Made by a program: the position numbers and the translations under genes
Notes under the pieces: model-generated
Told to the model about the DNA's origin: nothing
Databases searched by the model: none
What the model saw: only the letters and a program-made list of their open reading frames with translations
Virus record (IMG/VR): IMGVR_UViG_3300044640_001495
Location: 1 to 64,000 of that record
DNA length: 64,000 nucleotides
Reading direction: 5' to 3' (one strand)
Part shown: positions 1 through 64,000 of the stretch, in pieces
How positions within the stretch are numbered: position 1 is the first letter of the stretch
How the letters are laid out: each line of letters starts with the position of its first letter

Positions 1-126
1 GTATTCTATAATGGTGTTGAGCAGACTAAAGTTTCAGGAACATTTGGCACAGCCAACTATACTAACTCTACAGACAGTTTAGCCATAGGTAATATAAGCG
101 GTGGCAACAACAGTTTTGATGGCAAG

Positions 127-792
127 ATGGCCATGGTTAGAATCAGTAACACGGCCAAGTATGCCGCGGCATTTACTTCCACAGTGACTTATGGTGTTGA
201 ATCAGATACTCGATTGTTCTTGGACTTGGGTTACCCGTTATCTGATACATCTTATTATGAGTTGAATGGTGTATCGGTAGTCACTAACACTCTGACCACT
301 ATCTATATTTCCAAGTCAGCGTATCCTAATTTAGATAAACAAGTTCGAGTAGGCAATACCGTAACAAATACTAGCGATTCCACAACTTGCATAGTCACCG
401 CACCAGTGTTCACAGCAGATCCTAGTAACTGGGGAGTAGATGTTTCACCTGGATGGGGCGGCGTGGCCACAGTAAACTTCACTGGTGCTAGACATACTAT
501 CGTCAACAACGGTACAACTGTGAGTGAAGAGTTCCCGAACACATTCACTGGATTAGTACATCCTTATAATGGCGGCACGCTAGGCCTTACTATGTGTCTT
601 GCAAATGATCCTAGATTTGCCGAGTCAGCGGCTATACCAATCGGTGCTAGAATAACCAGCAACATAGCAGGCTTTGGTATTAGAACTGTAACGGCCATCG
701 TGGTCTCGGGCGGCGACAGATTTATATCATACGATCCTACAGGATTGACCGGTGTTACCAGCACTTCACATGTGTTTAACTTCTATTGGTAA
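127..792 (+). CDS. C-terminal part of a virion/tail-fibre-like protein (LamG-type region); gene begins upstream of the window
   Basis: Thr/Ser/Gly-rich beta-type ORF. The upstream frame is open to the window edge, so the true start lies outside the window. Confidence 0.5.
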   Translation: MAMVRISNTAKYAAAFTSTVTYGVESDTRLFLDLGYPLSDTSYYELNGVSVVTNTLTTIYISKSAYPNLDKQVRVGNTVTNTSDSTTCIVTAPVFTADPSNWGVDVSPGWGGVATVNFTGARHTIVNNGTTVSEEFPNTFTGLVHPYNGGTLGLTMCLANDPRFAESAAIPIGARITSNIAGFGIRTVTAIVVSGGDRFISYDPTGLTGVTSTSHVFNFYW

Positions 793-795
793 TTG

Positions 796-1230
796 ATGTT
801 TGAACACCGGAGGCTGGCAGTTGACGCAGGGCTGGCAGAACAGATACAACATCAGCGTGGTTTGGACTATAGACGCAGGTACGGAGCAGGCTGGCAGAGT
901 ATAGGGTATACTGGTCAGCCTTTTCCATGGTTTGAATCAACATATAGGGCAGTTGAAGCAGAAGCGGGTAGTATAGACACATGGTGGTTTAATGCGAACC
1001 TACAGGGCGAAGGCACAGGTTGGCATAGTCACAGTCAGTGGGCACGAGTAGGTGTGCTGTATGTACAAGTTCCCGCGGGTCTTATAGAGTTTAAGCAGGG
1101 CGAAGCATACTGGACAGAATCACCCCAAGCAGGAGATTTACTAGTATTTCCCGGGGCATTAGAGCATAGAGTAAGGCCCAACACTAGCGAGCAGGTTAGA
1201 ATCAGCGTGGCGTTCAACTTTAAACGGTAA
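796..1230 (+). CDS. 2OG-Fe(II) oxygenase superfamily protein (TIGR02466-like)
   Basis: WHSH facial-triad motif, then LLVFPGALEHRV and RISVAFN. Confidence 0.8.
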   Translation: MFEHRRLAVDAGLAEQIQHQRGLDYRRRYGAGWQSIGYTGQPFPWFESTYRAVEAEAGSIDTWWFNANLQGEGTGWHSHSQWARVGVLYVQVPAGLIEFKQGEAYWTESPQAGDLLVFPGALEHRVRPNTSEQVRISVAFNFKR

Positions 1231-1251
1231 ATACTCACAGAGGATATAATA

Positions 1252-1998
1252 ATGGCCGCAAACGGAATATCAACACTATCAACTAAACAGTTAAAGCAAG
1301 AAGCCAAGCTAGGCATCGCACAAACAAGACGACAAGCAGCAGGCGATACTACTGCGCCATACTATAGAGAAAATAACACCTACGATATAGATAATCTGCC
1401 TACTAAGTATTCTGGAAATACATTAGTGAATAATTCTAATCCAGGTGGATTATTGCAAGGGCGTCCATGGATTAACGTTGCAGCTATTACATTTACATCT
1501 GGAGTTTATCATCGCACAGTAACTGGCACAACAAATGCTAATGGCTATTTTGGTACTGATTTTACTCCGGCTAACGATGATCTAACATTTTTCGATACCT
1601 ATGCTGCTACTTCTCAAGGTGTCTATACAAGTTTAAACTTATCCAGCCTACCAGAATATACCAGCATTATGCTGACAGGATACTTCTTAGCACCTACTAC
1701 AGATACCTATACATTCTACACCAGCACCGACGATGCTAGTTATATGTGGATAGGCCCGGATGCTATTACAGGATATACTCATACTAATGCCGTTGTAAAG
1801 AACGGCGGTCTTCACGGTGTTACAGAAGTGAGCGGGACTATAGCAATGACAGCGAACATCTACTATCCTTTCCGTGTTATGTTTGGTAACCTAACAGGAC
1901 CAGGCACAATGACGGTTAGTTGGGCAAGTAGTACACAATCTAAAACATCAAACTGGTCTGGTAAACTGTTCTACAACTCAGCCACTAACGGATTCTAA
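1252..1998 (+). CDS. PA14-domain virion-associated protein
   Basis: GYFLAPTTDTYTFYTSTDDASYMWI is the PA14 DD Ca/carbohydrate-binding signature. Confidence 0.75.
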   Translation: MAANGISTLSTKQLKQEAKLGIAQTRRQAAGDTTAPYYRENNTYDIDNLPTKYSGNTLVNNSNPGGLLQGRPWINVAAITFTSGVYHRTVTGTTNANGYFGTDFTPANDDLTFFDTYAATSQGVYTSLNLSSLPEYTSIMLTGYFLAPTTDTYTFYTSTDDASYMWIGPDAITGYTHTNAVVKNGGLHGVTEVSGTIAMTANIYYPFRVMFGNLTGPGTMTVSWASSTQSKTSNWSGKLFYNSATNGF

Positions 1999-2400
1999 AT
2001 GTACAGAAAATATATCAACATTGTAGAAGCAGCAAACAAAGGCTGTCCTATTGCCACACACGATCTAGAAGTAAATGTCAAGAATAGACAAACAGCTATA
2101 GACAAACACCACTACGGTCCTGCCAATCCTGATGAGCCTGGCAACTATTGGAAAGACGCAGCCAAGCAGTGGGATATAAACGAAAAGACTGCCAAGACAA
2201 TGACCTGTGGTAATTGTGCGGCATTCAACATCACCGATGCAATGTACAAGTGCATACACGACGGAATGGGCGCAGAGGCATACGAAGCAGAGAAAACTCG
2301 CGAAGCAGCTGATCTAGGCTACTGTACTCTACTACACTTTAAATGTGCTGGAACCCGTAGCTGTCAACTTTGGATCACTGGCGGACCTATTGTAAAGTAA
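1999..2400 (+). CDS. Cys-rich hypothetical protein
   Basis: CGNC...C...YC...KC...SC..W pattern; 133 aa ORF abutting its neighbours. Confidence 0.6.
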   Translation: MYRKYINIVEAANKGCPIATHDLEVNVKNRQTAIDKHHYGPANPDEPGNYWKDAAKQWDINEKTAKTMTCGNCAAFNITDAMYKCIHDGMGAEAYEAEKTREAADLGYCTLLHFKCAGTRSCQLWITGGPIVK

Positions 2401-2401
2401 T

Positions 2402-3037
2402 ATGATTACGCTATCCGATAATCAGTTTGATGCAAATGGTTATTGGGACCAGCCCATAGAGAAACTGCTGTACCAACCCACCATAGATGATCTTGATCTA
2501 TTTGACCAGAACGGATACGACCTCACTCCCTTAGAACAACATTTTGCCTACGGCAACAGAGCTAAACCTAAAAAGCACAGAGAACATCTACGAGCCCTTA
2601 AACAGGATTGGTTTATGCAACAGCCTACCACAGAAGGCTCACATCTTAATCATAGCCTACTGTTTGAACGCAAAGGCTACACAGGTGCTGCACTAGAAGA
2701 ATTGGAATACTGGGCTCGTACACTGCCTTTGGTCAACAAGGTGATAGCACTACGTCCTAAATGGGGCTTGGACTTTTCTATGGACTATGCTGACCGTGCG
2801 GGCAATGTCTTTGAAGTACTACACTGGGAATGGGACAGCTTTGTCTACGAAGAAACAGAATATATTCGCAAAATTGTAGAACCTGTGTTGCTGGCCATAG
2901 ACTGGCGTGATGCTGCCCAACAGATCCTAGCACAGAAAGACAAGTGGCATCATCTAGACTTCTTTGCACAGAGTCGTTGGAAGTGTGAGTACTTTGGCAT
3001 CCCAGAGGAGCGATTCAAAATGGTTGCTTGGAACTAA
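2402..3037 (+). CDS. hypothetical protein
   Basis: 211 aa ORF in a tightly packed operon. Confidence 0.6.
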   Translation: MITLSDNQFDANGYWDQPIEKLLYQPTIDDLDLFDQNGYDLTPLEQHFAYGNRAKPKKHREHLRALKQDWFMQQPTTEGSHLNHSLLFERKGYTGAALEELEYWARTLPLVNKVIALRPKWGLDFSMDYADRAGNVFEVLHWEWDSFVYEETEYIRKIVEPVLLAIDWRDAAQQILAQKDKWHHLDFFAQSRWKCEYFGIPEERFKMVAWN

Positions 3038-3061
3038 ATAATAGCACTTATTGGAGTATAC

Positions 3062-3502
3062 ATGAAACAATTTCTATTACTGCTGTTGGCAGTACCTGCA
3101 CTAGCATTTGCACAGGGCAAGATGCCCGCAAAGTCAGCGACCTACGATGCACAGGTTATTAGAGTGAGTGATGGCGATACTATTGTAATCGCCGCTCCCT
3201 TTCTCCCACAGCCACTCAAGCCCGAACTTGCTGTTAGGATCTACGGAGTCGACACGCCAGAAAAAGGACACAGAGCTCAATGTCCACAAGAAGACCAACG
3301 AGCGCAATTGGCGAGTAAATTTACAACTCAAGCCTTACAATCCCACCCAAAGCACCAGGTTATTATCTATGGATGGGATAAGTTTGGTGGCCGTATATTG
3401 GGAGACATCTTGGTAAACGGACAAAGCATTAGACAGGGACTTATCAGCAATGGCTTGGCCCGTGAATACTACGGTGAAGCCAAACAAAGCTGGTGTAATT
3501 AA
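3062..3502 (+). CDS. thermonuclease (staphylococcal nuclease-like) with signal peptide
   Basis: RVSDGDTI, RIYGVDTPE and DKFGGRILG motifs; hydrophobic N-terminus; GGAG RBS. Confidence 0.9.
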   Translation: MKQFLLLLLAVPALAFAQGKMPAKSATYDAQVIRVSDGDTIVIAAPFLPQPLKPELAVRIYGVDTPEKGHRAQCPQEDQRAQLASKFTTQALQSHPKHQVIIYGWDKFGGRILGDILVNGQSIRQGLISNGLAREYYGEAKQSWCN

Positions 3503-3514
3503 TTTAGAACAGAA

Positions 3515-3616
3515 CATCTACCTTAGGAACGCTTGCGTTACTTAGATGTGCCCGGCTGCTGGGCAGAACGTTATGGGAGTCGTGCCCCGGAATGGCGTTC
3601 TAAGTGAGCATTTTTT
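3515..3616 (+). ncRNA. candidate structured intergenic RNA (three hairpins plus possible pseudoknot), family unknown
   Basis: Stems catcta/tagatg (containing aacg-CUUG-cgtt), tgcccgg/ctgggca and agaacgttat/atggcgttct, followed by a T-run. Confidence 0.5.
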
Positions 3617-3655
3617 TACGACCCTAGAATAAATACAGTACAGGAGGACACAACC

Positions 3656-3814
3656 ATGAAACAGCGTAAATTATTAATGAAGCTGTACAAGGCTTGCGTC
3701 GACCATGATACTGAAACAGTTTCCGAACTACGTAAAAAAGAGTTCGCTAAGATACGGAAACACAAGGCCGAAGGTAAGTCATTTACACGCAAATGGACTT
3801 TGGTACAGATTTAA
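3656..3814 (+). CDS. small basic hypothetical protein (52 aa; not in ORF track)
   Basis: AGGAGG RBS, ATG..TAA, MKQRKLLMKLYKACVDHD...; ATAAATA at 3629-3635 upstream. Confidence 0.7.
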   Translation: MKQRKLLMKLYKACVDHDTETVSELRKKEFAKIRKHKAEGKSFTRKWTLVQI

Positions 3815-3859
3815 CACAACTGTAACATTACACACAGCCTAGGGCGATAAATATTAGCT

Positions 3860-4744
3860 ATGCTAAAAACTTATCGCTCTATTTTTATATCCGATGTGCA
3901 TTTAGGTACTAGAGATAGTCAAGCTGATAAGTTAAACAACTTTCTCAAACACAACACCTGCGAAACACTCTATATGGTAGGGGACATACTAGATGTATGG
4001 CGCATACAACAAAACAAATGGCGTTGGAAGCAATCACACACCAATGTTGTAAGACGTATACTTGGACATGCCAAACGTGGCACACGAGTAATCTACGTAG
4101 CAGGCAATCACGATGAATTCTTAAGACCATTAATGCCCTACGGTATTAACTTTGGCAATGTGGAAGTGGTTAATCAATTTGAACATGTTGGGGTAGACGG
4201 CAAACACTATCTAGTCACCCACGGCGACCTGTTTGACGGCATTACCCGACTGGCACCGTGGTTGGCATTCTTAGGTGATAAGGCCTATGACTTTATTCTA
4301 TCTGCCAACAGCAAGTTCAATTGGCTACGACATCGTATGGGTTTTGGCTATTGGAGTTTGAGCAAGTATCTTAAAGCCCGTGTTAAGAAAGCAGTAGACT
4401 TTATATTTCAGTTTGAACGGAATCTAATGGCCTACTGTAAGAAACGCGGCTTTGACGGTGTCATATGCGGACACATACATCACGCAGAGATCAAAGAGAT
4501 AGATGGCATTACGTATATGAATGACGGCGACTGGGTTGAATCGTGTACAGCACTTGTAGAGCACCACGATGGTAAGTGGGAAATCATAACTTGGACTAAG
4601 GAGCGAGACGATGTGGATACTGATACTAATAGCGGTTCACGTGAACAATCCTCAAGACGTTCCGGGAAGAATAGAACTAGCATTCAAAGATCAAGCCAGT
4701 TGCGAGATGACCCTAGCGTCGATGAAGTGGCAGCTAAAGTTTAA
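3860..4744 (+). CDS. plcP: PlcP-like / LpxH-family metallophosphoesterase (putative phospholipase C)
   Basis: SDVHLG, VGDILDVW, GNHD, HGDLFD, GHIH and GDWVESCTA motifs, plus the amphipathic WLAFLGD..YWSLS segment typical of PlcP. Confidence 0.7.
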   Translation: MLKTYRSIFISDVHLGTRDSQADKLNNFLKHNTCETLYMVGDILDVWRIQQNKWRWKQSHTNVVRRILGHAKRGTRVIYVAGNHDEFLRPLMPYGINFGNVEVVNQFEHVGVDGKHYLVTHGDLFDGITRLAPWLAFLGDKAYDFILSANSKFNWLRHRMGFGYWSLSKYLKARVKKAVDFIFQFERNLMAYCKKRGFDGVICGHIHHAEIKEIDGITYMNDGDWVESCTALVEHHDGKWEIITWTKERDDVDTDTNSGSREQSSRRSGKNRTSIQRSSQLRDDPSVDEVAAKV

Positions 4745-4765
4745 TAATTTTAAGGTAGAAGGCAA

Positions 4766-5482
4766 ATGCCAAAAACAATAAGTGATAAAATTACCATAGT
4801 GGTACCCTGTAAGAATGAGGAAAACTACATTGCGCATTTGCTAATGCATCTACGCCAACAATCAATAGGCAACACCAGAATTATCATTGCAGATTGTTCC
4901 ACAGACAAAACACGAGAAGTTATCGAAATAATGAAAGGTGAGTTGAATGTTGAGGTTATCGATGGCGGGCCTGTTAGCTTTGCTAAGAACAACGGAGCTC
5001 GATTGGTTAATACGCCCTACATATTATTCATTGATGCTGATGTGCGCTTCTTTAAAGACACTGTGATTCAAGATGCTGTCAATTTGATTGAGAGTAAGAA
5101 CCTAGATCTCATTGGCCTAAACATCAAATGCTACGACAAGGATCTAAGAGCTAAAGTCGGATTTACTACATTTAATCTAATCAATCATGCATTAAAATTC
5201 TTCTCACCCTTTGCTGTGGGAGCATTCATGCTGACCCGCAGAGATCGTTTTGAAGAGTTTGGGGGATTTCCTGAACAGTTTTCCACAAGCGAAGACTTCT
5301 TCTTATCACGCAAGTATAGCCCTAAAAAGTTTAGAATCATTCGCCATCACTTTGGACAAGATAGCCGTAGGTTTAAGAAGATGGGCTATATGGGCATGGC
5401 CAAGTACCTAGTTAAGAACTTTGTCAATCGCAATAATAAAGCCTACTGGGACAGTTTAGACAGCAGTAGATACTGGAGTTAA
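4766..5482 (+). CDS. glycosyltransferase family 2
   Basis: IVVPCKNEE, IADCSTD, FIDADV (DxD) and SEDFFLSR motifs. Confidence 0.9.
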   Translation: MPKTISDKITIVVPCKNEENYIAHLLMHLRQQSIGNTRIIIADCSTDKTREVIEIMKGELNVEVIDGGPVSFAKNNGARLVNTPYILFIDADVRFFKDTVIQDAVNLIESKNLDLIGLNIKCYDKDLRAKVGFTTFNLINHALKFFSPFAVGAFMLTRRDRFEEFGGFPEQFSTSEDFFLSRKYSPKKFRIIRHHFGQDSRRFKKMGYMGMAKYLVKNFVNRNNKAYWDSLDSSRYWS

Positions 5483-6055
5483 AACAAGTTCGTAGAGTTC
5501 ACTCCAATTCTTGACTACAGGGTAAGAACACTTGTGATGCATATTATGCCCGTGTTCAATAAGAACAGATTTCAAACCTAAAGCATGTCCGACATCAGCA
5601 TTGGCAGGTTTATCTTCAATCCACCACAGGCCGCTGTCTTTGTATGGAGCCAATGCAGAATCTTTGTCTGCGCCTGTATCTAGGCAAATAACTGTTTCGA
5701 TAGCATTGCCAAACAACTTACGTAGATTCATTTCACGCAGTTTCTGTGCGTTCTTGTCCAGACTTAGGCTTGTGATAACACGGAATTCGTAGCCGTGTTC
5801 TTCATGTAGTCGTTTAACATAGTGAGCAGCATCTCTAAGTGCAGGAAGGAATCCAATTGCTGCAGATTCGTTAAAAGTCTTTACAACCTTTTTGGCATCT
5901 TTTTCTTCTAGTTCGTTATAGTGGTGATGTAGATAATAGCTTTTCTTGTTATCCGCTGTTAGTGTGTATCCACGTTCTTGCATCCAAACTGAGAACGCCC
6001 ATTCCCAATCTAACAAGACGCCATCGGCATCGGTGAGTATAAGTTTGTTTTTCAT
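5456..6055 (-). CDS. HAD-family 5'(3')-deoxyribonucleotidase-like phosphatase
   Basis: LTDADGVLLDW (DxDG), ITS and IEDKPAN motifs. Confidence 0.8.
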   Translation of the reverse strand: MKNKLILTDADGVLLDWEWAFSVWMQERGYTLTADNKKSYYLHHHYNELEEKDAKKVVKTFNESAAIGFLPALRDAAHYVKRLHEEHGYEFRVITSLSLDKNAQKLREMNLRKLFGNAIETVICLDTGADKDSALAPYKDSGLWWIEDKPANADVGHALGLKSVLIEHGHNMHHKCSYPVVKNWSELYELVLTPVSTAV

Positions 6056-6060
6056 ACTGT

Positions 6061-6089
6061 ATTATAACATACTTTAACCCTTGTGTCAA
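6061..6089 (-). promoter_or_regulatory. sigma70-type promoter
   Basis: TTGACA-N17-TATAAT on the minus strand just upstream of the HAD gene. Confidence 0.85.
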
Positions 6090-6104
6090 CGGGCTAAGTA
6101 AAAT

Positions 6105-6809
6105 ATGAATATAATAATCGCAACCTTGGTAATGGTTCAAATTACCATAGCCTGTGTCACTCTATACCTACATAGAAGTCAAGCACACAGAGCAGTACAA
6201 TTTCACCCAATCCTGGCACATCTAATGCGCTTTTGGCTATGGTTATCAACCGGTATGGTGACCAAACAATGGGTAGCCATCCATCGCAAACATCACCAGA
6301 AGAGTGATCAAGAGGGCGATCCGCATAGTCCCCAAATATACGGAATTTGGCGTGTGCTATTTGGCGGAGCATTCTTATATCACAAGGCTAGCAAAGATAC
6401 CGCAATGATCGATCAGTTGAGCACAGGCACACCTAATGACTGGATCGAGCGTAAACTTTATACCCCGCACAGCCGCTTAGGGATTCTTTTAATGTTGGTC
6501 ATAGACCTTGTTCTTTTTGGCCCTATAGGTTTAGTGGTGTGGGGTATTCAAATGATTTGGATTCCAATATGGGCAGCTGGAGTTATCAACGGACTCAGCC
6601 ATTGGTGGGGATATCGAAATGTTGAAACCAACGACACTTCGAAGAATTTAATACCCTGGGCTTTCTGGATAGGCGGCGAGGAGCTACACAACGGGCATCA
6701 TGCAGACGGAGCCAATGCTAAGTTTAGTCAACGTTGGTGGGAGTTCGATATTGGCTGGATGTATATCTGTATACTGCGGTTCTTTAAATTAGCAACAGTT
6801 AGAGCATAA
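6105..6809 (+). CDS. membrane acyl-CoA/acyl-lipid (delta-9 type) fatty acid desaturase
   Basis: Three His boxes HRSQAH, HRKHH and ELHNGHH, with transmembrane segments. Confidence 0.92.
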   Translation: MNIIIATLVMVQITIACVTLYLHRSQAHRAVQFHPILAHLMRFWLWLSTGMVTKQWVAIHRKHHQKSDQEGDPHSPQIYGIWRVLFGGAFLYHKASKDTAMIDQLSTGTPNDWIERKLYTPHSRLGILLMLVIDLVLFGPIGLVVWGIQMIWIPIWAAGVINGLSHWWGYRNVETNDTSKNLIPWAFWIGGEELHNGHHADGANAKFSQRWWEFDIGWMYICILRFFKLATVRA

Positions 6810-6840
6810 AGAAAAAGCACCCGAAGGTGCTTTTCTTTTT
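6810..6840. terminator. bidirectional intrinsic terminator
   Basis: aaaagcacc-CGAA-ggtgctttt with A and T tracts, between convergent genes. Confidence 0.85.
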
Positions 6841-6873
6841 ACCACTATATATTTTTGCTCTATGAGCGTAATA

Positions 6874-7146
6874 TTATTTCTTTACGCCTGCATTAACAAA
6901 TGCGTACATTTTTTCGGCGGTCTCTAATACTTTATCTAAACCTGGAAACTCTGGCATTTGAACTGTGCTAACAATTTGACCAGTCTTCTCATCACGAGTA
7001 GCTGTCATTTCCCAACCTGCAAACTTAGATTGAAAGTCGTCTTGCACTAGGCTTTTAGCCATGCCCAAGATATCTGTACGGATTTCATAACCGTTTTTAT
7101 TGAATTTAACTTCTGGTAGCTTTGGTGCTGTAAAAATTTCTGACAT
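6874..7146 (-). CDS. hypothetical protein (start moved to MSEIFTAP)
   Basis: AGGAG RBS before the ATG at 7146. Confidence 0.65.
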   Translation of the reverse strand: MSEIFTAPKLPEVKFNKNGYEIRTDILGMAKSLVQDDFQSKFAGWEMTATRDEKTGQIVSTVQMPEFPGLDKVLETAEKMYAFVNAGVKK

Positions 7147-7236
7147 AATAATCTCCTGTGTGTTAATGTCTGTTGCTAACAACTACTTCTTTTTCGCTGT
7201 TAGTTTATTATATATGCCTAGAGACAAAAAAGCAAC

Positions 7237-7812
7237 TTATTTTCTGAACTTTTTTACTCGTTCCTTGATAAGGGTTACCACTTCATCACTAAGCACTACT
7301 TCGTAGTGGTTGTATTGGACTTCCACTAGTTCCATATCCTTATGATGTTTCTGGCTAGCAATGGTCACAACCCCGTCATTGGGCTCGTGCATAAAAGGAC
7401 TTTGTCCTTTTACAGTCACAATGTTAGTCCACGGGTGCTGTATTTTAATACGGCTAGCTTGCTTCATAACCCACGAACTAGGACCAATGTCTCGCATTAG
7501 TCTGCTAAAAGGCAAAAAGTATTGAGCATAGTCCGCTACTTCGGCGCCCCCATACGGAGTACTAAGTGTAATAGCACCGTTAACAGATTCCGGAATACAG
7601 TTGGCTAAGTGTAGGCTGTAGATACCACCTAGACTGTGTGCAACAAATACTAGATCTTTATAATCTTTTAGTGTTGCCTGCATGTCTTTTAGGTTGTTTT
7701 CGAACCCGTTACGACTGTCGTAATTGATATCGATACCTTGACCTAATTTACTTCTGATATAATTGAAGCTTTCGCTGGTGGCATTAGCACCGTGTATGTA
7801 CACCAAGTTCAT
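7237..7812 (-). CDS. alpha/beta hydrolase (esterase/lipase-like)
   Basis: YIHG oxyanion region, AHSLGG nucleophile elbow, NDGVV Asp and NHYEV His. Confidence 0.85.
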   Translation of the reverse strand: MNLVYIHGANATSESFNYIRSKLGQGIDINYDSRNGFENNLKDMQATLKDYKDLVFVAHSLGGIYSLHLANCIPESVNGAITLSTPYGGAEVADYAQYFLPFSRLMRDIGPSSWVMKQASRIKIQHPWTNIVTVKGQSPFMHEPNDGVVTIASQKHHKDMELVEVQYNHYEVVLSDEVVTLIKERVKKFRK

Positions 7813-7830
7813 GCCAATATTTATCGGAAT

Positions 7831-7953
7831 TTATTTGGCTAACATTATGTCTCTAGCTTCTTTGTGCATGCCTGCACGAGCCATTGCCGCAGCGGCGCGA
7901 GCCTGTCCAATACTTAGGCCGATTTCGTATAATGCGTTTAAAAATGATTTCAT
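7831..7953 (-). CDS. small Ala-rich hypothetical protein (40 aa)
   Basis: MKSFLNALYEIGLSIGQARAAAAMARAG...; ATGA overlap with the upstream ORF. Confidence 0.55.
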   Translation of the reverse strand: MKSFLNALYEIGLSIGQARAAAAMARAGMHKEARDIMLAK

Positions 7954-8126
7954 AGATAGCTTTCCTTTTGAGAATTGAATTGTCGGATGTAGTTTTCCAA
8001 CTGTGCGGCATCGGTAATGCCTTTGGTGCTTAGATAAGCGTCTAAGCGGCTTTGGTAATTGGATCCTGGGAACATTTCTGCTAATCGTTCCAATATAGCC
8101 AGCATCCTGCTTGATAAGTATTTCAT
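7950..8126 (-). CDS. small protein resembling DUF3563 (58 aa; not in ORF track)
   Basis: MKYLSSRMLAILERLAEMFPGSNYQSRLDAYLSTKGITDAAQLENYIRQF; GAGAG RBS; translational coupling to the next ORF. Confidence 0.55.
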   Translation of the reverse strand: MKYLSSRMLAILERLAEMFPGSNYQSRLDAYLSTKGITDAAQLENYIRQFNSQKESYL

Positions 8127-8257
8127 ATTGTTCTCTCTGTGTTGTAGTACTCATGGTTTCTACTGAGTTATTTATCCAGCTCTTGTGCAATCGCGCATTT
8201 TTCAGTACAATGTTATAATTGTTTAAAATGAGTTAAATACATGATAGGAAACAATTT

Positions 8258-8545
8258 ATGAAACTTCGTACCAGATCAATTCTGCAGGAACTCAATGAAA
8301 TTGCCGAAGTACGCAATACGGATTCGTTGATCGAAAGCCGTGCCACCAACATCATTAATTCCGCTATTAATCTGTTGGAAAGCATACACAAGCATTATGA
8401 CGCTGAAAGTGCTGACGAATTAGAGCGTCGATTGATCAATGCTATCAAAGGACAAGATCCCAGTAAATTTACCCGCGGTGTACGAAGATTGGCAGAATCG
8501 CGTAAGGCCAAAAGAAAACTAGAAGAATCTAACAACAATGAATAA
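8258..8545 (+). CDS. hypothetical phage protein
   Basis: 95 aa ORF after a TAAATA motif. Confidence 0.65.
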   Translation: MKLRTRSILQELNEIAEVRNTDSLIESRATNIINSAINLLESIHKHYDAESADELERRLINAIKGQDPSKFTRGVRRLAESRKAKRKLEESNNNE

Positions 8546-9347
8546 GCTATTTGAAGGCGGTAATGTATTCAAGGACGCCGATAAAAAATCACTAACGCAA
8601 CGCATCGCCACAGGCGACGTTGAGTCGACGGTCCTGTATATCGAAAAGATCACAGGCCTGGACTTTACCAAAGAAAAACACGCAGATGACAAAAAACCGG
8701 TGAAATGGTTGGGCACCACAGGCCGCAAAGAAGATCCAGATGGCACCTTTGAGCGCAACAGTTCCGGGGATCTAGATCTTTCAGTGGATGCCAATGAAGT
8801 AGACAAAAGAGCCTTTGCCGACAAATTGATAGCACAGTTTGGCAAAGAAAATGTCAAGCTCAGCGGAGATAATGTGCATTGGAAAACTCCTATCAACGGT
8901 GATGCTGCCAATGGGTTTGTGCAAGCTGACTTTATGTTTTCCGCAAATCCCAAGTTTCAACAAGGTAGCATGATCGGTGGACAGGGTGAGTACCGTGGAG
9001 AGCACCGCCACATTGTATTGAGTTCAATTGCCCGTGCTAGAGGCATGAAGTACAGTCCCAAACATGGTTTACTAAACGCTACCACAGACGAACTGTTACC
9101 TGACGGCAACGATTGGAATGTGATCAGCAAGCAGCTATTGGGACAATCAGCCACGGTCAAAGACATTCGTTCTGTGGACACCATTCTCAATTATATCAAG
9201 AAACTGCCCAACTACGAAGAGCTAGTTGCAGGTGCTAGAGAAACACTAGGCAAACAAGGAATCGAATTGCCGAAGAACGAAGCCTTTGAAAGCTATCAAC
9301 CTGGAACAATAGGTTGGATGCGCAGAATGATAAACATTACAAAATGA
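8538..9347 (+). CDS. putative Pol-beta-superfamily nucleotidyltransferase-like protein
   Basis: LGTTG...SSGDLDLSVD and VQADFM (third acidic residue) pattern. Confidence 0.5.
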   Translation: MNKLFEGGNVFKDADKKSLTQRIATGDVESTVLYIEKITGLDFTKEKHADDKKPVKWLGTTGRKEDPDGTFERNSSGDLDLSVDANEVDKRAFADKLIAQFGKENVKLSGDNVHWKTPINGDAANGFVQADFMFSANPKFQQGSMIGGQGEYRGEHRHIVLSSIARARGMKYSPKHGLLNATTDELLPDGNDWNVISKQLLGQSATVKDIRSVDTILNYIKKLPNYEELVAGARETLGKQGIELPKNEAFESYQPGTIGWMRRMINITK

Positions 9348-10444
9348 GAGCATTTGAATTCCTAATTGAAGACGAAGCGGCTCCTGCACCCAAGAAAGTG
9401 GGCCGTGAGTTTAATCACCTAGAAGATCTAGTGTTCACAGAGGCCAATGGTGCTGTCAAAGCCATACAGATCCTAAAAGATTTAGCCAGTCCAGAAACCA
9501 GTATTACCATTAAGTGGGACGGCAACCCCACAGTCTATTGGGGACGTGAAGAAGATGGCACCTTCCGCATGGTAGGCAAGAACAACTGGGGACGTGAAGA
9601 AGGCAAAAGCTCTAACCCAGAAGAATTAAAACAGTTTATCATGAGTCGTGGCAAAGGTGAAGACTGGCGTCCTAAATTTGCCAGTGATATGGCCGCACTG
9701 TGGCCCATATTTGAAAAGGCAACACCTGCAGAATTCCGTGGCTATGTTTATGGAGATATTCTATTCCATCCAGGTAAACCCTATAAAGGTGGCGATGGTA
9801 AAATATCATTCACTCCTAATCAAACCACTTATTCCGTGACAGGCAGCAGTGAAGTTGGCCGTCAGTTGGCCAAGGCCAAAGTGGCAGTGGCAGCACACAA
9901 ACTGTTCAGTTACTTTGGAGACAAGAGTGGTGAAGACTTCAATGACGTTGAGCAGTTCAGTGGTAACCCTGAACTCAAGGTGTTTGGACTCACCAGTGTG
10001 AGTTACAGACCTGCTGTGGGAGCAGATAATCTCAGCAAGATAGAAGCATTGGCCAAAAATCAGCGGGCAATAAACAACCTGTTGGCTCCTGTAGCAGGCA
10101 TGGGCTATCTGCAGAGTGAGATCTATACCTTTGTGAACACTCAATCAAAGGCCAAGCAATTGGACAACATCAACACAGAAGCGTTCATGTCTTTTGTGCA
10201 AAAAACTCCTGCTAAAGCTGCCAAGATCACAGCACACAGCGAACAACATCCAGGAGTTATGGACAAGTTGTTTGAACTGGTGCGTGAAATCATGGCAGCC
10301 AAAGATGAAGTAATACGTGAGTTAGACGCTGCCGGAGGTGACATTACAGCCACAACAGGTGGCAAGCCCGGCGGGGAAGGCTATGTTGCTGGTGGTTCAA
10401 AGTTGGTACCTAGAGACCGCTGGACTCCTTTTAGAGCCGACTAA
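9344..10444 (+). CDS. ligase-like (KxDG) nucleotidyltransferase, DUF6267-like
   Basis: HLED..., TIKWDGNP motif I, YVYGDILF and GGEGYV; ATGA overlap places the start at 9344. Confidence 0.55.
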   Translation: MRAFEFLIEDEAAPAPKKVGREFNHLEDLVFTEANGAVKAIQILKDLASPETSITIKWDGNPTVYWGREEDGTFRMVGKNNWGREEGKSSNPEELKQFIMSRGKGEDWRPKFASDMAALWPIFEKATPAEFRGYVYGDILFHPGKPYKGGDGKISFTPNQTTYSVTGSSEVGRQLAKAKVAVAAHKLFSYFGDKSGEDFNDVEQFSGNPELKVFGLTSVSYRPAVGADNLSKIEALAKNQRAINNLLAPVAGMGYLQSEIYTFVNTQSKAKQLDNINTEAFMSFVQKTPAKAAKITAHSEQHPGVMDKLFELVREIMAAKDEVIRELDAAGGDITATTGGKPGGEGYVAGGSKLVPRDRWTPFRAD

Positions 10445-10478
10445 AATCAGCCGTATCGGCGTGATTTTTTCAATCCAA

Positions 10479-10486
10479 TATAAATA
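10479..10486 (+). promoter_or_regulatory. T4-like late promoter TATAAATA
   Basis: Exact TATAAATA. Related (A/C/T)TAAATA motifs precede many structural-type genes (3629, 3847, 11416, 12305, 15262, 17297, 24653, 31542, 45792). Confidence 0.65.
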
Positions 10487-10558
10487 CTGTATAAGAATCA
10501 AGGTGATTCTTATATATTGCCGGTCCCGGAGCGGGATCATTGATAAGGAGAAAACATC

Positions 10559-10924
10559 ATGGCAGAAACAACAAGAGTAAACCCCACAGCAGTAGCATTG
10601 GGCACACTACAATCTACACTACAACTAAAACTGTTTAAGTGTGTTTTGAATAACAGCGGCGATGCAACAGCACGTAACGCAGCAACTATGTCACTATTGA
10701 CAGATGAAATCGGCACTACCGGTGCATTGATGCAAGGCAAGGCCAACGGTCTTGAGCTAGCATTTATCGGTGACGGTCACGCTCTTGACGTTGACACAGT
10801 TGCAATCCGTTTAGGCCGTATCATTGCAGCAGGTTCACGTACATCTTCTGGTGTTTGGACATTTACAGGCGGTGGTACATTGACTGTAACTAACCCAACA
10901 ACTTTTGTTGGTCTACAGACCTAA
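10559..10924 (+). CDS. putative small virion structural protein
   Basis: Late promoter, AAGGAG RBS, Ala/Thr/Gly-rich, followed by a terminator. Confidence 0.55.
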   Translation: MAETTRVNPTAVALGTLQSTLQLKLFKCVLNNSGDATARNAATMSLLTDEIGTTGALMQGKANGLELAFIGDGHALDVDTVAIRLGRIIAAGSRTSSGVWTFTGGGTLTVTNPTTFVGLQT

Positions 10925-10953
10925 TTAGTTAATTCTCAGGGATGGGAAGCACT

Positions 10954-10976
10954 AAAGCACCTTCGGGTGCTTTTTT
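10954..10976 (+). terminator. intrinsic terminator
   Basis: aaagcacc-TTCG-ggtgcttttttg. Confidence 0.85.
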
Positions 10977-11014
10977 GTTGGCTGGTCAATCGTAGGCGTA
11001 AATAGTAGCACATT

Positions 11015-11419
11015 ATGGCACGCTATCAAGTTATTACTCTCGTAGACATCACTAGAACTCACGCTAGTAGATATGAAACTGATCAATTGAAATTAGGACA
11101 ACAGGCCAACTTCAACGCTCTTCAACAGGCAATTGGCCTGCGTTCTAATTTTTCCTTTCTGTCCGACCCCAGTCAACAGTCCGGACAGTTGCCAAGAGAC
11201 CTAGAAGGTAAGGCTACTTATTGGACTTGGAACTTTGATACAGAACGTGATAGTGTTTTTCTCAAAGGTCAAGACCCAGTTGGCCTGTTAATTGACGATA
11301 TCAATGGGGTTCCTATAACCAATCAACTAAATAATTCAGTTGATATAGATCCAGCAGCATTTATTAGTAAAGGTGATCGTGCAAATATTTGGATATACGA
11401 AATCACACAAGCGGGATAA
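11015..11419 (+). CDS. hypothetical protein
   Basis: 134 aa ORF after a TAAATA motif. Confidence 0.65.
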   Translation: MARYQVITLVDITRTHASRYETDQLKLGQQANFNALQQAIGLRSNFSFLSDPSQQSGQLPRDLEGKATYWTWNFDTERDSVFLKGQDPVGLLIDDINGVPITNQLNNSVDIDPAAFISKGDRANIWIYEITQAG

Positions 11420-11515
11420 ATACAATTTAACAGGCAAAACCATTAGGCATTTCGGAACACTTAGGCACATGGCTCGGAGCGAGCACTTGACTTAACATAA
11501 AAGGAAACAGCCATA

Positions 11516-11821
11516 ATGGCCACAACCGTAGAACGACTTGGTGTAGTAGAGACCAAGGTAGCAAACCTAGACGAAAAATTAGACGAGATCAAGGTTGATG
11601 TCAAAGACATGCACGACTGTCTAGACAAGACTCGCGACAGTGTCATGGCCAAATTAGATGACATGTACGGAGCAAGCTGTGAACAACATAGTCAATTGGC
11701 CAGTAAAATTACAGAATTAGAACGTTTCAAACAAAAATGGATCTATATGACAGCAGGCGGCATAGCAGTGTTGGGCTTTTTATCCGGCCACTCTGCAACA
11801 TTTGCCAGCTTGTTCAAGTGA
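11516..11821 (+). CDS. coiled-coil protein with C-terminal TM helix (XhlA/holin-like)
   Basis: Heptad repeats followed by WIYMTAGGIAVLGFLSG. Confidence 0.55.
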   Translation: MATTVERLGVVETKVANLDEKLDEIKVDVKDMHDCLDKTRDSVMAKLDDMYGASCEQHSQLASKITELERFKQKWIYMTAGGIAVLGFLSGHSATFASLFK

Positions 11822-11863
11822 CAGGTTGAATACAATTAAATAAGGGCCATAGGTCCTTTTTTT

Positions 11864-12304
11864 ATGACTAACATTTCTAAACGCTTAGAGCAAGTAGTTA
11901 GTTCTGCACAACAAAGATTAATTGAAAAACATCAAATTCTCCCAGTTAAAGTCGCAGAAGGAATCCTTGTGGGCGATGTACTCATTGTCAGCGAAGGCAT
12001 TGTCAAACACCTTAGATATAATGACACCTGGCTTTACAAAGACATTTACCTAAATGCAGCAGCCATACGATTGGCCAATATGTTGGCTGTAAACAAACTG
12101 TCAATTCACGCTGATAAGCTGCATAGGGCAGATCAGGAGTACGGCCGCTGGTACCATGACAGTCAAATGCTTCGTGCTCAATATCAAAAAGCACAGCTCA
12201 AACATGATCACAACCGTGCAGACATGTTATGGGCTAGATACTGTGAAAGCAGAGATCGAGCTATAAATGCCAAAAACATTGTGCAGCGATTGACCTGCAT
12301 ATGA
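11864..12304 (+). CDS. hypothetical protein
   Basis: 146 aa ORF. Confidence 0.6.
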   Translation: MTNISKRLEQVVSSAQQRLIEKHQILPVKVAEGILVGDVLIVSEGIVKHLRYNDTWLYKDIYLNAAAIRLANMLAVNKLSIHADKLHRADQEYGRWYHDSQMLRAQYQKAQLKHDHNRADMLWARYCESRDRAINAKNIVQRLTCI

Positions 12305-12337
12305 ATAAATATACTATCATTCTGGACCTTAACTAAT

Positions 12338-13879
12338 ATGAAAACAACAGACCTTTTTGCATTCAATAGATCATCTAAAAGACTAAATGAATCGTTGTCT
12401 AAAACTTTTGGGCGTAAACTAAACTTAGAAACATTCAGTGTTGAACAGCTGGAAGATGCACGTAATAAACTACGCACACAGATCTACACGGCCCGTAGCA
12501 GTTCTAACTTCAACGAAACGGTGGAAAACGATGCTCTAACACAGGCACAGTTCATGCACGATGCTATTGTTGCAGAACTTGCAGAGCGTGATGAGCCTAT
12601 TGTTGACAACACACAACTAGAAGAAGCACAAGCGTTCTATGTAATGCTCTTGGGACCACGTTCTGGCCAACGTGATCCATACCACGGTCCTTTTAATAGT
12701 CCAGACGAAGCACAGGCATGGATTGACACTGAATCACCTAATCCGGAAGATTACGAAGTAGGCGATTTCCCTGCTGGACAATTTGGACAATATGATAATG
12801 GCCAACCAGTACAAGAAGGTATGACGGAAGGTGGCAACTTTGACGAACAAGCGGTAGTAGATCTTCTTAAGAAATTCGACGAAGATATGAATGAAATTGG
12901 CGGCTACGGTGATCCCGACTATGATAAAATTATGGCGGCTCTAAGCAAGGGTGATATTGAGTCTGCCATCGATGAAATTTGGAATTCTTATTCCGATCAA
13001 GATGGCGGCGAACTTCGCAATATAGATTCGTATATTCAAGATCTAGAATCCGAAATTAGTTATGTTGTACAAGGATCAGACGACGAAGGCGGCGACACCG
13101 ATGATGCATATGCCCTAGCATCAGCAGGTCATGGTGGCGATGAAGACTATGGAACTTTTAATCAAGGCGAAAGTCTACAGAATGAAGCGTATATTAATAA
13201 TGCAGAAGATGCAATTAATTTACTAGCGGCAATTAGAGCACAATCTAAAATGGCAGAACGTGGTGGCGGCGAACCAGTCCGCCCTAATCAACTGGTCAAT
13301 GACCTTTGGGATGTCATGCAATGGATTGAAGCCAACATGAAAGAATCAATTGAAACAGAATCAAAAAATACAGGAGATAATATGCGTAATCTAAGAGAAG
13401 GTGAAATCCAGCAAGCGTCTGCGATTGTCACAGCAAAGACAATGGTTGACAGAGTTGGCCGTTGGATCGAGGAACTTTCTGGTATGGAGAACGATACTCT
13501 ATTACAGTTAGGCGATTCTATCCGTGACGAAATGGGACAAGAGCAGGCCAAGCAGTTTATATCTGCATCAGCTCCGGCTATCCAATCGGCACTAGAAAAT
13601 CTCAAAGCTACTCGCGAGGCCCTAGCTTCCAGCGTGAGAGCACTTACTGGCGAAGAACAAAGTGCTGAAATGCTAGGCGGCGAGCCAGGTGCAGACATGG
13701 CAGCTCCTGCAGAACCAGACGCCATGAATGCCGAGCCAGGAATGGATATGGGCGACGAAGTTGCAGGTGACGACTTTGATGCAGCTGAACCAGCAGCAGG
13801 GGGCCTAGGTGATGCAGGACGTGAACAGCGTGAAAGCATTGATCGTCAAAGCCGTTTGATGAAAGTATTGGCAGGATGA
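12338..13879 (+). CDS. acidic prohead core/scaffold-like protein
   Basis: Very Glu/Asp-rich, helical, many (L/I)xE sites, late promoter at 12305. Confidence 0.5.
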   Translation: MKTTDLFAFNRSSKRLNESLSKTFGRKLNLETFSVEQLEDARNKLRTQIYTARSSSNFNETVENDALTQAQFMHDAIVAELAERDEPIVDNTQLEEAQAFYVMLLGPRSGQRDPYHGPFNSPDEAQAWIDTESPNPEDYEVGDFPAGQFGQYDNGQPVQEGMTEGGNFDEQAVVDLLKKFDEDMNEIGGYGDPDYDKIMAALSKGDIESAIDEIWNSYSDQDGGELRNIDSYIQDLESEISYVVQGSDDEGGDTDDAYALASAGHGGDEDYGTFNQGESLQNEAYINNAEDAINLLAAIRAQSKMAERGGGEPVRPNQLVNDLWDVMQWIEANMKESIETESKNTGDNMRNLREGEIQQASAIVTAKTMVDRVGRWIEELSGMENDTLLQLGDSIRDEMGQEQAKQFISASAPAIQSALENLKATREALASSVRALTGEEQSAEMLGGEPGADMAAPAEPDAMNAEPGMDMGDEVAGDDFDAAEPAAGGLGDAGREQRESIDRQSRLMKVLAG

Positions 13880-14154
13880 AATTTTTTGACATCACCAACG
13901 AGGGCGACTTCTTAAAAATTAGAGAACTTGCCCCAACGGTTGCTCCTGGCACCCCTGGAGCGCCGTTAGGTGCTGCACCAGCAGCAGGTCCTGCACCTAC
14001 TGCTGCTCCTGCTCAAGATCCGCAGATGCAACAAAAGATGATGGCACAGCAGGCGTTGGATCGCGCCAATCAAAAAAAACAAATTCAAGATCAAATAAAA
14101 TCAAAGCAAGAAGAACTTGCTGAATTACAAAAACAGTTGGCGGCTATAAAATGA
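13876..14154 (+). CDS. hypothetical protein (Pro/Ala linker plus coiled coil)
   Basis: ATGA overlap; N-terminus MKFFDITNE. Confidence 0.6.
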   Translation: MKFFDITNEGDFLKIRELAPTVAPGTPGAPLGAAPAAGPAPTAAPAQDPQMQQKMMAQQALDRANQKKQIQDQIKSKQEELAELQKQLAAIK

Positions 14155-14537
14155 GATTTTTTGAATTTAGCGGCGATGATGAAGGTGATCGATTCGTTAT
14201 GGTTCTTCGTAATTACATTGGTCGTGCCGCCAGTAAGAAGGCGCCTGCTAAATTAAATTGGAATGGACTCAACAAAGTTCTAGCCACAAATGGATTTGAA
14301 CTAACAGCAGACTACGAAACATTCAAGGCCATGTACGATTCAATACCAACTATTCAGCAGATGGTTAAGAATTTTAACGCTGACGGCATTGAACTAAACG
14401 TACCAGGTGCACCAGACGAAGAGCCAAAAGGTGACGGAACCAAATCCCCAGAAGATAGTCAAACAGCAGTAGACCAAACAGCAGCATCAGCAGCGGCCGG
14501 ACAATTGGCACAATCACAAGCAACACCCCAGACTTGA
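14151..14537 (+). CDS. hypothetical protein
   Basis: ATGA overlap; N-terminus MRFFEF. Confidence 0.6.
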   Translation: MRFFEFSGDDEGDRFVMVLRNYIGRAASKKAPAKLNWNGLNKVLATNGFELTADYETFKAMYDSIPTIQQMVKNFNADGIELNVPGAPDEEPKGDGTKSPEDSQTAVDQTAASAAAGQLAQSQATPQT

Positions 14538-14562
14538 CGTCCCCGTAGTTTTCCTGTAATAT
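14534..14562 (+). promoter_or_regulatory. sigma70-type promoter
   Basis: TTGACG-N17-TAATAT just upstream of the exonuclease gene. Confidence 0.6.
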
Positions 14563-14569
14563 ATACAGT

Positions 14570-15265
14570 ATGACTATATCTCCACCTCCCTTTGTAGAAA
14601 AATTTCAATATAAGCCCTGTCAACAGGTCAACGATCCAATTACTCGCAAGCGAGTATATCTTACTCCGGACGGCGAAAGCCTTCCATCAGTGACCACTAT
14701 ACTTGGTGCTACTAAAGACATGACCCATTTGAATGAATGGCGTGATAGAATTGGGCATGCCAAGGCACAACAAATTACCACAGAAGCCGCAGGTGTAGGC
14801 ACAGCCATGCACGGCAATCTAGAACGTTTTGTGTGCGGCATGCAACGTCAACCTGGAAATAATCCTGTACACATACAGGCCAATAAAATGGCTGATGTGA
14901 TTATTGAAAACGGACTAAGCAAGGTAAACGAAATATGGGCCATGGAACAGAGCCTGTACTTTCCCGGTCTATTCTCGGGCACCACTGACCTAGTGGGCAT
15001 ACACGAAGGCGAGCCTGCGGTAATGGATTACAAGCAGACCAACAAGCCCAAGAAAGCAGAGTGGGTGGAAGATTACTATCTACAACTGATGGCCTATATA
15101 CTAGCACATAATGAAGTCTACGGCACAGATATTCGCAAGGGTGTTATCTTTATGTGCAGTCGTGCTTTTGAATATCAACAGTTTACTCTAGAGCCTGCAG
15201 ACTTCAACAAATGGCAGGACGCTTGGTTAAACAAGGTAGAGGAATACTACAGTCTAGGAAGATAA
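14570..15265 (+). CDS. PD-(D/E)XK exonuclease (Cas4/MGME1-like phage exonuclease)
   Basis: LPSVTTIL, GTAMH, E..L...FSGTTD, MDYKQT and YLQLMAY motifs. Confidence 0.85.
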   Translation: MTISPPPFVEKFQYKPCQQVNDPITRKRVYLTPDGESLPSVTTILGATKDMTHLNEWRDRIGHAKAQQITTEAAGVGTAMHGNLERFVCGMQRQPGNNPVHIQANKMADVIIENGLSKVNEIWAMEQSLYFPGLFSGTTDLVGIHEGEPAVMDYKQTNKPKKAEWVEDYYLQLMAYILAHNEVYGTDIRKGVIFMCSRAFEYQQFTLEPADFNKWQDAWLNKVEEYYSLGR

Positions 15266-15291
15266 ATACTCTATAACGGGAATTTACTACT

Positions 15292-16884
15292 ATGGCTGTT
15301 GTCCAGATATCAAAAATCCAGGTCAGAAGAGGCCTTAAAAATGCAGGAATCGGTGTTCCTCAACTGAGCGCGGCAGAATTTGCATGGGCAGTAGATTCCC
15401 AGGAACTGTTCATAGGTAACGGCAGCGTGGCTGACGGTGCCCCTTATGTTGGCAATACCAAAGTGCTCACCGAGCATGATAACATATTAGAACTTGCAGC
15501 CAGTTATAGATTCAGTGAATCTGAACCTTCTATAGCGCAAAGTGTTGCCAGGTCACTTCAGACCAAATTAGATGAATATGTCAGTGTGTTGGATTTTGGA
15601 GCCATACCGGATGGCAGCACAGACTGTGTGCCATTTTTTCAAAATGCCTTGAATGAATTGTTTAGAAACATAGATCCTAGATTCAAAAAAACTCTGCTGA
15701 TCCCCAACGGCACATATTTTTTCAGCAGCAACTTAAAAATTCCTAGCACGGCAAAGATACAAGGCGAAACCAGAGACGGTGCTATTCTGCAGATAGGCAA
15801 CAACAGTATTTTATTTGTCACAGCTAACGGTCAAGAAGTTGCAGAATTCACCAGTGGCAATAGACCAACCGATGTCAATATCAGTAATTTAACAATTGAT
15901 CACAATCAAGGTCAAACGGTATTAACCGGAGTAGCAGATAGTGCGTTCACCAATGTAAAATGGACCAGCGGCTATGTGTTGGGAGACCCTATCGTTGGTG
16001 ATATTCAAAACTCCAATCCATCATTGTACTGGGAAAACAGTCTTGATGGTACTAAAGTAACCAACATCACGCTCAAAGACTGTGTGTGGCAATCAACTCC
16101 GTTGGCCGTGAGATCTGATCAGATTACCATAGATTCCAGTGCTCCGCCAAGTTTTGATACCAGCGTGAAATTTGACGGCTGTAGATTTTTTGTCTGCAAC
16201 ACCGCAATAGTGATTAACGGTGTACCCGGCCAAGGAAACCTATGGCGTGTCTTTGACTGTGAGTTTGAAGAAATTGCCGCACACGCCTTTATATCTGACA
16301 ATGGTACAGGCACAGTTATACAACGTTCCAGATTCATCAACTGCGGCAACAACACCAACAACGCAGCCACGCCAACATCCAGTATCGTCAAGTTTGGAGA
16401 GAAAAATGGCAATACTGTGATTGACAGCACCAGCAACAGACATCAAGCAGCAGGATTCACCGCAGTGAGTACTAGACCTGCAATAACAGAAGTTGAAAAC
16501 GCCTCCAGGGTCAGTTTGATAGATATGAATTATGAAATAATCTATCTATCAGACGGTTTTAAACCACTGTCAGTATTTGCAGCATTCAACAGATATACCT
16601 ACATAGATTATGTTTTACAGTTAGGCGATCATTCACGAGCAGGACAAATAGTGGTAATGGTCACTGAGTCAGTAGGCGAATTTACATTCTCCGACAACTA
16701 CGTGTATTCATCACCCAGTTCATCTACACCAGAGGGGATTCTTATGACAGATTTTGTTTTTAATGTAGAATTAAAAGACAACGATGGCGACAGTGGAATT
16801 GAAACACTGTTGTTGTCATATCGAAATCCGCTGTCTTCCGGTCAAACTGGAACGATATCATATTCAATATCGTACGGTGTTTGA
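15292..16884 (+). CDS. tail/baseplate protein with N-terminal tropism-type domain and pectate-lyase-like beta-helix
   Basis: QISKIQVRRG...ELFIGNG N-terminus; VSVLDFGAIPDGSTDC...LLIPNGTYF beta-helix entry. Confidence 0.7.
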   Translation: MAVVQISKIQVRRGLKNAGIGVPQLSAAEFAWAVDSQELFIGNGSVADGAPYVGNTKVLTEHDNILELAASYRFSESEPSIAQSVARSLQTKLDEYVSVLDFGAIPDGSTDCVPFFQNALNELFRNIDPRFKKTLLIPNGTYFFSSNLKIPSTAKIQGETRDGAILQIGNNSILFVTANGQEVAEFTSGNRPTDVNISNLTIDHNQGQTVLTGVADSAFTNVKWTSGYVLGDPIVGDIQNSNPSLYWENSLDGTKVTNITLKDCVWQSTPLAVRSDQITIDSSAPPSFDTSVKFDGCRFFVCNTAIVINGVPGQGNLWRVFDCEFEEIAAHAFISDNGTGTVIQRSRFINCGNNTNNAATPTSSIVKFGEKNGNTVIDSTSNRHQAAGFTAVSTRPAITEVENASRVSLIDMNYEIIYLSDGFKPLSVFAAFNRYTYIDYVLQLGDHSRAGQIVVMVTESVGEFTFSDNYVYSSPSSSTPEGILMTDFVFNVELKDNDGDSGIETLLLSYRNPLSSGQTGTISYSISYGV

Positions 16885-17311
16885 TCTTTACGGAAACGAA
16901 AGATTATTTAAATGGAAGCAGTTCAGAGATAGTTTAGAAGTCAGCGCCACTCCATTAAGTGATGTTGCTGAACTCTGGAGCCATGCTCCGTTTGTCAATC
17001 CTTTCTTAGACCCCCAACAACCAAACACTTGGCCTGACCCTTGGCATTTGGTTATCGACGGCAAGCTAGATGATCTTGCTATTTGTCTCGGCATGCTGTA
17101 TACTATTAAATTAACACAGCGGTTTATGGATACCGTTTGTGAGATACATAAGTCTATGCTCCCCAAAGATCACGATTCAAAATTCTTTCTAGTAGCAGAT
17201 AACGCTGTGTTAAACTACGAACCAAGGATAGCTCATGATCTTAATGTGTTACAAGAAATCAAAACCGACATCGTGTGGTCCAGTTCGGCATTACCAATAA
17301 ATATCAAATAA
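16877..17311 (+). CDS. hypothetical protein (probable GTG start)
   Basis: GTG overlaps the end of the upstream gene; 144 aa. Confidence 0.55.
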   Translation: MFDLYGNERLFKWKQFRDSLEVSATPLSDVAELWSHAPFVNPFLDPQQPNTWPDPWHLVIDGKLDDLAICLGMLYTIKLTQRFMDTVCEIHKSMLPKDHDSKFFLVADNAVLNYEPRIAHDLNVLQEIKTDIVWSSSALPINIK

Positions 17312-17324
17312 AGTAGAGACATAG

Positions 17325-19658
17325 ATGGAAATAACAGTAATCAAAAGAAATGGTGATCGAGAGCCACTCACCATTGAGAAATGGCAGGCACAGGTGGCAA
17401 AAGTATGTAGCGGTATTGCAGATGTTAGCCAAAGCATGATCGAGATCAAAGCACAGCCACATTTTTATGACGGCATAACCACAAGAGAAGTAGATGAAAT
17501 CACTCTAAGAGCCATTGTGGATCTCATAGACGTTGAAAACAATCCCGACGTTGGTCATACCAATTATCAGTATGTAGCAGGCAAACAGCGAGTTAGCATG
17601 TTGCGTAAAGATGTTTACGGTAGCTACACTCCCCCTAGTCTATATGAAATAGTCAAGACAAATGTGGCCACCGGTCTGTACACGCCAGACCTACTTGTGT
17701 GGTACACAGAAGATGACTGGAACAAGATGAATGACATGTTGGATCATGAAAAGGATGAAACATATTCATATGCTGCCATTGAGCAATTGATAGAAAAGTA
17801 TCTAGTTAAAAATCGTAGTACAAAACAAACATACGAAACTCCACAAATTAGATATATGGTTGCAGCCGCTACTGTTTTTCATAAAGAAGAACCTAATGCA
17901 TCACGTATGCGTTATATCAAGGAATACTACAATGCAGCCTCCGATGGTCTATTTACTCTTGCTACTCCTGTCCTTGCTGGTCTCGGTACCCCTACTAAAC
18001 AATTCAGTTCGTGCGTACTTATTCGCAGTGATGATGACTTGGATAGTATTTTTGCTTCAGGTGAAATGATGGCCAAGTATGCCAGCAAACGTGCAGGCAT
18101 TGGTTTAGAAATTGGACGACTACGTCCATTAGGCAGTCCCATCCGTGGTGGTGAGATTATGCACACAGGTATGATACCCTTCTTGAAGAAGTGGTTTGGT
18201 GACCTGCGTAGTTGCAGTCAAGGAGGTATTCGTAATGCAAGTGCTACTGTTTTTTATCCTATTTGGCATCATCAGTTTGATGATCTTATTGTTCTTAAGA
18301 ACAACCAAGGAACAGAAGAAACCCGAGTCCGTCATATGGATTATGGGGTTGTGCTTAGTGCCTTCTTCTGGAGACGATTCAAAAACAAAGAAGACATAAC
18401 CTTCTTTGATCCCAACGAAGTACCTGACCTATACGAAGCGTTTTACAAAGACACTGAGTTGTTTGAAGAACTCTATGTCAAGTACGAAAAACAAAAAGGC
18501 CTCCGTAAGAAAACGATGAGTGCCGAAGAAGTGTTCAAGAGTGGTATACTAAAAGAGCGCACAGACACGGGTCGAATATATCTCGTATTCATTGATAATG
18601 TCATGAACCAAGGACCTTTTGATCCTGAGTACCATACGATTTATCAAAGTAACTTGTGCTGTGAGATCCTATTACCCACACGTTCATTTAAGCGATTAGA
18701 CGACGATAGTGGACGCATAGCGTTATGTACACTGGGATCTATCAACTGGGGATCGTTCCGCAATCCAGAGGATATGCGTAGAGCCTGTAGGATTCTACAG
18801 CGTAGCCTGTGTAACATTCTTGACTATCAAGATTTCTTGTCGATACAGAGTAAACTTAGTAACGACGAGATACAACCACTAGGTATTGGTGTTACAAATC
18901 TTGCCTACTGGCATGCCAAGCGTGGACTCAAGTATGGCGAGAAAGATGCACTACAGGATGTTAAAACCTGGATGGAGCACCAAGCGTTCTACTTAACAGA
19001 AGCCACAGTTGAATTAGCCAAAGAACGTGGCCCGTGTACAGAGAGTCATAAAACTAGATATGGACAAGGCGTCTTTCCCTGGGAACTTCGTGCCAAGGGT
19101 GTTAATGAACTGGCAGACTTCGCTCCTGAACTTGATTGGGAAACACTACGTGGTAATATGAAGCAGTACGGTGTGCGTAATGCCACATTGATGGCCATTG
19201 CCCCTGTTGAAAGTTCAAGTGTTGTTATTAACTCAACCAATGGCATTGAAATGCCCATGAGCCTAATATCAGTTAAAGAATCAAAGGCAGGATCATTTGT
19301 ACAGGTTGTTCCTGAATACCATAAACTAAAAAACAAATATCAAATGATGTGGGAACAGAAAGACTGTGATGGCTATTTGAAAACAGCCGCAGTTCTTGCT
19401 GCCTATGTTGATCAATCAATTTCAACTAACACATTCTACAATCCAGCACACTGGGCAGATCGTAAAGTGCCTACTACATTGATTGCTAAAAATTTGATGC
19501 AGGCGCACATGTGGGGATTGAAAACATTCTACTACAGCCTGATTAATAAGGCAGGTAGCAAAGCAATGGCCGAAGCAACTCCCGAAGTACACTACAACGG
19601 GTTCCATAACGAAAGAGAAGTAATCGAAGACGAAGACTGCGAGGCATGTAAATTATGA
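17325..19658 (+). CDS. nrdA: ribonucleoside-diphosphate reductase class Ia alpha subunit with ATP cone
   Basis: VIKRNG ATP cone, QFSSC, SNLCCEI, TFYYS and C-terminal CEACKL. Confidence 0.97.
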   Translation: MEITVIKRNGDREPLTIEKWQAQVAKVCSGIADVSQSMIEIKAQPHFYDGITTREVDEITLRAIVDLIDVENNPDVGHTNYQYVAGKQRVSMLRKDVYGSYTPPSLYEIVKTNVATGLYTPDLLVWYTEDDWNKMNDMLDHEKDETYSYAAIEQLIEKYLVKNRSTKQTYETPQIRYMVAAATVFHKEEPNASRMRYIKEYYNAASDGLFTLATPVLAGLGTPTKQFSSCVLIRSDDDLDSIFASGEMMAKYASKRAGIGLEIGRLRPLGSPIRGGEIMHTGMIPFLKKWFGDLRSCSQGGIRNASATVFYPIWHHQFDDLIVLKNNQGTEETRVRHMDYGVVLSAFFWRRFKNKEDITFFDPNEVPDLYEAFYKDTELFEELYVKYEKQKGLRKKTMSAEEVFKSGILKERTDTGRIYLVFIDNVMNQGPFDPEYHTIYQSNLCCEILLPTRSFKRLDDDSGRIALCTLGSINWGSFRNPEDMRRACRILQRSLCNILDYQDFLSIQSKLSNDEIQPLGIGVTNLAYWHAKRGLKYGEKDALQDVKTWMEHQAFYLTEATVELAKERGPCTESHKTRYGQGVFPWELRAKGVNELADFAPELDWETLRGNMKQYGVRNATLMAIAPVESSSVVINSTNGIEMPMSLISVKESKAGSFVQVVPEYHKLKNKYQMMWEQKDCDGYLKTAAVLAAYVDQSISTNTFYNPAHWADRKVPTTLIAKNLMQAHMWGLKTFYYSLINKAGSKAMAEATPEVHYNGFHNEREVIEDEDCEACKL

Positions 19659-20755
19659 GCAAACAACAATATAACCTAACCACAAAAACAGACTATCTCA
19701 ATCGCAAGATGTTTCTGGATCCAGCAGGGCCAGTGACCATTCAACGCTTTGAAGAAGTAAAATATAAAAAGATTGCAGACTTTGATTCAACTGCCCGAGG
19801 ATTCTTTTGGCAACCAGAAGAGATTAGTTTGACTAAAGATTCGAACGATTTTAAAGATGCCAGCGATGCTGTCAAACATATCTTCACTAGCAACCTACTT
19901 CGTCAAACAGCACTGGATAGTTTGCAAGGTCGTGGACCAACACAGGTATTTACTCCGGTGTGTAGTCTCCCTGAAGTAGAAGCACTTATGTACAACTGGG
20001 GATTCTTTGAAACAAATATTCACAGTAAGAGTTACAGCCATATTATTCGTAACATTTACAATGTACCCAAGGATGTGTTCAACACCATCCATGACACTCG
20101 AGAAATTGTAGACATGGCCAGTTCGGTAGGCAACTACTATGACAAGCTACACGTTATTAACTGCCGTAAAGAACTTGGACAAGAGGTTACTGAGAAAGAA
20201 CACGTTAAGGCTGTTTGGTTGGCACTACATGCCAGCTATGCGCTAGAAGCGTTCCGCTTTATGGTTAGCTTTGCCACCAGCTTGGCCATGGTAGAGAATA
20301 AAATCTTTATGGGTAATGGCAACATCATTCAATTGATCTTGCAAGATGAACTCTTACACAAAGGGTGGACTGCTTATATGATCAATCAAGTGGTCAAAGA
20401 GGATGCTCGATTTGTCGAAGCTCGAGAAGAATGCCATGCAGAAGTGTATCAACTTTACATGGATGTTATTCGTGAAGAAAAAGAATGGGCCACCTATTTG
20501 TTCAAGTTAGGTCCTGTTATTGGACTCAATGCCAACATCCTAAAAGATTTTGTAGATTATACCGCAGTGGGCGCATTAAAAGATATTGGTATCAAGTATC
20601 TTCAGGCCGCACCAAAATCAACTCCAATTCCGTGGTTCAACAAGCACACAGATACCAGCAAGAAACAAAGTGCTCTACAAGAAACAGAAAGCACAAACTA
20701 TGTTATCGGCGTCATGGGAGAAAATATTGACTATGCTGAATTGCCGGCTATATAA
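19655..20755 (+). CDS. nrdB: ribonucleoside-diphosphate reductase class Ia beta subunit
   Basis: FWQPEEISL, ETNIHSKSY, LEAFRF and DELLH di-iron motifs; QETESTNY tail. Confidence 0.97.
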   Translation: MSKQQYNLTTKTDYLNRKMFLDPAGPVTIQRFEEVKYKKIADFDSTARGFFWQPEEISLTKDSNDFKDASDAVKHIFTSNLLRQTALDSLQGRGPTQVFTPVCSLPEVEALMYNWGFFETNIHSKSYSHIIRNIYNVPKDVFNTIHDTREIVDMASSVGNYYDKLHVINCRKELGQEVTEKEHVKAVWLALHASYALEAFRFMVSFATSLAMVENKIFMGNGNIIQLILQDELLHKGWTAYMINQVVKEDARFVEAREECHAEVYQLYMDVIREEKEWATYLFKLGPVIGLNANILKDFVDYTAVGALKDIGIKYLQAAPKSTPIPWFNKHTDTSKKQSALQETESTNYVIGVMGENIDYAELPAI

Positions 20756-20775
20756 TACAGTTAAAAGGACACATC

Positions 20776-21024
20776 ATGGAAGTAATAGTTTGGAGCAAGT
20801 ACCATTGCCCTTATTGTGATCAAGCAAAAGCATTGTTGACACAGCAAGGTGTTAAATTTGAAGAACGTAAAATTGGTGACGGTTACACTCGAGAAGAATT
20901 GTTAGAAGCTGTACCAACTGCTAGAACAGTACCACAAATTATCATCAATGGTAATGTAATTGGTGGCTTTACAGAATTAAGAAAATATATCGATGAAACT
21001 GGTTTCAACGGTAGCGGATACTAA
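20776..21024 (+). CDS. grxC: glutaredoxin
   Basis: CPYC, TVPQI and IGGFTEL motifs. Confidence 0.92.
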   Translation: MEVIVWSKYHCPYCDQAKALLTQQGVKFEERKIGDGYTREELLEAVPTARTVPQIIINGNVIGGFTELRKYIDETGFNGSGY

Positions 21025-21038
21025 TTAGGAAAATATAA

Positions 21039-21356
21039 ATGTTATTTAATAAACAAAAATTTGCAGCAGGTGATATCATCTCAGTTAAATTGATTACTGG
21101 AGAAGAAGTCATGGGCAAATTTGTGGAAGACACAATGGGAACTATCACTCTAGATCGTCCTTTAATGTTGGCCATGACACAGAAAGGACCAGCAATGTCT
21201 CCAGTACTGATGACAGTTCATCCGGATGCCAAGTTGACATTTAATTCAAGTGCAATCATCACCATGGCAGAAACAGATCCGGAAGTTGGCAAGCAGTATG
21301 TATTCCAGACCACAGGCATTCAGCCAGTAAGTGCTGGTAGTATTATCAAAGGTTAA
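21039..21356 (+). CDS. conserved phage hypothetical protein (possible Sm-like beta-barrel)
   Basis: IISVKLITGEEVMGK pattern. Confidence 0.5.
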   Translation: MLFNKQKFAAGDIISVKLITGEEVMGKFVEDTMGTITLDRPLMLAMTQKGPAMSPVLMTVHPDAKLTFNSSAIITMAETDPEVGKQYVFQTTGIQPVSAGSIIKG

Positions 21357-21359
21357 TCT

Positions 21360-21740
21360 ATGGCCGCAGGAGACCCAATTGATTACAGTAGTTACTATGC
21401 CGATATTGCTACAGCATTAGGAACAATTGCAACGAATTCAACTGATATTAAGAATTCGTTGGCCATAATTGCTGCCCAAACAACTACCTTAGCTAGTACA
21501 TTAGGGGAAATCGAAGGTCATCAGCAAAAATTGCGTGAGCTTGGCGAAGGCCCTGGTATCCATATTATTGGGCCTTATGAATTAGTGCAATTCATCACCT
21601 CATATAGAAGTCTAATTGAAGAAGGCAAACTGCTGAGTTTTCGTGATAAACAGCCGTCGGACAAAGAAGTTAGCAAAGCACTAAATGATCTTGGCAACTA
21701 TATAGCAAAGATCAAACAGAATATTCCCAAGGATTTTTAA
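21360..21740 (+). CDS. hypothetical protein
   Basis: 126 aa ORF. Confidence 0.6.
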   Translation: MAAGDPIDYSSYYADIATALGTIATNSTDIKNSLAIIAAQTTTLASTLGEIEGHQQKLRELGEGPGIHIIGPYELVQFITSYRSLIEEGKLLSFRDKQPSDKEVSKALNDLGNYIAKIKQNIPKDF

Positions 21741-21741
21741 T

Positions 21742-22704
21742 ATGCCAGGAGTATCGAGACAAGGCGCCGATATTGCCGGCGGAACAATCGCAGCAGGTTC
21801 TTCTAATGTTTTTGTAAATGGTTCACCAATTGCAAGACTAGGAGATGCAGTAGCAGGTCACGGTCGTGGTTCGCATAGTAGCCCTACAATGGCTGGATCT
21901 AGTAGTACAGTATATGCTAACGGCATTCTAATATGTAGAGAAGGTGATGCGGCAACCTGTGGCCATCCTGCTACTGGCAGCGGAAATGTGTTCTCCGGAA
22001 CATTTGCATCCTTTGTAGTCCCTCCTGTAGTAATTGCTCCAGCAACACAAGCAGCCATTAACAGACAAACAAGTGCATATGTGGCTAATCCCGGTGCTTA
22101 CAATGTTGCATCTAACGACCAGGTTAAACAAAACTTTCCGGGTACTCCACAAGGAGCAGACGGTGAGAGTTTAATTGACACTGATGTGGTACTAGCCAGT
22201 GACATTCCTTCATTGCTGTCGCAGAATCTCGACGAAGCCGGCAAGGGGATTTGGGAAGAGACAGGAATGGGCGGCCGCGCCAGTAATTCTAGGATCACTG
22301 GTATATGGAAAGAACTTGGATATCCACAGACTGGTGCTTGGCTTACTGACCAAACTGCTTGGTGTATGGGTTATGTAAATTGGGTGTTGAAACGATGCGG
22401 CTACAGATTTGTGCAAACTGCCTGGGCTTTTGATATTAGGGATAAAGCTGCTGCATATAAAGCCGTTAAGATCCCACTTAATCAAGGACAGCCTGGAGAC
22501 ATAGCTTTATGGAGTTATGGTCATGTGAATTTTATCTATACTGCCAGTAGCGGAACATACTCTTTTGTTGGTGGTAATCAAAGCACTAAAGCAAAAAATG
22601 TTAATAATCCCTCGAGCGGGTCTGTGACAAGATCTTGGCCAAGCGGGTATCGAACACCCGGCGACAATTCCTTAATTGGAATATTTAGACCTGTTAAGGA
22701 ATAG
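21742..22704 (+). CDS. PAAR-domain spike tip fused to a CHAP/NlpC-P60-like peptidoglycan hydrolase domain
   Basis: PIARLGD...GH and CREGDAATCGH PAAR motifs; TAWCMGYVNW (Cys) and GHVNF (His) catalytic dyad. Confidence 0.8.
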   Translation: MPGVSRQGADIAGGTIAAGSSNVFVNGSPIARLGDAVAGHGRGSHSSPTMAGSSSTVYANGILICREGDAATCGHPATGSGNVFSGTFASFVVPPVVIAPATQAAINRQTSAYVANPGAYNVASNDQVKQNFPGTPQGADGESLIDTDVVLASDIPSLLSQNLDEAGKGIWEETGMGGRASNSRITGIWKELGYPQTGAWLTDQTAWCMGYVNWVLKRCGYRFVQTAWAFDIRDKAAAYKAVKIPLNQGQPGDIALWSYGHVNFIYTASSGTYSFVGGNQSTKAKNVNNPSSGSVTRSWPSGYRTPGDNSLIGIFRPVKE

Positions 22705-22705
22705 C

Positions 22706-23116
22706 ATGAAAAAATTCTTATGGAAAATATTAGGTTTCCTTAGTTTGGGAATGGCCTATGTTGGATTAGTTACACCAGGTATCCCCTACTCAATCTTTGT
22801 GGTGTTTGCGGCCTATTGCTTTGCCAAAGGTAGTCCCAAGATGCATGCCTGGATTTACAATCACAAACTGTTTGGACCGTTCCTTACTAACTGGGGTGAA
22901 AAGCGTGTGTTCCCACAGAAGATGAAATACTTCATGTTGTTCATGATGACAACCAGTTTGATCACCATGTGGTTGACAGCAGTCCCAGTTCGTGGTATAA
23001 TATACACAGCAGTGTTTATGATGCTGGTGGCCATATGGGCTTGGAGATTCCCCAGCTCAGTTGAAGAATATGACAACAGAAAAGCACAAGGTAAAAAAAT
23101 TGGATGGATTAAATGA
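22706..23116 (+). CDS. DUF454/YbaN-family inner membrane protein
   Basis: GLVTPGIP..F...AAYCFAKGSP..H.W...H..FGP..NW motif. Confidence 0.8.
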   Translation: MKKFLWKILGFLSLGMAYVGLVTPGIPYSIFVVFAAYCFAKGSPKMHAWIYNHKLFGPFLTNWGEKRVFPQKMKYFMLFMMTTSLITMWLTAVPVRGIIYTAVFMMLVAIWAWRFPSSVEEYDNRKAQGKKIGWIK

Positions 23117-23763
23117 CACCTACCTATAAGGTCACTCCACTGTTTGGCGTGCCTTTGTACCAGACCAACATTGGGTCATTGGATAAAGGCATGCGCGAAT
23201 TCATTGAAAATCAAGAATATGAACGCATGGCCGCCGACAACGGTGACTATACAGTGAACAAGTATATTTTAGATACTCCAGAACTTGCTCCGTTGAAAGC
23301 TAAAATTATGAAAGCGGCAGATAATTTTATCTACACAGTCTTAGACGTAAAACGCAACATGGATTTTCGCATGGAGAACAGTTGGGTGAATCGTCATTAC
23401 ACAGGCGACTACTCTGGACAACACTATCATGGCAACAGCCTTATCAGTGGTGTTTATTACATAGACACAGGCGTTGATACTGGTGCATTTGTATGTCACA
23501 AAGACAAGGGCAACTATAACCTATGGACCGAAACTGTGAGAGTGGACTTCAATTATCAAGACCACGGTAACGATGCCAAGCTGAATTTCTTCAATGCCGA
23601 TGCTTGGGGTTTGTATCCTGCCAAAAATGACCTAATCATGTTCCCATCCATGATGACTCATTCGGTTGAGGAAAATCAATCGTCAAAGATACGATACAGT
23701 TTGGCCTTTAACCTATTCCCCCGAGGCACAGCCGGTGGTGTAATCAATACCCTAACTGTTTAA
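23113..23763 (+). CDS. 2OG-Fe(II) oxygenase (TIGR02466-like)
   Basis: LFGVPLY, SWVN, HYHGNSLISGVYY, MFPSMMTHSV and RYSLAFN. Confidence 0.85.
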   Translation: MTPTYKVTPLFGVPLYQTNIGSLDKGMREFIENQEYERMAADNGDYTVNKYILDTPELAPLKAKIMKAADNFIYTVLDVKRNMDFRMENSWVNRHYTGDYSGQHYHGNSLISGVYYIDTGVDTGAFVCHKDKGNYNLWTETVRVDFNYQDHGNDAKLNFFNADAWGLYPAKNDLIMFPSMMTHSVEENQSSKIRYSLAFNLFPRGTAGGVINTLTV

Positions 23764-24411
23764 ATGCAACATAGAATAACGCCATTGTTTGCAATACCTT
23801 TGTTTCAAACACATCTAGGCAATCTCAATATCATTACCAAAACTTGGTTAAAAAATCTTGAGTATCCTTATCAACGAACCGGCCACGATGGCACTGACGA
23901 AGATCTCGATGAGGGATCAAAAGGCATGTACATTCTAGACAAACCTCAACTCAAGAATTTGCGTAAACAGATAACAGACGCAATTGATTATTTTGTGCAT
24001 CAATCGTTGGGCGTCGACGATGGTATAAAATTTGATATATCAACCAGCTGGGCCAATCGATATCTAAATGATGAACTTGTGATTAAACATAATCATAAAA
24101 ATTCTATGATCAGTGGAGTCTACTATATAGAAACAACAGCCACCACTGCTCCAATTGTGTTTGAACAGGCATGGTCGCATGTGAACCTGTTTCACTCAAC
24201 AACAACGCCCACGTTTAAAAAAACTCATGTGAACGAGTATAACTCAAGCACACATACCATTTATCCGAGAACTGGAGATCTCTTGTTGTTCCCTTCCCAT
24301 CTAGAACATACAGTTCCCGCAAGTGATTCAACAGACACTAGATACAGTCTAGCATTTAATTGTTTTGCTAGAGGACATATGGGATTTGGAACTGGACAAA
24401 TAACACTATGA
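23764..24411 (+). CDS. 2OG-Fe(II) oxygenase (TIGR02466-like), tandem paralog
   Basis: HNHKNSMISGVYY, LFPSHLEHTV and RYSLAFN. Confidence 0.85.
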   Translation: MQHRITPLFAIPLFQTHLGNLNIITKTWLKNLEYPYQRTGHDGTDEDLDEGSKGMYILDKPQLKNLRKQITDAIDYFVHQSLGVDDGIKFDISTSWANRYLNDELVIKHNHKNSMISGVYYIETTATTAPIVFEQAWSHVNLFHSTTTPTFKKTHVNEYNSSTHTIYPRTGDLLLFPSHLEHTVPASDSTDTRYSLAFNCFARGHMGFGTGQITL

Positions 24412-24656
24412 AAAAAATAACACTAGACCAATTGGTAGAAATTGCCGCAGAAGTAGAAGCTGGCGATCCCGCAGATTGGGGTAAACTTGCTGTTGGGCAA
24501 GAACAGGCATTTAGAATGATTGGCACAAGTATACTTGACATGTTTGACAAAGAAGTGTATACTGATGATGACAAACTGATAATGTTGGCAACTATTACTA
24601 AACTAACAGTTGAAAACATGTTGCTTAATCTAAAGATTATGGATAAAAGTTCATAA
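24408..24656 (+). CDS. hypothetical protein
   Basis: 82 aa ORF with ATGA overlap. Confidence 0.6.
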
Positions 24657-24703
24657 ATAACTCACACAGACAGCATAAATTTACAAACAAGGAAAATAGT
24701 AAA

Positions 24704-24907
24704 ATGGTAACAGGAAAAGTAAAATGGTTTAACGACGCCAAAGGTTTTGGATTCATTACTCCGGACGATGGTGGCGCAGACTTATTTGCTCACTTTTCAC
24801 AGATTAATTCGAGTGGCTTCAAGAGCCTACAAGAAGGACAAAGTGTAAGGTTTGAAGTGACTCAGGGTCAAAAAGGCGAGCAGGCTAGTAATATTCAAGC
24901 TGCCTAA
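24704..24907 (+). CDS. cspA: cold-shock protein
   Basis: [17 protein letters not shown] (RNP1) and LFAHFS (RNP2). Confidence 0.95.
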
Positions 24908-24910
24908 AAA

Positions 24911-25270
24911 ATTGTTGTAGAAGTCTTAAAGTAAGGCATTCTGGACGCGGGTTCGACTCCCGCCAGGTCCACCATAAAGGAGATTAGTATGGATAACGAA
25001 TATAGTGCTCTAGTTGGCTTTATTGTTGTTATCGTAGTATTTGCTCTAGTCCTTTTATGATGGGCCTGCCATGGTTTCGACAGGGTGAGATAGGATAAAG
25101 ATCAACACGTGGGGTCACGTAAAATACAAAAAACGTAAATGCAAACGCAGATACATTCGACTTCAGCGCAATGAGCTTCACTGGAAACACTGTTTCCGGC
25201 AAAAGCAAAGTTGCTCTAGCTGCCTAAAAAACAGCGGTCCGAGGTAGTTATACCTTGTCATCCAAAATAG
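24911..25270 (+). ncRNA. ssrA: circularly permuted (two-piece) tmRNA
   Basis: Acceptor piece ...GGACGCGGGTTCGACTCCCGCCAGGTCCACCA ends at 24974. The coding piece starts GGGCCTG at 25062 and pairs with CAGGTCC, including G3-U70. Tag ORF 25141-25227 encodes ANADTFDFSAMSFTGNTVSGKSKVALAA*. Outer boundaries are approximate. Confidence 0.9.
24989..25060 (+). CDS. 23-aa hydrophobic peptide encoded in the tmRNA intervening segment
   Basis: AAGGAG RBS directly after CCA; MDNEYSALVGFIVVIVVFALVLL*; stop ends 1 nt before the tmRNA 5' end. Confidence 0.55.
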   Translation: MDNEYSALVGFIVVIVVFALVLL

Positions 25271-25271
25271 C

Positions 25272-25298
25272 AGAACCCGCTTCGGCGGGTTTCTTTTT
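25272..25298 (+). terminator. intrinsic terminator after tmRNA
   Basis: agaacccgc-TTCG-gcgggtttcttttt. Confidence 0.88.
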
Positions 25299-25328
25299 GG
25301 CAATATTTCCAAATTATCGTCTCGAAGT

Positions 25329-25371
25329 TGTGCGTGTACGCACATGTTTTGTTTGAAAGTTCACGTATAAT
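25329..25371 (+). promoter_or_regulatory. putative activator-dependent promoter with CRP-family-like palindrome at -41.5
   Basis: TGTGCG-TGTA-CGCACA at 25329-25344, TATAAT at 25366-25371, no consensus -35. Confidence 0.5.
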
Positions 25372-25403
25372 GGTAGGATCATATTATTTAAAAAGGAAAA
25401 ATT

Positions 25404-26300
25404 ATGACAACAACAATTACAATCAAAGACAAACCGATTAACGCAACCTATCAAAATGTTACAGGCCTAACAGGCGGAACCGGAACAGGTGCTGCTTTTG
25501 ATGTTACTAAAACAGACGGAGTATACTCTGTTGTTCTAGACAGTCTAGTAGCCAGTGCAGGATCGGGATACCTTGCTGGTGACACAATCACTCTTGCTGG
25601 TACGGCACTAGGCGGAGCGGCAGCTAACAACTTGATCGTTACTGTTGCTACAGTTGGCACTGCTGGTAAAATTGCTACGTTCGGTGTAGTAGGTACAGGT
25701 CGTGCTGGCGACGGCACAGTTGATATTACAGTTGATGTTACCGGTACTACAGGTATTGACACTTACACAATGGGAGGCGCAAGCACAGAGTTCACAACAA
25801 CTAAAACTGCTAGTAAAGTAACCTTGGCAAGTACCTTGATATCTAACATGGAATTTAATCTTGCTGATCACGAGCGTGTTGTATTCACAGACAAAGCTAT
25901 TGCCTATGATGCCGCAGGTCGTGCAGGTGATGTATACTCATTACTAGCAGCCGCACTTGGTACTGCTGATGTTACTAACGCATACAAAGGCATTGGCATT
26001 GATCTAGCCGACAAAGGTTGGACCAACAAACAATTGGCAGAAGCCCTATTAAACACAGACGTTTACAAAACAGACGCAGGTGGGGTTGGCAATGAAACTT
26101 TCATCAAGCACGTTTACAAAAACGTATTTGGCACTGATGCTGCATTGACACAGGTTACAGACTACACAGTATGGATGACTAACAATAACCTGTCACAAGC
26201 TGATGTTTTGGTTGCCGCAAGTGAGTTAGCAGCTTTTGAAACAACTATTGGGTTGGTCGGTTTAGCCACAACCGGCATTGAATATACTCCTGTTGTATAA
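25404..26300 (+). CDS. surface-protein-like ORF with DUF4214-like C-terminal domain
   Basis: Thr/Gly/Ala-rich beta region, then YSLLAAALG...NETFIKHVYKNVFG...LSQADVL. Confidence 0.65.
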   Translation: MTTTITIKDKPINATYQNVTGLTGGTGTGAAFDVTKTDGVYSVVLDSLVASAGSGYLAGDTITLAGTALGGAAANNLIVTVATVGTAGKIATFGVVGTGRAGDGTVDITVDVTGTTGIDTYTMGGASTEFTTTKTASKVTLASTLISNMEFNLADHERVVFTDKAIAYDAAGRAGDVYSLLAAALGTADVTNAYKGIGIDLADKGWTNKQLAEALLNTDVYKTDAGGVGNETFIKHVYKNVFGTDAALTQVTDYTVWMTNNNLSQADVLVAASELAAFETTIGLVGLATTGIEYTPVV

Positions 26301-26318
26301 TTAATTACACGCCAAGAC

Positions 26319-26342
26319 AGGCTCTTCGGAGCCTTTTCTTTA
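26319..26342 (+). terminator. intrinsic terminator
   Basis: aggctc-TTCG-gagccttttctt. Confidence 0.8.
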
Positions 26343-26398
26343 TTAATTTTTTCTATTAGCGTCATTAAAATAATTATTGAAAAAACTATTAAAATTGC

Positions 26399-26427
26399 TT
26401 GACCTATAGGTTAAATAAACGTACAAT
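26399..26427 (+). promoter_or_regulatory. sigma70-type promoter
   Basis: TTGACC-N17-TACAAT upstream of ahpC. Confidence 0.7.
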
Positions 26428-26475
26428 ATAATATCAGTACAAACACTGAGTTTTTATCACACACAAGGAGAAGAT

Positions 26476-27015
26476 ATGAAAACAGTCGGACACAAATTAG
26501 AAAAATTCACAGTCACCGGCGTCAAGCCAGGACAACCAGAAGACGCTTTCTTTGACATTACAGAGAAGTCATTTGAAGGCAAGTGGAAAGTAATCGTTTA
26601 CTATCCAAAAGACTTTACATTTGTATGCCCAACAGAAATCGTAGCCTACGACAAATTGACAGGCGACTTTGCTGATCGTGATGCTGTATTGCTCACAGGT
26701 TCGACAGACAACGAGTTCTGTAAAGTTAGCTGGCAAACAGCTCACGCTGATTTGAAGAAGATCACACACAATCAGTTTGCCGACACACAACGTGGTGAGT
26801 TGAGCTTGATTGAACAGTTGGGCGTATTCTATGCACCTGCTGGTGCCGCACTTCGCGCAACATTCATTGTTGATCCAGACAACGTTATTCAACACGTTAC
26901 TGTCAACAACTTGAACGTTGGTCGTAGCCCAGAAGAAACTCTGCGTGTGTTGGATGCGCTACAAACCGGTGAGCTTTGCGCTTGTAACCGTACAGTTGGC
27001 GGCGAAACACTTTAA
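26476..27015 (+). CDS. ahpC: peroxiredoxin AhpC
   Basis: YYPKDFTFVCPTE peroxidatic Cys, GRSPEE and LCAC resolving Cys. Confidence 0.95.
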   Translation: MKTVGHKLEKFTVTGVKPGQPEDAFFDITEKSFEGKWKVIVYYPKDFTFVCPTEIVAYDKLTGDFADRDAVLLTGSTDNEFCKVSWQTAHADLKKITHNQFADTQRGELSLIEQLGVFYAPAGAALRATFIVDPDNVIQHVTVNNLNVGRSPEETLRVLDALQTGELCACNRTVGGETL

Positions 27016-27215
27016 TGGAAACTAGGACAAGGACCTTGGTCAAGACCATCATCTATAGGATTTGGGTCTTATGCTCAACCTATGTGATGTTGTTGGTAAC
27101 AGGACAAAGTTTAACACAGGCCCTTGTTCCTACAATCATTATAAATTGTGTCTGGATGACATCATACTATTTGTATGATAGACTTTGGGCACGTATTAAA
27201 TGGGGACGAAAATGA
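27015..27215 (+). CDS. DUF2061-like small membrane protein
   Basis: ET..RTLVKTIIYRI...YYLYDRLW.RIKWG signature. Confidence 0.7.
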   Translation: METRTRTLVKTIIYRIWVLCSTYVMLLVTGQSLTQALVPTIIINCVWMTSYYLYDRLWARIKWGRK

Positions 27216-27718
27216 GTTTTATTGAAACAGTAAAAGGCGCATTGCCAGACTACGCAAAAGACACCAAGTTAAATATTGACGCTGTGTTTGTGCGTAGTAC
27301 ATTGGATGCTGATGTTGCTATGGGTTGTGCCGTGGCCGCACTCGCCGCAACTGGCAACGGTAAGGTGTTAAGCATATTGTTAGCAGATGCGCCAGTACAC
27401 GCAGAGTCAGCAATGACAGCGGCGAGCATTATGGCACAGAACAACGTCTGGTATCCCTACGTTGAGATGGCCGATGATCCTGCTCTAAAAGGCCTGCCAG
27501 CACAGTTACGCATGAATGCCATTGCCAGTCACGGTGGAACAACCAAGAGCAACTTTGAGGCATTTAGTTTGGCCGCAAGTATTGTAGGCAAGTGCCACTT
27601 CTGTGTTAAGGCACATTACGAAACGCTCAAGCAAGAAGGCTACACTGTAGAACAGCTTCGTGATATTGGCCGCATTGCCAGTGTGATGAATTCGGTGGCA
27701 AAAGTGTTAAACAGCTAA
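27212..27718 (+). CDS. ahpD: alkyl hydroperoxide reductase AhpD
   Basis: LPDYAKD.KLN, MAQNNVWY and SIVGKCHFCVKAH (CxxC-H). Confidence 0.93.
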   Translation: MSFIETVKGALPDYAKDTKLNIDAVFVRSTLDADVAMGCAVAALAATGNGKVLSILLADAPVHAESAMTAASIMAQNNVWYPYVEMADDPALKGLPAQLRMNAIASHGGTTKSNFEAFSLAASIVGKCHFCVKAHYETLKQEGYTVEQLRDIGRIASVMNSVAKVLNS

Positions 27719-27723
27719 ACTAG

Positions 27724-27752
27724 TTGACAAGAGTTAGCGATTACTGTATTAT
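27724..27752 (+). promoter_or_regulatory. sigma70-type promoter overlapping a terminator-like hairpin
   Basis: TTGACA-N17-TATTAT; 11-bp inverted repeat 27736-27746/27755-27765 followed by a T-run. Confidence 0.65.
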
Positions 27753-27782
27753 AGCAGTAATCGCTTTTCTTTTGGAGAAATT

Positions 27783-28202
27783 ATGTTAGAGTGTTTGATT
27801 GTAGGTGATAGTATAGCAGTGGGCACACACATGTTTGCCAAAGAATGTACTCTTGTAGGCAAGGGAGGAATCAATACTTGGCAGTGGAATCGTGATTATC
27901 TAAAAAATGATTTAACCGCCAATACCGTTATTATAAGTTTAGGAAGTAATGATCATAAACATATACATACAGAAGCAGAGTTGTTAAAGATGCGTGACAA
28001 AATAAAAGGCAAACGTGTGTTTTGGATTTTGCCAGCTGGCAATCTTAAAGCAAGTCAAGTTAATATAAACTATATTCAACTAACAATAAAAGAAATTGCT
28101 AACAAATACGGCGATACTGTGTTGCCAATTACCAAATTGCAACCAGACGGCATACATCCAAGTTGGGCTGGATATAAACAACTAGCAGAACAGATAAAAT
28201 AA
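27783..28202 (+). CDS. SGNH/GDSL hydrolase-like protein
   Basis: VGDSIAVG, ISLGSND and DGIHP motifs. Confidence 0.8.
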   Translation: MLECLIVGDSIAVGTHMFAKECTLVGKGGINTWQWNRDYLKNDLTANTVIISLGSNDHKHIHTEAELLKMRDKIKGKRVFWILPAGNLKASQVNINYIQLTIKEIANKYGDTVLPITKLQPDGIHPSWAGYKQLAEQIK

Positions 28203-28246
28203 AATCTGTCGAACACAATACAGCTAAGTAAAACACAAGGAATATC

Positions 28247-28615
28247 ATGATTATAGAAATTAAACTAGGGCCAGATTTAACATTGGCATTTGAAGAGCCG
28301 GCAAATGATATGGGAATCGGCATTACTGCCAGTATCACTGCCATGCCAGTGCTTGACGATATAGCCAACCAGCTCTATTTCAAAGTAGATACCGGACCAA
28401 AACTTCGGTGTCGGACCGGCAACGGCAATTATCCCGAAGACATGCCAAACAGGAACAAAGCTGACAATCACGTCAGTTGGAGACTGGCGCAACACGAAGC
28501 TCGTTTATGGCAAATTGGTGGACAACCTTATCTAGGAATTGATCATCCAGACTACCAATATGAAATTGCCTTGACTGCAGAGCAGAGTGAGATATTCAGC
28601 AAGAGGTTTCCATAA
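28247..28615 (+). CDS. hypothetical protein
   Basis: 122 aa ORF with AAGGA RBS. Confidence 0.55.
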   Translation: MIIEIKLGPDLTLAFEEPANDMGIGITASITAMPVLDDIANQLYFKVDTGPKLRCRTGNGNYPEDMPNRNKADNHVSWRLAQHEARLWQIGGQPYLGIDHPDYQYEIALTAEQSEIFSKRFP

Positions 28616-28651
28616 GGCGTTATTCTTTGCAATAAATTGAATTGTAGGCAG

Positions 28652-28680
28652 TTGACAACCTCTAAACTAGATGCTATACT
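28652..28680 (+). promoter_or_regulatory. sigma70-type promoter
   Basis: TTGACA-N17-TATACT. Confidence 0.8.
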
Positions 28681-28713
28681 AGTCGTATAGTTTAACAAGT
28701 TTGGAGGTTTCTT

Positions 28714-29109
28714 TTGACAATGCATCTAGAAGGTCCGTGGCTTAGTACCACTGGCAAACCCAAAGGCAAGCAAAAGTTTGCATCAGCAGAACACGCAAGA
28801 AAGGCCCGTGAATTGAACGAATCGTGGAAAGAACTACAGAAGAAATGGGCTGTAGAGATTGAAGATAAGAAACGAACTCGTGGGCTGGCGGCAGAATCTT
28901 TGAGCAAATCATACTCACTGAAGATTCCTGAGGGCCGCAATACCACTGCACATATCAAAAGTGTGGATACCGGCGGCAATGCTGTGTTAAAAGCCAGTCC
29001 AATCTACACTGGAACCAAAGTCAAAGGCATTGCGACAATGCACAAGAGCAACGCTGTGCCTGTGTTCAGTGATGAAGAAGCACAAGATATCTCCAAAATG
29101 CGTCGATAA
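28714..29109 (+). CDS. conserved T4-like phage hypothetical protein
   Basis: GIATMHKSNAVPVFS..EA.DI..MRR C-terminal motif. Confidence 0.7.
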   Translation: MTMHLEGPWLSTTGKPKGKQKFASAEHARKARELNESWKELQKKWAVEIEDKKRTRGLAAESLSKSYSLKIPEGRNTTAHIKSVDTGGNAVLKASPIYTGTKVKGIATMHKSNAVPVFSDEEAQDISKMRR

Positions 29110-29204
29110 TCACCAGTTTCTCGGGAGATAACGCAAGTATGAGGTATATATTAAACGTTTCGCAAAGAAACTAAGATAGTTGGTTAGATGAAAATGTCAA
29201 AAGC

Positions 29205-29392
29205 ATGGAAGTTTAGCCCGCGGGTCTTGGCCAATGAGAAACCCGTATTTTCGGGATGCCAAGGGTCGCCAAAGGTACTAAGAGTTATGAACTTAGTGGC
29301 TAATGGAGACAACTACACGAAAGTAGGGTTCTTTCAGAGCCTCGTGAAGTTAACTCCCTTTATGTAATGTAATCTGAACTTTGGATTACACC
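29205..29392 (+). promoter_or_regulatory. structured 5' leader, possible ydaO/c-di-AMP-riboswitch-like variant
   Basis: Stems cccg/cggg, gcc..actaag/cttagt..ggc, ctac/gtag and tgtaatc/gattaca; 3' segment GAGCCTCGTGAAGTTAACTCC; lies upstream of a cell wall hydrolase. Confidence 0.4.
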
Positions 29393-29409
29393 AAGTCAAA
29401 GGAGGACTT

Positions 29410-29955
29410 ATGGAAAAATTTATTAGATTTACCACCTATGTTATAGGTTTAATTGTAGTATGCCTATTGGTGCAGAATGTAACTTTTGCCAAAATGGAAA
29501 AGCTACGTGAGGGTCAGATGTTATCATCGCCCGACATTGTGTCAATTAAAACTAGAGAACGACAACTAGAATGCCTAGCGATGAATATCTATCGCGAAGC
29601 AGGACACGAAAACTTTGAAGGCAAAGTAGCAGTGGCACAGGTCACCATGAACAGGGCGTCTCATCCCTCGTTCCCAAAAGATGTCTGTGCAGTTGTTTTT
29701 CAAAAGTCAGTAGTGATAGACAGAGTCATTTGCCAATTCTCATGGTATTGTGACACTGCGCACAAAGCTAGACCTATTAACCAATCGGCTTACAACGAAA
29801 GTATGGCTGTGGCTAAAAAGGTATTATTGGAAGGTTTCAGACTTGACGTAATGAAAGAAGCATTGTATTATCATGCTAACTATGTCAATCCGCAATGGAA
29901 TCTAGAAAAAATTGGAACAATCGGCAATCATATCTTTTACAGAGGAAAGAAATAA
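29410..29955 (+). CDS. sleB: cell wall hydrolase (SleB / Hydrolase_2) with N-terminal membrane anchor
   Basis: CLAMNIYREAG, AVAQVTMNR, CQFSWYC, LYYHANYVNP.W and IGNHIFY. Confidence 0.9.
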   Translation: MEKFIRFTTYVIGLIVVCLLVQNVTFAKMEKLREGQMLSSPDIVSIKTRERQLECLAMNIYREAGHENFEGKVAVAQVTMNRASHPSFPKDVCAVVFQKSVVIDRVICQFSWYCDTAHKARPINQSAYNESMAVAKKVLLEGFRLDVMKEALYYHANYVNPQWNLEKIGTIGNHIFYRGKK

Positions 29956-29956
29956 A

Positions 29957-30292
29957 ATGGTAGACTTCAACAAATTTAATCCGCTGCCTCATTTTGAAAA
30001 TCTTCAAGAGTTCAAAACCTGGGCTACCGCCAAAGTCAGCCACATTTCGGCAGAGACATTTGGTTGGCTAGCAGTCATTGTACTACACGCTGCCACTGTT
30101 CCTAGTCTGTTCGCTGTAATGAGTGGGTTAACTGACAAGATGCCCGCAGTGGATCTTGTGTTGTTATGCTGGGGCGGCCTAACCCTGTTATTTGTCAAAG
30201 CCACAGTGCAAAAAGACATGCTCAACGTAGTCACTATTGGATTTGGATTTATTGTCCAAGCAGTAATGATGGCGCTAATCTTCTTCAAATAA
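29957..30292 (+). CDS. small multi-pass membrane protein
   Basis: Three hydrophobic helices; start moved to MVDFNKF. Confidence 0.65.
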   Translation: MVDFNKFNPLPHFENLQEFKTWATAKVSHISAETFGWLAVIVLHAATVPSLFAVMSGLTDKMPAVDLVLLCWGGLTLLFVKATVQKDMLNVVTIGFGFIVQAVMMALIFFK

Positions 30293-30309
30293 ATTGGTTA
30301 AGCACCCGG

Positions 30310-30338
30310 TTGACATTGAGCAGCCGTGGTGCTATACT
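30310..30338 (+). promoter_or_regulatory. sigma70-type promoter
   Basis: TTGACA-N17-TATACT. Confidence 0.8.
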
Positions 30339-30372
30339 TATTATATCGTTAACACACACAGAAAGGTACACG

Positions 30373-30852
30373 ATGAAAAAGGCAATTCTAGTAGGCTTAC
30401 TTGCAACAGCTATTACAGGCTGTTCGTCAATGAAAGATATTCCAGAGCGCAAGACATTTGCTCAACCTGGTTGGTATCAAAGTTGCGCACAGGAAGGCGT
30501 TAAAGGTTGGTTCTGGTGGAGTGAAGATTATGTCTATGCCTGCGGTGCAGGAGACAGTAATTACGCTCAGGCAGCAGAAGAACAAATGGATGCGATTGCA
30601 ATGAACAACTTTGCAAAACGTATCAATGGTACAGTTAATAGCGAAACATCTATTGACATTGTCAACGACAAGAAAACAACTCGTACCAAGATTACCTACA
30701 AGGTAGAAGACACCGCCATCCGCCGTCATGTGAAAAGTGAACGCGGACACTTTACTATGGCCGGAAAACATTATACTTTTGTTCGTCTTGAGATGAAGAA
30801 GGCTACATTCGATCAATTGATCGCTGAAGCTCAGACCAAGCGAGCTCAATAA
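30373..30852 (+). CDS. lipoprotein (LPP20-like)
   Basis: MKKAILVGLLATAITG-C lipobox. Confidence 0.7.
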   Translation: MKKAILVGLLATAITGCSSMKDIPERKTFAQPGWYQSCAQEGVKGWFWWSEDYVYACGAGDSNYAQAAEEQMDAIAMNNFAKRINGTVNSETSIDIVNDKKTTRTKITYKVEDTAIRRHVKSERGHFTMAGKHYTFVRLEMKKATFDQLIAEAQTKRAQ

Positions 30853-31187
30853 TGAAGGCTCTGGTCATTACAGTAGTTCCTGCACTGGCATTATTGGCGC
30901 TAACAGGCTGCGGATCTGCATCAAAAGTTGTTGCTCAGAAACCGCAGTACTGTCATACTAGTCAAACTATTACTACTCATAACAAAGAAACAGTAGATAG
31001 CAAGACTGTGTTAGAATGCACAGACGACGATATCAAACGAATTACCACGGCAAGGTTAGGTATGTCAACTAACTGCGGTGAATTTACTTATTGGATGCAG
31101 ATTGGAGGAAGAGATGTTCAACGCAAAGGCGTCAGTTGTCAAAAAATGGATGGTGGCTGGGAAATTGTTAATACTGGTCGTAACTAG
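30852..31187 (+). CDS. Cys-containing lipoprotein
   Basis: LALLALTG-C lipobox; four further Cys. Confidence 0.65.
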   Translation: MKALVITVVPALALLALTGCGSASKVVAQKPQYCHTSQTITTHNKETVDSKTVLECTDDDIKRITTARLGMSTNCGEFTYWMQIGGRDVQRKGVSCQKMDGGWEIVNTGRN

Positions 31188-31545
31188 TCCAGCATTGGCT
31201 AATGACATCAGTAATCCTAGATTTTTCGAATATCGCTCAGGTTCGTTTATTAATGAAGTTGCGCAAATATCTTTTGGATGGTTCAAAACTTTGGACAATG
31301 ATCAAAAAGATTCTTACACCCAGGCGCTGTATCATGCCGTGATGTTTGCCGAAAATGGACAGGCTGTTGAATGGTACAAACGTGATGCTAGTGGTGTTGC
31401 AGTGCCTGTGATGACATGGCCCACTGGATCGGGATATTGTAGGAGGATGCATGTGCAGGCCATAGCTTATGGTGTGCAGAGAACATTGAGTAGCACAGCC
31501 TGTTTCTCAAATGCGAGCAGTAATTGGCGTTGGATAAGGGAATAA
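31150..31545 (+). CDS. RT0821/Lpp0805 (17-kDa surface antigen)-like exported protein; start uncertain
   Basis: Signal peptide, then WY....SG..VP..T....GYCR.......TAC...W motif. Confidence 0.6.
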   Translation: MVAGKLLILVVTSPALANDISNPRFFEYRSGSFINEVAQISFGWFKTLDNDQKDSYTQALYHAVMFAENGQAVEWYKRDASGVAVPVMTWPTGSGYCRRMHVQAIAYGVQRTLSSTACFSNASSNWRWIRE

Positions 31546-31554
31546 ATATTACAC

Positions 31555-32949
31555 ATGAAAATAAATCTCAGCGATAAAATTATTGCCTGGCTGGCCCTGT
31601 TCAGCGGGTTAACCATTTCTGCAGTGGCCATTTGGTACAGCGTAGCGGGTCTCGTTAGCATTTTCGCAGCCGCTGCTATCCCTATTATTGTTATGGGTGT
31701 AGTGCTAGAAGTCAGCAAATTAATTGCCACTGTATGGTTAAAAATCAATTGGGATAGAGCCCCTATTTACATTAGAAGTTATCTCATAGTTGCCATTGCC
31801 ATCCTTATGGTAATTACCTCCATGGGCATCTTTGGTTTTCTATCAAAGGCACACAGTGATCAAACATTAGTGTCCGGAGATGTTCAGAGCAAAATTGCTA
31901 TCTATGACGAAAAAATAAAAACTGAACGCGAAAACATCGAAGCTGGTCGCAAGGCCCTGAAACAAATGGATGCCACCATTGATGAAACCATTGCTCGCAG
32001 TAAAACTGATCAAGGGGCTGTCAATGCCAATACCATGCGTCAACGCCAGGCCAAAGAAAGAGCCCAGATAAATTCTGACATAACTAAATCGCAAAAGGCC
32101 ATTGCCACTCTTAATGAAGAACGTGCTCCAATTGCGGCCGAAATACGCAAGGTTGAAGCTGAAGTTGGTCCCATCAAATACATAGCTGCCTTTGTGTATG
32201 GCAGCAATCCCGATGCCAACCTATTAGAAAAAGCGGTGACTTGGGTAATTATTATCATTGTTTCAGTATTTGATCCTTTGGCAGTGATACTGCTGTTGGC
32301 CAGCCAATATAGTTTTCAATGGTTTCGCAGAGCCGAAGAAGACCACAAGGAATCTCTAGAAAATTCCATACCAACAGATAACAAAGATGGTCCTCCAACC
32401 AATGAAGAAATTACTCCAAGATCAGAACCTTTTATACCACCAGCCACAAATTTATGGCCGTTTCCCGCAGCCGCATATATACAAACAACACACACAGCAC
32501 CTGTCGTAGATTCTTTCACAACACAGCCGACCGCACTAGGAGGTGATATAACGGCGTCTGAGGAACTGCATGAAGAGGATGACGACTACGACGAAAATGA
32601 CACAGTTGAGATTAGAGAAGCCAAGCGAAATTGGAAACACGATCATCCGGACGATTCTTTGAAAAGACACAGACGTCTTTTAGAAAATGGTTTGATTGAT
32701 CGTCTTCCTTGGGAAGAGTACCTAAAAGCTGCCCCCGACTTTACAGACAATGAAGCCGCAGAAGAAGCAGCGAAATGGGCTCTAGAACAAGTTGAAGAAA
32801 CTAAAAAAAAAGATAACAGCATGGATGGAACGGGAACAGGGTCAACAGATTCGCAAGATTCAGGAAAGCTAGTGGGCTATATTCAAAATGCCGAGCAGAA
32901 TGAATCTACGATCTGGCAAAAGGTCAAACAAGTCAAAGGACAAGGATGA
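31555..32949 (+). CDS. membrane-anchored coiled-coil protein
   Basis: Three N-terminal TM helices, long coiled coil, TM helix with FDPLAV, acidic tail. Confidence 0.7.
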   Translation: MKINLSDKIIAWLALFSGLTISAVAIWYSVAGLVSIFAAAAIPIIVMGVVLEVSKLIATVWLKINWDRAPIYIRSYLIVAIAILMVITSMGIFGFLSKAHSDQTLVSGDVQSKIAIYDEKIKTERENIEAGRKALKQMDATIDETIARSKTDQGAVNANTMRQRQAKERAQINSDITKSQKAIATLNEERAPIAAEIRKVEAEVGPIKYIAAFVYGSNPDANLLEKAVTWVIIIIVSVFDPLAVILLLASQYSFQWFRRAEEDHKESLENSIPTDNKDGPPTNEEITPRSEPFIPPATNLWPFPAAAYIQTTHTAPVVDSFTTQPTALGGDITASEELHEEDDDYDENDTVEIREAKRNWKHDHPDDSLKRHRRLLENGLIDRLPWEEYLKAAPDFTDNEAAEEAAKWALEQVEETKKKDNSMDGTGTGSTDSQDSGKLVGYIQNAEQNESTIWQKVKQVKGQG

Positions 32950-33329
32950 CAGCCAAGGTAGTTGTAGTCACTGCTCCTGACGATGTATTGATTGATGGTT
33001 TTAGATTGTTGTTGGTAGATCTCAATGCTGAACAGACCAAAATCATTTCAGATAGTTTGTTGAATCTAAAATCACAGCATGATATCATTACCTATCTTTG
33101 GTCATCTGATCACGACACGGATTGGCTGCTGGACAAAAAATCCAAGAGCGATCTCATCATATTCAACGCAGATAGCGCAAACAGTCTTGTTATAGGATAC
33201 ATCTGCGCTCAAAAAAATTCACACTACTTTGGCAACCTAAGAAATTTATCACGTGCTAATGCAAAGGCTATATATGCTAGTGAGGATTGTGAATCTTTAC
33301 TTAACCTAACCATAAACAATTATGAATAA
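32946..33329 (+). CDS. hypothetical protein
   Basis: 127 aa ORF with ATGA overlap. Confidence 0.6.
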   Translation: MTAKVVVVTAPDDVLIDGFRLLLVDLNAEQTKIISDSLLNLKSQHDIITYLWSSDHDTDWLLDKKSKSDLIIFNADSANSLVIGYICAQKNSHYFGNLRNLSRANAKAIYASEDCESLLNLTINNYE

Positions 33330-33558
33330 ATCAAGAGTTACTCTAGGGAGAACCGTAGTTCTCAAAGAAGGCGAAAATATCAATCAGGCTCTCCGCCGAT
33401 TCAAAAAGAAAGTCGAAGAAAGTGGTATTCTCGATGAACTGAGACAAAAAGAGTTTTACGAAAAACCCACAACCATGCGCAAACGCCTCAAAGGTGCAGC
33501 AGTGGCTAGATGGCGCAAGAAACTGCGTGAAAACGAATTACCTAAAAAAATGTTTTAA
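33322..33558 (+). CDS. rpsU: 30S ribosomal protein bS21
   Basis: VLKEGENINQALRRFKKKVEESGILDELRQKEFYEKPTTMRKR. Confidence 0.92.
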   Translation: MNKSRVTLGRTVVLKEGENINQALRRFKKKVEESGILDELRQKEFYEKPTTMRKRLKGAAVARWRKKLRENELPKKMF

Positions 33559-33562
33559 TCTA

Positions 33563-33591
33563 TTGACATTCTGTCAGAAAGGTAGTATAAT
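33563..33591 (+). promoter_or_regulatory. sigma70-type promoter
   Basis: TTGACA-N17-TATAAT. Confidence 0.88.
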
Positions 33592-33597
33592 AACTGT

Positions 33598-34179
33598 ATG
33601 AACACAGATATTATGATCGACTTGGAGACGCTAGACGTTCTCCCCACAGCAACAATCTTAACCATTGGTGCAGTTAAATTTGATCCATTTGGTGATGATG
33701 TAAACGAAAAAAAATGTGAGAAATTTTATGTCCGTGTTGATGTTGATAGTTGTGATCGGATTGGTGCTACGGTTTCGCAGGCTACCTTAGATTGGTGGGC
33801 TTCACAATCACAGGAAGCTCAGAACGAAGCATTTGATCCTGCAAACAGAGTCTCTATTGAAGAAGCAATGACACAACTGTACAAGTTTTGTTGGGGCGGC
33901 AAAAGAGTATGGAGTCACGGTGCTGGCTTTGATGTTACTATTCTAGAATGGTATTTTCGTAAGATCGGCAAAGCTATTCCTTGGAGCTTCTGGGAAGTTC
34001 GCGACACTCGCACAATTTTCGATGTAGGTATCAATCCCAACCGTCCTCCAGTGCTAAAACATCATGCTCTCGAAGATGCGTGGAATCAAGCAGTAGGTGT
34101 GCAAAATGTCTACAAAGCTCTGCGGACCAGTACAATGAGCGACGGTAACTATATCGCACCATTTGCAAATCAAAGGTAA
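33598..34179 (+). CDS. DEDDh 3'-5' exonuclease (Rv2179c/DUF5051-like)
   Basis: IMIDLETL, WSHGAGFD, RDTRT and HHALEDA motifs. Confidence 0.85.
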   Translation: MNTDIMIDLETLDVLPTATILTIGAVKFDPFGDDVNEKKCEKFYVRVDVDSCDRIGATVSQATLDWWASQSQEAQNEAFDPANRVSIEEAMTQLYKFCWGGKRVWSHGAGFDVTILEWYFRKIGKAIPWSFWEVRDTRTIFDVGINPNRPPVLKHHALEDAWNQAVGVQNVYKALRTSTMSDGNYIAPFANQR

Positions 34180-34182
34180 TAT

Positions 34183-34467
34183 ATGGACAGTCAAACCAAA
34201 GAAGTAATGGACATTCTCCAAGAAGAATGTGCTGAAGTAATTCAAGCGGTAAGTAAAATCAGCCGCTTCGGACTAGACAATTTTAAACCAGGAAAACCTA
34301 AAACCAATAGGCAACATCTGGAAGAAGAGCTAGGCGATATGATAACCATGATTGATATCTTGCACAACATGGATATTGTAAGCTGGACAAATATCGACCG
34401 TGCAGCTGAAGCTAAACGTGAAAAACTAAAAAAATGGTCAAATATTCAGAATTTAGAGAATATTTGA
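34183..34467 (+). CDS. MazG-like NTP pyrophosphohydrolase
   Basis: LQEECAEVIQA...LEEELGD motif. Confidence 0.8.
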   Translation: MDSQTKEVMDILQEECAEVIQAVSKISRFGLDNFKPGKPKTNRQHLEEELGDMITMIDILHNMDIVSWTNIDRAAEAKREKLKKWSNIQNLENI

Positions 34468-34555
34468 TATAAATAAAATCGTAAGCTGCACCAAAGCGGG
34501 CGGTTTATAGAGCATAGTGCTCACAATCTAGATCTTACTTTAAAAGGAGATAATT

Positions 34556-36457
34556 ATGTCTAAGATCATCGGTATCGATTTAGGTACCACAAACTCATGT
34601 GTAGCTGTTATTGAAAACGGCATCCCCAAAGTAATTGAAAATGCAGAAGGTGCTAGAACAACACCTTCAATCGTTGCCTACGGCAAAGATGAAATTCTCG
34701 TAGGTGCTTCAGCAAAACGTCAATCAGTTACTAACCCCAAAAATACAATCTATGCTTCAAAGCGTTTGATTGGACGCAAGTTTAAAGAGGAAGCTGTTCA
34801 AAAGGACATCAACCTTATGCCCTACGAAATCATGGAAGCCAAGAATGGCGATGCATGGGTTCGTGCTAATGGTCAAGAGTTGGCGCCTCCACAAATCTCA
34901 GCAGAAGTTTTGCGTAAGATGAAAAAGACAGCGGAGGATTATCTAGGTCATGAAGTTACTCAAGCAGTTATCACAGTTCCTGCGTACTTTAACGACAGCC
35001 AAAGACAAGCTACTAAAGACGCTGGACAAATCGCAGGCCTGGAGGTACTCCGTATTATTAACGAGCCTACTGCGGCAGCTCTTGCTTATGGCGTTGATAA
35101 AGCTGATAAAAGAGATAGGAAAATTGCTGTTTACGATCTTGGTGGCGGTACATTCGATGTTTCGATCATCGAAATAGCCAACGTAGATGGAGACAAGCAG
35201 ATCGAAGTATTGAGCACAAACGGCGATACATTCCTTGGCGGTGAAGACTTTGACCAACGTATTATGGATTACTTGGTTGAAGAATTCCGCAAGGATCAAG
35301 GTGTTGATCTAACCAAAGATGTACTTGCTCTACAGCGTTTAAAAGAATCTGCTGAGAAGGCAAAAATTGAATTGTCTAGCTCTGCAAGCACAAGTGTTAA
35401 TTTGCCATACATCACAGCAGACGCAAGTGGCCCTAAGCACATGAATATCACTATTAGCCGTAGCAAGTTAGAACAGCTTGTTGACGAGTTAATCACTCGC
35501 TCAATTGAGCCATGTAAAGTTGCCATGAAAGATGCAGGTGTCACAGCCGCTGACATCGATGAAGTTATTCTTGTTGGTGGTATGACACGTATGCCAAAGG
35601 TACAAGAAGCCGTTGAAAAATTATTTGGCAAGGCACCACGTAAGGATGTTAATCCAGACGAAGCTGTTGCCGCAGGTGCCGCAGTACAAGGTGCTGTTCT
35701 CGGTGGCGATCGTACTGATGTGTTGTTGCTAGATGTGACTCCACTGAGTTTGGGTATTGAAACAATGGGCGGTGTGTTTGCAAAGGTTATTCAAAAGAAC
35801 ACAACCATTCCGACTAAGGGACAGCAGACATTCTCAACAGCAGAAGACAATCAACCTGCGGTGACTATCAAGGTATTCCAAGGTGAGCGTGATCTAGTAC
35901 AATACAACAAATTGCTAGGTGAATTCAATCTTGAAGGTATTCAACCGCAACGTCGTGGACAGCCGCAAATCGAAGTTACATTTGATATTGATGCTAACGG
36001 TATCATGAATATCTCGGCCAAGGACAAGAGCACAGGCAAAGAAAACAAGATCACTATTAAATCAGATAGCGGTCTAAGCAAAGAAGAAATTGAACGCATG
36101 GTACGTGAAGCTGAAGAAAATGCAGAGAGTGATCAAAAAGCTCGAACATTAATTGATGCTCGCAACCAAGCTGAAGCAACTGTACATGAAGTTAAAAAAG
36201 ATCTTGAAGAATTTAAAGATGAATTAACTGATACAGAAAAGACAGAAATCGAGACAGCAGTTAAATCAGTCGAAGACGCTATGAAAGAAGATGACGCTGA
36301 TAAAATTAAAGCTGAACTCGAAAAAGTTTTTCCGGCAATGAAAACATTGTTGGAGAAAAAGCAGGCCAAGGAACAGGCAGCTCAGGCGCCTCAACCAGAA
36401 GCCAAAGCAGATGACAATGTGGTAGACGCTACGTTTACAGAAACTAAGTCTAGCTAA
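34556..36457 (+). CDS. dnaK: Hsp70 chaperone DnaK
   Basis: [26 protein letters not shown] and VTFDIDANG motifs. Confidence 0.98.
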
Positions 36458-36513
36458 TTGTCTTGGGGGCACCTTCGGGGTCCCCATTGTTCTTACTTTA
36501 TAAGGAGACTATT

Positions 36514-36960
36514 ATGAACAATAACGCATTACAAAGAATTGAAGCTATTAATAGAGCACTGATTGGTTTTGACACCATGTTCGACCAAATGGAACGTAGA
36601 TTTTCCAACAGTGTGTCCAACAACTATCCTCCGCACAATATACTCAAGACTGGTGAGAATCAGTATGAGATTCAAATTGCTGTGACAGGATTTGAAAAAT
36701 CGGAAATTTCCGTAACTGTAGAAGCTAATGTGCTTACAGTAAAAGGCGAAGGAGCAGAATCTGTTCGCCATGAGAATCCGGAAATTGTTTACTTGCATCG
36801 TGGTCTAGCCACCCGCGACTTTGTTCGTGAGTTTCCACTTGCTGAACACATGGAAGTTGCAGGTGCAGAAATCCGCAATGGCATGCTGATTGTGAAATTG
36901 ATCCGCAATATTCCCGAGTCTGAAAAGCCACGTGTGATTGACATTGTGGAAGTTAAATAA
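36514..36960 (+). CDS. ibpA: small heat-shock protein (Hsp20/IbpA-like)
   Basis: NYPPHNI, AVTGF, YLHRGLA.R.F and NGML motifs; AAGGAG RBS places the start at 36514. Confidence 0.9.
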   Translation: MNNNALQRIEAINRALIGFDTMFDQMERRFSNSVSNNYPPHNILKTGENQYEIQIAVTGFEKSEISVTVEANVLTVKGEGAESVRHENPEIVYLHRGLATRDFVREFPLAEHMEVAGAEIRNGMLIVKLIRNIPESEKPRVIDIVEVK

Positions 36961-37001
36961 TCAATCAATGGGGGAGAAATCCCCCAGTTGGAGAAATAAA
37001 A

Positions 37002-37304
37002 ATGACCACTGAAATTCAAATAGAAGAAAAAATTATAACAAGTTTACAGCCACCTAAAATGTGGAAAGTAATCGTGCTCAACGATGAAAAGACTCCTATG
37101 GAGTTTGTGATAGAATTGTTAACTGACATATTTAAACACAGTGTAAGTGCAGCCAAAGATATCACTCTGGAAATACATAATTCTGGCAGTGCTGTGGCAG
37201 GAGTCTACACTCATGAGATTGCCGAGACCAAAGGCATAGAATCAACTCAACTGGCTCGAAGTAATGGGTTTCCATTGCGCATCACACTAGAACAAGAAGA
37301 ATGA
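37002..37304 (+). CDS. clpS: ClpS N-end-rule adaptor
   Basis: PKMWKVIVLNDEKTPMEFV, EIHNSG.AVAG.Y..EIAETK and FPLR. Confidence 0.92.
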   Translation: MTTEIQIEEKIITSLQPPKMWKVIVLNDEKTPMEFVIELLTDIFKHSVSAAKDITLEIHNSGSAVAGVYTHEIAETKGIESTQLARSNGFPLRITLEQEE

Positions 37305-37561
37305 CCTTTGACGATGTGCGATTAATCAAACATCAATTTACAGGGGCACGTAGATTCGGTTATTGGGTTCATTTTAGAGATCAGCGTCCCAGTTCTCAAG
37401 CCAGTGGCAAGTCCGGCAAACTAAGTATAATACGATTTGTAGAATCAGCTTTTGGTCCATTGGGAACACGTTGGCAGTATCAAAGATTCAATGTCAACGA
37501 TTATATTCTCAAGCTCAACAGTGAACAGGATCTTGTGATGCTGATACTACGTTTCAGATAA
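37301..37561 (+). CDS. hypothetical protein (member of the short paralog family)
   Basis: C-terminal LNSEQDLVMLILRF. Confidence 0.6.
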   Translation: MTFDDVRLIKHQFTGARRFGYWVHFRDQRPSSQASGKSGKLSIIRFVESAFGPLGTRWQYQRFNVNDYILKLNSEQDLVMLILRFR

Positions 37562-37574
37562 TTACGGAGTCATA

Positions 37575-38126
37575 ATGAGCCTAAGAGAATTAACCAAAGA
37601 CAATCACACCAATGCAGAAAGACAGGAGTTTGTAAAAATACTGTTTTCAGGAACCATAGATCCCAAACTGTACGCTACATATCTCTACAATCAATTTCCT
37701 ATGTATGAGCTGTTAGAAGTATGTGCCATGCCGCATGGACTGCTGTCTGACATGCCAGGAATCTTACGGGCCAAGGCCATTAGAGCTGACTTTGAGGAAT
37801 TATGGGGATCAGACGAAGAAGATAGACCCAAAATGTGTGCAGTGGTAAAAGAGTATATGGATCATATTATGAAAATTAAAGATGATCCTAAATTGCTAAT
37901 GGCACACCTTTATGTACGACACATGGGCGATCTAGCTGGCGGACAAATGATTGCCAAAAAGGTGCCCGGGGCTGGCAAGTACTATCAATTTGAAGATGCC
38001 GATAGTCTAAAAGCAGCAGTTCGTTTAAAAATCGACGACAGCATGGCCGACGAAGCAAAAGTCTGTTTTGATTTTGCTACACAATTTTTTAAAGAGATGA
38101 TGGAAATTGCAAACATCAACAAGTAA
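37575..38126 (+). CDS. hemO: heme oxygenase
   Basis: LRELTKDNH.NAE (proximal His) and AHLYVRHMGDLAGGQ. Confidence 0.92.
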   Translation: MSLRELTKDNHTNAERQEFVKILFSGTIDPKLYATYLYNQFPMYELLEVCAMPHGLLSDMPGILRAKAIRADFEELWGSDEEDRPKMCAVVKEYMDHIMKIKDDPKLLMAHLYVRHMGDLAGGQMIAKKVPGAGKYYQFEDADSLKAAVRLKIDDSMADEAKVCFDFATQFFKEMMEIANINK

Positions 38127-38799
38127 AGTCTGGCAAACACTCATTGAAGTGCAAGAGCTGTTTATTGAACAGTTCAACAAAACCGGAAAGGAAGTATATG
38201 AAACGGGTATGGATCGCTTCAACAGCCCTGGTTGGGTTAATCGTGTTTGGACCAGTAGCAGTTATCGTAGGGCTCACGTTGATGTTGTGGATGCTAGAGA
38301 AACCAAAGGACTCTGGATGATGCACTGTTGCATCTTCCCGCATACACATAATCCTGCACCGATCTTTGGATTCGATGTAATTGCAGGCAAGAACAAGATC
38401 ACCGGGTGTTTCTATGATTACTCAGCTGCCGGCGATAAAGAACATGCTATGATGGATTGGTTTGCAGAAGAAGCACAAAAGCTAGAGTGGAATAAAACTC
38501 GCAAACTGCCAGATTGGGCAGAACGTATCTTTAGCCCTAGTATGGTAGCTGCTGGGAACGTTAGCGATGAAGAAGAACTAGCACAGATTATTGCCATGGC
38601 AAAAGAGGGCATACAGCACTATTTGAGCACGGTAGCAGAAACCAATAATACAGCTAACGATACTACAGAGGCACAGAACTACTACTGCGAAAATCAAAAG
38701 CAGAACCCGCATACACCACGTGTAATGGTTAGTTTAGGGCTTTCAGAAGAGGACGTTAAACATTTTATTCAAGAATGCCTGTTCCCTGAAATCAGCTAA
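38107..38799 (+). CDS. pcyX: ferredoxin-dependent bilin reductase, PcyX/PcyA type
   Basis: HVDVV (Asp where PcyA has Glu76), MMHCCIFP, PIFGFDV, LPDWA..IFS and QNPHT. Confidence 0.8.
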   Translation: MQTSTSKVWQTLIEVQELFIEQFNKTGKEVYETGMDRFNSPGWVNRVWTSSSYRRAHVDVVDARETKGLWMMHCCIFPHTHNPAPIFGFDVIAGKNKITGCFYDYSAAGDKEHAMMDWFAEEAQKLEWNKTRKLPDWAERIFSPSMVAAGNVSDEEELAQIIAMAKEGIQHYLSTVAETNNTANDTTEAQNYYCENQKQNPHTPRVMVSLGLSEEDVKHFIQECLFPEIS

Positions 38800-38808
38800 A
38801 TATTAGCT

Positions 38809-40233
38809 ATGAGAGCATTTGAAATAATTACAGAATCAGAAGGCGGGATTATCCGTCGTGCCCAAGAGGTTAGTCAGGGCAAAACTATCACGTTTGCTAA
38901 AGATGGTAAAAAAATTAACCTAGTTAGCACAACAGTTATTCCTGAAACTGAATTGAGATATGAAGTTCAAACTGATCTCGAACAAGGTTTAAAAGATGCT
39001 CTTGCAGCACTGGGCAATCCCACAGTATATTATTACAGTAAAGTGCAGGGAAAATCCGGAGCAGCATTAATTACCCTATGGGAAGACGAAAACAAGAAAT
39101 CAATTGCGTTCGTTAAATTTACTAATACAAAAAAAGCCGGAGCATTTCCAATTGCATGGACAAATGCAGATTTTGGAAGAGATACTGGCTACACACAAAC
39201 TGATAATAAAATTGCAGAACGTGCGCAGTTTGATATTAAACCCAACAAGTTGTTTGCTACAGACATTGATATTCCTGTTGCAACACTGCCTAAGCAGATT
39301 AAACAAAAAGAAGATCTATCTCCAGAGATTAATCAACAGATTAGTCAACTGTTGACAAATGTACTAACCAACTCAACAACTCCAGTTCCGGGTGCTGATC
39401 AATATATGACAACCTATGAAGTTGATCTTGGTGAAAGTGCAGCACCAATTGCACTAGTCACCGGTAATTTTGTCACCGGTAGTTATAGAGAAGCTGAAGC
39501 AGCATTATTAACTCCTATTGGGCTAACTTGGAACGGTATTAAATCTGTACTGTTTCCAGGCGGTGGATCAAATTTATTATACGACAGTTATCTAAGACTG
39601 AACAAAACTACTTCTTTAAAAGTAAGTAGCAAAGATAAAAAAGGTGGTGCTGCTGCCGCAGTCACAGGGCTATTAAAAGATATTCAAGAAAATCCAGAAC
39701 GTTTTTCAGAAGTCACAGACAAGCCCAACTATCAAGAGATTTTAAAAATTATTAACGTAATTGCATCTAACTCTGCAATTACAGGTCCATTAGAATTAGC
39801 AGTAAAATTTGGCTTTATTGACAGTACTGATGCGGCCAATGTCCAACAGAATTTAGGCCAGGCAATTAAATATAATCCGCAACTACCGTGGGCAACTACT
39901 CCCGGAGTACAGTCGGCATTTAAAAGAAAAGGTGCAAAGTTTGAAGACCCTGCATATGATATGGGATATCACGCATTGGCAGGTATCGCTGAACTAGTAG
40001 CAGATCATTTGAACAAGATGCCAGGTATGAGCGATTTCTTTAAAGCCGTACTTGAGAGATCAACAATGATCCAGGTAAAATCTAGAATTGCCAAAGGTAG
40101 TGGTGGCGCATTCTTTAACTCTTTCCAGGTCATTTATCCGCCAGTGTTCGACGGCATTATCAAAGTGGTCGCTGGCAACAACTACATGTCTACTCGTAGA
40201 CCAGTTGGCAAAATTAGTTTTAAAATCCCCTAA
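38809..40233 (+). CDS. large hypothetical protein, possibly capsid-internal; possible PD-(D/E)XK-like core
   Basis: MRAFEIITE N-terminus; YDSYL...KVSSK segment. Confidence 0.55.
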   Translation: MRAFEIITESEGGIIRRAQEVSQGKTITFAKDGKKINLVSTTVIPETELRYEVQTDLEQGLKDALAALGNPTVYYYSKVQGKSGAALITLWEDENKKSIAFVKFTNTKKAGAFPIAWTNADFGRDTGYTQTDNKIAERAQFDIKPNKLFATDIDIPVATLPKQIKQKEDLSPEINQQISQLLTNVLTNSTTPVPGADQYMTTYEVDLGESAAPIALVTGNFVTGSYREAEAALLTPIGLTWNGIKSVLFPGGGSNLLYDSYLRLNKTTSLKVSSKDKKGGAAAAVTGLLKDIQENPERFSEVTDKPNYQEILKIINVIASNSAITGPLELAVKFGFIDSTDAANVQQNLGQAIKYNPQLPWATTPGVQSAFKRKGAKFEDPAYDMGYHALAGIAELVADHLNKMPGMSDFFKAVLERSTMIQVKSRIAKGSGGAFFNSFQVIYPPVFDGIIKVVAGNNYMSTRRPVGKISFKIP

Positions 40234-40304
40234 GTAAACTAGTATTTTAATATAATCGGTTTTTGCTCTAAATATACATAACAAGTATAACCGGGAGCGA
40301 ATCG

Positions 40305-40787
40305 ATGGTTAAGTTTATAATAGCCACCATATTAATGGCTACAGCATCAGTAGTCAATGGTGCAGAATTACAACACAATTTTAATAGTCCATCCTTTTCA
40401 GGGATTGGATATAGTTCTCACGTTCTAACACTCTATCAATTAGAGACACAGGCCAGAGACAAAAATAAAGCAGCAGCTGATGCTCTTAAAGCAAAGGCAG
40501 AGAGTGATGCATTAAACACTCCGCAGGCTAAGTTTCAAGCAAACTTAGAAAGTCGTATCTATTCACAGTTGGCCAAGCAGATTACAGATAGTTTGTTTGG
40601 TGTTAACGGTGTTCCAGTGTGTACTGCTAACAGTGCAGGTAATTGCGGACAAATGGAAGTTGCCGGTAATAACATCACCTGGAAAGTAGAAGGTACATTT
40701 ATTATTGTTAGAATTGAAAATGTATTAGATCCAAGACAATTTACAGAAATGAAGGTGCCAAGTGGCACATTTGGATTTGGAGGATAA
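40305..40787 (+). CDS. csgF: curli assembly protein CsgF-like
   Basis: Signal peptide then AELQHNFNSPSFSG.G...Q motif; LESRIYSQLAKQI..SLFG. Confidence 0.8.
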   Translation: MVKFIIATILMATASVVNGAELQHNFNSPSFSGIGYSSHVLTLYQLETQARDKNKAAADALKAKAESDALNTPQAKFQANLESRIYSQLAKQITDSLFGVNGVPVCTANSAGNCGQMEVAGNNITWKVEGTFIIVRIENVLDPRQFTEMKVPSGTFGFGG

Positions 40788-40790
40788 TAC

Positions 40791-42026
40791 ATGAAACAAA
40801 CACTATTATCCCTGGCCGTTGTAGCAGTATTGAGTGGGTGCGCATCAAGTTCGGCTATCAAAGAAAAAATAACTGGAAACCAGTTTGACGAACCGAAAGT
40901 CGAGTCTAGTAAATTTCTAAAGAAAGACTCTAATAAATTACAACCACCAGAAGGCGGACCGTTAACAGTGGCAGTGTATGGATTTAGAGATCTAACAGGG
41001 CAACGTAAAAGCCAGCCACTGATTGCGTCATTAAGTTCAGCTGTTACACAAGGTGCTGAAAACTATCTAATCAAGGCCCTACAGGATGTAGGTGATCAAC
41101 GCTGGTTCACAGTACTAGAACGTGTTGGCCTAGAGAACTTGATCAAAGAACGTCAAATGATTCGTCAAATGCGTGAGCAATACCAAGGCCGTGATGCCAA
41201 GATGTTGCCCCCAATGATGTTTGCCGGGATCATCATGGAAGGTGGCATTGTTGGCTACGATAGCAATACACTAACAGGCGGTAGTGGAGTAAGACTGTTT
41301 GGTATTGGGGCAAGCACACAATACCAATCAGACACTGTGACAGTTACCTTAAGAACAGTGAGCGTGTCTACAGGCGAAATTTTAACAACTGTGACAGTAA
41401 CTAAAACAGTGTTAAGTTATATGGACAAAGTGACATTATTGCGATTTGTTGGAGATGGCACAACTTTAGGTGCAAATGCAAATGCATTAGAGGGTGAGAT
41501 CGGCGGCAGCATAAATGAAAGTATCAACAAGGCAATCGACGTAGCTGTACAGGCAGCAGTGATTCAAACTATTAATGAAGGTGCTCGTAAAGGACACTGG
41601 GCATTTAAAAGCAATAAAGTAAGTTCTCCGGTTGCCGTTATTCCGGCGATACCTGCACCAGTAGTAATACCTGCACCAGTAGTAATACCTGCACCAGTAG
41701 TAATATCAGTACCAGTAGTAGAGGAGAAGAAAGATGTCGTGGTTCAATCACAAGCCAAACCCGAAACCAAAACCGAAGCCGTATCCAGTGCCCCCGCAGA
41801 AATAAAGAAAGAAGTTGTACCGGTTGAAAAACTTTCAGGTGAGATGATTTTAAAGGAAGCTTCTTACATTTATAAAGAGCCCGACCTAACAAGTCAAAAA
41901 ACTTGGCAGTTTAAGAAAGGTGCTTTAGTTACAATTATAGGACAAGAGGGTGATTGGGTAGCAGTCAGTGACTCACAAAAACGAAAAGGATTTGTTAATA
42001 AGGATGTACTGGTTAACAAACCTTAA
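40791..42026 (+). CDS. csgG: curli secretion channel CsgG-like lipoprotein with C-terminal Pro/Val linker and SH3-like domain
   Basis: LSG-C lipobox; VAVYGFRDLTGQRK, SSAVTQGA, LERVGLENLIKERQMIR, EGGIVGYD and VTVTLRTVSV.TGEI. Confidence 0.9.
   Translation: MKQTLLSLAVVAVLSGCASSSAIKEKITGNQFDEPKVESSKFLKKDSNKLQPPEGGPLTVAVYGFRDLTGQRKSQPLIASLSSAVTQGAENYLIKALQDVGDQRWFTVLERVGLENLIKERQMIRQMREQYQGRDAKMLPPMMFAGIIMEGGIVGYDSNTLTGGSGVRLFGIGASTQYQSDTVTVTLRTVSVSTGEILTTVTVTKTVLSYMDKVTLLRFVGDGTTLGANANALEGEIGGSINESINKAIDVAVQAAVIQTINEGARKGHWAFKSNKVSSPVAVIPAIPAPVVIPAPVVIPAPVVISVPVVEEKKDVVVQSQAKPETKTEAVSSAPAEIKKEVVPVEKLSGEMILKEASYIYKEPDLTSQKTWQFKKGALVTIIGQEGDWVAVSDSQKRKGFVNKDVLVNKP
41649..41720 (+). repeat. 18-bp coding tandem repeat (IPAPVV x3 plus one degenerate unit)
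   Basis: atacctgcaccagtagta x3, then atatcagtaccagtagta. Confidence 0.9.
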
Positions 42027-42029
42027 TGG

Positions 42030-42077
42030 TGTTGGAATTTTAACATGTTGAAATTTTAACATGTTGAAATTTTAACA
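42030..42077 (+). repeat. three tandem 16-bp quasi-palindromes TGTT-N8-AACA
   Basis: tgttggaattttaaca, tgttgaaattttaaca, tgttgaaattttaaca in the csgG-curlin intergenic region. Confidence 0.92.
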
Positions 42078-42220
42078 GCGGCATTTAATTTCTAGAGTAC
42101 AGAGATTAAATAAAATTACAAGAAGTAAGTCTACGGAGAGGAGTAGATTAGAGAAGTGGTATAATTATAGGTCAATGACCAGGAACTTGTCAGCAAACAA
42201 TAAACTGACATTTTAAAAAA

Positions 42221-43036
42221 ATGAAACAAACAATGACAGGCGGTTGTGGGTTGTCGAGAAAATTACTCACAGTGATGCTGATGAGCTTTGCCACCATAAG
42301 TGGTGCTCAGACAGCAACAGGTCCTAACAAGGTTTATATCGAACAAGTGGGTAGTAGCAATACTATCACAATTGAACAAGTTGGCGGGACTAACAATGTT
42401 GGCGGCGTTACTACAACTGTAGCAACGACAGTAGCAGGAACAGGTATTACTACACTGACTCCAGACGCACCGAGTGCTACTAACTATGGAACTATTACCG
42501 GAAGCACAAACATAGTTGACATTACACAAACAGGAAATGCTAACAGTAGCCAATACAATATTCGTGGAAGTAATAACAGCTACACTACTAATATGTTAGG
42601 CAATGGTAATCAAACTAGATTAACTATTGGCAATACCAACAACGCTACAAACAGCCAAAACGTTATTACAGAACAAATTATCGGTAATAACAATATGATT
42701 CTACAAGATCTAGTTGGTAGCAATATTACTACTAACACAGTTTTGGATGGAGATAATAACCAAGTTACTAGTAGTTTGTTAAGCAGCAGAGGTAGTGTAT
42801 CAAATGTAGCTAATGGAAACGCTAACGTGTTCAACATCCAGCAATTAGATGCAGCGGGTGCTAACGGACATGTTCTTGCTATGATGACCACAGGCGACTA
42901 CAACAGCATCACCACACAGCAACAAGGCACCAACGATACCACAGTTAATATACAAACACAGGGTAGCAACAACACTATCACAGTTCGTACAAGTAGTTCA
43001 GCTATTGTATCTCCAGCCACAGCGATTGCGAGATAA
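42221..43036 (+). CDS. curlin-repeat protein (CsgA/CsgB-like)
   Basis: Signal peptide; repeated x-Q-x-G-x-x-N units (IEQVGSSN, ITQTGNAN, QQQGTND, QTQGSNN); Asn/Thr/Gly-rich. Confidence 0.8.
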   Translation: MKQTMTGGCGLSRKLLTVMLMSFATISGAQTATGPNKVYIEQVGSSNTITIEQVGGTNNVGGVTTTVATTVAGTGITTLTPDAPSATNYGTITGSTNIVDITQTGNANSSQYNIRGSNNSYTTNMLGNGNQTRLTIGNTNNATNSQNVITEQIIGNNNMILQDLVGSNITTNTVLDGDNNQVTSSLLSSRGSVSNVANGNANVFNIQQLDAAGANGHVLAMMTTGDYNSITTQQQGTNDTTVNIQTQGSNNTITVRTSSSAIVSPATAIAR

Positions 43037-43038
43037 TT

Positions 43039-44133
43039 ATGCGTGTCTTGTTGTTAGCCCTACTGCTAACAGTGGCCAGCCCTTCTTGGGCTGGCATTGG
43101 CACGGTTTCAGAAAACAAAGGCACAGCCTGTGAAGTTGAACGCAATAAGAAAAAGATGTCAGGAGTTAAGGGTGCTGAAATTGAAAGCATGGACACTTAT
43201 ACAACCGGTGCTTGTGTAAGTAATATAACATTCAAAGATGATACCAAAGTCAAAGTTACAGAAAACAGCAGATTGCTTATCGACGATTTTGTTTTCGATC
43301 CTAAGAAATCAGATGCAGGCAAGCTCGCGCTCAAAGTTGGTATGGGCACTGTCCGATACGCTAGCGGACAAATTGCTAAAAATAATCCGCAACAGGTAAA
43401 CATCAAAACTCCAACAGCTACAGTAGCAGTGCGTGGCACTGATTTCACTATGACTGTGGATGAAACTGGGCAAAGTCTTATCATGCTGGTTCCTAGTTGT
43501 AAAGACGAAAAAGACGTTAAACAATTTGAACTAGATGAACAACGATGTAAGGTTGGCAGTATCACAGTGACTACAGGCATTGGATCAGTGACCTTAGACA
43601 AGGCATTCGAAGCTACCTATGTCACCAGTGCTTCAATGATGCCAACTTCCCCAGTTATTGTCAATACCGTTGAAGGCAAGATAGGTAATAACTTAATCAT
43701 TGTTAAGCCTCAAGAAGTCTTGCAGGCAATTAAAGATGCCGGCAGATCAAAACGTGATACTGAATTAGAAGAACTCGAGGCAGACGCCCAACGACAAATA
43801 GCTATGCGTGTTGAAAAAGCCAACGAAAAAAGCGACCCTGTACTATTGCCAGATACATTTTCTGATGGTAAGAAAGGATGTAATCCAAGTACTACTGTTT
43901 GCGTGGCATGGGAAAAGAACGACTCTCCTGATATACAAAGTAAAGGCAAAGGTACAGCCTATAGAAGTAATACAGATCATTATGCTGAAGTTAAAACCAC
44001 AGGCTATGATTCAAACACATTTGTGTCTATAAGCCACAATGATCAATATGCGTTTACGTTTGTTGGTAGCGGAGATCCAGGCGGTAATGTAGTAAACATT
44101 GTACAAAAGACTGGAGTGTTAAGACGTCCATGA
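43039..44133 (+). CDS. FecR-domain exported protein
   Basis: Signal peptide; ITFKDDTKVKVTENSRLLIDDF, GTVRYASG and IKTPTATVAVRGTDF. Confidence 0.85.
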   Translation: MRVLLLALLLTVASPSWAGIGTVSENKGTACEVERNKKKMSGVKGAEIESMDTYTTGACVSNITFKDDTKVKVTENSRLLIDDFVFDPKKSDAGKLALKVGMGTVRYASGQIAKNNPQQVNIKTPTATVAVRGTDFTMTVDETGQSLIMLVPSCKDEKDVKQFELDEQRCKVGSITVTTGIGSVTLDKAFEATYVTSASMMPTSPVIVNTVEGKIGNNLIIVKPQEVLQAIKDAGRSKRDTELEELEADAQRQIAMRVEKANEKSDPVLLPDTFSDGKKGCNPSTTVCVAWEKNDSPDIQSKGKGTAYRSNTDHYAEVKTTGYDSNTFVSISHNDQYAFTFVGSGDPGGNVVNIVQKTGVLRRP

Positions 44134-45785
44134 AACGAATAATTTTTTTATTGTTATTATTCTGCTCTAACGCATTTGGCGCCCTAACAGATATAAAGTT
44201 TGGACGATACCAAATTGCAGACAGCCAATGGAATGTCAGTGCCTGTTTGAATACAACAACCTGCCAAATTTACAGTAAGCAACCTGGTACTATGTACAAA
44301 ATACCATGGTTCAATGGAACTTGGAGTTGGCAGTCAGGACAGTATGTACAATTTGGGTTGACAGGGAATGCCAGCTATCCCTACGAAGGCAAAGTTTACA
44401 ACAGCAACGGCACACTAGCTGGTACTATAGGCACAGGTAAAATTGTCAACATGGGTCCAGATTATTTCTTCTTTGTAGGCAATGACAACAATACAGGACA
44501 GCTATTCAGTGGCAGCTCGGGTATGTCAACTACCAGCGGAGTATCGTGGACTGGCGCACTTAATCCGACTATACAACAGGCCGATACATACGCTAACGCC
44601 ACGTATTCTACAGTACCGTTAAGTTCAGGGCAGACTGCTACATCTACTCCTAGTAATGCGGCGCCGCCGCCACCTGCGCCTACCGCAATTTACAATAACA
44701 GTTCTGGTGTGTATGTTACCAGAGCAATACCAACTAGCAATAATAGTCCAAGCAATGAAGGTCCTACTAATGCGTTTGATAACAATCCCTATACCAAGTA
44801 CTTAAACTTCGATAAACAAAATGCTGGAGTTACTATCCAATTAAATGCTGGGCGAGTTGTTACTAGTTTTAAATTAACTACAGCTAATGATGCTGTAGAG
44901 CGAGATCCAACAAGTTATAAACTCTACGGATCAAATGACGGATCAACATGGACATTAATTCAACAAGGCGCACTATCTTTGTCCGATAATAGATTTAGTG
45001 TTAGTAGCGATATCGCAGTAACTAACTCTACGGCCTATGTTTATTATTTTATGATATTCCCTTCTATTAAAAACAATGCTGGTAATAGCGTACAAATTGC
45101 AGAGATTACCTATTTCTATGATGCTAATAGTACAACCACAAGTACAGCAACTAGCAATACTATTGTTGATCCAACAACCGCCGCCGCAAATACGTTATGT
45201 TGCGGTGGATCAGCAGCCGCATTTAATGCTAACACAACAAACACGGCTAAAGTTTTAACATTCGTTAATAGAACAACTGCCGATAGCCAAGTACACATAG
45301 AACAGATCGGCACACAAAACGTAGTTGAAGTAAATCAAAGCGGGACTAAAAATAATTATGTCGAATATTACGGCAATGGTCTAAGCAATGATATTAATAT
45401 CGCACAAACAGGAAATGCTACAACACAGGCAAATTATGTTGACTTGAGAGTTGTGGGTAATTTTAACTTAGTAGATCTACAACAGACCAGTACTGGTGGT
45501 ACTAAAGGAATATTTGCTGATGTCAGCGGCAATAACAATAGTTTGCTGGTACAACAAAAAGACGGCGGCAGTCACTATGCTGAAATCACACTAAGTGGCG
45601 GTAATAAGAATGTCGACGTACTGCAACAAGGCAGCGCCAGTCATATGGCCAAAGTTAATCTAAGCGGTACACCTACTGATCTAAGTCTAACACAAAGTGG
45701 CAGTACTCAAAACTACTATTCAATCACTCACAACTGCACCACTGTAGGCGGTTGTGCTAAAATTACTGTGACACAGGGACAATAA
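44130..45785 (+). CDS. exported protein with discoidin/F5-8-like domain and C-terminal curlin repeats
   Basis: EGPTNAFDNNPYTKYL...RDPTSYKLYGSNDGSTW discoidin-like segment; C-terminal IEQIGTQN, NQSGTKNN, AQTGNAT and LQQGSASH repeats. Confidence 0.72.
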   Translation: MKRIIFLLLLFCSNAFGALTDIKFGRYQIADSQWNVSACLNTTTCQIYSKQPGTMYKIPWFNGTWSWQSGQYVQFGLTGNASYPYEGKVYNSNGTLAGTIGTGKIVNMGPDYFFFVGNDNNTGQLFSGSSGMSTTSGVSWTGALNPTIQQADTYANATYSTVPLSSGQTATSTPSNAAPPPPAPTAIYNNSSGVYVTRAIPTSNNSPSNEGPTNAFDNNPYTKYLNFDKQNAGVTIQLNAGRVVTSFKLTTANDAVERDPTSYKLYGSNDGSTWTLIQQGALSLSDNRFSVSSDIAVTNSTAYVYYFMIFPSIKNNAGNSVQIAEITYFYDANSTTTSTATSNTIVDPTTAAANTLCCGGSAAAFNANTTNTAKVLTFVNRTTADSQVHIEQIGTQNVVEVNQSGTKNNYVEYYGNGLSNDINIAQTGNATTQANYVDLRVVGNFNLVDLQQTSTGGTKGIFADVSGNNNSLLVQQKDGGSHYAEITLSGGNKNVDVLQQGSASHMAKVNLSGTPTDLSLTQSGSTQNYYSITHNCTTVGGCAKITVTQGQ

Positions 45786-45802
45786 AACAGCATAAATATT
45801 TC

Positions 45803-47845
45803 ATGCTGAAAAAAATCCTAACTAGTCCTTGGACTGCCCTATTAACATTGGCACTTATTGTAAGTATAAGAATCGCCGATCCTGTCTTTGTAGAAAGTGT
45901 AAGACTACGCTACTTTGACACACTGATTACTAATAAAACTCCAACTGCCAATAACATCTATACGGTAAACATAGATGAAGCAGCATTGGACAAATATGGC
46001 CAGTGGCCTTTACCAAGGGCAGAGTATGCAAAAATTATTAAAGATCTTTATGATCGTGGTGCTGGCCTTGTTGTGCTCAATGTTATCATGGCTGAGCCTG
46101 ATCGCACTGGTGGCGATGCTGTTCTCGCAACGGCCCTAAAACAATATCCAGTTGTAATGGGCAGCGTACCATCACAAAAAACTAAGAACTCTCCTCGCAA
46201 TCCAGGTAGTGCTGTACTAGGTCCAGAGTGGCAGGATCAAATTGTACAATACCCGGGACTTATTGCCAATGTACCTCAGTTAGAAAATGCAGCAGCAGGC
46301 ATTGGTATCGTTAGTACACTGCCAGAAGTAGACGGTGTTAATCGACGACTGCCCCTAGTTGTATCCGTTGATGGTAAATTATATCCCAGTATGTCTATGG
46401 AAGCACTTAGAGTCGCAGCTGGTGATTCAACCTTCCAAGTCAAGCTCAATGAAAATGGTGTTGAGAAAATGCGCATACCCAAGTTTGGTCCTATTACAAC
46501 AGATGCGTTAGGTCGTGTATGGATCGATTGGAGTCAAGAAAACCAACAGGCGAGTCTTTTGGACTTGCCCAAAAACTTTAATGGTGCTATAGTTATAGTA
46601 GGTCCAACAGCCGCAGGCATTGCTAATCCTTTGCCTACAGCTAAAGGTGCAGTGTGGCCGCAGGATGTACAAGCGGCAGCAATGGCAACTATGATCAACG
46701 GAGTGGTAATTCAACGTCCCGACTATGCCGACGGAGTTGAAATCCTAGCATTACTAGTATTCGGCATATTGTTAATTTTCTTATCGAGGTGGACTTATGT
46801 TGGAATTGGTTCTGCTGTGGTTATTGTTGGTGCCGTCGTTCCTGGTACTATGTACGCTTTCAGTAATTGGCTCATCCTATCAGATGCGACTGCAATCACG
46901 TTTGGGCTTGTTATCGTTGCTCTTCATACTTATGGCGTTAAATTTGTAAGCGAGTTCTTACAGAAGCAGGCCATAAAGAAACAGTTTGCGGGTTATTGCT
47001 CTAAAGAAGTTGTAGAGCTACTACAAAAAGATCCAGACTTAATCAAGCGTGGTGTACGCAAAGATGTATCAGTTATGTTCAGTGACCTGCGTGGCTTTAC
47101 TCCTATTGGTGAACACTATGGTGATGATGTAGGCGGACTAGGCAAGTATATGAACGGCTACATGGATGCTATCAGTCGTCCTATCATGAACAACAACGGC
47201 ATGATATTAAAGTATGTAGGTGATGCGAGTATGCACATACATGGTGCTCCTATCGAAGACACCAATCATGCTAGAACTATTGTTGCTGTTGGCCTAGAGA
47301 TGCTGGATGCTGTTGACGAATACACAAAACTGATGGAAGCACAAGGATTACCACCTGCCGCAATGGGTTGGGGTTGCAATACTGGTATTGGCTTTATTGG
47401 CGAGATGGGATCAACTGACAGACACGGTTATGACATCTTAGGTGATATGGTGTCAACCGCGGCACGACTAGAAGCACGTTGTAAGGCCTATGGTGTACTA
47501 TGTATTATTGGTGCTGAAACATACAATCGTACCAAAGACGACTTCTTTTATCTAATGATAGATAACTTACAGCCTAAAGGAAAAACTGTGGCAGACTTGA
47601 TCTATACAGTATTACGTACTAAGGGTGCAGACTACACTAGAGATAAGATAGCACACGAAGTGATGCATGACTTGTACCGACAGAAAAAGTTTGACGAAGC
47701 TGCCGCTATGTGTGCAAAGCTAAAGGGCAACTTTGGTGGACAAATGGACAAGTACTACAAAATCTGGATCGAGCGTTGCGACTTTATGAAACTGCAAGAT
47801 CTAGGCGACAACTGGAACGGCGAGTTTGTTGCTCACGAGAAGTAA
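45803..47845 (+). CDS. CHASE2 sensor plus class III adenylate/guanylate cyclase
   Basis: VNIDEAALDKYGQWP.PR and EVDGVNRRLPL CHASE2 motifs; three TM helices; VMFSDLRGFT, LKYVGD and GDMVSTAARLE. Confidence 0.92.
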   Translation: MLKKILTSPWTALLTLALIVSIRIADPVFVESVRLRYFDTLITNKTPTANNIYTVNIDEAALDKYGQWPLPRAEYAKIIKDLYDRGAGLVVLNVIMAEPDRTGGDAVLATALKQYPVVMGSVPSQKTKNSPRNPGSAVLGPEWQDQIVQYPGLIANVPQLENAAAGIGIVSTLPEVDGVNRRLPLVVSVDGKLYPSMSMEALRVAAGDSTFQVKLNENGVEKMRIPKFGPITTDALGRVWIDWSQENQQASLLDLPKNFNGAIVIVGPTAAGIANPLPTAKGAVWPQDVQAAAMATMINGVVIQRPDYADGVEILALLVFGILLIFLSRWTYVGIGSAVVIVGAVVPGTMYAFSNWLILSDATAITFGLVIVALHTYGVKFVSEFLQKQAIKKQFAGYCSKEVVELLQKDPDLIKRGVRKDVSVMFSDLRGFTPIGEHYGDDVGGLGKYMNGYMDAISRPIMNNNGMILKYVGDASMHIHGAPIEDTNHARTIVAVGLEMLDAVDEYTKLMEAQGLPPAAMGWGCNTGIGFIGEMGSTDRHGYDILGDMVSTAARLEARCKAYGVLCIIGAETYNRTKDDFFYLMIDNLQPKGKTVADLIYTVLRTKGADYTRDKIAHEVMHDLYRQKKFDEAAAMCAKLKGNFGGQMDKYYKIWIERCDFMKLQDLGDNWNGEFVAHEK

Positions 47846-47847
47846 TC

Positions 47848-48330
47848 TTATCTAACTATCATAGCAAAAGTAAACATCACCGTAGGGACCGCTATTGCCA
47901 TAAAACTTGTACCTATAAGTACTCTGTCTATCATGTCAGACTGTGCTTGTATTTTGGCATTTTTTATGTCTGCTTCTAGTTTAGCACGTTCTTTATACAT
48001 ACGCACACGCTCGGCCATCATCTCGTCCCAAACATCTTTGTTACCTGACCATATCAACATTTCTTTCAATTCTTTTTCAGTGTCACGCAAGGCCTTGCTC
48101 TGCATGGCAATCTGAACTGACATGGCTCTAATCTGACCGTCTGTGAGAATCTTTTTGCTAGTTTGTGCCTCTACATTAGCACTGTGAATCTTATCGCTGT
48201 TTTCAAAGAACTTGGCAAACTGTCCATAGAGACTGTTGACATCTTTGCCCAGAGCAATGGCCTTTTTAATATAGCTCACTGACTGTTGTGCGGCCGTGAA
48301 GGCAATACCAAGTGTGATAGGATCAATCAT
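47848..48330 (-). CDS. hypothetical protein with C-terminal TM helix
   Basis: MIDPIT..IAF..A....IKKAI..GKDV N-terminus, coiled coil, hydrophobic C-terminus. Confidence 0.65.
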   Translation of the reverse strand: MIDPITLGIAFTAAQQSVSYIKKAIALGKDVNSLYGQFAKFFENSDKIHSANVEAQTSKKILTDGQIRAMSVQIAMQSKALRDTEKELKEMLIWSGNKDVWDEMMAERVRMYKERAKLEADIKNAKIQAQSDMIDRVLIGTSFMAIAVPTVMFTFAMIVR

Positions 48331-48485
48331 GTTTTCTTGGGTGCCTTATCTTTAGGTGGAGGTTTAGACCATTCCAGGCATACCACTTTGCGATTGTATA
48401 CATCGCCAGTCCATGTCCATTTGACACACCGAGGCTCGTTTGATAACATGCCTGCTAGTAATAGCGAGGCAATTGCATTTACCAT
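48327..48485 (-). CDS. small exported Cys/Trp protein (52 aa; not in ORF track)
   Basis: GGAG RBS; MVNAIASLLLAGMLSNEPRCVKWTWTGDVYNRKVVCLEW...; ATGA overlap. Confidence 0.6.
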   Translation of the reverse strand: MVNAIASLLLAGMLSNEPRCVKWTWTGDVYNRKVVCLEWSKPPPKDKAPKKT

Positions 48486-48503
48486 AATCGCTCCTCCTAC
48501 AAA

Positions 48504-48836
48504 TTAACTTTCGCCTGCTGCGGCTGACTTATCGTCCTCAGATTTCTTTTTAGATTGTGTAATCTTGTTAATTTCTGTTTCTGCTTCTACACGTTCAAAC
48601 TCAATTGTCTTGCCTCGTAGGTGTAATACTGTATTGACCTTTTGATTTAGTCGAATCAAATCGTTGTCCAACATACGTATACGATCGATTAGGGCGATAA
48701 GAACGGTGTTAGCTTCGCTGATAACGGGCTTGACTTCTTTCGTGGCCCATTCCCAAACATACTTGATGATAAAGCCCATTCCCACTGCCATGACAATTGG
48801 AAAACCATATTTGTTTACAAGTTCAACTATATCCAT
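48504..48836 (-). CDS. N-terminal TM plus coiled-coil protein (YvrJ/holin-like)
   Basis: KYGFPIVMAVGMGFII, then LIALIDRIRMLDNDLIRL. Confidence 0.65.
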   Translation of the reverse strand: MDIVELVNKYGFPIVMAVGMGFIIKYVWEWATKEVKPVISEANTVLIALIDRIRMLDNDLIRLNQKVNTVLHLRGKTIEFERVEAETEINKITQSKKKSEDDKSAAAGES

Positions 48837-48977
48837 TTATTTTACCTCCTTCCAGATTCCCCAAGGGTCCCAGATTTTCTTTTCTTTTTCTGCGGGCTCG
48901 TAATAATACCAAACTGCTACTGATGCTAGAACTAAAACCTCTAGCATCCAAAACACTAGAAATGCTTCAAACAACAT
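48837..48977 (-). CDS. small single-TM protein (46 aa; not in ORF track)
   Basis: AGGAG RBS; MLFEAFLVFWMLEVLVLASVAVWYYY... Confidence 0.55.
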   Translation of the reverse strand: MLFEAFLVFWMLEVLVLASVAVWYYYEPAEKEKKIWDPWGIWKEVK

Positions 48978-48997
48978 AGTTCGCTCCTATTTGTTGA

Positions 48998-49144
48998 TTA
49001 AACTGTTAACCCAAATATCAATCCTATTACGAATCCTACTAGTCCTGCCTTAACAAGATCAATATCATGCCACAACGGTTGATTTTTTAAATATTCTCTA
49101 GTATGTTCAGGCAAACTGTCATACCAGTTAGTCCACTTGTCCAT
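48998..49144 (-). CDS. small C-terminal TM protein (48 aa; not in ORF track)
   Basis: MDKWTNWYDSLPEHTREYLKNQPLWHD...GFVIGLIFG. Confidence 0.55.
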   Translation of the reverse strand: MDKWTNWYDSLPEHTREYLKNQPLWHDIDLVKAGLVGFVIGLIFGLTV

Positions 49145-49322
49145 TTTCACCGTCCTTTAAAAATTTTACCAACGGGTCTACTTTTTTAAGATAGCATCTT
49201 CCGTCAATGTTAACTAGCTGGAAATAGTCTCCGCCTTTCCATCCTAGCTTATCTACGTTAAGTTCGTTATCCAATATTATTCCATTTGGACTTAGATCCC
49301 ACGAATAGTCAAAATGCAACAT
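49128..49322 (-). CDS. small hypothetical protein (64 aa)
   Basis: MLHFDYSWDL...; start moved to the ATG at 49322. Confidence 0.55.
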   Translation of the reverse strand: MLHFDYSWDLSPNGIILDNELNVDKLGWKGGDYFQLVNIDGRCYLKKVDPLVKFLKDGENGQVD

Positions 49323-49552
49323 CAATCTCTCCTCGCCCACTCTGCTGGCCATTTTGGGTTTGTAGCCTTTTGCTCGCGCACCATTCGAAACCATTCTTTC
49401 CTTACTGCTAGATCATGTTTCATACGATCTAATTTAGAGTCTGAATTATCGCTATAAAATATATAATAGAATGCTATGCCAAATCCAAAACTTAATAAAA
49501 AATATGCGATCAGTTTTAGATCTAGAACGAAATTAATCTCTACGAGCATCAT
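49322..49552 (-). CDS. small membrane protein
   Basis: One hydrophobic helix; start uncertain. Confidence 0.5.
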   Translation of the reverse strand: MMLVEINFVLDLKLIAYFLLSFGFGIAFYYIFYSDNSDSKLDRMKHDLAVRKEWFRMVREQKATNPKWPAEWARRD

Positions 49553-49814
49553 TCTTTCCATCGGCTCGGGCAATACGATCTGCATCAGGCCGTAGACCTA
49601 GTGCATTGGATACAATAGTATCAATACGTATTACATCGTGATTCATGGTTTTGACACGATTGTCTAGAGCAATAATAATGCCCTTCATGCCGTTGATAGA
49701 GCCAAGTACGCCCTGTAGCAATAGCTTAATGGTTAAGTATACAAAATACCCACCTGCTAGTGCAGCGGCTACTGGCATGCCCAGATCGCCTATAATCTTG
49801 AAAATGTCGCCCAT
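49533..49814 (-). CDS. N-terminal TM plus coiled-coil protein (paralog of 48504..48836)
   Basis: DLGMPVAAALAGGYFVY, then IIALDNRVKTMNHDVIRI. Confidence 0.65.
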   Translation of the reverse strand: MGDIFKIIGDLGMPVAAALAGGYFVYLTIKLLLQGVLGSINGMKGIIIALDNRVKTMNHDVIRIDTIVSNALGLRPDADRIARADGKNDARRD

Positions 49815-49848
49815 CGGTTCGCTCCCGGTTATATGAGTATTTAACCGA

Positions 49849-49877
49849 TTGACAGGGTTTTAAACTGATGCTATAAT
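49849..49877 (+). promoter_or_regulatory. sigma70-type promoter
   Basis: TTGACA-N17-TATAAT. Confidence 0.88.
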
Positions 49878-49901
49878 ATATGTACATTATCGGAAAATAC
49901 C

Positions 49902-50753
49902 ATGAAAATTAAATTGGTTTCAGACCTGCACTTAGAGTTCTCGGACATTATGATCCCTAACGATGCTGATTACGATCTACTAATTTTGAGCGGCGATATT
50001 ATGGTTGCCCAAGATCTCCACGACCATCAGGACGAAAATGTTAGAACTGCGGCCATGCTTGAAATGTTAGGCAGCAGACAGCTTAAGGCTCAGCGATTCC
50101 GTGATTTCTTAAAGCGTTGTAGTTTTCAATTTCCGCATGTGATTTATGTTGCAGGTAATCACGAGTTCTACCACGGTAAATTCTTTGCCAGCATTGATCA
50201 TCTGCGTGAAGAATGTGCCAAGTATCCCAATATCTATTTCTTGGAAAATGACACCAAGGTAATCAACGACATTGTGTTTATGGGTGCAACACTTTGGACT
50301 GACTGCAACAAGCATGACCCATTTACACTTCATGCGCTTGCGGACATGATGAACGATTTTAGAATTATTCGACATGATCAATCCGGCTACCGAGCTCTCA
50401 AGCCTGCTGACATTGCAGATCGTCATCGCAAAACACTGCAATATTTTAAGACTGTAATGGACGGCTATCCTCAAGAGCAAAAGTTTGTTGTGGTAGGACA
50501 TCACACTCCTAGCCATATGAGTTGTCATCCGCAGTATGCACATGACTACATCATGAACGGTGGCTATCACAGCGACCTAAGTGATTTTATTCTTGATCAT
50601 CCACAGATTAAACTTTGGACTCACGGACATACTCATCATCCGTTTGATTATGTGTTAGGCAGTACTCGTGTAGTTTGTAATCCTAGGGGGTACGAAAGCG
50701 ATGGCTATACTGAAGATACTGGCTGGAATCCCAACATTGTATTGGAAGTTTAA
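49902..50753 (+). CDS. calcineurin-like metallophosphoesterase
   Basis: SDLHLE, LSGD, AGNHE, VVVGHH and HGHTH motifs. Confidence 0.88.
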   Translation: MKIKLVSDLHLEFSDIMIPNDADYDLLILSGDIMVAQDLHDHQDENVRTAAMLEMLGSRQLKAQRFRDFLKRCSFQFPHVIYVAGNHEFYHGKFFASIDHLREECAKYPNIYFLENDTKVINDIVFMGATLWTDCNKHDPFTLHALADMMNDFRIIRHDQSGYRALKPADIADRHRKTLQYFKTVMDGYPQEQKFVVVGHHTPSHMSCHPQYAHDYIMNGGYHSDLSDFILDHPQIKLWTHGHTHHPFDYVLGSTRVVCNPRGYESDGYTEDTGWNPNIVLEV

Positions 50754-51031
50754 TGTACGCCTATTCAGAAGAATGGAAGAAGTTTAAGCCACCTGATGAT
50801 GTTCTGGAACAATGTCATCAGGTGCTTATCACAGACGTTGATTGCGAGCAAGCAGGAGAGCCTTTCTGGAAAATCAAAAAATGGTGTCTAGCACATTGTA
50901 AAAGTTATGTTTGGTTTGACGTCACTGATGTCAGCGATGTAGGTTATCAGTGGGATGAAATTGCTGCCTACTGGTTCCATGACGAAAAGGATGCAGTAAT
51001 GTTTACACTAAAATACAAGAGCGGAAAATGA
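50753..51031 (+). CDS. short paralog-family protein
   Basis: C-terminal WFHDEKDAVMFTLKY. Confidence 0.65.
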   Translation: MYAYSEEWKKFKPPDDVLEQCHQVLITDVDCEQAGEPFWKIKKWCLAHCKSYVWFDVTDVSDVGYQWDEIAAYWFHDEKDAVMFTLKYKSGK

Positions 51032-51210
51032 ACACTAGACTTAAAGAACTTAAACAATGTGCAGGTATAGATTTTAATCCTGATCAAGAAGGGTTAGATC
51101 TGTTTGCGCAACTGATCATAGAACGGTGTGTAGAATCCTTTCACCAGACTCGAATGGCTGAAACTACACTGGAACAACATTTTAGACGTGCAATAGGATT
51201 AGAAGAATGA
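51028..51210 (+). CDS. hypothetical protein
   Basis: 60 aa, ATGA overlaps. Confidence 0.55.
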   Translation: MNTRLKELKQCAGIDFNPDQEGLDLFAQLIIERCVESFHQTRMAETTLEQHFRRAIGLEE

Positions 51211-51443
51211 GTGGTACACCTGCAGACAAAAGCCCGGGCATAACAGGCTTTATTGAAATCTTTGAAGGCCGTCTTCAGAAAATGAAGCTACACCTTAAAG
51301 AAGAATTGGGCAAGGCCAAACACGATAGGGATCGTAAGAGTATACGCAGGATTATTGCTGATTCTCGTAAACTAAACAAGACACTAAAAGAAATGCGTAA
51401 TGCTACAACCAAACTATGTCCACATTGCGGAGAGAAACTATGA
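51207..51443 (+). CDS. coiled-coil protein with C-terminal zinc-ribbon half-site
   Basis: LCPHCGEKL. Confidence 0.6.
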   Translation: MSGTPADKSPGITGFIEIFEGRLQKMKLHLKEELGKAKHDRDRKSIRRIIADSRKLNKTLKEMRNATTKLCPHCGEKL

Positions 51444-51760
51444 CACACGAACAACTGATTAAAACTCTCAGGGGTATTCAATTTATTGTTATCAATACCT
51501 GCTATGGTGGATTTGGACTCAGCGGCCGTGCTGAAAAAGAATACAAACAGATGGCAGGTATAACTGATCCAAAATGGTACGGACGAGAGATTCCTAGAGA
51601 CGATCCTTATCTTGTAAAGATTGTGAGAGACCTAGGCATGGCAGCAAACGGAGACCACGCCAATCTAAAAATTGTTGAGGTACCTGGTGATGTTGAATGG
51701 GAAATTGCGGAATATGACGGCAACGAATGGGTGGCTGAAAAACACAGGACCTGGTCGTGA
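51440..51760 (+). CDS. conserved phage hypothetical protein
   Basis: IVIN.CYGGFGLS...RDDP.LVKIV..LG..ANG...L.IVE.P....W.I.EYDG.EW. Confidence 0.7.
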   Translation: MTHEQLIKTLRGIQFIVINTCYGGFGLSGRAEKEYKQMAGITDPKWYGREIPRDDPYLVKIVRDLGMAANGDHANLKIVEVPGDVEWEIAEYDGNEWVAEKHRTWS

Positions 51761-52026
51761 AAGTCAGTGTGCATCATTGGAGGTTTGAAGATGGTAAAAC
51801 TTCCCCTAATGCCGGGCATCCTATTAAAGAATTGATTTTAGATCCTCCTCCTCGCGGTTGGTACTGTTGGGTATATCCCGAGGATGATCGAGCATTTGAA
51901 GAATGGATGAAGAGAGTCTGTCCGACTGCGGATATGTGTCATCGTTTTAACAGCGGCGATCCTATGTGGACCATCTACATTAAAGAAGACGTTGAGGCAA
52001 CTGTATTCCAGTTGATGTGGATGTGA
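51757..52026 (+). CDS. short paralog-family protein
   Basis: C-terminal IKEDVEATVFQLMW. Confidence 0.6.
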   Translation: MKVSVHHWRFEDGKTSPNAGHPIKELILDPPPRGWYCWVYPEDDRAFEEWMKRVCPTADMCHRFNSGDPMWTIYIKEDVEATVFQLMWM

Positions 52027-52247
52027 TTTCAAAAGAACGCTACAAGGAATTTGAACAGCATTGGATTATGGAATTCATGCGTAATCCTCACTATCGACTT
52101 GGGCAGGCGTTCTTGAATTATTTTCCAGAGATTGGTAAAATCTATCTCAATGATGGAGATCGCGGGCACAACGAAGAATACCGTCTTTGGAATACTCGAG
52201 ACCTAAAAGAAGCTAACACCATTATACAAAAGTGGTTAAATGAGTAA
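52017..52247 (+). CDS. hypothetical protein
   Basis: YRLGQAF.NYF motif. Confidence 0.6.
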   Translation: MDVISKERYKEFEQHWIMEFMRNPHYRLGQAFLNYFPEIGKIYLNDGDRGHNEEYRLWNTRDLKEANTIIQKWLNE

Positions 52248-52551
52248 GCCAATTGTGATGACTCCTGGTCAATGGACCAGTGTGCTCGAGCGTATTAAAC
52301 AACGTGAAAAGCCCTCTGTGTATCTTTCACGAACAAAGATGAAAGATGTCTTAGGTTTCACACTACGTGATCATAGAGAATACGTAAAGGATACGGAATA
52401 TGTTAGACCTCCAGAGGGCGGTGAATGGTGGCCGGTAGTAGAGTTAGGATGGTATGAAGGCAAAAAATCACAGCATACTGTTCGATTGGATTTTTATGAT
52501 GATCAAAAACGCACAATGTTCCTGTTAAAATATGGTAATGGCCAAGACTAG
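52240..52551 (+). CDS. short paralog-family protein
   Basis: C-terminal LDFYDDQKRTMFLLKY. Confidence 0.62.
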   Translation: MSKPIVMTPGQWTSVLERIKQREKPSVYLSRTKMKDVLGFTLRDHREYVKDTEYVRPPEGGEWWPVVELGWYEGKKSQHTVRLDFYDDQKRTMFLLKYGNGQD

Positions 52552-52783
52552 AGTAGGTACAATTAATGAAGTTCTCAGCACTAGGGCTAGAGCTGTGTTT
52601 CCCTATAGAGTAAACTTCAATCAGATAACTGTTGCCCAGGTTGAAGAAATGGCTGTGTGGTGTATAAACAACTGTAAAGAACTATGGCGTGAAGAGCACT
52701 ATCATGCCTTGTACTTTCAGTTTACAGATGAACGTGATGCCATGATGTTCATGCTGAAATTTGGGGGCAGAGGCAATGTCTAA
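52538..52783 (+). CDS. short paralog-family protein
   Basis: C-terminal FQFTDERDAMMFMLKF. Confidence 0.62.
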   Translation: MAKTRVGTINEVLSTRARAVFPYRVNFNQITVAQVEEMAVWCINNCKELWREEHYHALYFQFTDERDAMMFMLKFGGRGNV

Positions 52784-53138
52784 AATGAAATTCAAATGGG
52801 AAACTGATCAGTGGGGGCATGAATACATTTTTCTTGGCGACCGACCCACTAAGACTATATATCAGTATATGATAATAGATGATCGTGTAGAAGAAACCAA
52901 AGAAATCATAGTATATACATTTACAATGGGAGATGTAGAAGACCCAGACCTATATGCTGCCCAACCGCTTTGGGACTGGCAACAGAGCGAACAAGGCAAA
53001 TGGATAATGGAACATGCAGTCGAAACTCCTGTATGGCATAGAATGGTAGATCACTTTGATCGTGGTTACAAGTATCAAGTCCGTGCCAAATTACAGGGTG
53101 CCAGGCTAACAGAATGGTTGTTGAGACACGGTAAATGA
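52776..53138 (+). CDS. hypothetical protein
   Basis: VEDPDLYAAQPLWDW...G.W.ME motif; ends LTEWLLRHG. Confidence 0.62.
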   Translation: MSKMKFKWETDQWGHEYIFLGDRPTKTIYQYMIIDDRVEETKEIIVYTFTMGDVEDPDLYAAQPLWDWQQSEQGKWIMEHAVETPVWHRMVDHFDRGYKYQVRAKLQGARLTEWLLRHGK

Positions 53139-53392
53139 TAGATCCGGATCCAACTCCAACTATTATGAGGGCTCAACGGGCAGAAGAACATCTCAAAGTA
53201 GACGATAAGCTAATGACACTATTAGGTACCTATCATGCTATAGTGTTACGAGATGATGACTTTGCAGAAAAACTCACATGGTGTTTAGAGAATTGTCAAA
53301 ACAAATTCCGTGATCTTGCACACCCAACCGGTCGTGCTTGGTATTTTCAAAATGAACAGGATGCAACTATGTTTGCAATGAAATGGGCATGA
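53135..53392 (+). CDS. short paralog-family protein
   Basis: C-terminal WYFQNEQDATMFAMKW. Confidence 0.62.
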   Translation: MIDPDPTPTIMRAQRAEEHLKVDDKLMTLLGTYHAIVLRDDDFAEKLTWCLENCQNKFRDLAHPTGRAWYFQNEQDATMFAMKWA

Positions 53393-53646
53393 CACTAGAA
53401 GAAGAAATTGCCAATAAGGCCGCTAGTGAAATGGCTAGAGAAATAGATCGAGAGGTACTTTGGGGTCTGTTTGAAGGCATTGGTTGGACTCGATTTAAAA
53501 TCAGTCGACTAACGGACAACAATCATGCCATAGATATCACCAATTGGTTATCGGATAATTGTAAGGGCCAGTTTGAACGAAACGGTGCAGAATTTCTTTT
53601 TGAAGATTCCAAAGATGCTGTACTCTTTATGTTGCGTTGGGGTTGA
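53383..53646 (+). CDS. short paralog-family protein
   Basis: C-terminal FLFEDSKDAVLFMLRW. Confidence 0.62.
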   Translation: MGMTLEEEIANKAASEMAREIDREVLWGLFEGIGWTRFKISRLTDNNHAIDITNWLSDNCKGQFERNGAEFLFEDSKDAVLFMLRWG

Positions 53647-53671
53647 CTTGTGAGCAGTATGGTGTTATAAT
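53643..53671 (+). promoter_or_regulatory. sigma70-type promoter
   Basis: TTGACT-N17-TATAAT. Confidence 0.8.
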
Positions 53672-53700
53672 ATACATATCGTTAATTACTAGGAGTTGGC

Positions 53701-53928
53701 ATGTTATATCAATTGGTACTAATTACTAATCTGGGTGCTATTACACCGTTGGTGTCTTACAACGATCTCACTGCTTGCCTGCAACAACGTGCGATGATGT
53801 CAAAATCAGCACAGTACTCAGCAGAGTGTTTGCCCACTCAGAGTCCCGAAGAACTTAAAAAACAGATACAATCGCAATTTAAAATGATGAACGAACTTCT
53901 GCAAGAACTACAGAGAACACAAAAATGA
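53701..53928 (+). CDS. hypothetical protein
   Basis: 75 aa ORF with GGAG RBS. Confidence 0.55.
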   Translation: MLYQLVLITNLGAITPLVSYNDLTACLQQRAMMSKSAQYSAECLPTQSPEELKKQIQSQFKMMNELLQELQRTQK

Positions 53929-54329
53929 AAATAGGTTTCAGTTTTGGACGATGTATTCGAGACATTGTCAATGGTGAAGTGAGTTATGACGATGTTGCTT
54001 GGATCATTTCGGGTACTGCACTTCGCGATATAGAAACCGTTAAATTCTGCATTCAAGATTATATGTATCGTCATGATTATCTAGAAGGACTAGACGAAGA
54101 GCAGTGTATGGAAGTAGGCATGCGATTGTACAACGAAGGCAAGGTGTTTCAACCTCGTCTACAAGATATTCGTGCTTTTCGTATTCCCGAAGGCGCAATT
54201 TGGGCCGACCTATTCCCTACTAACATGGCCAATAACCATGCAGCCAAAACAGCATGGGAAGCCTACAGATTCATGCTACATATGACTGTACAAGTTCCAG
54301 AGGATGTAAAAGAAAATTGGAAAGGATAA
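53925..54329 (+). CDS. hypothetical protein
   Basis: MKIGFSFGRCIRDIV.GEV motif. Confidence 0.6.
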   Translation: MKIGFSFGRCIRDIVNGEVSYDDVAWIISGTALRDIETVKFCIQDYMYRHDYLEGLDEEQCMEVGMRLYNEGKVFQPRLQDIRAFRIPEGAIWADLFPTNMANNHAAKTAWEAYRFMLHMTVQVPEDVKENWKG

Positions 54330-54332
54330 AAC

Positions 54333-54524
54333 ATGACAATAATCAAAGAAGGCAGTAAATGGGATGGCGGCAACGGTAAGATTTTTAGGGTAATACAGAT
54401 TGTGGAAGTAGAAAATCATACTTGGATTCACTACATCAATGATCATTTGCCAGAAAGCAAAAATAGAGAATACAGTTGTTATCGAGAAAGTTTTTTATCT
54501 AGATTTAGACCACTACCAGAATGA
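54333..54524 (+). CDS. hypothetical protein
   Basis: 63 aa ORF. Confidence 0.55.
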   Translation: MTIIKEGSKWDGGNGKIFRVIQIVEVENHTWIHYINDHLPESKNREYSCYRESFLSRFRPLPE

Positions 54525-54799
54525 TACACATAAATTTTAGTATAGATAATCCGTGGCGTCGATCAAGATTTTACTATCTTAGCAACATCAACGGACAGCT
54601 TACTGAAAATAAATGCTGGGAGATAGAACAGTATCTATCAGGCGGTCTAGTTGAGTTTGAATTTAACTTTACTGTTAGACAAGACCATGCAGGATTTGAA
54701 TTATCTTTGGGCCTGCTAGGCTATAACATTCATTTTAATTTTTACGATCGACGACATTGGGACAACGAAACAAACACTTGGAAAACATATGAAAATTAA
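54521..54799 (+). CDS. hypothetical protein
   Basis: 92 aa ORF with ATGA overlap. Confidence 0.55.
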   Translation: MIHINFSIDNPWRRSRFYYLSNINGQLTENKCWEIEQYLSGGLVEFEFNFTVRQDHAGFELSLGLLGYNIHFNFYDRRHWDNETNTWKTYEN

Positions 54800-54956
54800 A
54801 TTTGATAAAAACACAATGCCAGATGAACTCTACAATTCACTCCTACAACATTTTGTAAATGAAGCTGTAGGACTCGGAGTCAATGTAAACAAGTTTACAG
54901 AATTTAACAATTGGGTCGTTGAGTGTGAAGTAGACGCAAAAGAGGCGGTACATTAA
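54789..54956 (+). CDS. small hypothetical protein (55 aa; not in ORF track)
   Basis: MKIKFDKNTMPDELYNSLLQHFVNEA...; fills the gap in the operon. Confidence 0.55.
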   Translation: MKIKFDKNTMPDELYNSLLQHFVNEAVGLGVNVNKFTEFNNWVVECEVDAKEAVH

Positions 54957-54958
54957 TT

Positions 54959-55180
54959 ATGAAAACATTTGATACATTTGAACAAGTAGCGGACATGGGT
55001 GCCTGTGTTAAGCGTCCTATTGTTGTTCATGCTAAAAAAATTGATGAGGAATTTCGTGTTAACACACTGGAAGGCAATTACAAACAGGGCAAGCCCGGTG
55101 ACTACCTAATGCGTGGCATTGATGGCGAGTTGTATATTTGTGATGGCCCTATTTTTGAACGCTCATACGATTTCGTCTAA
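54959..55180 (+). CDS. PGDYG-like small protein
   Basis: TLEG...GKPGDYLMRGIDGELY.C...IF..SY. Confidence 0.7.
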   Translation: MKTFDTFEQVADMGACVKRPIVVHAKKIDEEFRVNTLEGNYKQGKPGDYLMRGIDGELYICDGPIFERSYDFV

Positions 55181-55186
55181 TACAGT

Positions 55187-55648
55187 ATGACTAAAAAGAT
55201 CTATTATGAAAAACTTGGAAGACGTTATGTCCCTGTGGCAGAGTATGATAATGACCTGTTGGATAGCTTTACAAAAGGTACTCACTTGGTTATGTCTTAC
55301 CCCGGAGGGCAGTCTCGCTGTTTTAATATTGATCCTAACTATGCTGCCATGATTGCGGCAGGCCGTGTGGCTGAAGATGCCATCTGTCGAGCCATATCCA
55401 AAGCCAGCGAAATGAAGCCACAGAGAACTCCTATTACTCCCGGACAAAAGAAAGCCTGGGAGAAGCTAGCCAAAGAGTTTGGAGATGAATTATGTCCGTT
55501 GACCTATGGTAGTTACAGAGATCATGCGGAAGCTGGTGTTAAGGCCATGCAAGAGGAAGCAGACAAACTGATGCAACACGAAAGTGTACGCAAAGCCTAC
55601 GATCACTTTCAATTGATGTGCGAACTTACCAAGGAAAAAAATGAATGA
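55187..55648 (+). CDS. hypothetical protein
   Basis: 153 aa ORF. Confidence 0.62.
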   Translation: MTKKIYYEKLGRRYVPVAEYDNDLLDSFTKGTHLVMSYPGGQSRCFNIDPNYAAMIAAGRVAEDAICRAISKASEMKPQRTPITPGQKKAWEKLAKEFGDELCPLTYGSYRDHAEAGVKAMQEEADKLMQHESVRKAYDHFQLMCELTKEKNE

Positions 55649-55826
55649 TCCTATAAAAGAACGAATGATAGAACTAATGGAACCCATTGATCGTCAGATC
55701 ATGATGTGTGACGACAGACATGATCAGCTCATGTTGGCCTGCGCCATGCTGACCACAGTAAAAGATCTGTTTGATCTGCATATTGGCGAAGATGGCCGTA
55801 AGCAGATGTTTAAGGATTTTGTATAA
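55641..55826 (+). CDS. hypothetical protein
   Basis: 61 aa ORF. Confidence 0.55.
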   Translation: MNDPIKERMIELMEPIDRQIMMCDDRHDQLMLACAMLTTVKDLFDLHIGEDGRKQMFKDFV

Positions 55827-56047
55827 TGTATAAAACTATGTATAAAGAAGTCGAAGTAGATGTTGATTTAAGTGACTTTGACACCGATGATCTAATTGAA
55901 GAATTGGAGTCACGTGGCTCAGGTGTTATGAACTACGGTGATGGGACAGATGTACTACGAGCGATCTATGAAAAACGTAGACTAGGACAAGATTATCAAA
56001 CAGAATTAGATCAACTTATTTGGTTAGGATTGGGCAAAGTTGTATGA
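55826..56047 (+). CDS. hypothetical protein
   Basis: 73 aa acidic ORF. Confidence 0.55.
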   Translation: MYKTMYKEVEVDVDLSDFDTDDLIEELESRGSGVMNYGDGTDVLRAIYEKRRLGQDYQTELDQLIWLGLGKVV

Positions 56048-56424
56048 CTGAAATACAGCTGATTATACTGCTTTTGGCTCTCTTTGGCATTAAACATTTT
56101 ATATGTGATTTTCTACTGCAATTTCCCTATATGCTAGAACAAAAGGGCATCTACGGTGCAGAGGGTGGGGTACATCACGCCACTATGCACGGAGTTTGGA
56201 CTTGGGTTATTTTGTTGCCATTTTTAGGCACAATGGCAGTTTTTGCCGCACTATTTGACATGGTAGCACACTATCATATCGATTGGGCAAAACAACAGTT
56301 GAATCAAGGGCTGACTCCTGCAGATCGCACATTTTGGGTTTGGTTTGGGCTAGATCAAGCTCTCCATTATTTGACCTATATCGTTATTATTGGCTGGGCT
56401 GTAGGTGTATTCTCTATTAACTGA
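56044..56424 (+). CDS. DUF3307-family membrane protein
   Basis: KHFICDF.LQ...M...KG, H...H, HY.ID..K and GLDQ.LH. Confidence 0.8.
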   Translation: MTEIQLIILLLALFGIKHFICDFLLQFPYMLEQKGIYGAEGGVHHATMHGVWTWVILLPFLGTMAVFAALFDMVAHYHIDWAKQQLNQGLTPADRTFWVWFGLDQALHYLTYIVIIGWAVGVFSIN

Positions 56425-56471
56425 TAGTATAATTACTAGATATGATAAGTAATAGTACGCAAGGGGCAGCA

Positions 56472-57029
56472 GTGAAAAAAATAGACGAATTTAACGCCAG
56501 CGATCGTATTGGCATAAAATTACTGGAAAATTCGGTTCATTTTCTAACCGGCGAAATTACCGAAGAAAACGTCAACGAATGCATCAAATGGTTGGTCTAC
56601 GAAAATCTAGAAGCTAAAGAAAAAGTTCTTACTCTGTATGTTAATTCATCGGGCGGAGATCTTTACCAGGCATTTGCTCTCATTGACATCATGCGAAACA
56701 GCAAACACATTGTTCGCACTGTGGGTATAGGCAGTGTTATGAGTGCTGCATTTTTGATTTTTACCAGTGGCGATCATGGAGAAAGACACATTGCAGCCAA
56801 CACAGGTATTATGTGTCATCAATTCTCCGGCGGAACTGACGCCAAGTTTCACGACCTAAAAGCAGAAATGAAAGAGAATGAGATGTTAAACAAGAAGATG
56901 GTTGACATACTTAAGAACGCAACCGGATTAGCCCCATCAAGAATTAAAACAAAACTGTTGCCAGCCAGTGATGTTTATCTAACAGCACAAGAAGCCATCG
57001 AACTCGGCATTGCCGATCATTTAATATAA
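56472..57029 (+). CDS. clpP: ClpP-like ATP-dependent protease proteolytic subunit
   Basis: LYVNSSGG, GSVMSAAF (Ser), MCHQF (His) and DVYLTAQEAIELGIAD. Confidence 0.88.
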   Translation: MKKIDEFNASDRIGIKLLENSVHFLTGEITEENVNECIKWLVYENLEAKEKVLTLYVNSSGGDLYQAFALIDIMRNSKHIVRTVGIGSVMSAAFLIFTSGDHGERHIAANTGIMCHQFSGGTDAKFHDLKAEMKENEMLNKKMVDILKNATGLAPSRIKTKLLPASDVYLTAQEAIELGIADHLI

Positions 57030-57039
57030 AAGGTCAAAT

Positions 57040-57294
57040 ATGGAAGTCGTAAGCATTAACAGCAGACGCAAAGAACAGATTCAAGAAGAAGAGCAAAAAA
57101 AAGCCATGCTGGAGGTGGTTGACTTTATCAGGCAGTCAATTGACCAAGGTGTCATAAAAGAATTCGTTGCCTGCTCAATTGACAATAGTGGAGAGTGCCA
57201 GATACATGTGGCTGCAATGGACCTGCCCGGCAGCGTGGGTCTTTTTGAAATTGGCAAACACATTCTAATCAGCGGCGAATCAACATTTGATTAA
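57040..57294 (+). CDS. hypothetical protein
   Basis: 84 aa ORF. Confidence 0.6.
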   Translation: MEVVSINSRRKEQIQEEEQKKAMLEVVDFIRQSIDQGVIKEFVACSIDNSGECQIHVAAMDLPGSVGLFEIGKHILISGESTFD

Positions 57295-57332
57295 ATGTGG
57301 CAAAAAAGCCACATAATGTGACCGTATTTCTA

Positions 57333-57447
57333 TTGACACATAAATAAAAAGACAATATAATACATACAGTTGGTTAGGAAGGCGTCAAAATTTATTTTGC
57401 CTAAAATGCAAATAAAGGTTGACACAGAGACTAAATAACTGTATAAT
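57333..57447 (+). promoter_or_regulatory. tandem sigma70-type promoters upstream of the tRNA region
   Basis: TTGACA-N17-TATAAT at 57333-57361 and again at 57419-57447. Confidence 0.85.
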
Positions 57448-57504
57448 TAAAACATAGACAGCAAGGTGTTGTCTATAAAAGGAAAAGAAAGGAAAAGAAA
57501 GCAA

Positions 57505-57648
57505 ATGAAACTCAGATCATCTTTTAGTCATTTTAATTCGATACCTAAGCAGGTAGGCGTGATGGCCTCTTGCTGGTTAGCGATTAATAGTCTATCATAT
57601 GATCGTACACCAGAGCTAGAGCCGGGGTCCGTGGAGATGTTAGTGTAA
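57505..57648 (+). CDS. putative leader peptide (47 aa)
   Basis: ATG after a purine-rich tract; overlaps the antiterminator strand of a terminator. Confidence 0.4.
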   Translation: MKLRSSFSHFNSIPKQVGVMASCWLAINSLSYDRTPELEPGSVEMLV

Positions 57649-57676
57649 ACTCAAAATACACTTAAACTTCAAAGGA

Positions 57677-57704
57677 CCCTAGGATTAAAACCCTGGGGTT
57701 TTTT
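57677..57704 (+). terminator. intrinsic terminator with competing antiterminator
   Basis: ccctagg-attaaaac-cctgggg-tttttt; ggggtcc (57624-57630) can pair with ggaccct (57674-57680). Confidence 0.7.
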
Positions 57705-57721
57705 GTTTTCCGCAAGGAAAA

Positions 57722-57883
57722 ATGGAATTAGAGATAGATAAAAACTACGAAGTTGAACATAGCGAGAATTTTGTGCTAACGGCAGAACAGACAAGGAAAC
57801 TTATCTGGCAAAAGTTTGCAAGAAATAACATGCTAGATCAACTAGAAGAGCGAGAAAGGCAGTTTCAAAAACTTGCTGAATAA
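57722..57883 (+). CDS. small hypothetical protein (53 aa; not in ORF track)
   Basis: AAGGA RBS; MELEIDKNYEVEHSENF... Confidence 0.5.
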   Translation: MELEIDKNYEVEHSENFVLTAEQTRKLIWQKFARNNMLDQLEERERQFQKLAE

Positions 57884-58124
57884 CGCAAAAGTGCAATAGA
57901 TTACGGGAACGAGGCCCGGGCAGCGCACTCAAAACATGCTGCGAACGGGCGGACTAGTGGATGGCTTATCCTTGTGTGGATAAAAAAATACTAGTTATAT
58001 TAAAGCGTACTCCAAAACTAGAATGTTTAGGGGACAAGGCCACGAGCCGAGTACGTTTTAATATACACTCTTCATTCACCTTTGAACGGTGTCTAAAAGC
58101 ATAGCGGAGAGTGTAAACAATTTT

Positions 58125-58213
58125 GGACGAGTGCGCTGAATTGGTTGAAGGCAACGGACTGTAAATCCGCCACATAAGAAACATTGTAGGTTCGACTCCT
58201 ACCTCGTCCACCA
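58125..58213 (+). tRNA. tRNA-Tyr(GTA)
   Basis: Acceptor ggacgag/ctcgtcc, loop CT-GTA-AA, long variable arm, CCA. Confidence 0.9.
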
Positions 58214-58222
58214 AACGAATGG

Positions 58223-58251
58223 TTGACTTTTTTTTGGATTGGTGTTATACT
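58223..58251 (+). promoter_or_regulatory. sigma70-type promoter
   Basis: TTGACT-N17-TATACT. Confidence 0.75.
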
Positions 58252-58281
58252 ATTAATACTGTGAACTTAAAAGGAAATCAA

Positions 58282-58476
58282 ATGCAATCGTATCGTGTTT
58301 ATGTTGAAGTGGGTTCGTATGCAGGTGAAGGTACCAGCGGTGCTTTTCAAACTGAGAGCCTTCGACAATTTGAAACTGTAGTAAATGCCCAGACATCCGG
58401 AGATGCTGTGCGTATAGCAGAAGCCCAATATGGTGGCCAAGAACGGTGCCGTGTCACGTTCCGCGGCGTTGCTTAA
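58282..58476 (+). CDS. small hypothetical protein within the tRNA array
   Basis: AAGGA RBS; own promoter; 64 aa. Confidence 0.6.
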   Translation: MQSYRVYVEVGSYAGEGTSGAFQTESLRQFETVVNAQTSGDAVRIAEAQYGGQERCRVTFRGVA

Positions 58477-58484
58477 CAATTTTA

Positions 58485-58559
58485 GGTCTGTTCGTATAGA
58501 GGTTATTACTGCGGATTGTCTATCCGCTTACGGGGGTTCGATTCCCCCACAGACCGCCA
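58485..58559 (+). tRNA. tRNA-Asp(GTC)
   Basis: gcgga-TT GTC TA-tccgc; T-loop TTCGATT; CCA. Confidence 0.92.
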
Positions 58560-58566
58560 AGTTTAT

Positions 58567-58643
58567 TCCTCGGTAGCACAGTTGGTAGTTGCGCGGCACT
58601 GTTAATGCCGATGTCGGAAGTTCGAGCCTTCCCCGGGGAGCCA
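58567..58643 (+). tRNA. tRNA-Asn(GTT)
   Basis: cggca-CT GTT AA-tgccg; CCA. Confidence 0.92.
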
Positions 58644-58648
58644 ATAAT

Positions 58649-58724
58649 GTATCCTTAGCTCAATTGGCAGAGCGCTGGTCTCCAAAACCAGAGGTTCGCG
58701 GTTCGAGGCCGTGAGGGTACGCCA
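58649..58724 (+). tRNA. tRNA-Trp(CCA)
   Basis: ctggt-CT CCA AA-accag; CCA. Confidence 0.92.
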
Positions 58725-58732
58725 AGTTTTAT

Positions 58733-58807
58733 GGACCGTTCGTCTATCGGTTAGGACACTAGGTTTTCATCCTGGTAAGAGGGGTTCGACTCCCCTACGG
58801 TCTTCCA
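58733..58807 (+). tRNA. tRNA-Glu(TTC)
   Basis: ctagg-TT TTC AT-cctgg; CCA. Confidence 0.92.
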
Positions 58808-58814
58808 AATTTAT

Positions 58815-58892
58815 GTGGCGGTGGCAGAGAGGCCCATTGCAACGGATTGCAAATCCGTAAAATCGTGAGTTCAAATCTCACCCGCCACTCCA
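58815..58892 (+). tRNA. tRNA-Cys(GCA)
   Basis: acgga-TT GCA AA-tccgt; U73; CCA. Confidence 0.9.
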
Positions 58893-58942
58893 AACATGGC
58901 TCCACTCGTTCGACATAGTCGATGCTGTGGAGTTTTTCTTTT

Positions 58943-59023
58943 GCCCCGGTAGACAAATTGGCAAAGTCGTCTCTCTCAAAAAGAGAAATTTAAATGCGGG
59001 TTCAACTCCCGCCCGGGGTACCA
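58943..59023 (+). tRNA. tRNA-Leu(CAA)
   Basis: tctct-CT CAA AA-agaga; small variable arm; CCA. Confidence 0.88.
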
Positions 59024-59028
59024 ATCAT

Positions 59029-59118
59029 GGAAGTATGGCTGAGCATGGCTTAAGGCAGCAGTCTTGAAAACTGAAGGCTCGAAAGGGTCCGTGGGTTCGA
59101 ATCCTACTACTTCCGCCA
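59029..59118 (+). tRNA. tRNA-Ser(TGA)
   Basis: cagt-CT TGA AA-actg; long variable arm; G73; CCA. Confidence 0.9.
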
Positions 59119-59240
59119 ACTATGGACGAATCATTTGAGCAGTGTTAGATGCACACGGGTTACCTTTCCTAACCGCCAAGTGGCGTACCCCTGCCGAATG
59201 ACCTGGGCGTGGCAGTGATAATGATTCGTCCGCCTAATAC

Positions 59241-59315
59241 AGCCTATTAGCTCAGTGGTAGAGCACCGTCTTGATAAGGCGGGGGTCCTTGGATCGTTCC
59301 CAAGATAGGCTACCA
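59241..59315 (+). tRNA. tRNA-Ile(GAT) with non-canonical T-loop ATCGTTC
   Basis: ccgtc-TT GAT AA-ggcgg; acceptor agcctat/ataggct; CCA. Confidence 0.88.
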
Positions 59316-59337
59316 ATTTTTTAAAAGGAGATCTGTC

Positions 59338-59382
59338 ATGACTAGTGACAAGAGTGATAAGATAACGGGGGTGAAACTTTAA
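59338..59382 (+). CDS. 14-aa mini-ORF overlapping the 5' end of tRNA-Lys
   Basis: AAGGAG RBS; MTSDKSDKITGVKL*. Confidence 0.35.
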   Translation: MTSDKSDKITGVKL

Positions 59383-59440
59383 GGTGAAGTAACTGGCTTT
59401 TAACCAGTAAAACTCGGATCGTTCCCGAGCACCCCTACCA
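59367..59440 (+). tRNA. tRNA-Lys(TTT) with non-canonical T-loop ATCGTTC
   Basis: actgg-CT TTT AA-ccagt; CCA. Confidence 0.85.
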
Positions 59441-59521
59441 TATAAAAACACATTAGGCCTGGTCATAGACCATCGCGGGTATAGTGCCTTCCGTGCCGCG
59501 GACTTGAGTGTGTTTTTATAT

Positions 59522-59597
59522 GGTAATATAGCATAGTGGCTAATGCAGTTGCTTCATACGCAGCCTATCGTTGGTTCGAGTCCAACTATTACCACCA
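59522..59597 (+). tRNA. tRNA with CAT anticodon (elongator Met or lysidine-Ile2)
   Basis: gttgc-TT CAT AC-gcagc; paired G1-C72, so not initiator-like; CCA. Confidence 0.88.
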
Positions 59598-59603
59598 AGT
59601 TGT

Positions 59604-59677
59604 TGGGGGTTAGTTAAATGGTATAACCGCGGATTTTGATTCCGCTATTAAAGGTTCGATTCCTTTACCCTCTGCCA
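59604..59677 (+). tRNA. tRNA-Gln(TTG)
   Basis: gcgga-TT TTG AT-tccgc; U1-U72 mismatch; CCA. Confidence 0.88.
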
Positions 59678-59685
59678 AAAAATAA

Positions 59686-59760
59686 CGGTCCTTAGTTCAA
59701 TGGATAGAATGCTTGGCTTCGAACCAAGCGGTGTGGGTTCGATTCCTGCAGGACCGGCCA
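59686..59760 (+). tRNA. tRNA-Arg(TCG)
   Basis: cttgg-CT TCG AA-ccaag; CCA. Confidence 0.9.
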
Positions 59761-59761
59761 A

Positions 59762-60436
59762 CTAGATAATAGTAGATAGTTCAGCAGGAGTTAACTTAGG
59801 TGGCTCTGGAAAAGGACGTGGATCAGAAAACCCAACTGTTGTTGGTCCGTTGTTTACCGTTTCTCTTACTCGAGAGTCATTGGGTTGGCCAACAGATAGA
59901 AACACAATGGGCCATTCATTTTCTGCAAGACCTAAAATCTTGTGAGCTTGGTCTTCGAAAAAGCATGATGTAAAGGCAGTACGATATCCTAGAGATTCTG
60001 CTTGTATCATAGAAAAACTAGCAGCAATCATTGTATCTTTTTCAGAACGTGTTCGAACAGTATATTGTGTTTTAGGATCAGCAGATCTAGAAGATACATT
60101 TATTCCTTGTTCACGTACTGTAGTACCATTAGAAACAAGACCTAGGTCAAAGTTGTCTAAGATAGGAACTCCTATCCATGCTAACAGTAAAGGTGATTGG
60201 GCTGTTAGTAAATGTTTACGAATTGGCATGTTAATGAAACTGTCTAAGAACAGTTTATTTTTTAATTCAAGAGCTTTGTGGCTTTGAGTTAATGCAATAA
60301 CACGCCAAGGATATGCACGTTGCTTACTAGGGGCTGAACAACCAGCTGTTAGTATTGAGTCAATATGCTCTTGAGGTATAGCGTCATTAGTAAATGCTCG
60401 CTGTGTTCGTCGATTTAAAAAGATGTCTAACATCAA
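59762..60436 (-). CDS. nitroreductase-family flavoprotein inserted antisense in the tRNA array
   Basis: NRRTQRAF, I..IL.AG..APS...AYPW, MIQAESLGYRTAF and FLSVG. Confidence 0.8.
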   Translation of the reverse strand: MMLDIFLNRRTQRAFTNDAIPQEHIDSILTAGCSAPSKQRAYPWRVIALTQSHKALELKNKLFLDSFINMPIRKHLLTAQSPLLLAWIGVPILDNFDLGLVSNGTTVREQGINVSSRSADPKTQYTVRTRSEKDTMIAASFSMIQAESLGYRTAFTSCFFEDQAHKILGLAENEWPIVFLSVGQPNDSRVRETVNNGPTTVGFSDPRPFPEPPKLTPAELSTII

Positions 60437-60447
60437 GTATTTATTTT

Positions 60448-60521
60448 ATCGCTGTAGTGAAAAGATATCACAAGACCCTGCGAAGGTCTAAGTCCACGTT
60501 CAACTCGTGGCAGCGATACCA
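60448..60521 (+). tRNA. tRNA-Arg(GCG)
   Basis: agacc-CT GCG AA-ggtct; acceptor atcgctg/cagcgat; D-loop lacks GG; CCA. Confidence 0.82.
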
Positions 60522-60591
60522 AAATTAGTAAAATTCTATTACGTAAGATCCAAGCAAAGTGCAAGGATTGGCCATAACAAGGAGATATAAA

Positions 60592-60798
60592 ATGAAACCT
60601 ATTACTTTTAAAAATCGTTTAAACAACGAACGAGTAGTCTGTGAAGATTCTCGTCAAACTCAGAATATAGATGGCGTTGAGTATCTCTTGGTTCATCGCC
60701 CTGACAATCAACGACAGTTCCTTATGCGTAAGGATGTGTTAGAAAAAGTTAATGGTGTTGGTAGTGTAGTGGCTGCACGGCTGTCTGTGAAACAGTAA
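60592..60798 (+). CDS. small hypothetical protein whose C-terminus is read through tRNA-His
   Basis: AAGGAG RBS; MKPITFKNRLNNERVVCED...; stop lies inside the tRNA. Confidence 0.6.
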   Translation: MKPITFKNRLNNERVVCEDSRQTQNIDGVEYLLVHRPDNQRQFLMRKDVLEKVNGVGSVVAARLSVKQ

Positions 60799-60827
60799 GA
60801 GAGAGTTCGATTCTCCCCTTCACCCCA
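60754..60827 (+). tRNA. tRNA-His(GTG), atypical (two U-U pairs in acceptor stem)
   Basis: gctgt-CT GTG AA-acagt; G-1/C73; CCA. Confidence 0.72.
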
Positions 60828-60829
60828 AT

Positions 60830-60905
60830 GCCGCTTTAGCTGATGTGGTCATAGCACCGGTTTGAAGAACCGAGGAACTAGGTTCGATCCCTAGAGGCGG
60901 CACCA
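60830..60905 (+). tRNA. tRNA-Phe(GAA)
   Basis: cggt-TT GAA GA-accg; CCA. Confidence 0.88.
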
Positions 60906-60911
60906 AGATAT

Positions 60912-60995
60912 GTGAGCGTGGTGGAATGGTATACACAGCAGACTTAAAATCTGCCGCCTTCGGGATTGAGGGTTCAAGTCCCTCCGCTCATACCA
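60912..60995 (+). tRNA. tRNA-Leu(TAA)
   Basis: gcaga-CT TAA AA-tctgc; variable arm; CCA. Confidence 0.92.
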
Positions 60996-61002
60996 AATAA
61001 AT

Positions 61003-61094
61003 GCCAGCGAGACTTGGTAGTCAGAGAGGTTTTATAAACCTTTTAGCGCCAGATTAGCGTTCTTGAGAGGGTTCGATTCCCTCCGCTGGTACCA
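61003..61094 (+). tRNA. tRNA-Ile(TAT) with long variable arm
   Basis: gaggt-TT TAT AA-acctt; variable arm agcgc-cagatta-gcgtt; acceptor gccagcg/cgctggt; A73; CCA. Confidence 0.8.
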
Positions 61095-61124
61095 AATTAT
61101 TTTATAAGTTTTTTCATAAAGTTG

Positions 61125-61153
61125 TTGACACACAGGTGATTAGACTATATAAT
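61125..61153 (+). promoter_or_regulatory. sigma70-type promoter inside the tRNA array
   Basis: TTGACA-N17-TATAAT. Confidence 0.85.
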
Positions 61154-61175
61154 GTATATTATTAGTTAGAAATTT

Positions 61176-61259
61176 GCGCAAGTGGTGGAATGGTATACAC
61201 GCTGGTCTTAGAAGCCAGTGCCGAAAGGATTGAGAGTTCGAGTCTCTCCTTGCGCACCA
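61176..61259 (+). tRNA. tRNA-Leu(TAG)
   Basis: ctggt-CT TAG AA-gccag; variable arm; CCA. Confidence 0.92.
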
Positions 61260-61266
61260 TAGTTTA

Positions 61267-61342
61267 GGGTTCTTAGCTCAGTTGGTAGAGCGTCTGCCTT
61301 ACACGCAGAATGTCGTCAGTTCGACCCTGGCAGAACCCACCA
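61267..61342 (+). tRNA. tRNA-Val(TAC)
   Basis: tctgc-CT TAC AC-gcaga; CCA. Confidence 0.93.
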
Positions 61343-61350
61343 AGCAACAC

Positions 61351-61438
61351 GGAGCATTGGCCGACCGGTTAAGGCAACAGATTGCTAATCTGTCATTCAG
61401 TAATGGGTGAGTAGGTTCGATTCCTACATGCTCCGCCA
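61351..61438 (+). tRNA. tRNA-Ser(GCT)
   Basis: acaga-TT GCT AA-tctgt; long variable arm; CCA. Confidence 0.92.
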
Positions 61439-61441
61439 TAA

Positions 61442-61641
61442 CGTTCCGAGTGTCTTCGGATAGTGTGACCCACACGATGAGAAGTAGTGTGACAACTACG
61501 GGTGGTAGTCTTTAAACCCAAAGGCCGCTAGCAATGCGAGAACGGTCCCTGTCGGGAAGCGGGTGGAAGGTACGAGTGAGGGGTATGATAGCGTCATATC
61601 TTTCTGTACTATAATTACCGCCGGGGGATGCAGAGCAACCA
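61442..61641 (+). ncRNA. candidate ~200-nt structured RNA of unknown family in the tRNA array
   Basis: At least seven short stems, GC-richer than flanks, no ORF of 60 aa or more, ends in ACCA. Confidence 0.55.
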
Positions 61642-61662
61642 GATTTTAATAAAGGAAATACA

Positions 61663-61875
61663 ATGAAACCAGGTCCAAATTATAGAATGAGTGCTTTGAC
61701 TAAAGCAAGTCTAGCAATGAGTAGAGTTCTAGATCCGCACAAACGAGGTGAATGGAAACGTGCTATGATTGATGCTGAACTATGTGCTGCCGTGGTGCCA
61801 AAACGTGAACCACGCAAACAGGGAGGTGGTAATTTTACCACTCATGCATCCGGAACAGTATCCAGTGGAGGCTAA
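61663..61875 (+). CDS. small basic hypothetical protein
   Basis: AAGGA RBS; 70 aa. Confidence 0.6.
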   Translation: MKPGPNYRMSALTKASLAMSRVLDPHKRGEWKRAMIDAELCAAVVPKREPRKQGGGNFTTHASGTVSSGG

Positions 61876-61876
61876 C

Positions 61877-62026
61877 ATGCAAGTTCGAGTTAAAGAAAAT
61901 GCAGATCAGGTTGGTAAGTGTGGTTGCGGTCGTTCGCCTACTGGTAAGTGCATCGGTTGGCACGGACTAACCGAACAAGCATTTAAAGAAAAACTTCAAG
62001 AGTATAAACTCAACGAAGGTAAGTAA
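61877..62026 (+). CDS. CDGSH-like Fe-S / zinc-finger small protein
   Basis: GGAGG RBS; CGCGRSPTGKCIGWHG. Confidence 0.65.
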   Translation: MQVRVKENADQVGKCGCGRSPTGKCIGWHGLTEQAFKEKLQEYKLNEGK

Positions 62027-62032
62027 AATATT

Positions 62033-62107
62033 GGGCTGTTGGTATAGATGGGAACACAGTAGCTTTGCAAGCTTCAATCCCCGGTTCGATCCCGGGACGG
62101 TCCACCA
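62033..62107 (+). tRNA. tRNA-Ala(TGC)
   Basis: G3-U70 in gggctgt/acggtcc; TT TGC AA loop; CCA. Confidence 0.88.
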
Positions 62108-62124
62108 AGTTTTAAGTAAGTATT

Positions 62125-62198
62125 GCCCCTTTAGTATAATGGTATTACACCTGTTTTGTAATCAGGTTACGGCAGTTCGATTCTGTCAAGGGGCACCA
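62125..62198 (+). tRNA. tRNA-Thr(TGT)
   Basis: cctg(t)-TT TGT AA-(t)cagg; CCA. Confidence 0.9.
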
Positions 62199-62212
62199 TT
62201 TTTTAGGTACAT

Positions 62213-62830
62213 ATGAAATTTGCATATTTTAATCCAACTGTGATGGCTGTGGCCGATGTGCCGGCGGATGTATTCACCAATTTGAAAAGTCTAGTAGATA
62301 CTGCACATACCAAGACAGAACTCAATGATGAGGGTAATCCTGCTATTAGCATACGTGGCGGACAGCAGATTCAACTCTTGCCAAATCAATTCAATCTAGA
62401 CACAGGGCATATCAAACGCTATGTAGAAGCGCAGTGCCAGGAATACATGGATGCGCAGATCAAACAAAGCGGTCGCAACGATCTGTCAGCATTTCAACCC
62501 ATGTTGGTTTCAGCATGGACTATACGTCAGACTGCAGGCGACTATCAGGCCATGCACAATCATGAAGCACATATCAGCGGCAACATCTACATTGATGTTC
62601 CTGATCTTGATCTCACAGACAACATATCGGATGCTGTGATTGAGTTTAGATTGCCGGTGGTAAGAAACCCTGCACATTTTGTTTTTGTAGATCAATGGCG
62701 GTTTACCCCAAATCCCATGAAGATGATCATATTTCCCAGCTATATTCCACACACTGTGTATCCGTGGAAAGGCAAGGGCCACAGAACAATTTTGGCTTGG
62801 GATGTGAAATTAGTGGCAAAAAAGACTTGA
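62213..62830 (+). CDS. 2OG-Fe(II) oxygenase (TIGR02466-like)
   Basis: SAWT...GDYQAMHNH..ISGNIY, IFPSYIPHTVYP and RTILAWD. Confidence 0.82.
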   Translation: MKFAYFNPTVMAVADVPADVFTNLKSLVDTAHTKTELNDEGNPAISIRGGQQIQLLPNQFNLDTGHIKRYVEAQCQEYMDAQIKQSGRNDLSAFQPMLVSAWTIRQTAGDYQAMHNHEAHISGNIYIDVPDLDLTDNISDAVIEFRLPVVRNPAHFVFVDQWRFTPNPMKMIIFPSYIPHTVYPWKGKGHRTILAWDVKLVAKKT

Positions 62831-62855
62831 CATTTAGTCTAAAGAGTGCTATAAT
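62827..62855 (+). promoter_or_regulatory. sigma70-type promoter
   Basis: TTGACA-N17-TATAAT. Confidence 0.88.
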
Positions 62856-62862
62856 AGTTTTG

Positions 62863-63120
62863 TTGTGTAGCAATACATGACCGGTAAAGCGAAGGGTAGA
62901 TGAGAATAGACACAAAGGTGTGAGCTTCATGCTTACTCCAAACTTACAACCATCTGAACAATGGCCGTGTTTATGTGATCCGATCCCTAATAGAATGTCA
63001 TTTGTTAATCGGAAATATATGGACCTCTGTGTATTGTATTTTGCACATTGTCAACGAAGACTACAACTCTTCATTGTATATTGTCCGGTCTATTACTTGA
63101 CCTTTCGTTGACCCGTTATT
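62863..63120 (+). ncRNA. candidate structured RNA / long 5' leader upstream of the rpoZ-like gene
   Basis: Long-range pairings cgaagggt/acctttcg, aatagac/gtctatt and acacaaaggt/acctctgtgt, plus local hairpins. Confidence 0.45.
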
Positions 63121-63138
63121 TTTAACCTAAAGGAATAT

Positions 63139-63387
63139 ATGAACAAACAACTTTCATCAGAAGACGCAGTGGCAGCATACGGCGATAGATTTGAAATGGT
63201 ATTGGCTGCAAGTCAACGAGCTCGAGAGTTGAAAAACGGTCATGCTCCTAGAGTTGATAAAGGTAGTCATGGATTTATTGTTACTGCTCTAAACGAAATC
63301 GAACAGGGCAAGTATACTAGACTTGATTTTTTAAAAACTGTTAAAACAAAGAAGAAAGGACAACGTGATGAACATTTCCCTACGTAA
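63139..63387 (+). CDS. rpoZ: RNA polymerase omega subunit-like protein
   Basis: EDAV...GDRFEMVLAASQRARELKNG..P.V......IVTALNEIEQG. Confidence 0.8.
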   Translation: MNKQLSSEDAVAAYGDRFEMVLAASQRARELKNGHAPRVDKGSHGFIVTALNEIEQGKYTRLDFLKTVKTKKKGQRDEHFPT

Positions 63388-63940
63388 GGCAAACGCAGTT
63401 CAGAATTCGATCAATGAAGCAATCAAGGGTATTAAGATTGATACCAGCATTGAGATCAACGAGTTCCAGAACGCACAAGATGAGATTCAAAAGGCCAATA
63501 ACCTTTTGATCACAAATGATGGTCGCCGACAAAAGCTGTTGTTGGCCTTGTACAACATTCGCGGACTGGTTGGTACAGCCAACGCAAATTGCGGAATTGA
63601 CCTGTCATTGGCCAAGGCTGCGTTCATTGACAAGCGTGTCACACAGTTGACTGAAATAGCCACATTGAATCCAGTGAGTGACTTGGCTGTGGTCAACGGC
63701 AAGTTGGACAAGATCCGCAGCCGCAAAGAAGAAAGCCGTGCAAGTTTGTACGGCCGTGACGACACGGTATCTACCAGTGTTGTTGGACGAGATCAAATTG
63801 ATCAAGCCAAGGCAGAGATCCAAAATCTCAAGAAGCAGAAACAAAAACTCAATGATGAAGTTCTTGAGTTAAATATCAAAACTGAAATTCCACTCAGTGA
63901 TGATGTTGTAGCAACACTGCAAGCTGAAGGCTTGATCTAA
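63368..63940 (+). CDS. coiled-coil hypothetical protein
   Basis: 190 aa helical ORF with AAAGGA RBS. Confidence 0.65.
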   Translation: MNISLRKANAVQNSINEAIKGIKIDTSIEINEFQNAQDEIQKANNLLITNDGRRQKLLLALYNIRGLVGTANANCGIDLSLAKAAFIDKRVTQLTEIATLNPVSDLAVVNGKLDKIRSRKEESRASLYGRDDTVSTSVVGRDQIDQAKAEIQNLKKQKQKLNDEVLELNIKTEIPLSDDVVATLQAEGLI

Positions 63941-64000
63941 CAGACCCCGGGCGCCCTTGCCCGTTATACAAAGGGGGTGGGGCAGTCACCATAAAGAGTG

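What the first reader, a model, noticed from the sequence alone, without database searches (positions are those of the whole stretch)
40286..49833. A 22/23-nt identical translation-initiation leader marks both outer ends of the convergent curli/cyclase and small-membrane-protein operons
Seen: tataaccgggagcgaatcgATGG (40286-40308, + strand, csgF) and tataaccgggagcgaaccgATGG (49833-49811, - strand, first gene of the opposing cluster), each preceded by a TAAATA box. A partial copy, aggagcgaactATG, precedes 48977. The two proteins are unrelated, so identity confined to the leader suggests a shared regulator. Inference: the seven or eight small TM genes at 47848-49814 belong to the same system, and a protein or sRNA recognises the GGGAGCGAA leader.
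Basis: partly seen in the sequence, partly recalled or inferred. Interest (0 to 1): 0.62.

Follow-up and report, generated by a model that had tools for sequence, protein, structure and literature searches.

The report
Late-gene leader matched by early antisense hairpins
Two unrelated late operons of a 353-kb jumbo phage (a curli-secretion operon and a small-membrane-protein operon) start with the same short mRNA leader, and that leader is exactly complementary to a conserved hairpin loop at the 3' ends of early phage transcripts, which suggests, but does not prove, antisense-RNA control of their translation.

Summary
Window 40286-40308 (+) and 49833-49811 (-) match at 22 of 23 bases. Both copies end on the start codon, of csgF and of a conserved 93-aa membrane protein (p93). 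Each lies 23-30 nt downstream of a TAAATA box.

TAAATA is this phage's late-promoter box: it also precedes the tail sheath, baseplate and tail-fibre genes.

It is a special ribosome-binding site at about 17 gene starts, mostly early genes.

The longer core CCGGGAGCGAAYCG occurs four times in the genome. Two copies are the leaders. The other two, outside the window at about 316.4 and 323.3 kb, are in reverse complement on the transcribed strand of the early region. Each sits between a stop codon and an intrinsic terminator, in the loop of a hairpin.

In related phages the loop (core UCGCUCC) stays constant while the stems vary with compensatory changes. Hairpins, motif-bearing leaders and GGAGCGAA ribosome-binding sites occur together in five genomes. 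Three complete genomes have none of them.

Best reading (about 45%): early-made 3' hairpin RNAs pair with the Shine-Dalgarno region of these late messages. No expression data could be obtained. The claim that the curli and small-membrane genes form one system is not supported.

The parts
40269..40274 (+). TAAATA box, late-promoter-like, upstream of csgF
   Evidence: In this genome TAAATA lies 12-70 nt before a Shine-Dalgarno sequence plus ATG at 40 places, including tail sheath, baseplate wedge and hub, and tail fibres. It is conserved upstream of csgF homologs.
40286..40308 (+). Leader copy 1. It covers most of the predicted 5'UTR, the Shine-Dalgarno GGAG (40294-40297), the core CCGGGAGCGAATCG (40291-40304), and ATGG.
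   Evidence: This is the best predicted target of the anti-leader 15-mer among 396 translation-initiation regions (-29.7 kcal/mol; mean -8.0, sd 3.4).
40305..47845 (+). Late curli-like operon: csgF (40305-40787), csgG with a C-terminal SH3 domain (40791-42026), a weak curlin-repeat protein (42221-43036), a FecR-domain protein (43039-44133), an F5/8-type-C protein (44130-45785) and a CHASE2-nucleotidyl cyclase (45803-47845)
   Evidence: Pfam. csgG homologs were found in 107 IMG/VR stretches.
47848..49814 (-). Array of eight small ORFs, most with a hydrophobic segment. It is headed by p93 (49814-49533). The 110-aa ORF 48836-48504 is a paralog of p93.
   Evidence: p93 and the 110-aa ORF both hit phrog_18771 (unknown function) at 1e-30, and the 110-aa ORF has a weak N-terminal hit to a holin family. 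p93 homologs were found in at least 580 IMG/VR stretches.
49811..49833 (-). Leader copy 2 (core CCGGGAGCGAACCG, 49828-49815) ending in the ATGG of p93
   Evidence: This is the second-best predicted target (-25.0 kcal/mol).
49838..49843 (-). TAAATA box upstream of p93
   Evidence: It is conserved in most p93 homolog upstream regions.
48980..48987 (-).
   Evidence: It is identical in genome G001. It shares only the general site, not the flanks.
48488..48494 (-). GGAGCGA ribosome-binding site of the 52-aa ORF 48485-48327
49849..49877 (+). Consensus sigma-70 promoter (TTGACA-17-TATAAT) for the divergent metallophosphatase gene 49902-50753. It shares the intergenic region with the p93 late promoter.

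Best explanation
The repeat is the 5' untranslated leader of two late transcription units.

Shown: each copy lies just downstream of a TAAATA box, the box that also precedes this phage's virion structural genes, and carries the start codon. Inferred, by analogy with the T4 late promoter TATAAATA: transcription starts about 6-7 nt after the box, so the shared 19 nt make up nearly the whole 5'UTR.

Shown: the leader holds a specialised Shine-Dalgarno region, GGAGCGAA. Only its GGAG can pair with 16S rRNA.

Shown: the 9-nt stretch GGAGCGAAU is the exact complement of a conserved hairpin loop, AUUCGCUCC. On the csgF leader the match extends to 14-15 nt through the closing CCG/CGG pairs of the stem. 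The loop is displayed on the transcribed strand of the sigma-70-driven early region, between a stop codon and an intrinsic terminator. This genome has two such hairpins, at G000 316406-316393 and 323321-323308, both outside the window.

Proposed mechanism (inferred): 3' fragments of early transcripts, made of the hairpin plus the terminator, act as antisense RNAs. Their loops pair with the Shine-Dalgarno region of messages carrying GGAGCGA, most strongly csgF and p93. This blocks or delays ribosome loading on pore-forming and membrane proteins until late in infection. The same loops can make weaker 8-bp contacts with the GGAGCGAA sites of about 7 early genes, so the regulon may be wider than these two operons.
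For: 1. The core 14-mer occurs four times in 353 kb: two leaders and two reverse-complement copies in the early region. About 0.003 are expected by chance.
2. The early region (309-328.5 kb) has more than 20 perfect TTGACA-17-TATAAT promoters, all on the minus strand. Both antisense copies lie 3-23 nt after a stop codon and 15-30 nt before a strong hairpin followed by a U-run on that strand.
3. RNA folding puts AUUCGCUCC in a 9-nt loop. The site at 316.4 kb folds with z = -6.0.
4. An unbiased sample was taken through homologs of the two upstream early ORFs. 25 distinct 3'UTRs of one family and 31 distinct hairpin contexts of the other carry the element and fold with the loop exposed. The core TCGCT-C is invariant. 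The closing stem varies as CCG/CGG, CUG/CAG, UCG/CGA and CCAGG/CCUGG. Outer stems are more stable with their own partner than with swapped partners (-13.3 against -9.0 and -12.9 against -9.6 kcal/mol).
5. Type-B hairpins are more stable on the early-gene strand in 12 of 14 cases.
6. Co-occurrence: hairpins are present in G000, G002, G003, G013 and G016. All five have motif-bearing late leaders. G000, G002, G003 and G016, where this was counted, also have many GGAGCGAA early ribosome-binding sites. The complete genomes G004, G005 and G011 have no leader motif and no hairpin. G004, the one checked for ribosome-binding sites, has none of the GGAGCGAA type and no hairpin complementary to its own sites.
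7. csgF and p93 are the two best predicted targets of 396 initiation regions. They are the only ones with a net gain in co-folding.
8. In relatives the leader motif precedes csgF, p93 and large signal-peptide proteins, always behind a TAAATA box.
9. GGAGCGA precedes a start codon at 17 of 26 occurrences, although CGA adds nothing to 16S pairing.
Against: Whether a stable hairpin RNA exists, when it is made and whether it affects translation are all untested.

The co-occurrence rests on about 16 related genomes and is confounded by shared descent. Several of those contigs are only 20-80% complete.

The extended match beyond the loop is not universal. In G016 the p93 leader shares only GGAGCGAAUC with the loops.

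Loop variants such as ACUCGCUCC are not accompanied by a matching change in a nearby ribosome-binding site (L472).

In the tandem loci, the upstream copy is more stable on the opposite strand. In one relative (L243) a TAAATA box sits directly upstream of the sense copy, so the strand that matters is not settled for all types.

Distant homologs carry an ordinary UUCG-type hairpin at the same place. The hairpin may therefore have started as a plain 3' stabiliser.

It is not obvious that early RNAs persist long enough to act on late messages.
Confidence: 0.45

Rival explanations
1. Shared late promoter plus a favoured strong initiation region, and nothing more. The two operons simply use the phage's late promoter and its preferred GGAGCGAA ribosome-binding site. 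The extra identical bases (TATAA, CCG, CG) reflect common descent or gene conversion of a short leader. The early-region hairpins do something unrelated, such as stabilising 3' ends, helping termination or controlling early genes only.
For: GGAGCGA(A) is used at 17 gene starts of several classes. TAAATA is general to late genes. The TATAA part is not conserved in relatives. Distant homologs have an ordinary UUCG-type hairpin at the same 3'UTR position.
Against: This does not explain why a 14-mer with about 0.003 expected chance occurrences is found four times, twice as the exact complement in a hairpin loop. It does not explain why the loop stays constant while the stems change. It does not explain why CCGGGAGCGAA persists before csgF homologs of only 35-55% identity. 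It does not explain why hairpins and GGAGCGAA sites appear and disappear together.
Confidence: 0.25
2. A protein, not an RNA, reads the motif. One candidate is an RNA-binding translational regulator that recognises GGAGCGAA, possibly as a GGA-containing loop of a mini-hairpin CCG[GGAGCGAAU]CGG, in the manner of CsrA/RsmA or T4 RegA. The other is a DNA-binding protein that recognises the duplex in either orientation.
For: Several leaders can form the 3-bp mini-hairpin with GGA in the loop. One variant keeps it through a double change, ACG...CGU (L120). In L261 and L253 the motif sits at the 5' end of the UTR, and a second GGAGCGAA further downstream is placed to serve as the Shine-Dalgarno. A duplex-DNA site would explain the occurrence in both orientations.
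Against: Many leaders lack the 3' half of the mini-hairpin, including both copies in this window (CGA, not CGG). On the transcribed early strand the loop reads CUCC and has no GGA. A DNA operator gives no reason for stem covariation around a constant loop. No candidate regulator gene was identified.
Confidence: 0.18
3. The two inverted 23-mers are the ends of a mobile or invertible 9.5-kb cassette, or recombination scars like the repeated regulatory cassettes of T4-type phages.
For: The copies are inverted and bracket accessory-looking genes. csgG is absent within 10 kb of p93 in 22 relatives that have at least 9.5 kb of sequence on that side, and lies in other arrangements in a few more.
Against: No transposase or recombinase lies between the copies. 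There is no target-site duplication. Each copy is in exact register with a start codon and supplies its Shine-Dalgarno. p93 is a core gene that carries the leader even where csgG is absent.
Confidence: 0.05

Closest known systems
3'UTR-derived and hairpin-loop antisense sRNAs that occlude Shine-Dalgarno regions. Examples from my own knowledge: enterobacterial CpxQ, DapZ and SroC; the C-rich UCCC loops of Staphylococcus aureus Rsa RNAs and RNAIII; the c4 RNA of phages P1 and P7, which pairs with the icd/ant ribosome-binding site.
   Same: A C-rich single-stranded loop complementary to the Shine-Dalgarno region. It is placed just upstream of an intrinsic terminator at the end of a coding transcript. 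The seed is conserved in a variable scaffold.
   Different: Here it is only predicted. The source is the early genes of a lytic jumbo phage and the targets are its own late messages. The target site is a specialised extended Shine-Dalgarno (GGAGCGAA) shared by a whole class of phage genes. There are several copies per genome, sometimes in tandem or inside the terminator loop itself.
T4 late promoter (TATAAATA), and T4's device of making late genes (e, soc, 49) translatable only from late transcripts, because early read-through transcripts sequester the ribosome-binding site in cis (own knowledge; T4 post-transcriptional control is reviewed in PMC3014915)
   Same: A TAAATA box a short distance upstream of late genes. 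Control of late-gene translation is by pairing at the ribosome-binding site.
   Different: The pairing partner proposed here acts in trans and is encoded about 70 kb away in the early region. Dependence on gp55, gp33 and gp45 homologs was not tested.
Phage-encoded curli (type VIII secretion) CsgF/CsgG clusters of pelagimyophages (PMC7029224)
   Same: csgF and csgG are adjacent in a large myovirus-type genome, next to hypothetical curlin-like proteins. Their function in the phage is unknown.
   Different: This is a 353-kb jumbo phage. CsgG has a C-terminal SH3 domain. The operon goes on into FecR-domain, F5/8-type-C and CHASE2-cyclase genes. The leader/hairpin feature has not been described for those phages.
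sRNAs and early antisense transcripts of Pseudomonas phage PAK_P3 (PMC4933390)
   Same: A virulent phage with abundant small RNAs, and antisense RNA proposed to hold down late structural genes early in infection.
   Different: The PAK_P3 sRNAs are made late, lie in intergenic regions and carry a tRNA T-loop-like motif. Its antisense transcripts are long cis-antisense RNAs, not trans-acting loops.
Promoter-early stem-loop (PeSL) cassettes of T4-type phages (own knowledge: Arbiol et al. 2010)
   Same: Repeated hairpin-plus-early-promoter modules lie between small early genes. Here the order is hairpin, terminator, a conserved GACCGGCACTCC stretch, then TTGACA.
   Different: PeSLs are thought to be recombination substrates. 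No conserved loop complementary to late-gene leaders is known for them.

Membership tests
Bacterial translation-initiation region (Shine-Dalgarno plus start codon) | A purine-rich GGAG-type element 5-9 nt upstream of the start codon of a real gene | tested here: met
   GGAG lies 7 nt before the ATG at both sites. The start codons are fixed by conserved N-termini in more than 80 homologs each.
T4-type late promoter | A TATAAATA-like box upstream of late (virion) genes | tested here: met
   TAAATA precedes the tail sheath, baseplate wedge and hub, tail-fibre and virion-protein genes, as well as csgF and p93 and their homologs.
T4-type late promoter | Dependence on a phage late sigma factor (gp55), gp33 and the sliding clamp; a mapped transcription start | not tested
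   I did not search for gp55 or gp33 homologs, and no transcript data were available.
Trans-acting antisense or 3'UTR-derived sRNA | Seed complementary to the target's translation-initiation region | tested here: met
   The match is 14 of 14 to csgF and 13 of 14 to p93. These are the top two of 396 initiation regions.
Trans-acting antisense or 3'UTR-derived sRNA | Encoded at the 3' end of a transcription unit, directly upstream of an intrinsic terminator | tested here: met
   Both are predicted only: sigma-70 promoters and terminators lie on the same strand, and the hairpin lies between the stop codon and the terminator. The same layout is seen in relatives.
Trans-acting antisense or 3'UTR-derived sRNA | Seed conserved while the scaffold varies and keeps its structure | tested here: met
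   The loop core is invariant in 33 distinct hairpins. The closing pairs are 97-100% paired, with CG to UA, AU and GC changes. Outer stems covary.
Trans-acting antisense or 3'UTR-derived sRNA | Accumulates as a stable RNA and changes translation or stability of the target | not testable with these tools
The host is uncultured or unknown.
Transposon or invertible segment bounded by terminal inverted repeats | A transposase or recombinase inside, and a target-site duplication outside | tested here: not met
   No such Pfam or PHROG hit was found in 40305-49814. The flanking bases do not repeat.
CsrA/RsmA-type binding site | GGA in the loop of a short hairpin that overlaps the Shine-Dalgarno, usually in several copies per target | tested here: inconclusive
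   A CCG[GGAGCGAAU]CGG mini-hairpin is possible in some relatives. It is incomplete in both window copies (CGA). Each leader has only a single site.
Curli / type VIII secretion operon | The CsgG channel and CsgF | tested here: met
   CsgG 1.2e-46 and CsgF 5e-08, both above the Pfam cut-offs.
Curli / type VIII secretion operon | CsgA/CsgB curlin-repeat subunits and CsgE | tested here: inconclusive
   The only hit is a single Curlin_rpt match of 19.9 bits, below the 20.7 cut-off. No CsgE was found.
Rfam RNA families | A match to any curated covariance model | tested here: not met
   Only tRNAs matched in the 19.5-kb early region at E up to 1.

The most novel reading that the evidence does not exclude
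A clade of freshwater-type jumbo phages runs a private translation code. A subset of its genes uses an extended Shine-Dalgarno (GGAGCGAA). Hairpin loops (UUCGCUCC) released from the 3' ends of early transcripts act as a phage-made anti-Shine-Dalgarno that times or throttles that whole gene class, including the late curli-pore and holin-like membrane operons. This would be a multi-copy, terminator-embedded antisense regulator of a kind not described for lytic phages.
Probability: 0.3. Interest if true: 0.8.

Novelty: new variant of a known kind. Interest (0 to 1): 0.62.

Why it matters
Few regulatory RNAs are known in virulent phages, and none to my knowledge in uncultured jumbo phages. If the pairing is real, it is a compact and testable example of temporal control by RNA. 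Early transcripts would carry, in their terminator region, a loop that recognises a specialised ribosome-binding site on later messages for potentially lethal membrane proteins: the CsgG pore and the holin-like p93 family. It would also explain why a non-canonical extension of the Shine-Dalgarno (CGAA) is kept across many genes and genomes. It gives a handle on how and when phage curli genes, whose role is unknown, are expressed. If the pairing is not real, the finding reduces to a shared late promoter and a favoured ribosome-binding site, which is ordinary.

Tried and rejected
- Megablast of 39.5-50.5 kb against isolated phage genomes gave no match.
- Rfam on the early region found only tRNAs.
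- RNAalifold on MAFFT alignments recovered only the 3-bp closing helix and the terminator. The outer stems differ in length and register. I replaced this with per-sequence constrained folds and a partner-swap control.
- A genome-wide search for enriched hairpin-loop 6-mers was too noisy to use.
- A search of G004 for hairpins complementary to its own ribosome-binding site (AAGGAGCC) found none on the early strand.
- Chance is rejected. A genome-wide promoter-type repeat is rejected because there are only two copies of the 16-mer.
- Homologous N-termini are rejected, because the proteins diverge straight after the first codon.
- A cis hairpin sequestering the ribosome-binding site is not supported: the leader folds are no better than shuffles (z = -0.3 and 0.1).
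- Pairing of the CGAA extension with 16S rRNA is rejected from the known anti-Shine-Dalgarno sequence (own knowledge).

Full report
**What the window is.** The window is the first 64 kb of a 353,123-bp IMG/VR virus record (98% complete by CheckV, GC about 41%), that is, a jumbo phage. It has no close relative among isolated phages. It has many relatives among uncultured viral contigs.

**The observation.** Window 40286-40308 (+) and 49833-49811 (-) match at 22 of 23 bases, and both end in ATGG. The first ATG starts csgF (Pfam CsgF). The second starts a 93-aa ORF with an N-terminal hydrophobic segment, called p93 here.
- No shuffle of the window gives a match.
- The genome holds only these two copies of the 16-mer, allowing up to 2 mismatches.
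- A few other 22-25-nt repeats exist in the genome.
- Identical register with two start codons 9.5 kb apart excludes chance.
- Both copies are preceded by TAAATA, which ends 11 nt and 4 nt upstream of them.

**Gene content.**
- Plus strand: csgF, csgG with a C-terminal SH3 domain, a weak curlin-repeat protein, a FecR-domain protein, an F5/8-type-C protein and a CHASE2-nucleotidyl cyclase.
- Minus strand, converging on the cyclase gene with 2 nt between the stop codons: eight small ORFs.
- p93 and the 110-aa ORF 48836-48504 are paralogs in phrog_18771, a family of unknown function. The 110-aa ORF also has a faint N-terminal holin hit.
- Nothing in the interval resembles a recombinase.
- Phage curli csgF/csgG clusters are already known from pelagimyophages (PMC7029224), so the curli module itself is not new.

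**The TAAATA box is the late promoter.**
- TAAATA is under-represented: 229 copies against roughly 420 expected from base composition.
- Forty copies lie 12-70 nt before a Shine-Dalgarno sequence plus ATG.
- The genes behind them include the tail sheath, baseplate wedge and hub, tail fibres and virion proteins.
- The box is kept upstream of csgF and p93 homologs across the clade.
- By analogy with T4 (own knowledge), transcription should start about 6-7 nt after the box. That gives 5'UTRs of about 24 nt (csgF) and about 17 nt (p93), so the shared sequence is nearly the whole leader. Both operons therefore belong to the late class.

- GGAGCGA occurs 26 times in the genome, and 17 of these lie 5-8 nt before a start codon.
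- Among about 106 GGAG-type ribosome-binding sites, CGA is tied for the commonest following triplet, while it is rare after GGAG elsewhere.
- Most of these sites belong to small genes at 309-328.5 kb. That region has more than 20 perfect TTGACA-17-TATAAT promoters, all on the minus strand, so it is an early region.
- The partial copy before 48977 is one of these general sites.

**The new element.**
- The longer core CCGGGAGCGAATCG occurs exactly at 40291 and, outside the window, at G000 316393 and 323308. The one-base variant is at 49828. About 0.003 occurrences are expected by chance.
- The two outside copies are on the plus strand of the early region, so the minus-strand (early) transcripts carry the reverse complement.
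- Each lies between the stop codon of a small early ORF and a strong intrinsic terminator, and is followed by the next sigma-70 promoter.
- Folding puts AUUCGCUCC in a 9-nt loop closed by CCG/CGG. Site A folds at -54 kcal/mol over 116 nt, z = -6.0.
- Rfam has no such family.

**Conservation in relatives.**
- An exact scan of IMG/VR for the 14-mer gave many chance hits in unrelated GC-rich contigs. In relatives of this phage it gave two contexts: late leaders and early-region hairpin loops.
- Late leaders consist of a TAAATA box, the motif and ATG. They stand before csgF, p93 or large signal-peptide proteins. In two contigs the motif sits at the 5' end of the UTR, and a second GGAGCGAA lies further downstream.
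- The hairpin loops fall into four scaffold types, including tandem copies and copies inside the terminator loop itself.
- To avoid selecting on the motif, I fetched homologs of the two upstream early ORFs and read their 3'UTRs. One family gave 25 distinct 3'UTRs and the other 31 distinct hairpin contexts that carry the element and fold with the loop exposed.
- The loop core TCGCT-C is invariant. Changes sit at the 5' edge of the loop (A to G, U to C), plus one C to U that keeps pairing as a G-U wobble.
- The closing helix is 97-100% paired, with CG to UA, AU and GC exchanges.
- Outer stems differ completely between contigs, yet they are more stable with their own partner than with swapped ones.
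- Homologs below about 75% identity lose the element and have a plain terminator or a UUCG-type hairpin.

**Co-occurrence.**
- Hairpins occur in G000, G002, G003, G013 and G016. All five also have motif-bearing late leaders. G000, G002, G003 and G016, where I counted, also have many GGAGCGAA early ribosome-binding sites.
- The complete genomes G004, G005 and G011 have no leader motif and no hairpin. I examined ribosome-binding sites only in G004: its early sites read AAGGAGCC or AAGGAGCT, and it has no hairpin complementary to them.
- Three incomplete contigs have leaders only.
- This fits a system in which the loop and the ribosome-binding site travel together. The genomes are related to each other, so it is not an independent statistical test.

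**Target prediction.**
- Against 396 candidate initiation regions, the 15-nt anti-leader pairs best with csgF (-29.7 kcal/mol) and p93 (-25.0). The mean is -8.0 and the sd 3.4.
- Co-folding gives a net gain of 11-21 kcal/mol for these two. For an early GGAGCGAA leader or the sheath leader the gain is only about 0-6 kcal/mol. Kissing complexes are not modelled.
- In G016 the p93 leader shares only GGAGCGAAUC with the loops, and one hairpin has a GCUA/UAGC closing stem. The conserved interaction surface is therefore the 9-10-nt loop, and the 14-15-nt match in this genome is a strong special case.

**Interpretation.** The best-supported reading is antisense control. Early transcripts end in a hairpin whose loop is an anti-Shine-Dalgarno for the GGAGCGA class of sites, with csgF and p93 as its strongest late targets.
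- Shown: the sequences, their positions relative to predicted promoters, terminators and start codons, the conserved loop with covarying stems, the co-occurrence, and the late class of the two operons.
- Inferred: that the hairpins accumulate as RNA, that they pair with the leaders, and the direction of any effect.
- The rivals are listed in the report sections: a plain shared late promoter and ribosome-binding site; a protein reader of RNA or DNA; and recombination or cassette ends.

**The one-system claim.** The claim that the curli and small-membrane genes form one system is not supported. p93 is far more widespread than csgG. The two are neighbours in only half of the loci, and in several different arrangements.

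**Limits.**
- No transcript data could be obtained.
- Gene calls are ORF-based.
- The promoter and terminator assignments are consensus matches.
- The host is unknown.
- In the tandem loci, the upstream hairpin copy is more stable on the opposite strand. This remains unexplained.

Noticed in passing
G000 309000-328500 (locus L163), outside the window: A dense early region. It has about 27 consensus sigma-70 promoters (TTGACA-17-TATAAT), all on the minus strand. Each is followed by an ACACAUACAC-type leader and often by a GGAGCGAA ribosome-binding site. There are few strong terminators, and two of them are preceded by the anti-leader hairpin. Three tRNA genes lie at L163 18485-18766.
   Followed up: partly
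window 42030-42077: Three tandem copies of a 16-nt near-palindrome (TGTTGAAATTTTAACA) lie in the 194-nt gap between csgG and the curlin-like gene. They are followed by a TAAATA and a TATAAT. This looks like an operator array for an internal promoter.
   Followed up: no
window 41649-41705: A perfect 18-nt tandem repeat (three copies) inside csgG, in the linker between the CsgG domain and the C-terminal SH3 domain.
   Followed up: no
window 40253-40260 and 49850-49843 (-): The 8-mer AATCGGTT lies just upstream of both TAAATA boxes. At the p93 site it abuts the -35 box of the divergent sigma-70 promoter. It can pair with AACCGAU in the p93 leader, but the fold is no better than shuffles. It may be chance (about 0.05).
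   Followed up: partly
window 47845-47848: The cyclase gene and the last small minus-strand ORF converge with 2 nt between their stop codons and no terminator. Late transcripts from the two operons should therefore collide or overlap.
   Followed up: no
window 48504-48836 and 49533-49814 (-): p93 and the 110-aa ORF are paralogs (phrog_18771, unknown function). Their N-terminus is of the type xxIFKIIGDLGFPV. The 110-aa ORF has a faint holin-family hit. The family is present in at least 580 IMG/VR stretches, so it is a core gene of a large uncultured jumbo-phage clade.
   Followed up: partly
loci L243, L261, L253 (relatives): In L243 a TAAATA box sits 5 nt upstream of the sense copy inside a tandem hairpin locus, so a late transcript may run antisense to the hairpin RNA. 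In L261 and L253 the motif is at the 5' end of a late UTR, and a separate GGAGCGAA lies further downstream (directly before the start codon in L261).
   Followed up: no
loci L187, L208, L225, L251, L257 (relatives): In the tandem loci, the upstream hairpin copy (closing stem CG/CGG, flanks CCCAA...CAAG) folds more stably on the strand opposite to the early genes and has several G-U pairs there. This is the reverse of the other hairpin types.
   Followed up: no
loci L413, L419, L424, L433 (distant homologs of the 109-aa early ORF): At the place of the anti-leader hairpin these phages carry a short hairpin with a UUCG-type loop. The specialised loop may have evolved from an ordinary stabilising hairpin.
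   Followed up: no
G000 about 223873 (-), outside the window: A similar string, GCCGGGAGCAUCGGG, precedes a 72-aa ORF and ranks third as a predicted target (-23.5 kcal/mol). It may lie inside a repetitive coding region.
   Followed up: no
window 24654-24760: A TAAATA-preceded 67-aa ORF starting [12 protein letters not shown] looks like a cold-shock (CspA-type) protein expressed with the late genes.
   Followed up: no

What the first reader, a model, noticed from the sequence alone, without database searches (positions are those of the whole stretch)
40305..47845. Phage curli-type export system coupled to a FecR protein and a CHASE2 adenylate cyclase: candidate surface-amyloid/cAMP signalling system
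Seen: a co-oriented six-gene run of csgF-like, csgG-like (lipobox, extra SH3-like tail), curlin, FecR-domain, discoidin+curlin and CHASE2-cyclase genes, all exported or membrane-bound. Established: CsgG/CsgF secrete curlin amyloid, FecR domains relay trans-envelope signals, and CHASE2 cyclases in Sinorhizobium signal through a Crp-like regulator. Curli genes alone have been noted in some T4-like marine phages, so the parts are not wholly new. Inference: infected cells build a phage-specified fibre or sensor on the surface, and its assembly or ligand state is transmitted via FecR/CHASE2 to cAMP. This could drive aggregation, exclusion of competing phages or lysis timing. No csgE or csgD is visible.
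Basis: partly seen in the sequence, partly recalled or inferred. Interest (0 to 1): 0.88.

Follow-up and report, generated by a model that had tools for sequence, protein, structure and literature searches.

The report
Phage curli export plus cAMP sensor
A large environmental phage carries a six-gene cassette for a curli-type outer-membrane pore, two amyloid-type fibre proteins (one tipped with a sugar-binding module) and a periplasmic sensor pair that makes cAMP; the cassette is real and tightly conserved, but was already described in marine phages in 2022 and its function is still untested.

Summary
Window 40305-47845 holds six co-oriented genes, all exported or membrane-bound. They encode CsgF; a CsgG lipoprotein with a C-terminal SH3 tail; a curlin-repeat protein; a periplasmic FecR-domain protein; a CBM32/discoidin lectin fused to curlin repeats; and a CHASE2 class III cyclase.

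The gene order is nearly invariant in more than 100 viral contigs. All 64 cyclase-anchored loci had CsgF, CsgG and FecR upstream, and 43 of 45 CsgG-anchored loci had the cyclase downstream.

It is not new as a kind. The same order is annotated in Pelagibacter phage HTVC008M and Methylophilales phage Melnitz. Wittmers et al. 2022 (PMC9599517) described the phage curli module with FecR and adenylate cyclase.

- The carrier is a roughly 353-kb jumbo-type phage.
- The cyclase sensor is a CHASE2 domain.
- FecR plus CHASE2-cyclase is a bacterial gene pair of its own, never next to curli genes in the 72 loci sampled.
- The SH3 tail and the swappable lectin heads.
- A derived Asp/Ser active-site pair in the cyclase.

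Best reading: infected cells display lectin-tipped curli fibres, and the FecR/CHASE2 pair couples an envelope signal to cAMP. That coupling is inferred, not shown. Verdict: new member of a known kind, moderate interest.

The parts
40305..40787 (+). CsgF-like secreted protein (160 aa) with a signal peptide and a conserved N-terminal F-x-x-P-x-F-x-G-x-G motif
   Evidence: Pfam CsgF 5e-8. phrog_35372 2.8e-28. Signal peptide. The family profile's best PDB hit is E. coli CsgF (6L7A) through the N-terminal pore-inserting segment, but weakly, E=0.023. F26, P29, G33 and G35 are invariant in 24 relatives.
40791..42026 (+). CsgG-like outer-membrane lipoprotein pore (411 aa) with a Pro/Val-rich linker and a C-terminal bacterial SH3 domain
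   Evidence: Pfam CsgG 1.2e-46; SH3_4/SH3_3 at residues 359-407. Matches E. coli CsgG structures at 2.8e-45 over residues 3-274. Lipobox LSGC. The SH3 tail occurs in 13 of 24 diverse relatives and is absent from Melnitz and HTVC008M.
42027..42220 (.). Intergenic spacer: 2.5 tandem copies of a ~16-nt unit form a long hairpin right after the csgG stop, followed by a palindromic extended -10-like TGGTATAAT. Possibly a terminator/attenuator or operator plus an internal promoter.
   Evidence: MFE -50.5 kcal/mol against -28.9 +/- 3.7 in shuffles (z -5.9). Conserved in close relatives. A TATAAT match was listed, but promoter and terminator scans as a whole were not above chance.
42221..43036 (+). Cur1: secreted curlin-repeat protein (271 aa), the CsgA/CsgB-type fibre subunit
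   Evidence: Signal peptide; T/N/G/S/Q-rich; 11/22-residue periodicity. The family profile hits curlin structure 8C50 at 1.7e-14 and CsgA 8ENQ at 8e-4. Pfam Curlin_rpt scores 19.9 bits, just under the cut-off of 20.7.
43039..44133 (+). Periplasmic FecR-domain protein (364 aa): cleavable signal peptide, FecR/PupR-like beta domain (about 20-200), helical charged linker, small C-terminal beta domain
   Evidence: Pfam FecR 1.1e-9. AF2 model has pLDDT 76, and 85-91 in the N-domain. Foldseek matches the PupR cell-surface-signalling domain 6OVK at 1.8e-4; the C-terminal domain resembles 5IX9 only at E=0.027. There are 39-46 invariant columns in the N-domain.
44130..45785 (+). Cur2: secreted three-part protein (551 aa): N-terminal beta domain, CBM32/F5-8 type C lectin module, C-terminal curlin beta-solenoid ending in a conserved Cys pair
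   Evidence: Pfam F5_F8_type_C 2e-9. Cur1 HMM matches residues 377-549 at 2.8e-9, and 79 of 81 family members match. The AF2 model shows 14 regular strands at 386-549 and a beta-sandwich at 185-345. Foldseek matches galactose-binding CBM32 modules, TM about 0.75, E down to 1.6e-8. N-terminal modules vary among relatives: F5/8C in 11 of 24, PA14 in 3 of 24.
45803..47845 (+). CHASE2 sensor fused to a class III nucleotide cyclase (680 aa): TM, periplasmic CHASE2, three TMs, cytoplasmic catalytic domain
   Evidence: Pfam CHASE2 1.1e-38 and Guanylate_cyc 1.1e-12. Full-length phrog_35576 3.6e-188. Matches solved adenylate cyclases at up to 5.5e-21. Metal Asp428/Asp474, Lys470 and Arg555 are invariant or near-invariant in 82 relatives (Asp474 is gapped in one); Asp544 and Ser551 replace the bacterial Ser/Thr and Asn. 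It is the most conserved gene of the cassette, median 77% identity.

Best explanation
This is a new copy of the phage-borne type VIII (curli) secretion module with FecR and adenylate cyclase, previously described in marine pelagiphages. Here it sits in a jumbo-type environmental phage.

Proposed mechanism:
1. All six products leave the cytoplasm through Sec. This is shown by their signal peptides, lipobox and TM helices.
2. The CsgG lipoprotein forms the outer-membrane pore and CsgF caps it. This follows from homology.
3. Cur1 and Cur2 are secreted through the pore and polymerise through their curlin repeats into surface fibres. Cur2 decorates the fibres with a CBM32-type sugar-binding head. 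This is inferred from sequence and model.
4. The periplasmic FecR-domain protein and the inner-membrane CHASE2 cyclase form a sensor pair captured once from bacteria. The pair converts an envelope or surface cue into cAMP in the infected cell. The pairing is supported by gene neighbourhood in bacteria. The cue, and any link to the fibre, are inferred.
5. The likely outcomes are adhesion or aggregation of infected cells, or altered surface properties, with cAMP reporting on or tuning that state. This is speculative.
For: - Domain identities.
- Export signals and topology.
- Same order annotated in Melnitz and HTVC008M. Published module.
- Linkage: 64 of 64 cyclase-anchored loci have CsgF, CsgG and FecR; 43 of 45 CsgG-anchored loci have the cyclase.
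- FecR lies between the two curlin genes, with 2-nt and -4-nt junctions, which suggests co-translation in one unit.
- Bacterial FecR homologues are adjacent to CHASE2 cyclases in 13 of 72 loci, with cNMP-binding proteins or a Slam/DUF2860-like outer-membrane barrel nearby in some.
- All cassette-borne cyclases are split from the bacterial ones by a 100/100 branch.
- Catalytic metal, Lys and Arg residues are invariant or near-invariant, and the cyclase is the most conserved gene.
- Precedent: S. meliloti NsrA (outer-membrane barrel) to CHASE2 cyclase to cAMP/Clr.
Against: - There is no experimental evidence of fibres. The Melnitz authors saw no clumping of infected cells.
- No CsgE-like gate or adaptor is present.
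- The cyclase has Ser at the transition-state Asn position (72 of 82 relatives), so its activity is unproven.
- No cAMP receptor was found in the window or cassette flanks (weak test).
- In bacteria the FecR/CHASE2 pair was never found with curli genes.
- In relatives, unrelated cargo genes are inserted between Cur2 and the cyclase, so the two halves may act independently.
- The SH3 tail and the FecR C-terminal type do not co-vary.
Confidence: 0.55

Rival explanations
1. Two independent modules share a hypervariable island. A curli adhesion/fibre module (CsgF, CsgG, Cur1, Cur2) and a separate FecR/CHASE2 cAMP module manipulate host physiology, with no signal passing between them.
For: Bacterial FecR/CHASE2-cyclase pairs exist without any curli genes. 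Variable cargo is inserted between Cur2 and the cyclase in many relatives. Some podophage versions lack the second curlin and the cyclase. The SH3 tail and FecR C-terminus show no co-variation.
Against: FecR is interleaved between the two curlin genes with overlapping or 2-nt junctions. Co-occurrence is near-absolute in phages of different families. All cassette cyclases form a single clade, so the combination has been kept since capture.
Confidence: 0.22
2. Pore-only function. CsgG, with or without CsgF, acts as a gated secretin or pinholin-like channel that times lysis (the proposal of Buchholz et al. 2022 for Melnitz). The other genes are accessory or irrelevant.
For: The Melnitz paper models a narrowed CsgG/CsgF pore, saw no clumping, and states that csgA and csgB are missing.
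Against: csgA/B-type genes are in fact present. The Cur1 profile hits curlin structures and Cur2 carries curlin repeats; both have signal peptides and are conserved. An outer-membrane pore cannot by itself depolarise the inner membrane (established knowledge of envelope architecture). The hypothesis does not explain the lectin heads, FecR or the cyclase.
Confidence: 0.08
3. Import or nutrient sensing. The ungated CsgG pore admits cofactors or iron-siderophore-like molecules, and FecR senses them, by analogy with ferric-citrate signalling.
For: No CsgE gate is present. The FecR name and fold. The idea was raised by Wittmers et al. and Zaragoza-Solas et al..
Against: The protein lacks the cytoplasmic anti-sigma domain and TM helix of true FecR regulators; it has a cleavable signal peptide instead. 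No TonB-dependent transducer or ECF sigma factor is in the cassette. Its bacterial relatives pair with CHASE2 cyclases, not iron transporters. The idea does not explain curlin or lectin proteins.
Confidence: 0.05
4. The curlin-like proteins are virion fibres or tail components, not CsgG substrates.
For: The discoidin part of Cur2 weakly matches a PHROG annotated as tail protein (2e-05). In Melnitz and HTVC008M, baseplate and tail genes lie just downstream on the other strand.
Against: Both proteins have Sec signal peptides and so leave the cytoplasm, where virions are assembled. They always sit between csgG and the cyclase in phages of different morphotypes.
Confidence: 0.02

Closest known systems
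Pelagiphage type VIII secretion (curli) module with FecR and adenylate cyclase (Wittmers et al. 2022, PMC9599517; annotated in Pelagibacter phage HTVC008M and Methylophilales phage Melnitz)
   Same: Same six genes in the same order: CsgF, CsgG, curlin, FecR, second curlin protein, cyclase. No CsgE or CsgD. The cyclases form one clade.
   Different: Only 33-47% protein identity to the cultured marine phages. The carrier is a ~353-kb contig whose exonuclease is closest to 349-368-kb jumbo myophages, not a ~145-kb pelagimyophage or a podophage. CsgG has an SH3 tail and Cur2 a CBM32 head, neither mentioned in the papers. No histidine kinase lies upstream; instead there is an unrelated 474-aa ORF. 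HTVC008M keeps the ancestral Ser/Asn cyclase pair, whereas the window has Asp/Ser.
E. coli curli system (CsgG-CsgF pore, CsgA/CsgB fibre, CsgE, CsgC, CsgD)
   Same: CsgG is homologous over its whole pore domain (2.8e-45). CsgF shares the N-terminal pore-binding motif. Secreted curlin-repeat proteins are present.
   Different: No CsgE, CsgC or CsgD. By the alignment read against E. coli mature-protein numbering recalled from memory, the CsgG constriction-loop residues differ (Gln/Ser/Leu where E. coli has Tyr51/Asn55/Phe56); this mapping is a lead, not a test. There is an extra SH3 domain. One fibre protein carries a lectin head. The cassette is linked to FecR and a cyclase.
Sinorhizobium meliloti NsrA - CyaK/CyaD1/CyaD2 (CHASE2 cyclases) - Clr pathway
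   Same: An inner-membrane CHASE2 class III cyclase receives a signal through an outer-membrane beta-barrel protein and raises cAMP. A FecR-domain periplasmic protein (SMc02177) belongs to the same regulon.
   Different: No NsrA homologue was identified here; the outer-membrane component would be CsgG/CsgF. No Clr/Crp-like receptor was found in the phage sequence available. Active-site residues differ.
Bacterial FecR-domain protein + CHASE2-cyclase gene pair
   Same: Homologous FecR domain (E 1e-16 to 1e-28 to the phage HMM) next to a CHASE2-cyclase of the same architecture.
   Different: Never accompanied by CsgG, CsgF or curlin. Often accompanied by cNMP-binding proteins, which the phage cassette lacks. 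The bacterial cyclases have Ser/Thr plus Asn.
FecR/PupR anti-sigma regulators of cell-surface signalling
   Same: The periplasmic domain fold matches PupR 6OVK, E 1.8e-4.
   Different: No cytoplasmic anti-sigma domain and no TM anchor. No ECF sigma factor or TonB-dependent transducer partner in the cassette.

Membership tests
Curli / type VIII secretion system | CsgG-family outer-membrane lipoprotein pore | tested here: met
   Pfam CsgG 1.2e-46. Matches solved CsgG at 2.8e-45 over residues 3-274. Lipobox Cys17 is invariant.
Curli / type VIII secretion system | CsgF with the N-terminal segment that binds inside the CsgG barrel | tested here: met
   Pfam CsgF 33.6 bits against a cut-off of 25.8. 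The profile's best PDB hit is CsgF, through the N-terminal motif, but weak at E=0.023. The motif residues are invariant.
Curli / type VIII secretion system | Secreted curlin-repeat subunit(s) of CsgA/CsgB type | tested here: met
   The Cur1 profile hits 8C50 at 1.7e-14 and CsgA 8ENQ at 8e-4. The Cur2 C-terminus matches the Cur1 HMM at 2.8e-9. The AF2 model shows a strand-turn-strand solenoid. Both have signal peptides.
Curli / type VIII secretion system | CsgE periplasmic adaptor/gate and CsgD regulator (gammaproteobacterial type) | tested here: not met
   No additional ORF in the cassette, and no such Pfam hit among the six products or three neighbours. Also absent in the published phage modules. 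These two are not universal outside Gammaproteobacteria.
Curli / type VIII secretion system | Formation of extracellular amyloid fibres | not testable with these tools
   Needs Congo red/ThT binding and electron microscopy.
Phage T8SS-FecR-cyclase module (Wittmers 2022) | Gene order CsgF-CsgG-curlin-FecR-(second curlin)-adenylate cyclase in a phage genome | tested here: met
Phage T8SS-FecR-cyclase module (Wittmers 2022) | Histidine kinase immediately upstream (podophage versions) | tested here: not met
   The upstream 474-aa ORF has no Pfam, PHROG, PDB or phage-database match and no kinase domain. The myophages Melnitz and HTVC008M also lack it.
Class III adenylate cyclase | Two metal-binding Asp, an adenine-specifying Lys-Asp (or Lys-Thr/Ser) pair, and a transition-state Arg | tested here: met
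   Asp428, Asp474, Lys470, Asp544 and Arg555. The metal, Lys and Arg positions are conserved in all 82 relatives, except that Asp474 is gapped in one.
Class III adenylate cyclase | Transition-state-stabilising Asn | tested here: not met
   Ser551 in the window and in 72 of 82 cassette cyclases. Asn is present in all 15 cyclases from the genuine bacterial loci (L172-L219) and in HTVC008M. Activity therefore needs an assay.
CHASE2 sensor proteins | CHASE2 domain between an N-terminal TM and a cluster of three TMs, followed by a cytoplasmic output domain | tested here: met
   Pfam CHASE2 1.1e-38 at residues 16-322. Hydrophobic segments at about 12-30 and 309-382.
FecR-type anti-sigma regulators | Periplasmic FecR-domain fold | tested here: met
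   Pfam 1.1e-9. Foldseek matches PupR 6OVK at 1.8e-4 and BDI_1681 at 7.6e-4.
FecR-type anti-sigma regulators | N-terminal cytoplasmic anti-sigma domain, a single TM anchor, and a partner ECF sigma factor and TonB-dependent transducer | tested here: not met
   The protein begins with a cleavable signal peptide followed directly by the FecR domain. No sigma factor or transducer is among the neighbours. It is a FecR-domain protein, not a FecR regulator.

The most novel reading that the evidence does not exclude
A virus-encoded trans-envelope sensing pathway. Lectin-tipped amyloid fibres that the phage builds on the infected cell report contact with glycans, neighbouring cells or particles, or report their own assembly state. 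The signal would pass through the CsgG pore region and the periplasmic FecR-domain protein to the CHASE2 cyclase. Infected-cell cAMP, and through it phage development, lysis timing or aggregation, would then respond to the cell's surroundings. The Asp/Ser active-site pair and the CsgG SH3 tail would be phage-specific adaptations of this relay.
Probability: 0.2. Interest if true: 0.8.

Novelty: new member of a known kind. Interest (0 to 1): 0.4.

Why it matters
Curli-type secretion genes with FecR and a cyclase are among the most widespread multi-gene accessory modules in aquatic phages. Thousands of close FecR homologues were found in metagenomes, and the module was detected at all 65 ocean stations surveyed by Wittmers et al.. 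No function has been demonstrated.

This copy shows that the module also lives in jumbo-type phages outside the pelagiphage groups. The second fibre protein is a modular lectin display device. The FecR/cyclase half is a bacterial CHASE2 sensor pair captured once. Together these results turn a vague statement of association into specific experiments: lectin ligand, FecR, then cAMP.

If the coupling is real, it would be a rare case of a phage installing its own environmental sensing pathway in the host envelope.

Tried and rejected
- Nucleotide-level matches to deposited phages: none. Only protein-level relatives exist.
- FecR C-terminal ~70 residues as a curlin-like repeat that would dock on the fibre: suggested by eye but rejected. 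hhalign probability was 8%, and 0 of 92 FecR proteins hit the curlin HMM. The AF2 model shows a small beta domain whose only resemblance, to the 5IX9 surface-anchoring domain, is at E=0.027.
- CsgG SH3 tail co-varying with FecR C-terminal type or cyclase active-site type: no association.
- The upstream 474-aa ORF as the histidine-kinase equivalent or a seventh cassette gene: no domain or structural match, absent from Melnitz and HTVC008M, and present in only about a quarter to a third of loci.
- Promoter and terminator consensus scans: not above shuffled expectation. The T4 late-promoter motif TATAAATA is absent near the cassette.
- Protein search with the FecR-like protein in the 5.8-billion-sequence database: swamped by near-identical metagenomic relatives and uninformative about cellular origin. 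Replaced by the genome scan.
- Search for a cNMP-binding receptor in the window and flanks: negative, but it used a single-sequence query and has low sensitivity.
- The top genome hits in MAGs of unrelated phyla (L163-L169) were not accepted as evidence of bacterial curli-FecR-cyclase operons. Those that carry a cyclase nest inside phage clades, so they are probably mis-binned phage contigs or prophages.
- The FecR phylogeny did not finish in time. The NsrA paper was not available.

Full report
**Observation.**
All are on the + strand, with gaps of 3, 194, 2, -4 and 17 nt. Pfam assigns the following:
- 40305-40787: CsgF (5e-8).
- 40791-42026: CsgG (1.2e-46) with a C-terminal bacterial SH3 domain.
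- 42221-43036: a marginal Curlin_rpt hit (7e-4).
- 43039-44133: FecR (1.1e-9).
- 44130-45785: F5/8 type C (2e-9).
- 45803-47845: CHASE2 (1.1e-38) plus a class III cyclase domain (1.1e-12).

CsgF, Cur1, FecR and Cur2 have signal peptides. CsgG has an LSGC lipobox. The cyclase has the topology TM, periplasmic CHASE2, three TMs, cytoplasmic catalytic domain.

**Firming up the weak assignments.**
- A profile of 26 Cur1 relatives hits the cryo-EM curlin structure 8C50 at 1.7e-14 and E. coli CsgA (8ENQ) at 8e-4.
- The Cur1 HMM matches residues 377-549 of Cur2 at 2.8e-9, and matches 79 of 81 Cur2-family proteins.
- The AlphaFold model of Cur2 (pLDDT 72) has three folded parts joined by disordered linkers: an N-terminal beta domain, a beta-sandwich at about 185-345, and 14 regular strands at 386-549.
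- The sandwich superposes on galactose-binding CBM32 modules, with TM about 0.75 and E down to 1.6e-8.
- Among 24 diverse relatives the curlin C-terminus is conserved but the head varies: F5/8 type C in 11 and PA14 in 3.
- Cur2 is therefore a lectin displayed on a curlin stalk.
- The CsgF family profile finds E. coli CsgF as its best PDB hit, though weakly (E=0.023). The match runs through the N-terminal motif that inserts into the CsgG barrel, and that motif is invariant in the family.
- CsgG aligns with solved CsgG over the whole pore domain. The SH3 tail is present in 13 of 24 relatives.

**The FecR-like protein.**
Its AlphaFold model (pLDDT 76; 85-91 in the N-terminal domain) matches the periplasmic cell-surface-signalling domain of the anti-sigma regulator PupR (6OVK, E 1.8e-4). 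It lacks the cytoplasmic anti-sigma domain and membrane anchor of true FecR regulators. It starts with a cleavable signal peptide. It is a soluble periplasmic, or possibly secreted, FecR-domain protein. A helical charged linker and a small C-terminal beta domain follow. My idea that this C-terminal part is curlin-like was not supported.

**The cyclase.**
- Alignment with solved adenylate cyclases and with 82 relatives shows both metal-binding Asp, the adenine-specifying Lys and the transition-state Arg to be conserved (Asp474 is gapped in one sequence).
- Two positions covary. The window and 72 of 82 relatives have Asp544 with Ser551. Ten relatives, including HTVC008M, have Thr or Ser with Asn.
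- All 15 CHASE2-type cyclases from the genuine bacterial loci (L172-L219) have Ser/Thr with Asn.
- The Asp/Ser pair is therefore a derived state of one phage sub-lineage. It puts Ser where the canonical transition-state Asn sits.
- The protein is the most conserved in the cassette, at median 77% identity. That argues for function, but its activity needs an assay.

**Linkage.**
- tblastn against deposited phages finds the CsgG-like and cyclase genes together only in Pelagibacter phage HTVC008M and the four Methylophilales phage Melnitz isolates.
- In both, the annotated order is CsgF, CsgG, curlin, FecR/hypothetical, curlin/hypothetical, cyclase.
- In IMG/VR, 160 loci were fetched with CsgG or the cyclase as bait, and the same order dominates.
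- To avoid ascertainment bias, only loci with at least 8 kb on the relevant side were counted. Of 45 CsgG-anchored loci, 45 have CsgF, Cur1 and FecR, 44 have Cur2 and 43 have the cyclase. Of 64 cyclase-anchored loci, all 64 have CsgF, CsgG and FecR.
- The slot between Cur2 and the cyclase is variable and can hold up to about 6 kb of other genes.

**Prior knowledge.**
- Zaragoza-Solas et al. 2020 reported the curli operon in pelagimyophages and proposed 'sibling capture'.
- Buchholz et al. 2022 proposed that CsgG/CsgF time lysis in Melnitz and stated that csgA and csgB are missing.
- Wittmers et al. 2022 identified the curlin genes and described FecR, a second curlin gene and an adenylate cyclase as conserved parts of the module in both podo- and myo-pelagiphages. 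They noted the absence of CsgE, found expression in metatranscriptomes, and inferred cross-family transfer.
- It is the only held paper that combines curli, phage, FecR and adenylate cyclase.
- None of these papers mentions CHASE2, SH3, discoidin or lectin domains, or freshwater lineages.

**Origin of the sensor half.**
- A scan of one genome per bacterial species with a FecR-family alignment gave 79 loci.
- The seven best (31-50% identity) lie in MAGs from unrelated phyla. Six of them hold most or all of the cassette, and L163 is a 1.6-kb FecR-only fragment. Their cyclases nest within phage clades, so they are most likely mis-binned phage contigs or prophages.
- The other 72 are mainly Alphaproteobacteria, Elusimicrobiota and Myxococcota. 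Thirteen carry a CHASE2-cyclase within 10 kb of the FecR gene, six of them directly adjacent. None carries CsgG, CsgF or curlin.
- Neighbours include a cNMP-gated MscS channel, Crp-sized cNMP-binding proteins and a Slam/DUF2860-like outer-membrane barrel.
- A maximum-likelihood tree separates all 24 cassette-borne cyclases from the 13 bacterial ones by a 100/100 branch. That is compatible with a single capture.
- FecR plus CHASE2-cyclase is therefore a cellular sensor pair that phages fused to a curli module.
- The S. meliloti system shows that CHASE2 cyclases can receive signals through an outer-membrane barrel (NsrA) and raise cAMP for the Crp-like regulator Clr. A FecR-domain periplasmic protein is a Clr target.

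**Carrier.**
- The window is the first 64 kb of a 353,123-bp IMG/VR contig. Other cassette-bearing contigs reach 357-372 kb.
- The window encodes RNR, DnaK, a PAAR-CHAP protein, 2OG-Fe(II) oxygenases, an exonuclease, a ClpP-like head protease, 23 tRNAs and a permuted beta-type tmRNA.
- The closest cultured relatives of the exonuclease are 349-368-kb jumbo myophages such as Serratia phage BF and Cronobacter phage GAP32. None of these carries the cassette.
- So the module has reached a third kind of phage.

**Mechanism.**
Shown or strongly supported:
- Export of all six products.
- A CsgG/CsgF-type pore.
- Two curlin-repeat substrates, one with a CBM32 head.
- A FecR-domain protein and CHASE2 cyclase that are partners by conserved neighbourhood in bacteria.

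Inferred:
- Fibre formation on infected cells.
- cAMP synthesis.
- A functional link between fibre or pore and sensor.

The interleaving of fecR between the two curlin genes, with 2-nt and -4-nt junctions, and the near-absolute co-occurrence both favour a link. The bacterial independence of the two halves and the variable cargo before the cyclase favour the rival of two neighbouring but separate modules. The lysis-pore, import and virion-component readings explain fewer of the genes.

**Verdict.**
The finding is real and well described, but the kind of system is already published. This is a new, divergent member with variant features: the SH3 tail, modular lectin heads, the Asp/Ser active site, the jumbo-phage carrier, and a structured spacer between pore and fibre genes. 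Interest is moderate. It is high only if the surface-to-cAMP relay is demonstrated.

Noticed in passing
window 42027-42220: The spacer between csgG and the first curlin gene begins with 2.5 tandem copies of a ~16-nt unit that form a long hairpin (whole spacer -50.5 kcal/mol, z -5.9). It also contains a palindromic TGGTATAAT-type extended -10. It is conserved in close relatives, although spacer length varies from overlap to 221 nt across the family.
   Followed up: partly
window 38809-40233: A 474-aa cytoplasmic ORF lies directly upstream of csgF and has no Pfam, PHROG, PDB or deposited-phage match. It is conserved upstream of the cassette in about a quarter to a third of related loci and has an invariant S-S-K motif with nearby acidic residues. 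Function unknown.
   Followed up: partly
window 37575-38799: Overlapping heme oxygenase (Pfam 8e-25) and ferredoxin-dependent bilin reductase (4e-19) genes sit just upstream. This is a pigment-biosynthesis pair usually associated with cyanophages, here in a phage whose tmRNA is of the betaproteobacterial type.
   Followed up: no
window 24880-25227: A phage-encoded permuted (two-piece) tmRNA matches Rfam beta_tmRNA (102 bits against a gathering score of 84) and tmRNA_permuted (120 bits). ARAGORN predicts a tag peptide ending ...KVALAA. It is a possible host clue. Melnitz also encodes a two-piece tmRNA.
   Followed up: partly
window 58125-62198: An array of 23 tRNA genes covers most amino acids, consistent with a very large phage genome.
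   Followed up: no
window 34556-36457; 17325-20755; 21742-22704: A full-length DnaK/Hsp70 (2e-257), class I ribonucleotide reductase large and small subunits, and a PAAR-CHAP fusion protein are present.
   Followed up: no
L012:15544-19854; L126:5929-9990; L080:14252-20590 and other loci: In many relatives the slot between the second curlin gene and the cyclase holds extra cargo. This includes further signal-peptide proteins and, judged only from conserved N-terminal motifs and not tested by any domain search, enzymes that resemble an LpxH-type phosphoesterase and a glycosyltransferase.
   Followed up: partly
L163-L169 (MAG contigs assigned to Actinobacteria, Luteolibacter, Rhodobacteraceae, Bacteroidetes, Pelagibacter, Flavobacteriaceae): Six of these contigs (L164-L169) carry most or all of the phage cassette, and L163 is a 1.6-kb FecR-only fragment, inside genome bins of unrelated phyla. 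Their cyclases nest within phage clades, so they are probably mis-binned phage contigs or prophages.
   Followed up: partly
L172:13753-15207, L184:7416-8873, L179:11452-12150, L194:8254-9711: Bacterial FecR/CHASE2-cyclase pairs are often flanked by cNMP-binding proteins (an MscS-cNMP channel, Crp-sized proteins) and in one case by a Slam/DUF2860-like outer-membrane barrel. This suggests a three- or four-part cellular envelope-to-cAMP module that does not seem to have been described as such.
   Followed up: partly

Follow-up and report, generated by a model that had tools for sequence, protein, structure and literature searches.

The stretch analysed here (the window) comprises 64,000 nucleotides, positions 1 to 64,000 of the IMG/VR record IMGVR_UViG_3300044640_001495, from a 353-kb lake-water jumbo phage. 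Upstream of the tRNA gene array in this window lies a module, present in a single copy in the genome, in which tandem promoters are followed by a short open reading frame (ORF), a predicted three-helix antiterminator, an overlapping intrinsic terminator and, further downstream, an optional second ORF, a conserved structured RNA (block A) and the tRNAs (Table 1). To avoid confusion, the two promoters are referred to below as promoters P1 and P2 and the antiterminator stems as helices P1, P2 and P3.

Table 1. Features of the module at the head of the tRNA array (positions in the window; all on the + strand)
Position	Feature	Details and supporting observations
57333..57361	Promoter P1, TTGACA-17 nt-TATAAT	12/12 consensus match; conserved in relatives, which carry 1-3 tandem promoters of at least 10/12 upstream of the leader
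57419..57447	Promoter P2, TTGACA-17 nt-TATAAT	12/12 consensus match; conserved; some relatives carry a third promoter module
57454..57476	5'-terminal stem-loop (10 bp) of the promoter P2 transcript	Predicted in both the MFE and the centroid; arms change together in the alignment of relatives; role as an mRNA-stabilising 5' hairpin inferred
57505..57648	Leader ORF, 47 codons plus TAA	Purine-rich Shine-Dalgarno-like stretch at 57481-57500; indels upstream of the peptide motif are in frame in relatives
57589..57615	Codons for the conserved peptide core S-L-S-Y-D-R-T-P-E	Ends 7-15 nt before the antiterminator 5' arm
57621..57683	Predicted antiterminator	Helix P1 57624-30 with 57674-80 (GGGGTCC with GGACCCT; 6 Watson-Crick pairs and one G-U), plus 57621-22 with 57682-83; helix P2 57632-36 with 57667-71; helix P3 57642-47 with 57657-62; stop codon 57646-48 in the 5' arm of helix P3; MFE of the full leader transcript
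57674..57704	Predicted intrinsic terminator	Stem 57674-83 with 57692-701 (core 57676-83 with 57692-99); loop 57684-91; T6 57699-57704; recovered in folds of the sequence and of the alignment
57722..57883	53-codon ORF with a Shine-Dalgarno sequence, optional member of the operon	Starts 17 nt after the T run; start region conserved in many relatives; in others absent, with the structured RNA directly after the terminator
57888..58007	Block A, conserved structured non-coding RNA of about 117 nt	Hairpins 57903-19 (loop AACGAGG) and 57920-42, plus 57953-95 enclosing 57966-83; possible pseudoknot 57891-94 with 57925-28; single copy in the genome
57996..58124	17-bp hairpin (57996-58012 with 58049-58065) and conserved leader block B (58050-58124) directly before tRNA-Tyr	Block B 85-94% identical in relatives; processing role inferred
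58125..62198	tRNA array, tRNA-Tyr first, 23 ARAGORN calls in all	Further promoters at 58223-58251 (10/12) and 61125-61153 (12/12)

An initial annotation, made from the sequence alone, had described two consensus promoters, the 47-codon ORF, a 7-bp pairing and an overlapping terminator with a T6 run, the two hairpins being mutually exclusive, and these observations are confirmed, since every one of the features lies where it was placed and the segment 57674-57683 is shared by both hairpins. The T run begins one base earlier than a loose reading would give, and the leader, which had been called Ser-rich with 7 of 47 residues, contains 8 serines, although this Ser-richness is not conserved in relatives. 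Chance is not a plausible source of this arrangement. A 12/12 promoter is expected about 0.02 times in 64 kb on both strands, whereas the window has 7 on the + strand, with promoters P1 and P2 being the only pair of these within 100 nt. Further, the transcript from promoter P2 to the terminator folds better than all 200 shuffled sequences (z = -3.5).

The module was recovered in about 165 distinct relatives, assembled as a first set and a second set, the latter found by the RNA pattern alone. The leader ORF is open in all 76 sequences of the first set and in 82 of 83 modules (73 of 74 distinct peptides) of the second set, at a length of 41-53 codons. The stop codon falls 14-33 nt (mostly 20-24) after the start of the GGGTCC arm of helix P1 and 20-35 nt before GGACCC. 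The arm (GGGTYC) is read in frame 0 in 31 sequences, in frame 1 in 44 and in frame 2 in 1, yet it is invariant, and hence the constraint is on the RNA and not on the protein.

The leader peptide itself has a conserved core (W...SYDRTPE), with invariant G18, W24, D33, R34, P36 and E37 in the peptide alignment of the first set, although part of this invariance comes from the search pattern. The motif nevertheless recurs in most sequences found by the RNA pattern alone. The conserved block spans about residues 10-37, roughly the length of one exit tunnel, and ends just upstream of helix P1, whereas the N-terminal ~9 and C-terminal ~10 residues vary freely. No run of codons for a single amino acid is seen in the window's leader or in those of relatives, consistent with the initial annotation, which had found no clear run of control codons. 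These features hint at nascent-peptide pausing, and a refinement of the attenuator reading, rather than an alternative architecture, is that the core stalls the ribosome inside the exit tunnel just before helix P1, with or without a small molecule or factor, such that the release or persistence of this specific stall, and not general translation speed, sets the choice of fold. In this view, a ribosome with its P site at codon 35 or earlier would leave helix P1 free and one that moves on would melt it. However, some clades with the same RNA switch have an unrelated peptide, and no match to SecM, TnaC, MifM or RAPP-type arrest motifs is recognised, so that this version, with stalling being purely an inference, is at best a tentative possibility.

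The antiterminator shows compensatory change by several measures. An anchor-based count of the closing pair of helix P1 gave AU 36, GC 29, GU 6 and a mismatch in 1, and the second pair goes from C-G to U-G to U-A. Over 7 phylogenetically independent contrasts, the two sides change together in about 6 and never in opposite directions, although the sites are only about 55 nt apart and could travel together by recombination. Over the whole structure, two covariance-model alignments have 88% and 85.6% of cells paired, with 124 and 259 double-change cells against 40 and 91 in shuffles, and with 13 of 20 and 16 of 20 pairs carrying double changes, whereas slid-partner controls reach only 20-55% paired. 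These alignments are fitted to the antiterminator structure, which favors it, a bias that the anchor-based count does not share; RNAalifold on the plain MAFFT alignment returned only the terminator. The terminator has 99.7% of cells paired in 91 distinct relatives, with compensatory changes in 5 pairs and 50 double-change cells against 0.7 expected. Additionally, in five diverged relatives the helix P1 arm, the shared segment and the terminator 3' arm all have different sequences but keep both alternative pairings. Conservation of the antiterminator pairing had been set beforehand as a condition on which the attenuator reading could fail, and the reading passes it.

An alternative reading of the same data is an ordinary, very highly expressed early gene for a small effector protein of 45-49 residues with its own terminator, in which the extended hairpin over the 3' end of the ORF stabilises the mRNA or tunes its translation, and readthrough into the tRNA region is constitutive leakage. 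The conservation of the peptide core at the amino acid level, with synonymous codon changes, would also fit a small protein with a function of its own, tandem consensus promoters and a 5' hairpin suit a high-output gene, and many relatives have a separate promoter in front of the tRNAs. However, helix P1 necessarily competes with the terminator and both are kept by compensatory changes even where all three strands have changed, while a mere stabiliser need not overlap the terminator arm. Further, several clades keep the ORF, its length and its end point with an unrelated peptide sequence, and the C-terminal 10 residues are dictated by the RNA structure in two frames. AlphaFold2 predicts only a single helix at low confidence (pLDDT 62, pTM 0.27) and no compact fold, and searches found no Pfam or PHROG family. 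Only two clusters were found in a collection of 5.8 billion proteins, because gene callers rarely call the ORF. In this window, moreover, tRNA-Tyr has no promoter of its own. Thus, this reading appears unlikely.

In the absence of a ribosome, the antiterminator fold is predicted to be the more stable one (the MFE) in 66 of 72 relatives, on average 3.6 kcal/mol better than the state with the helix P1 5' arm masked. No consistent upstream partner of this arm was found, and a small hairpin at about 57560-57575 within the ORF, examined as a possible pause or anti-antiterminator hairpin, has only a weak, 3-bp consensus at -0.8 kcal/mol. Contigs of lake metatranscriptomes cover the leader of close relatives, and one runs 197 nt past the terminator, although contigs cannot show transcript ends and DNA carry-over is not excluded. 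It could be proposed that the terminated ~250-nt leader transcript is itself the product, i.e., a dual-function small RNA, with or without its peptide, acting in trans, the terminator simply making its 3' end, as in the attenuator-derived sRNAs rnTrpL/peTrpL of Sinorhizobium (PMC6614838, PMC7968998). The strong promoters, 5' hairpin and terminator would make a discrete, probably abundant and stable RNA. However, this explains neither why the antiterminator is more stable than the terminator nor the fixed position of the stop codon inside it, and, without any identified target, it remains improbable as the sole account, although it is compatible with attenuation rather than excluding it.

Searches of Rfam with the window and nine relatives returned nothing on the attenuator or on block A, with no family below E = 0.5 on 57250-58500. 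Weak matches to Qrr (E = 1.7, minus strand), SpF11 and, in one relative, His_leader (23.5 bits against a gathering score of 49) are treated as chance or as generic resemblance to a hairpin plus terminator. This bears on a further possibility, namely a ribosome-independent switch in which a protein, a tRNA (T-box-like) or a metabolite binds and stabilises or disrupts helices P1-P3, with the ORF being incidental. The covarying helices P2 and P3 could be a binding platform, and the operon encodes tRNAs, the ligands of T-box switches. However, no T-box, riboswitch or leader family of Rfam matches the element, its loops and bulges are not conserved in sequence, and the ORF is kept open with a fixed end point in more than 150 distinct variants, which is hard to explain if it is incidental. 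This reading is therefore considered very unlikely.

Downstream of the terminator, the first conserved product is not a tRNA but the predicted structured RNA block A. On an alignment made without regard to structure, 88.9% of its cells are paired, with 201 double-change cells against 63 +/- 6, and it is found downstream of the attenuator in nearly all relatives. An ORF at 57961-58104 inside block A was rejected as a gene, as relatives have out-of-frame indels and early stops there. A tRNA lies within about 1 kb downstream in 127 of 133 relatives, at 170-741 nt in 73 of 74 and 54 of 59 relatives of the two sets. In about 60-65% of those, no promoter of at least 10/12 lies between the terminator and the first tRNA, and in this window there is no promoter-like site on the + strand between 57447 and 58223. 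However, about 35-40% of relatives (24 of 73 and 21 of 54) do have a strong promoter in this interval, and given the two promoters inside the array of this window, much of the array could be transcribed without passing the attenuator, which is thus not always the only gate.

With respect to distribution, near and distant DNA searches of 50,697 deposited phage genomes matched only tRNA-Tyr, with no cultured close relative, and the best protein match of the ribonucleotide reductase is about 60% identical, to Xanthomonas, Ralstonia and Stenotrophomonas jumbo phages. A pattern scan of prokaryote genomes gave 50 matching stretches, of which only one carries the element by the covariance model, a 6.2-kb contig binned with a Polynucleobacter MAG, while two others give weak sub-threshold matches.

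Taken together, these observations are best explained by a ribosome-mediated transcription attenuator at the 5' end of the phage's non-coding RNA/tRNA operon, to which we assign a probability of about 0.6. In this model, host sigma-70 RNA polymerase would start at the tandem promoters and make an RNA with a translated leader whose last roughly 8 codons and stop codon lie inside the antiterminator. If no ribosome is there when the polymerase transcribes 57674-57704, the antiterminator, which forms first and is the more stable fold, would sequester the 5' arm of the terminator, and the polymerase would read on into the 53-codon ORF, block A and the tRNAs. If the lead ribosome follows closely and translates to the stop codon, it would unwind helices P1-P3 and occupy the space between the arms of helix P1, allowing the terminator to form and transcription to end after the T run. 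The default state would therefore be 'on', and the module would report how well the first ribosome keeps pace with the polymerase, with good translation giving few tRNA transcripts and slow or stalled translation giving more. The parts, their conservation and covariation, the geometry, the relative predicted stabilities and the linkage to tRNA arrays are established by the analysis, whereas translation of the ORF, termination at the T run, the selection of the fold by ribosome position (which rests on known ribosome footprints), the dependence of readthrough on translation and the physiological signal are inferred from sequence alone. The conserved core ending just upstream of helix P1 suggests that a programmed pause of the nascent chain tunes the decision. 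The interpretation offered in the initial annotation, that array transcription may be switched on when ribosomes stall in the leader, for example after host tRNA depletion or anticodon-nuclease attack, is hence only partly supported: the architecture and the direction of the switch fit the geometry and energetics, while the translation-dependence and any specific trigger find no support beyond inference.

A bolder reading, which is possible but doubtful on present evidence, is that a widespread group of freshwater jumbo phages carries a translation-status sensor, in which an arrest-type leader peptide and a default-on antiterminator couple transcription of the tRNA array and block A to how well ribosomes keep up, raising the tRNA supply exactly when host tRNAs are depleted, cleaved or mismatched to phage codon use. 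Block A would then be a new RNA class acting in the same circuit, for example as a processive antitermination element for the 4-kb untranslated array. Phage tRNA arrays are usually discussed in terms of why they exist (codon usage, replacement of degraded host tRNAs and escape from anticodon nucleases), whereas how a phage decides when to make them is essentially unknown. Here, a conserved, sequence-defined putative switch, whose logic can be read from the sequence, lies at the head of the array in more than 150 phage genomes. If it works as inferred, it would be the first leader-peptide attenuator governing a tRNA operon and a feedback loop from translation capacity to tRNA supply during infection, with an unusual design in being default-on, in its long conserved leader and in having the stop codon inside the antiterminator. 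It also points to an abundant, undescribed structured RNA that travels with it in nearly all relatives. Full-text literature searches found no description of an attenuator or leader peptide at a phage tRNA cluster, though this does not prove absence.

Among known systems, the phage T4 tRNA cluster includes the stable RNAs 'species 1 and 2', small structured RNAs of unknown function co-transcribed with phage tRNAs, as block A would be; no leader-peptide attenuator is known at the head of that cluster. The rRNA operon leaders, with tandem P1-P2 promoters followed by boxA antitermination, likewise place strong promoters at the head of a long untranslated RNA operon, and block A, like the phage HK022 put RNA, could in principle act on the polymerase as a promoter-proximal structured RNA, although no boxA-like sequence was recognised here and block A has no Rfam match. 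The regulatory arrest peptides TnaC, SecM, MifM and VemP resemble the leader in having a conserved amino acid sequence over about one exit-tunnel length immediately upstream of an RNA structure whose fate depends on ribosome position, with W, D and P as putative key residues, as in TnaC. However, the described cases control Rho-dependent termination or downstream translation rather than an intrinsic terminator/antiterminator pair, and arrest is only inferred here. The pheST attenuator, with its pheM leader, applies attenuation to a component of the translation apparatus by sensing tRNA charging through leader translation, but pheM has 14 codons with a Phe run and controls a synthetase, whereas here tRNA genes themselves lie downstream and no single amino acid is singled out. 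The attenuators of amino acid operons (E. coli trpL, hisL, leuL, thrL and pheL) share the promoter-proximal short ORF, the intrinsic terminator and the mutually exclusive antiterminator, and in them a ribosome that reaches the leader stop codon prevents the antiterminator while one stalled upstream allows it and gives readthrough. In comparison, the present leader is three times longer, has a conserved peptide core and lacks a run of regulatory codons, its stop codon lies inside rather than before the antiterminator, and the operon belongs to a phage and encodes RNAs rather than biosynthetic enzymes. As no conserved 1:2 (anti-antiterminator or pause) hairpin was found, the absence of translation should give readthrough rather than super-attenuation. 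Finally, the pyrBI leader, with 44 codons, is similar in its long ORF and in an outcome set by how closely the ribosome follows the polymerase, but there the ribosome itself covers the terminator and tight coupling gives readthrough, whereas in the phage module the ORF stops before the terminator arm and tight coupling should give termination.

The 353-kb virus record that the window opens is 98% complete by CheckV, and its genes, as seen in the window, run almost entirely on the + strand. A scan for sigma-70-type promoters matching at least 11 of the 12 consensus positions finds 14 on the + strand and 3 on the - strand, so the phage evidently uses the host polymerase. Searches of deposited phage genomes returned no close relative, and the ribonucleotide reductase is about 60% identical to those of Xanthomonas and Ralstonia jumbo phages, whereas the same DNA is present in many lake-water metagenomes. 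The phage also encodes a tmRNA, which matches both the permuted and the betaproteobacterial tmRNA models of Rfam, has a predicted tag peptide ending in ...ALAA and lies downstream of an 11/12 promoter; together with 23 tRNAs this shows a heavy investment in translation. The match to the betaproteobacterial model would fit a host suggested by a 6.2-kb contig binned into a Polynucleobacter sp. MAG (JBBAKF010000113.1, our locus L228), which carries both the attenuator (123 bits) and the structured RNA termed block A below (95 bits), at 5813-6062, although this contig may equally be a mis-binned phage fragment.

Inspection of the sequence shows that the initial annotation was correct in its observation: the tandem consensus promoters, the 47-codon ORF, the complementary GGGGTCC and GGACCCT, and the overlapping terminator with its T6 run are all located where it had placed them (see the table). 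The leader transcript folds better than all 200 shuffled versions (z = -3.5), and in the minimum free energy (MFE) structure of the whole transcript it is the antiterminator that forms and not the terminator. The scan finds no promoter-like site on the + strand between promoter P2 and position 58223. Immediately upstream, a hairpin conserved in relatives directly follows an 84-codon ORF; it is not followed by a T run on the + strand, and upstream transcription may hence run into the region of the two promoters. On the minus strand, a stretch overlapping promoter P1 and this upstream hairpin weakly resembles the Vibrio Qrr sRNA model (18.7 bits, E = 1.7, including a CCUAACCAACUG stretch), which is taken as a chance match.

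Coordinates of the features of the window discussed in the text
Feature	Position	Strand	Remarks
tmRNA promoter	24535-24563		11/12
tmRNA	24880-25318	+	
ClpP-like gene	56442-57029		two genes upstream of the element
84-codon ORF	57040-57294		
Hairpin after the 84-codon ORF	57296-57315	+	7-bp stem, A6 loop
Qrr-like stretch	57299-57403	-	weak resemblance
Promoter P1	57333-57361		perfect TTGACA-17-TATAAT
Promoter P2	57419-57447		perfect TTGACA-17-TATAAT
Stem-loop beginning the P2 transcript	57454-57476		10 bp
Leader ORF	57505-57648		47 residues
Leader stop codon	57646-48		
Antiterminator helix P1	57624-30 with 57674-80		GGGGTCC with GGACCCT
Segment shared by the two hairpins	57674-83		
Terminator stem	57676-83 with 57692-99		extendable by A-U and G-U pairs to 57674/57701
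T6 run	57699-57704		
53-codon ORF	57722-57883		good Shine-Dalgarno sequence
Block A	57888-58007	+	structured RNA of about 117 nt
Hairpin before block B	57996-58012 with 58049-58065	+	17 bp, nearly perfect
Block B	58050-58124	+	conserved nested hairpin leader abutting tRNA-Tyr
tRNA-Tyr	begins at 58125		first tRNA of the array
Further promoter	58223		10/12 with an extended -10
Long tRNA-Ile (tat) call	61003-61094	+	92 nt
Further promoter	61125		12/12
End of tRNA array	62198		

Relatives were collected in three independent ways: through the ClpP-like gene upstream of the element (80 loci), a route that is unbiased with respect to the element; through an 18-nt pattern in the leader (104 stretches); and through a pattern that specifies only the RNA switch, namely the arms of helix P1 and the terminator (more than 120 stretches). 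In the ClpP-derived set the intergenic module is often better conserved in DNA than ClpP is in protein, with one example showing 89% nucleotide identity where ClpP is 66% identical. The ClpP relatives that lack the module also lack a tRNA array at this place, and the module is single-copy in the genome of the window. Many relatives have three tandem consensus promoters instead of two, and in four of the related loci (L041, L023, L012 and L006) the extra promoter comes with its own downstream hairpin; promoter copy number at this spot is evolutionarily fluid.

The leader ORF is real and its end point matters. In every sequence of the first set the frame is open at 45-49 codons, a few having upstream in-frame ATGs; indels upstream of the conserved motif are multiples of three, and the stop is TAA in 75 of 76. 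In the set recovered through the RNA pattern alone, 82 of 83 modules, giving 73 of the 74 distinct peptides, have an ORF of 41-53 codons that ends inside the antiterminator, with the stop lying 14-27 nt after the start of GGGTCC and 24-34 nt before GGACCC. The peptide has a conserved core with invariant G18, W24, D33, R34, P36 and E37 (consensus ...FNTMPKQAG..AS.W..I...SLSYDRTPE), whereas the first ~9 and last ~10 residues vary. Part of this invariance is imposed by the first search pattern; however, most peptides of the pattern-independent set also carry W...(S/N)(N/Y/L)DR(T/L)PE, while a few clades have unrelated sequences of the same length. The C-terminal variability has a clear cause, in that the invariant hexamer GGGTYC is read in frame 0 in 31 sequences (Gly-Ser), in frame 1 in 44 (Arg-Val) and in frame 2 in one, and is therefore conserved as nucleic acid and not as codons. 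The peptide matches no Pfam or PHROG family and is almost absent from protein collections, and AlphaFold2 modeling on 72 sequences predicts only a low-confidence single helix (pLDDT 62, pTM 0.27).

Analysis of base pairing indicates that the antiterminator is under selection. Counting was first done by fixed offsets from the two conserved hexamers, such that no structure-fitted alignment was involved. The closing pair 57624:57680 is A-U in 36 sequences, G-C in 29, G-U in 6 and mismatched in 1, and whenever 57680 is C, 57624 is G. Likewise, pair 57629:57675 goes from C-G through U-G (locus L110) to U-A (loci L015 and L006), although the first change turns Ser into Phe. In a tree built from the upstream 335 nt, leaving out the switch itself, there are 7 well-supported independent contrasts in the 3' base, and the 5' base follows in about 6 and never goes the other way (sign test p about 0.03), with the caveat that the two sites are 56 nt apart and could be exchanged together by recombination. 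A covariance model of helices P1-P3 was then used to realign both sets. In the first set 88% of cells are paired and 13 of 20 pairs show changes on both sides, with 124 such cells against 40 +/- 11 in shuffles; in the second, independent set of 91 distinct sequences 85.6% are paired and 16 of 20 pairs show such changes, with 259 cells against 91 +/- 12. With the partner slid by 1-3 columns, pairing drops to 20-55% in both sets. These alignments are fitted to the structure and lean towards it, unlike the anchor-based count. The most telling cases are the diverged relatives found through block A (loci L331, L333, L343, L348 and L351), in which the 5' arm of helix P1, the shared segment and the 3' arm of the terminator all differ in sequence from those of the window, yet the shared segment can still pair with either partner.

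The terminator is also under selection. It hardly varies in the first set, but in the second set 99.7% of cells are paired and five pairs show compensatory changes, e.g., 57680:57695 is C-G in 34, U-A in 31 and U-G in 24, amounting to 50 double-change cells against 0.7 +/- 0.8 expected. To compare the two states, the segment from helix P1 to the T run was folded for each relative: the antiterminator-containing fold is the MFE in 66 of 72 and is on average 3.6 kcal/mol better than the best fold with the 5' arm of helix P1 made unavailable, that fold being the terminator; for the window the values are -28.2 against -24.8 kcal/mol. The antiterminator is also transcribed first. A search for an upstream partner of the 5' arm found none that is conserved, and only a hairpin in mid-ORF with a weak 3-bp consensus was observed. 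The default state of the naked RNA should therefore be readthrough.

These observations lend partial support to the initial annotation's reading of the element as a ribosome-mediated attenuator that may be switched on by stalling in the leader: the parts, their conservation and covariation and the relative stabilities of the predicted folds come from the analysis itself, whereas the mechanism, including the dependence of readthrough on leader translation, is inferred from geometry. A ribosome is assumed here to protect about 12-15 nt on either side of its P/A sites, which is established knowledge. With the stop codon in the A site, it would then cover helices P2 and P3 and sit between the two arms of helix P1, and once codon 37 is passed its helicase must also open P1; however, it would not reach the terminator arm, which starts 26 nt further on. 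A ribosome that follows the polymerase closely should therefore abolish the antiterminator just when 57692-57704 is made, with termination as the result, whereas one that is absent, late, or held with its P site at or before about codon 35 would leave P1 intact and allow the polymerase to continue. The conserved peptide core ends 7-15 nt before GGGTYC, which is exactly the last position that a ribosome can hold without touching P1. This geometry, together with conservation over about one exit-tunnel length, is the argument for a programmed pause of the nascent chain, which remains a hypothesis. The signal sensed could in principle be general translation capacity, particular tRNAs, or a ligand acting through the nascent peptide. 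Every codon of the motif can be read by tRNAs found in these arrays, but as the arrays cover nearly all amino acids, this says little.

Downstream of the terminator, the window contains, in order, the 53-codon ORF, block A, the 17-bp hairpin, block B and tRNA-Tyr. Block A is strongly supported as a structured RNA on a structure-blind alignment of 37 sequences, in which 88.9% of cells are paired, with 201 double-change cells against 63 +/- 6, and each of four helices has 4-6 covarying pairs. It has three hairpin domains and a possible pseudoknot, and its invariant single-stranded stretches include AACGAGG, GCAC, AACGGGCGG and GGATG. It is single-copy in the genome, present behind the attenuator in nearly all relatives and found in more than 120 viral contigs; the model gave 97 matches over the 100 related loci searched, and wherever positions were compared it lies downstream of the attenuator, following within 11-14 nt where the 53-codon ORF is missing. 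No Rfam 15 family matches this previously undescribed RNA, which could be a stable RNA co-transcribed with the tRNAs or a cis-acting antitermination element. In one relative (locus L322, 1580-1710, - strand) the His operon leader model of Rfam gives a sub-threshold match (23.5 bits, gathering 49, E = 4.5) a few hundred nt upstream of block A, where the attenuator should lie, which reflects generic leader/terminator resemblance and not membership. Block B is 85-94% identical in relatives, and with the preceding hairpin it looks like a processing site for the polycistronic precursor. The unit conserved in evolution is therefore promoters, leader/switch, block A, then tRNAs.

A same-strand tRNA lies 170-741 nt behind the terminator in 73 of 74 and 54 of 59 relatives with enough sequence; the first tRNA is most often Tyr, but 13 other specificities also occur. 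In 49 of 73 and 33 of 54 of those, no promoter of at least 10/12 lies in between, while in the rest a strong promoter sits just before the first tRNA. The switch is thus the only visible gate in most genomes but not all. In this window the 53-codon ORF, block A and tRNA-Tyr certainly lie behind it, whereas later tRNAs also have two promoters of their own. Within the array, ARAGORN calls a long tRNA-Ile (tat) with the anticodon at an unusual position, where the tRNA model of Rfam does not reach its gathering score. The same 92-nt gene recurs in relatives, and in two relatives Rfam gives sub-threshold tRNA-Sec-like matches to long tRNA-like genes, which may or may not be the same gene; it may be an atypical long-arm tRNA.

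With respect to expression, six lake or freshwater metatranscriptome runs contain parts of the stretch, and four of these were compared with positions 56000-60000. Contigs of close relatives (90-99% identical) cover the leader, at 57542-57709, 57512-57689 and 57512-57615 in the metatranscriptome entries X15, X19 and X17, respectively. The X15 contig continues for 197 nt beyond the T run into a homolog of the 53-codon ORF. This is compatible with transcription of the leader and with some readthrough, although contigs cannot show transcript ends or strand, and DNA carry-over cannot be excluded.

In terms of known systems, the element would, on the inferred mechanism, work like a leader-peptide attenuator of the trp/his type. 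It displays four of the defining features of that family, namely the ORF, the terminator, a competing antiterminator and informative placement of the stop codon, but lacks a control-codon run. No report of such an element at a phage tRNA cluster was found in the literature searched. Its long leader recalls pyrBI, but the logic is the opposite; its conserved peptide recalls arrest peptides of the TnaC or SecM type, but it shows no match to the SecM, TnaC, MifM or RAPP-type motifs with which it was compared; and its target class, the translation apparatus, recalls the pheST attenuator. While its general type is thus already known, the new aspects are the target, i.e., a phage tRNA/ncRNA operon, the inferred default-on design and the conserved leader peptide.
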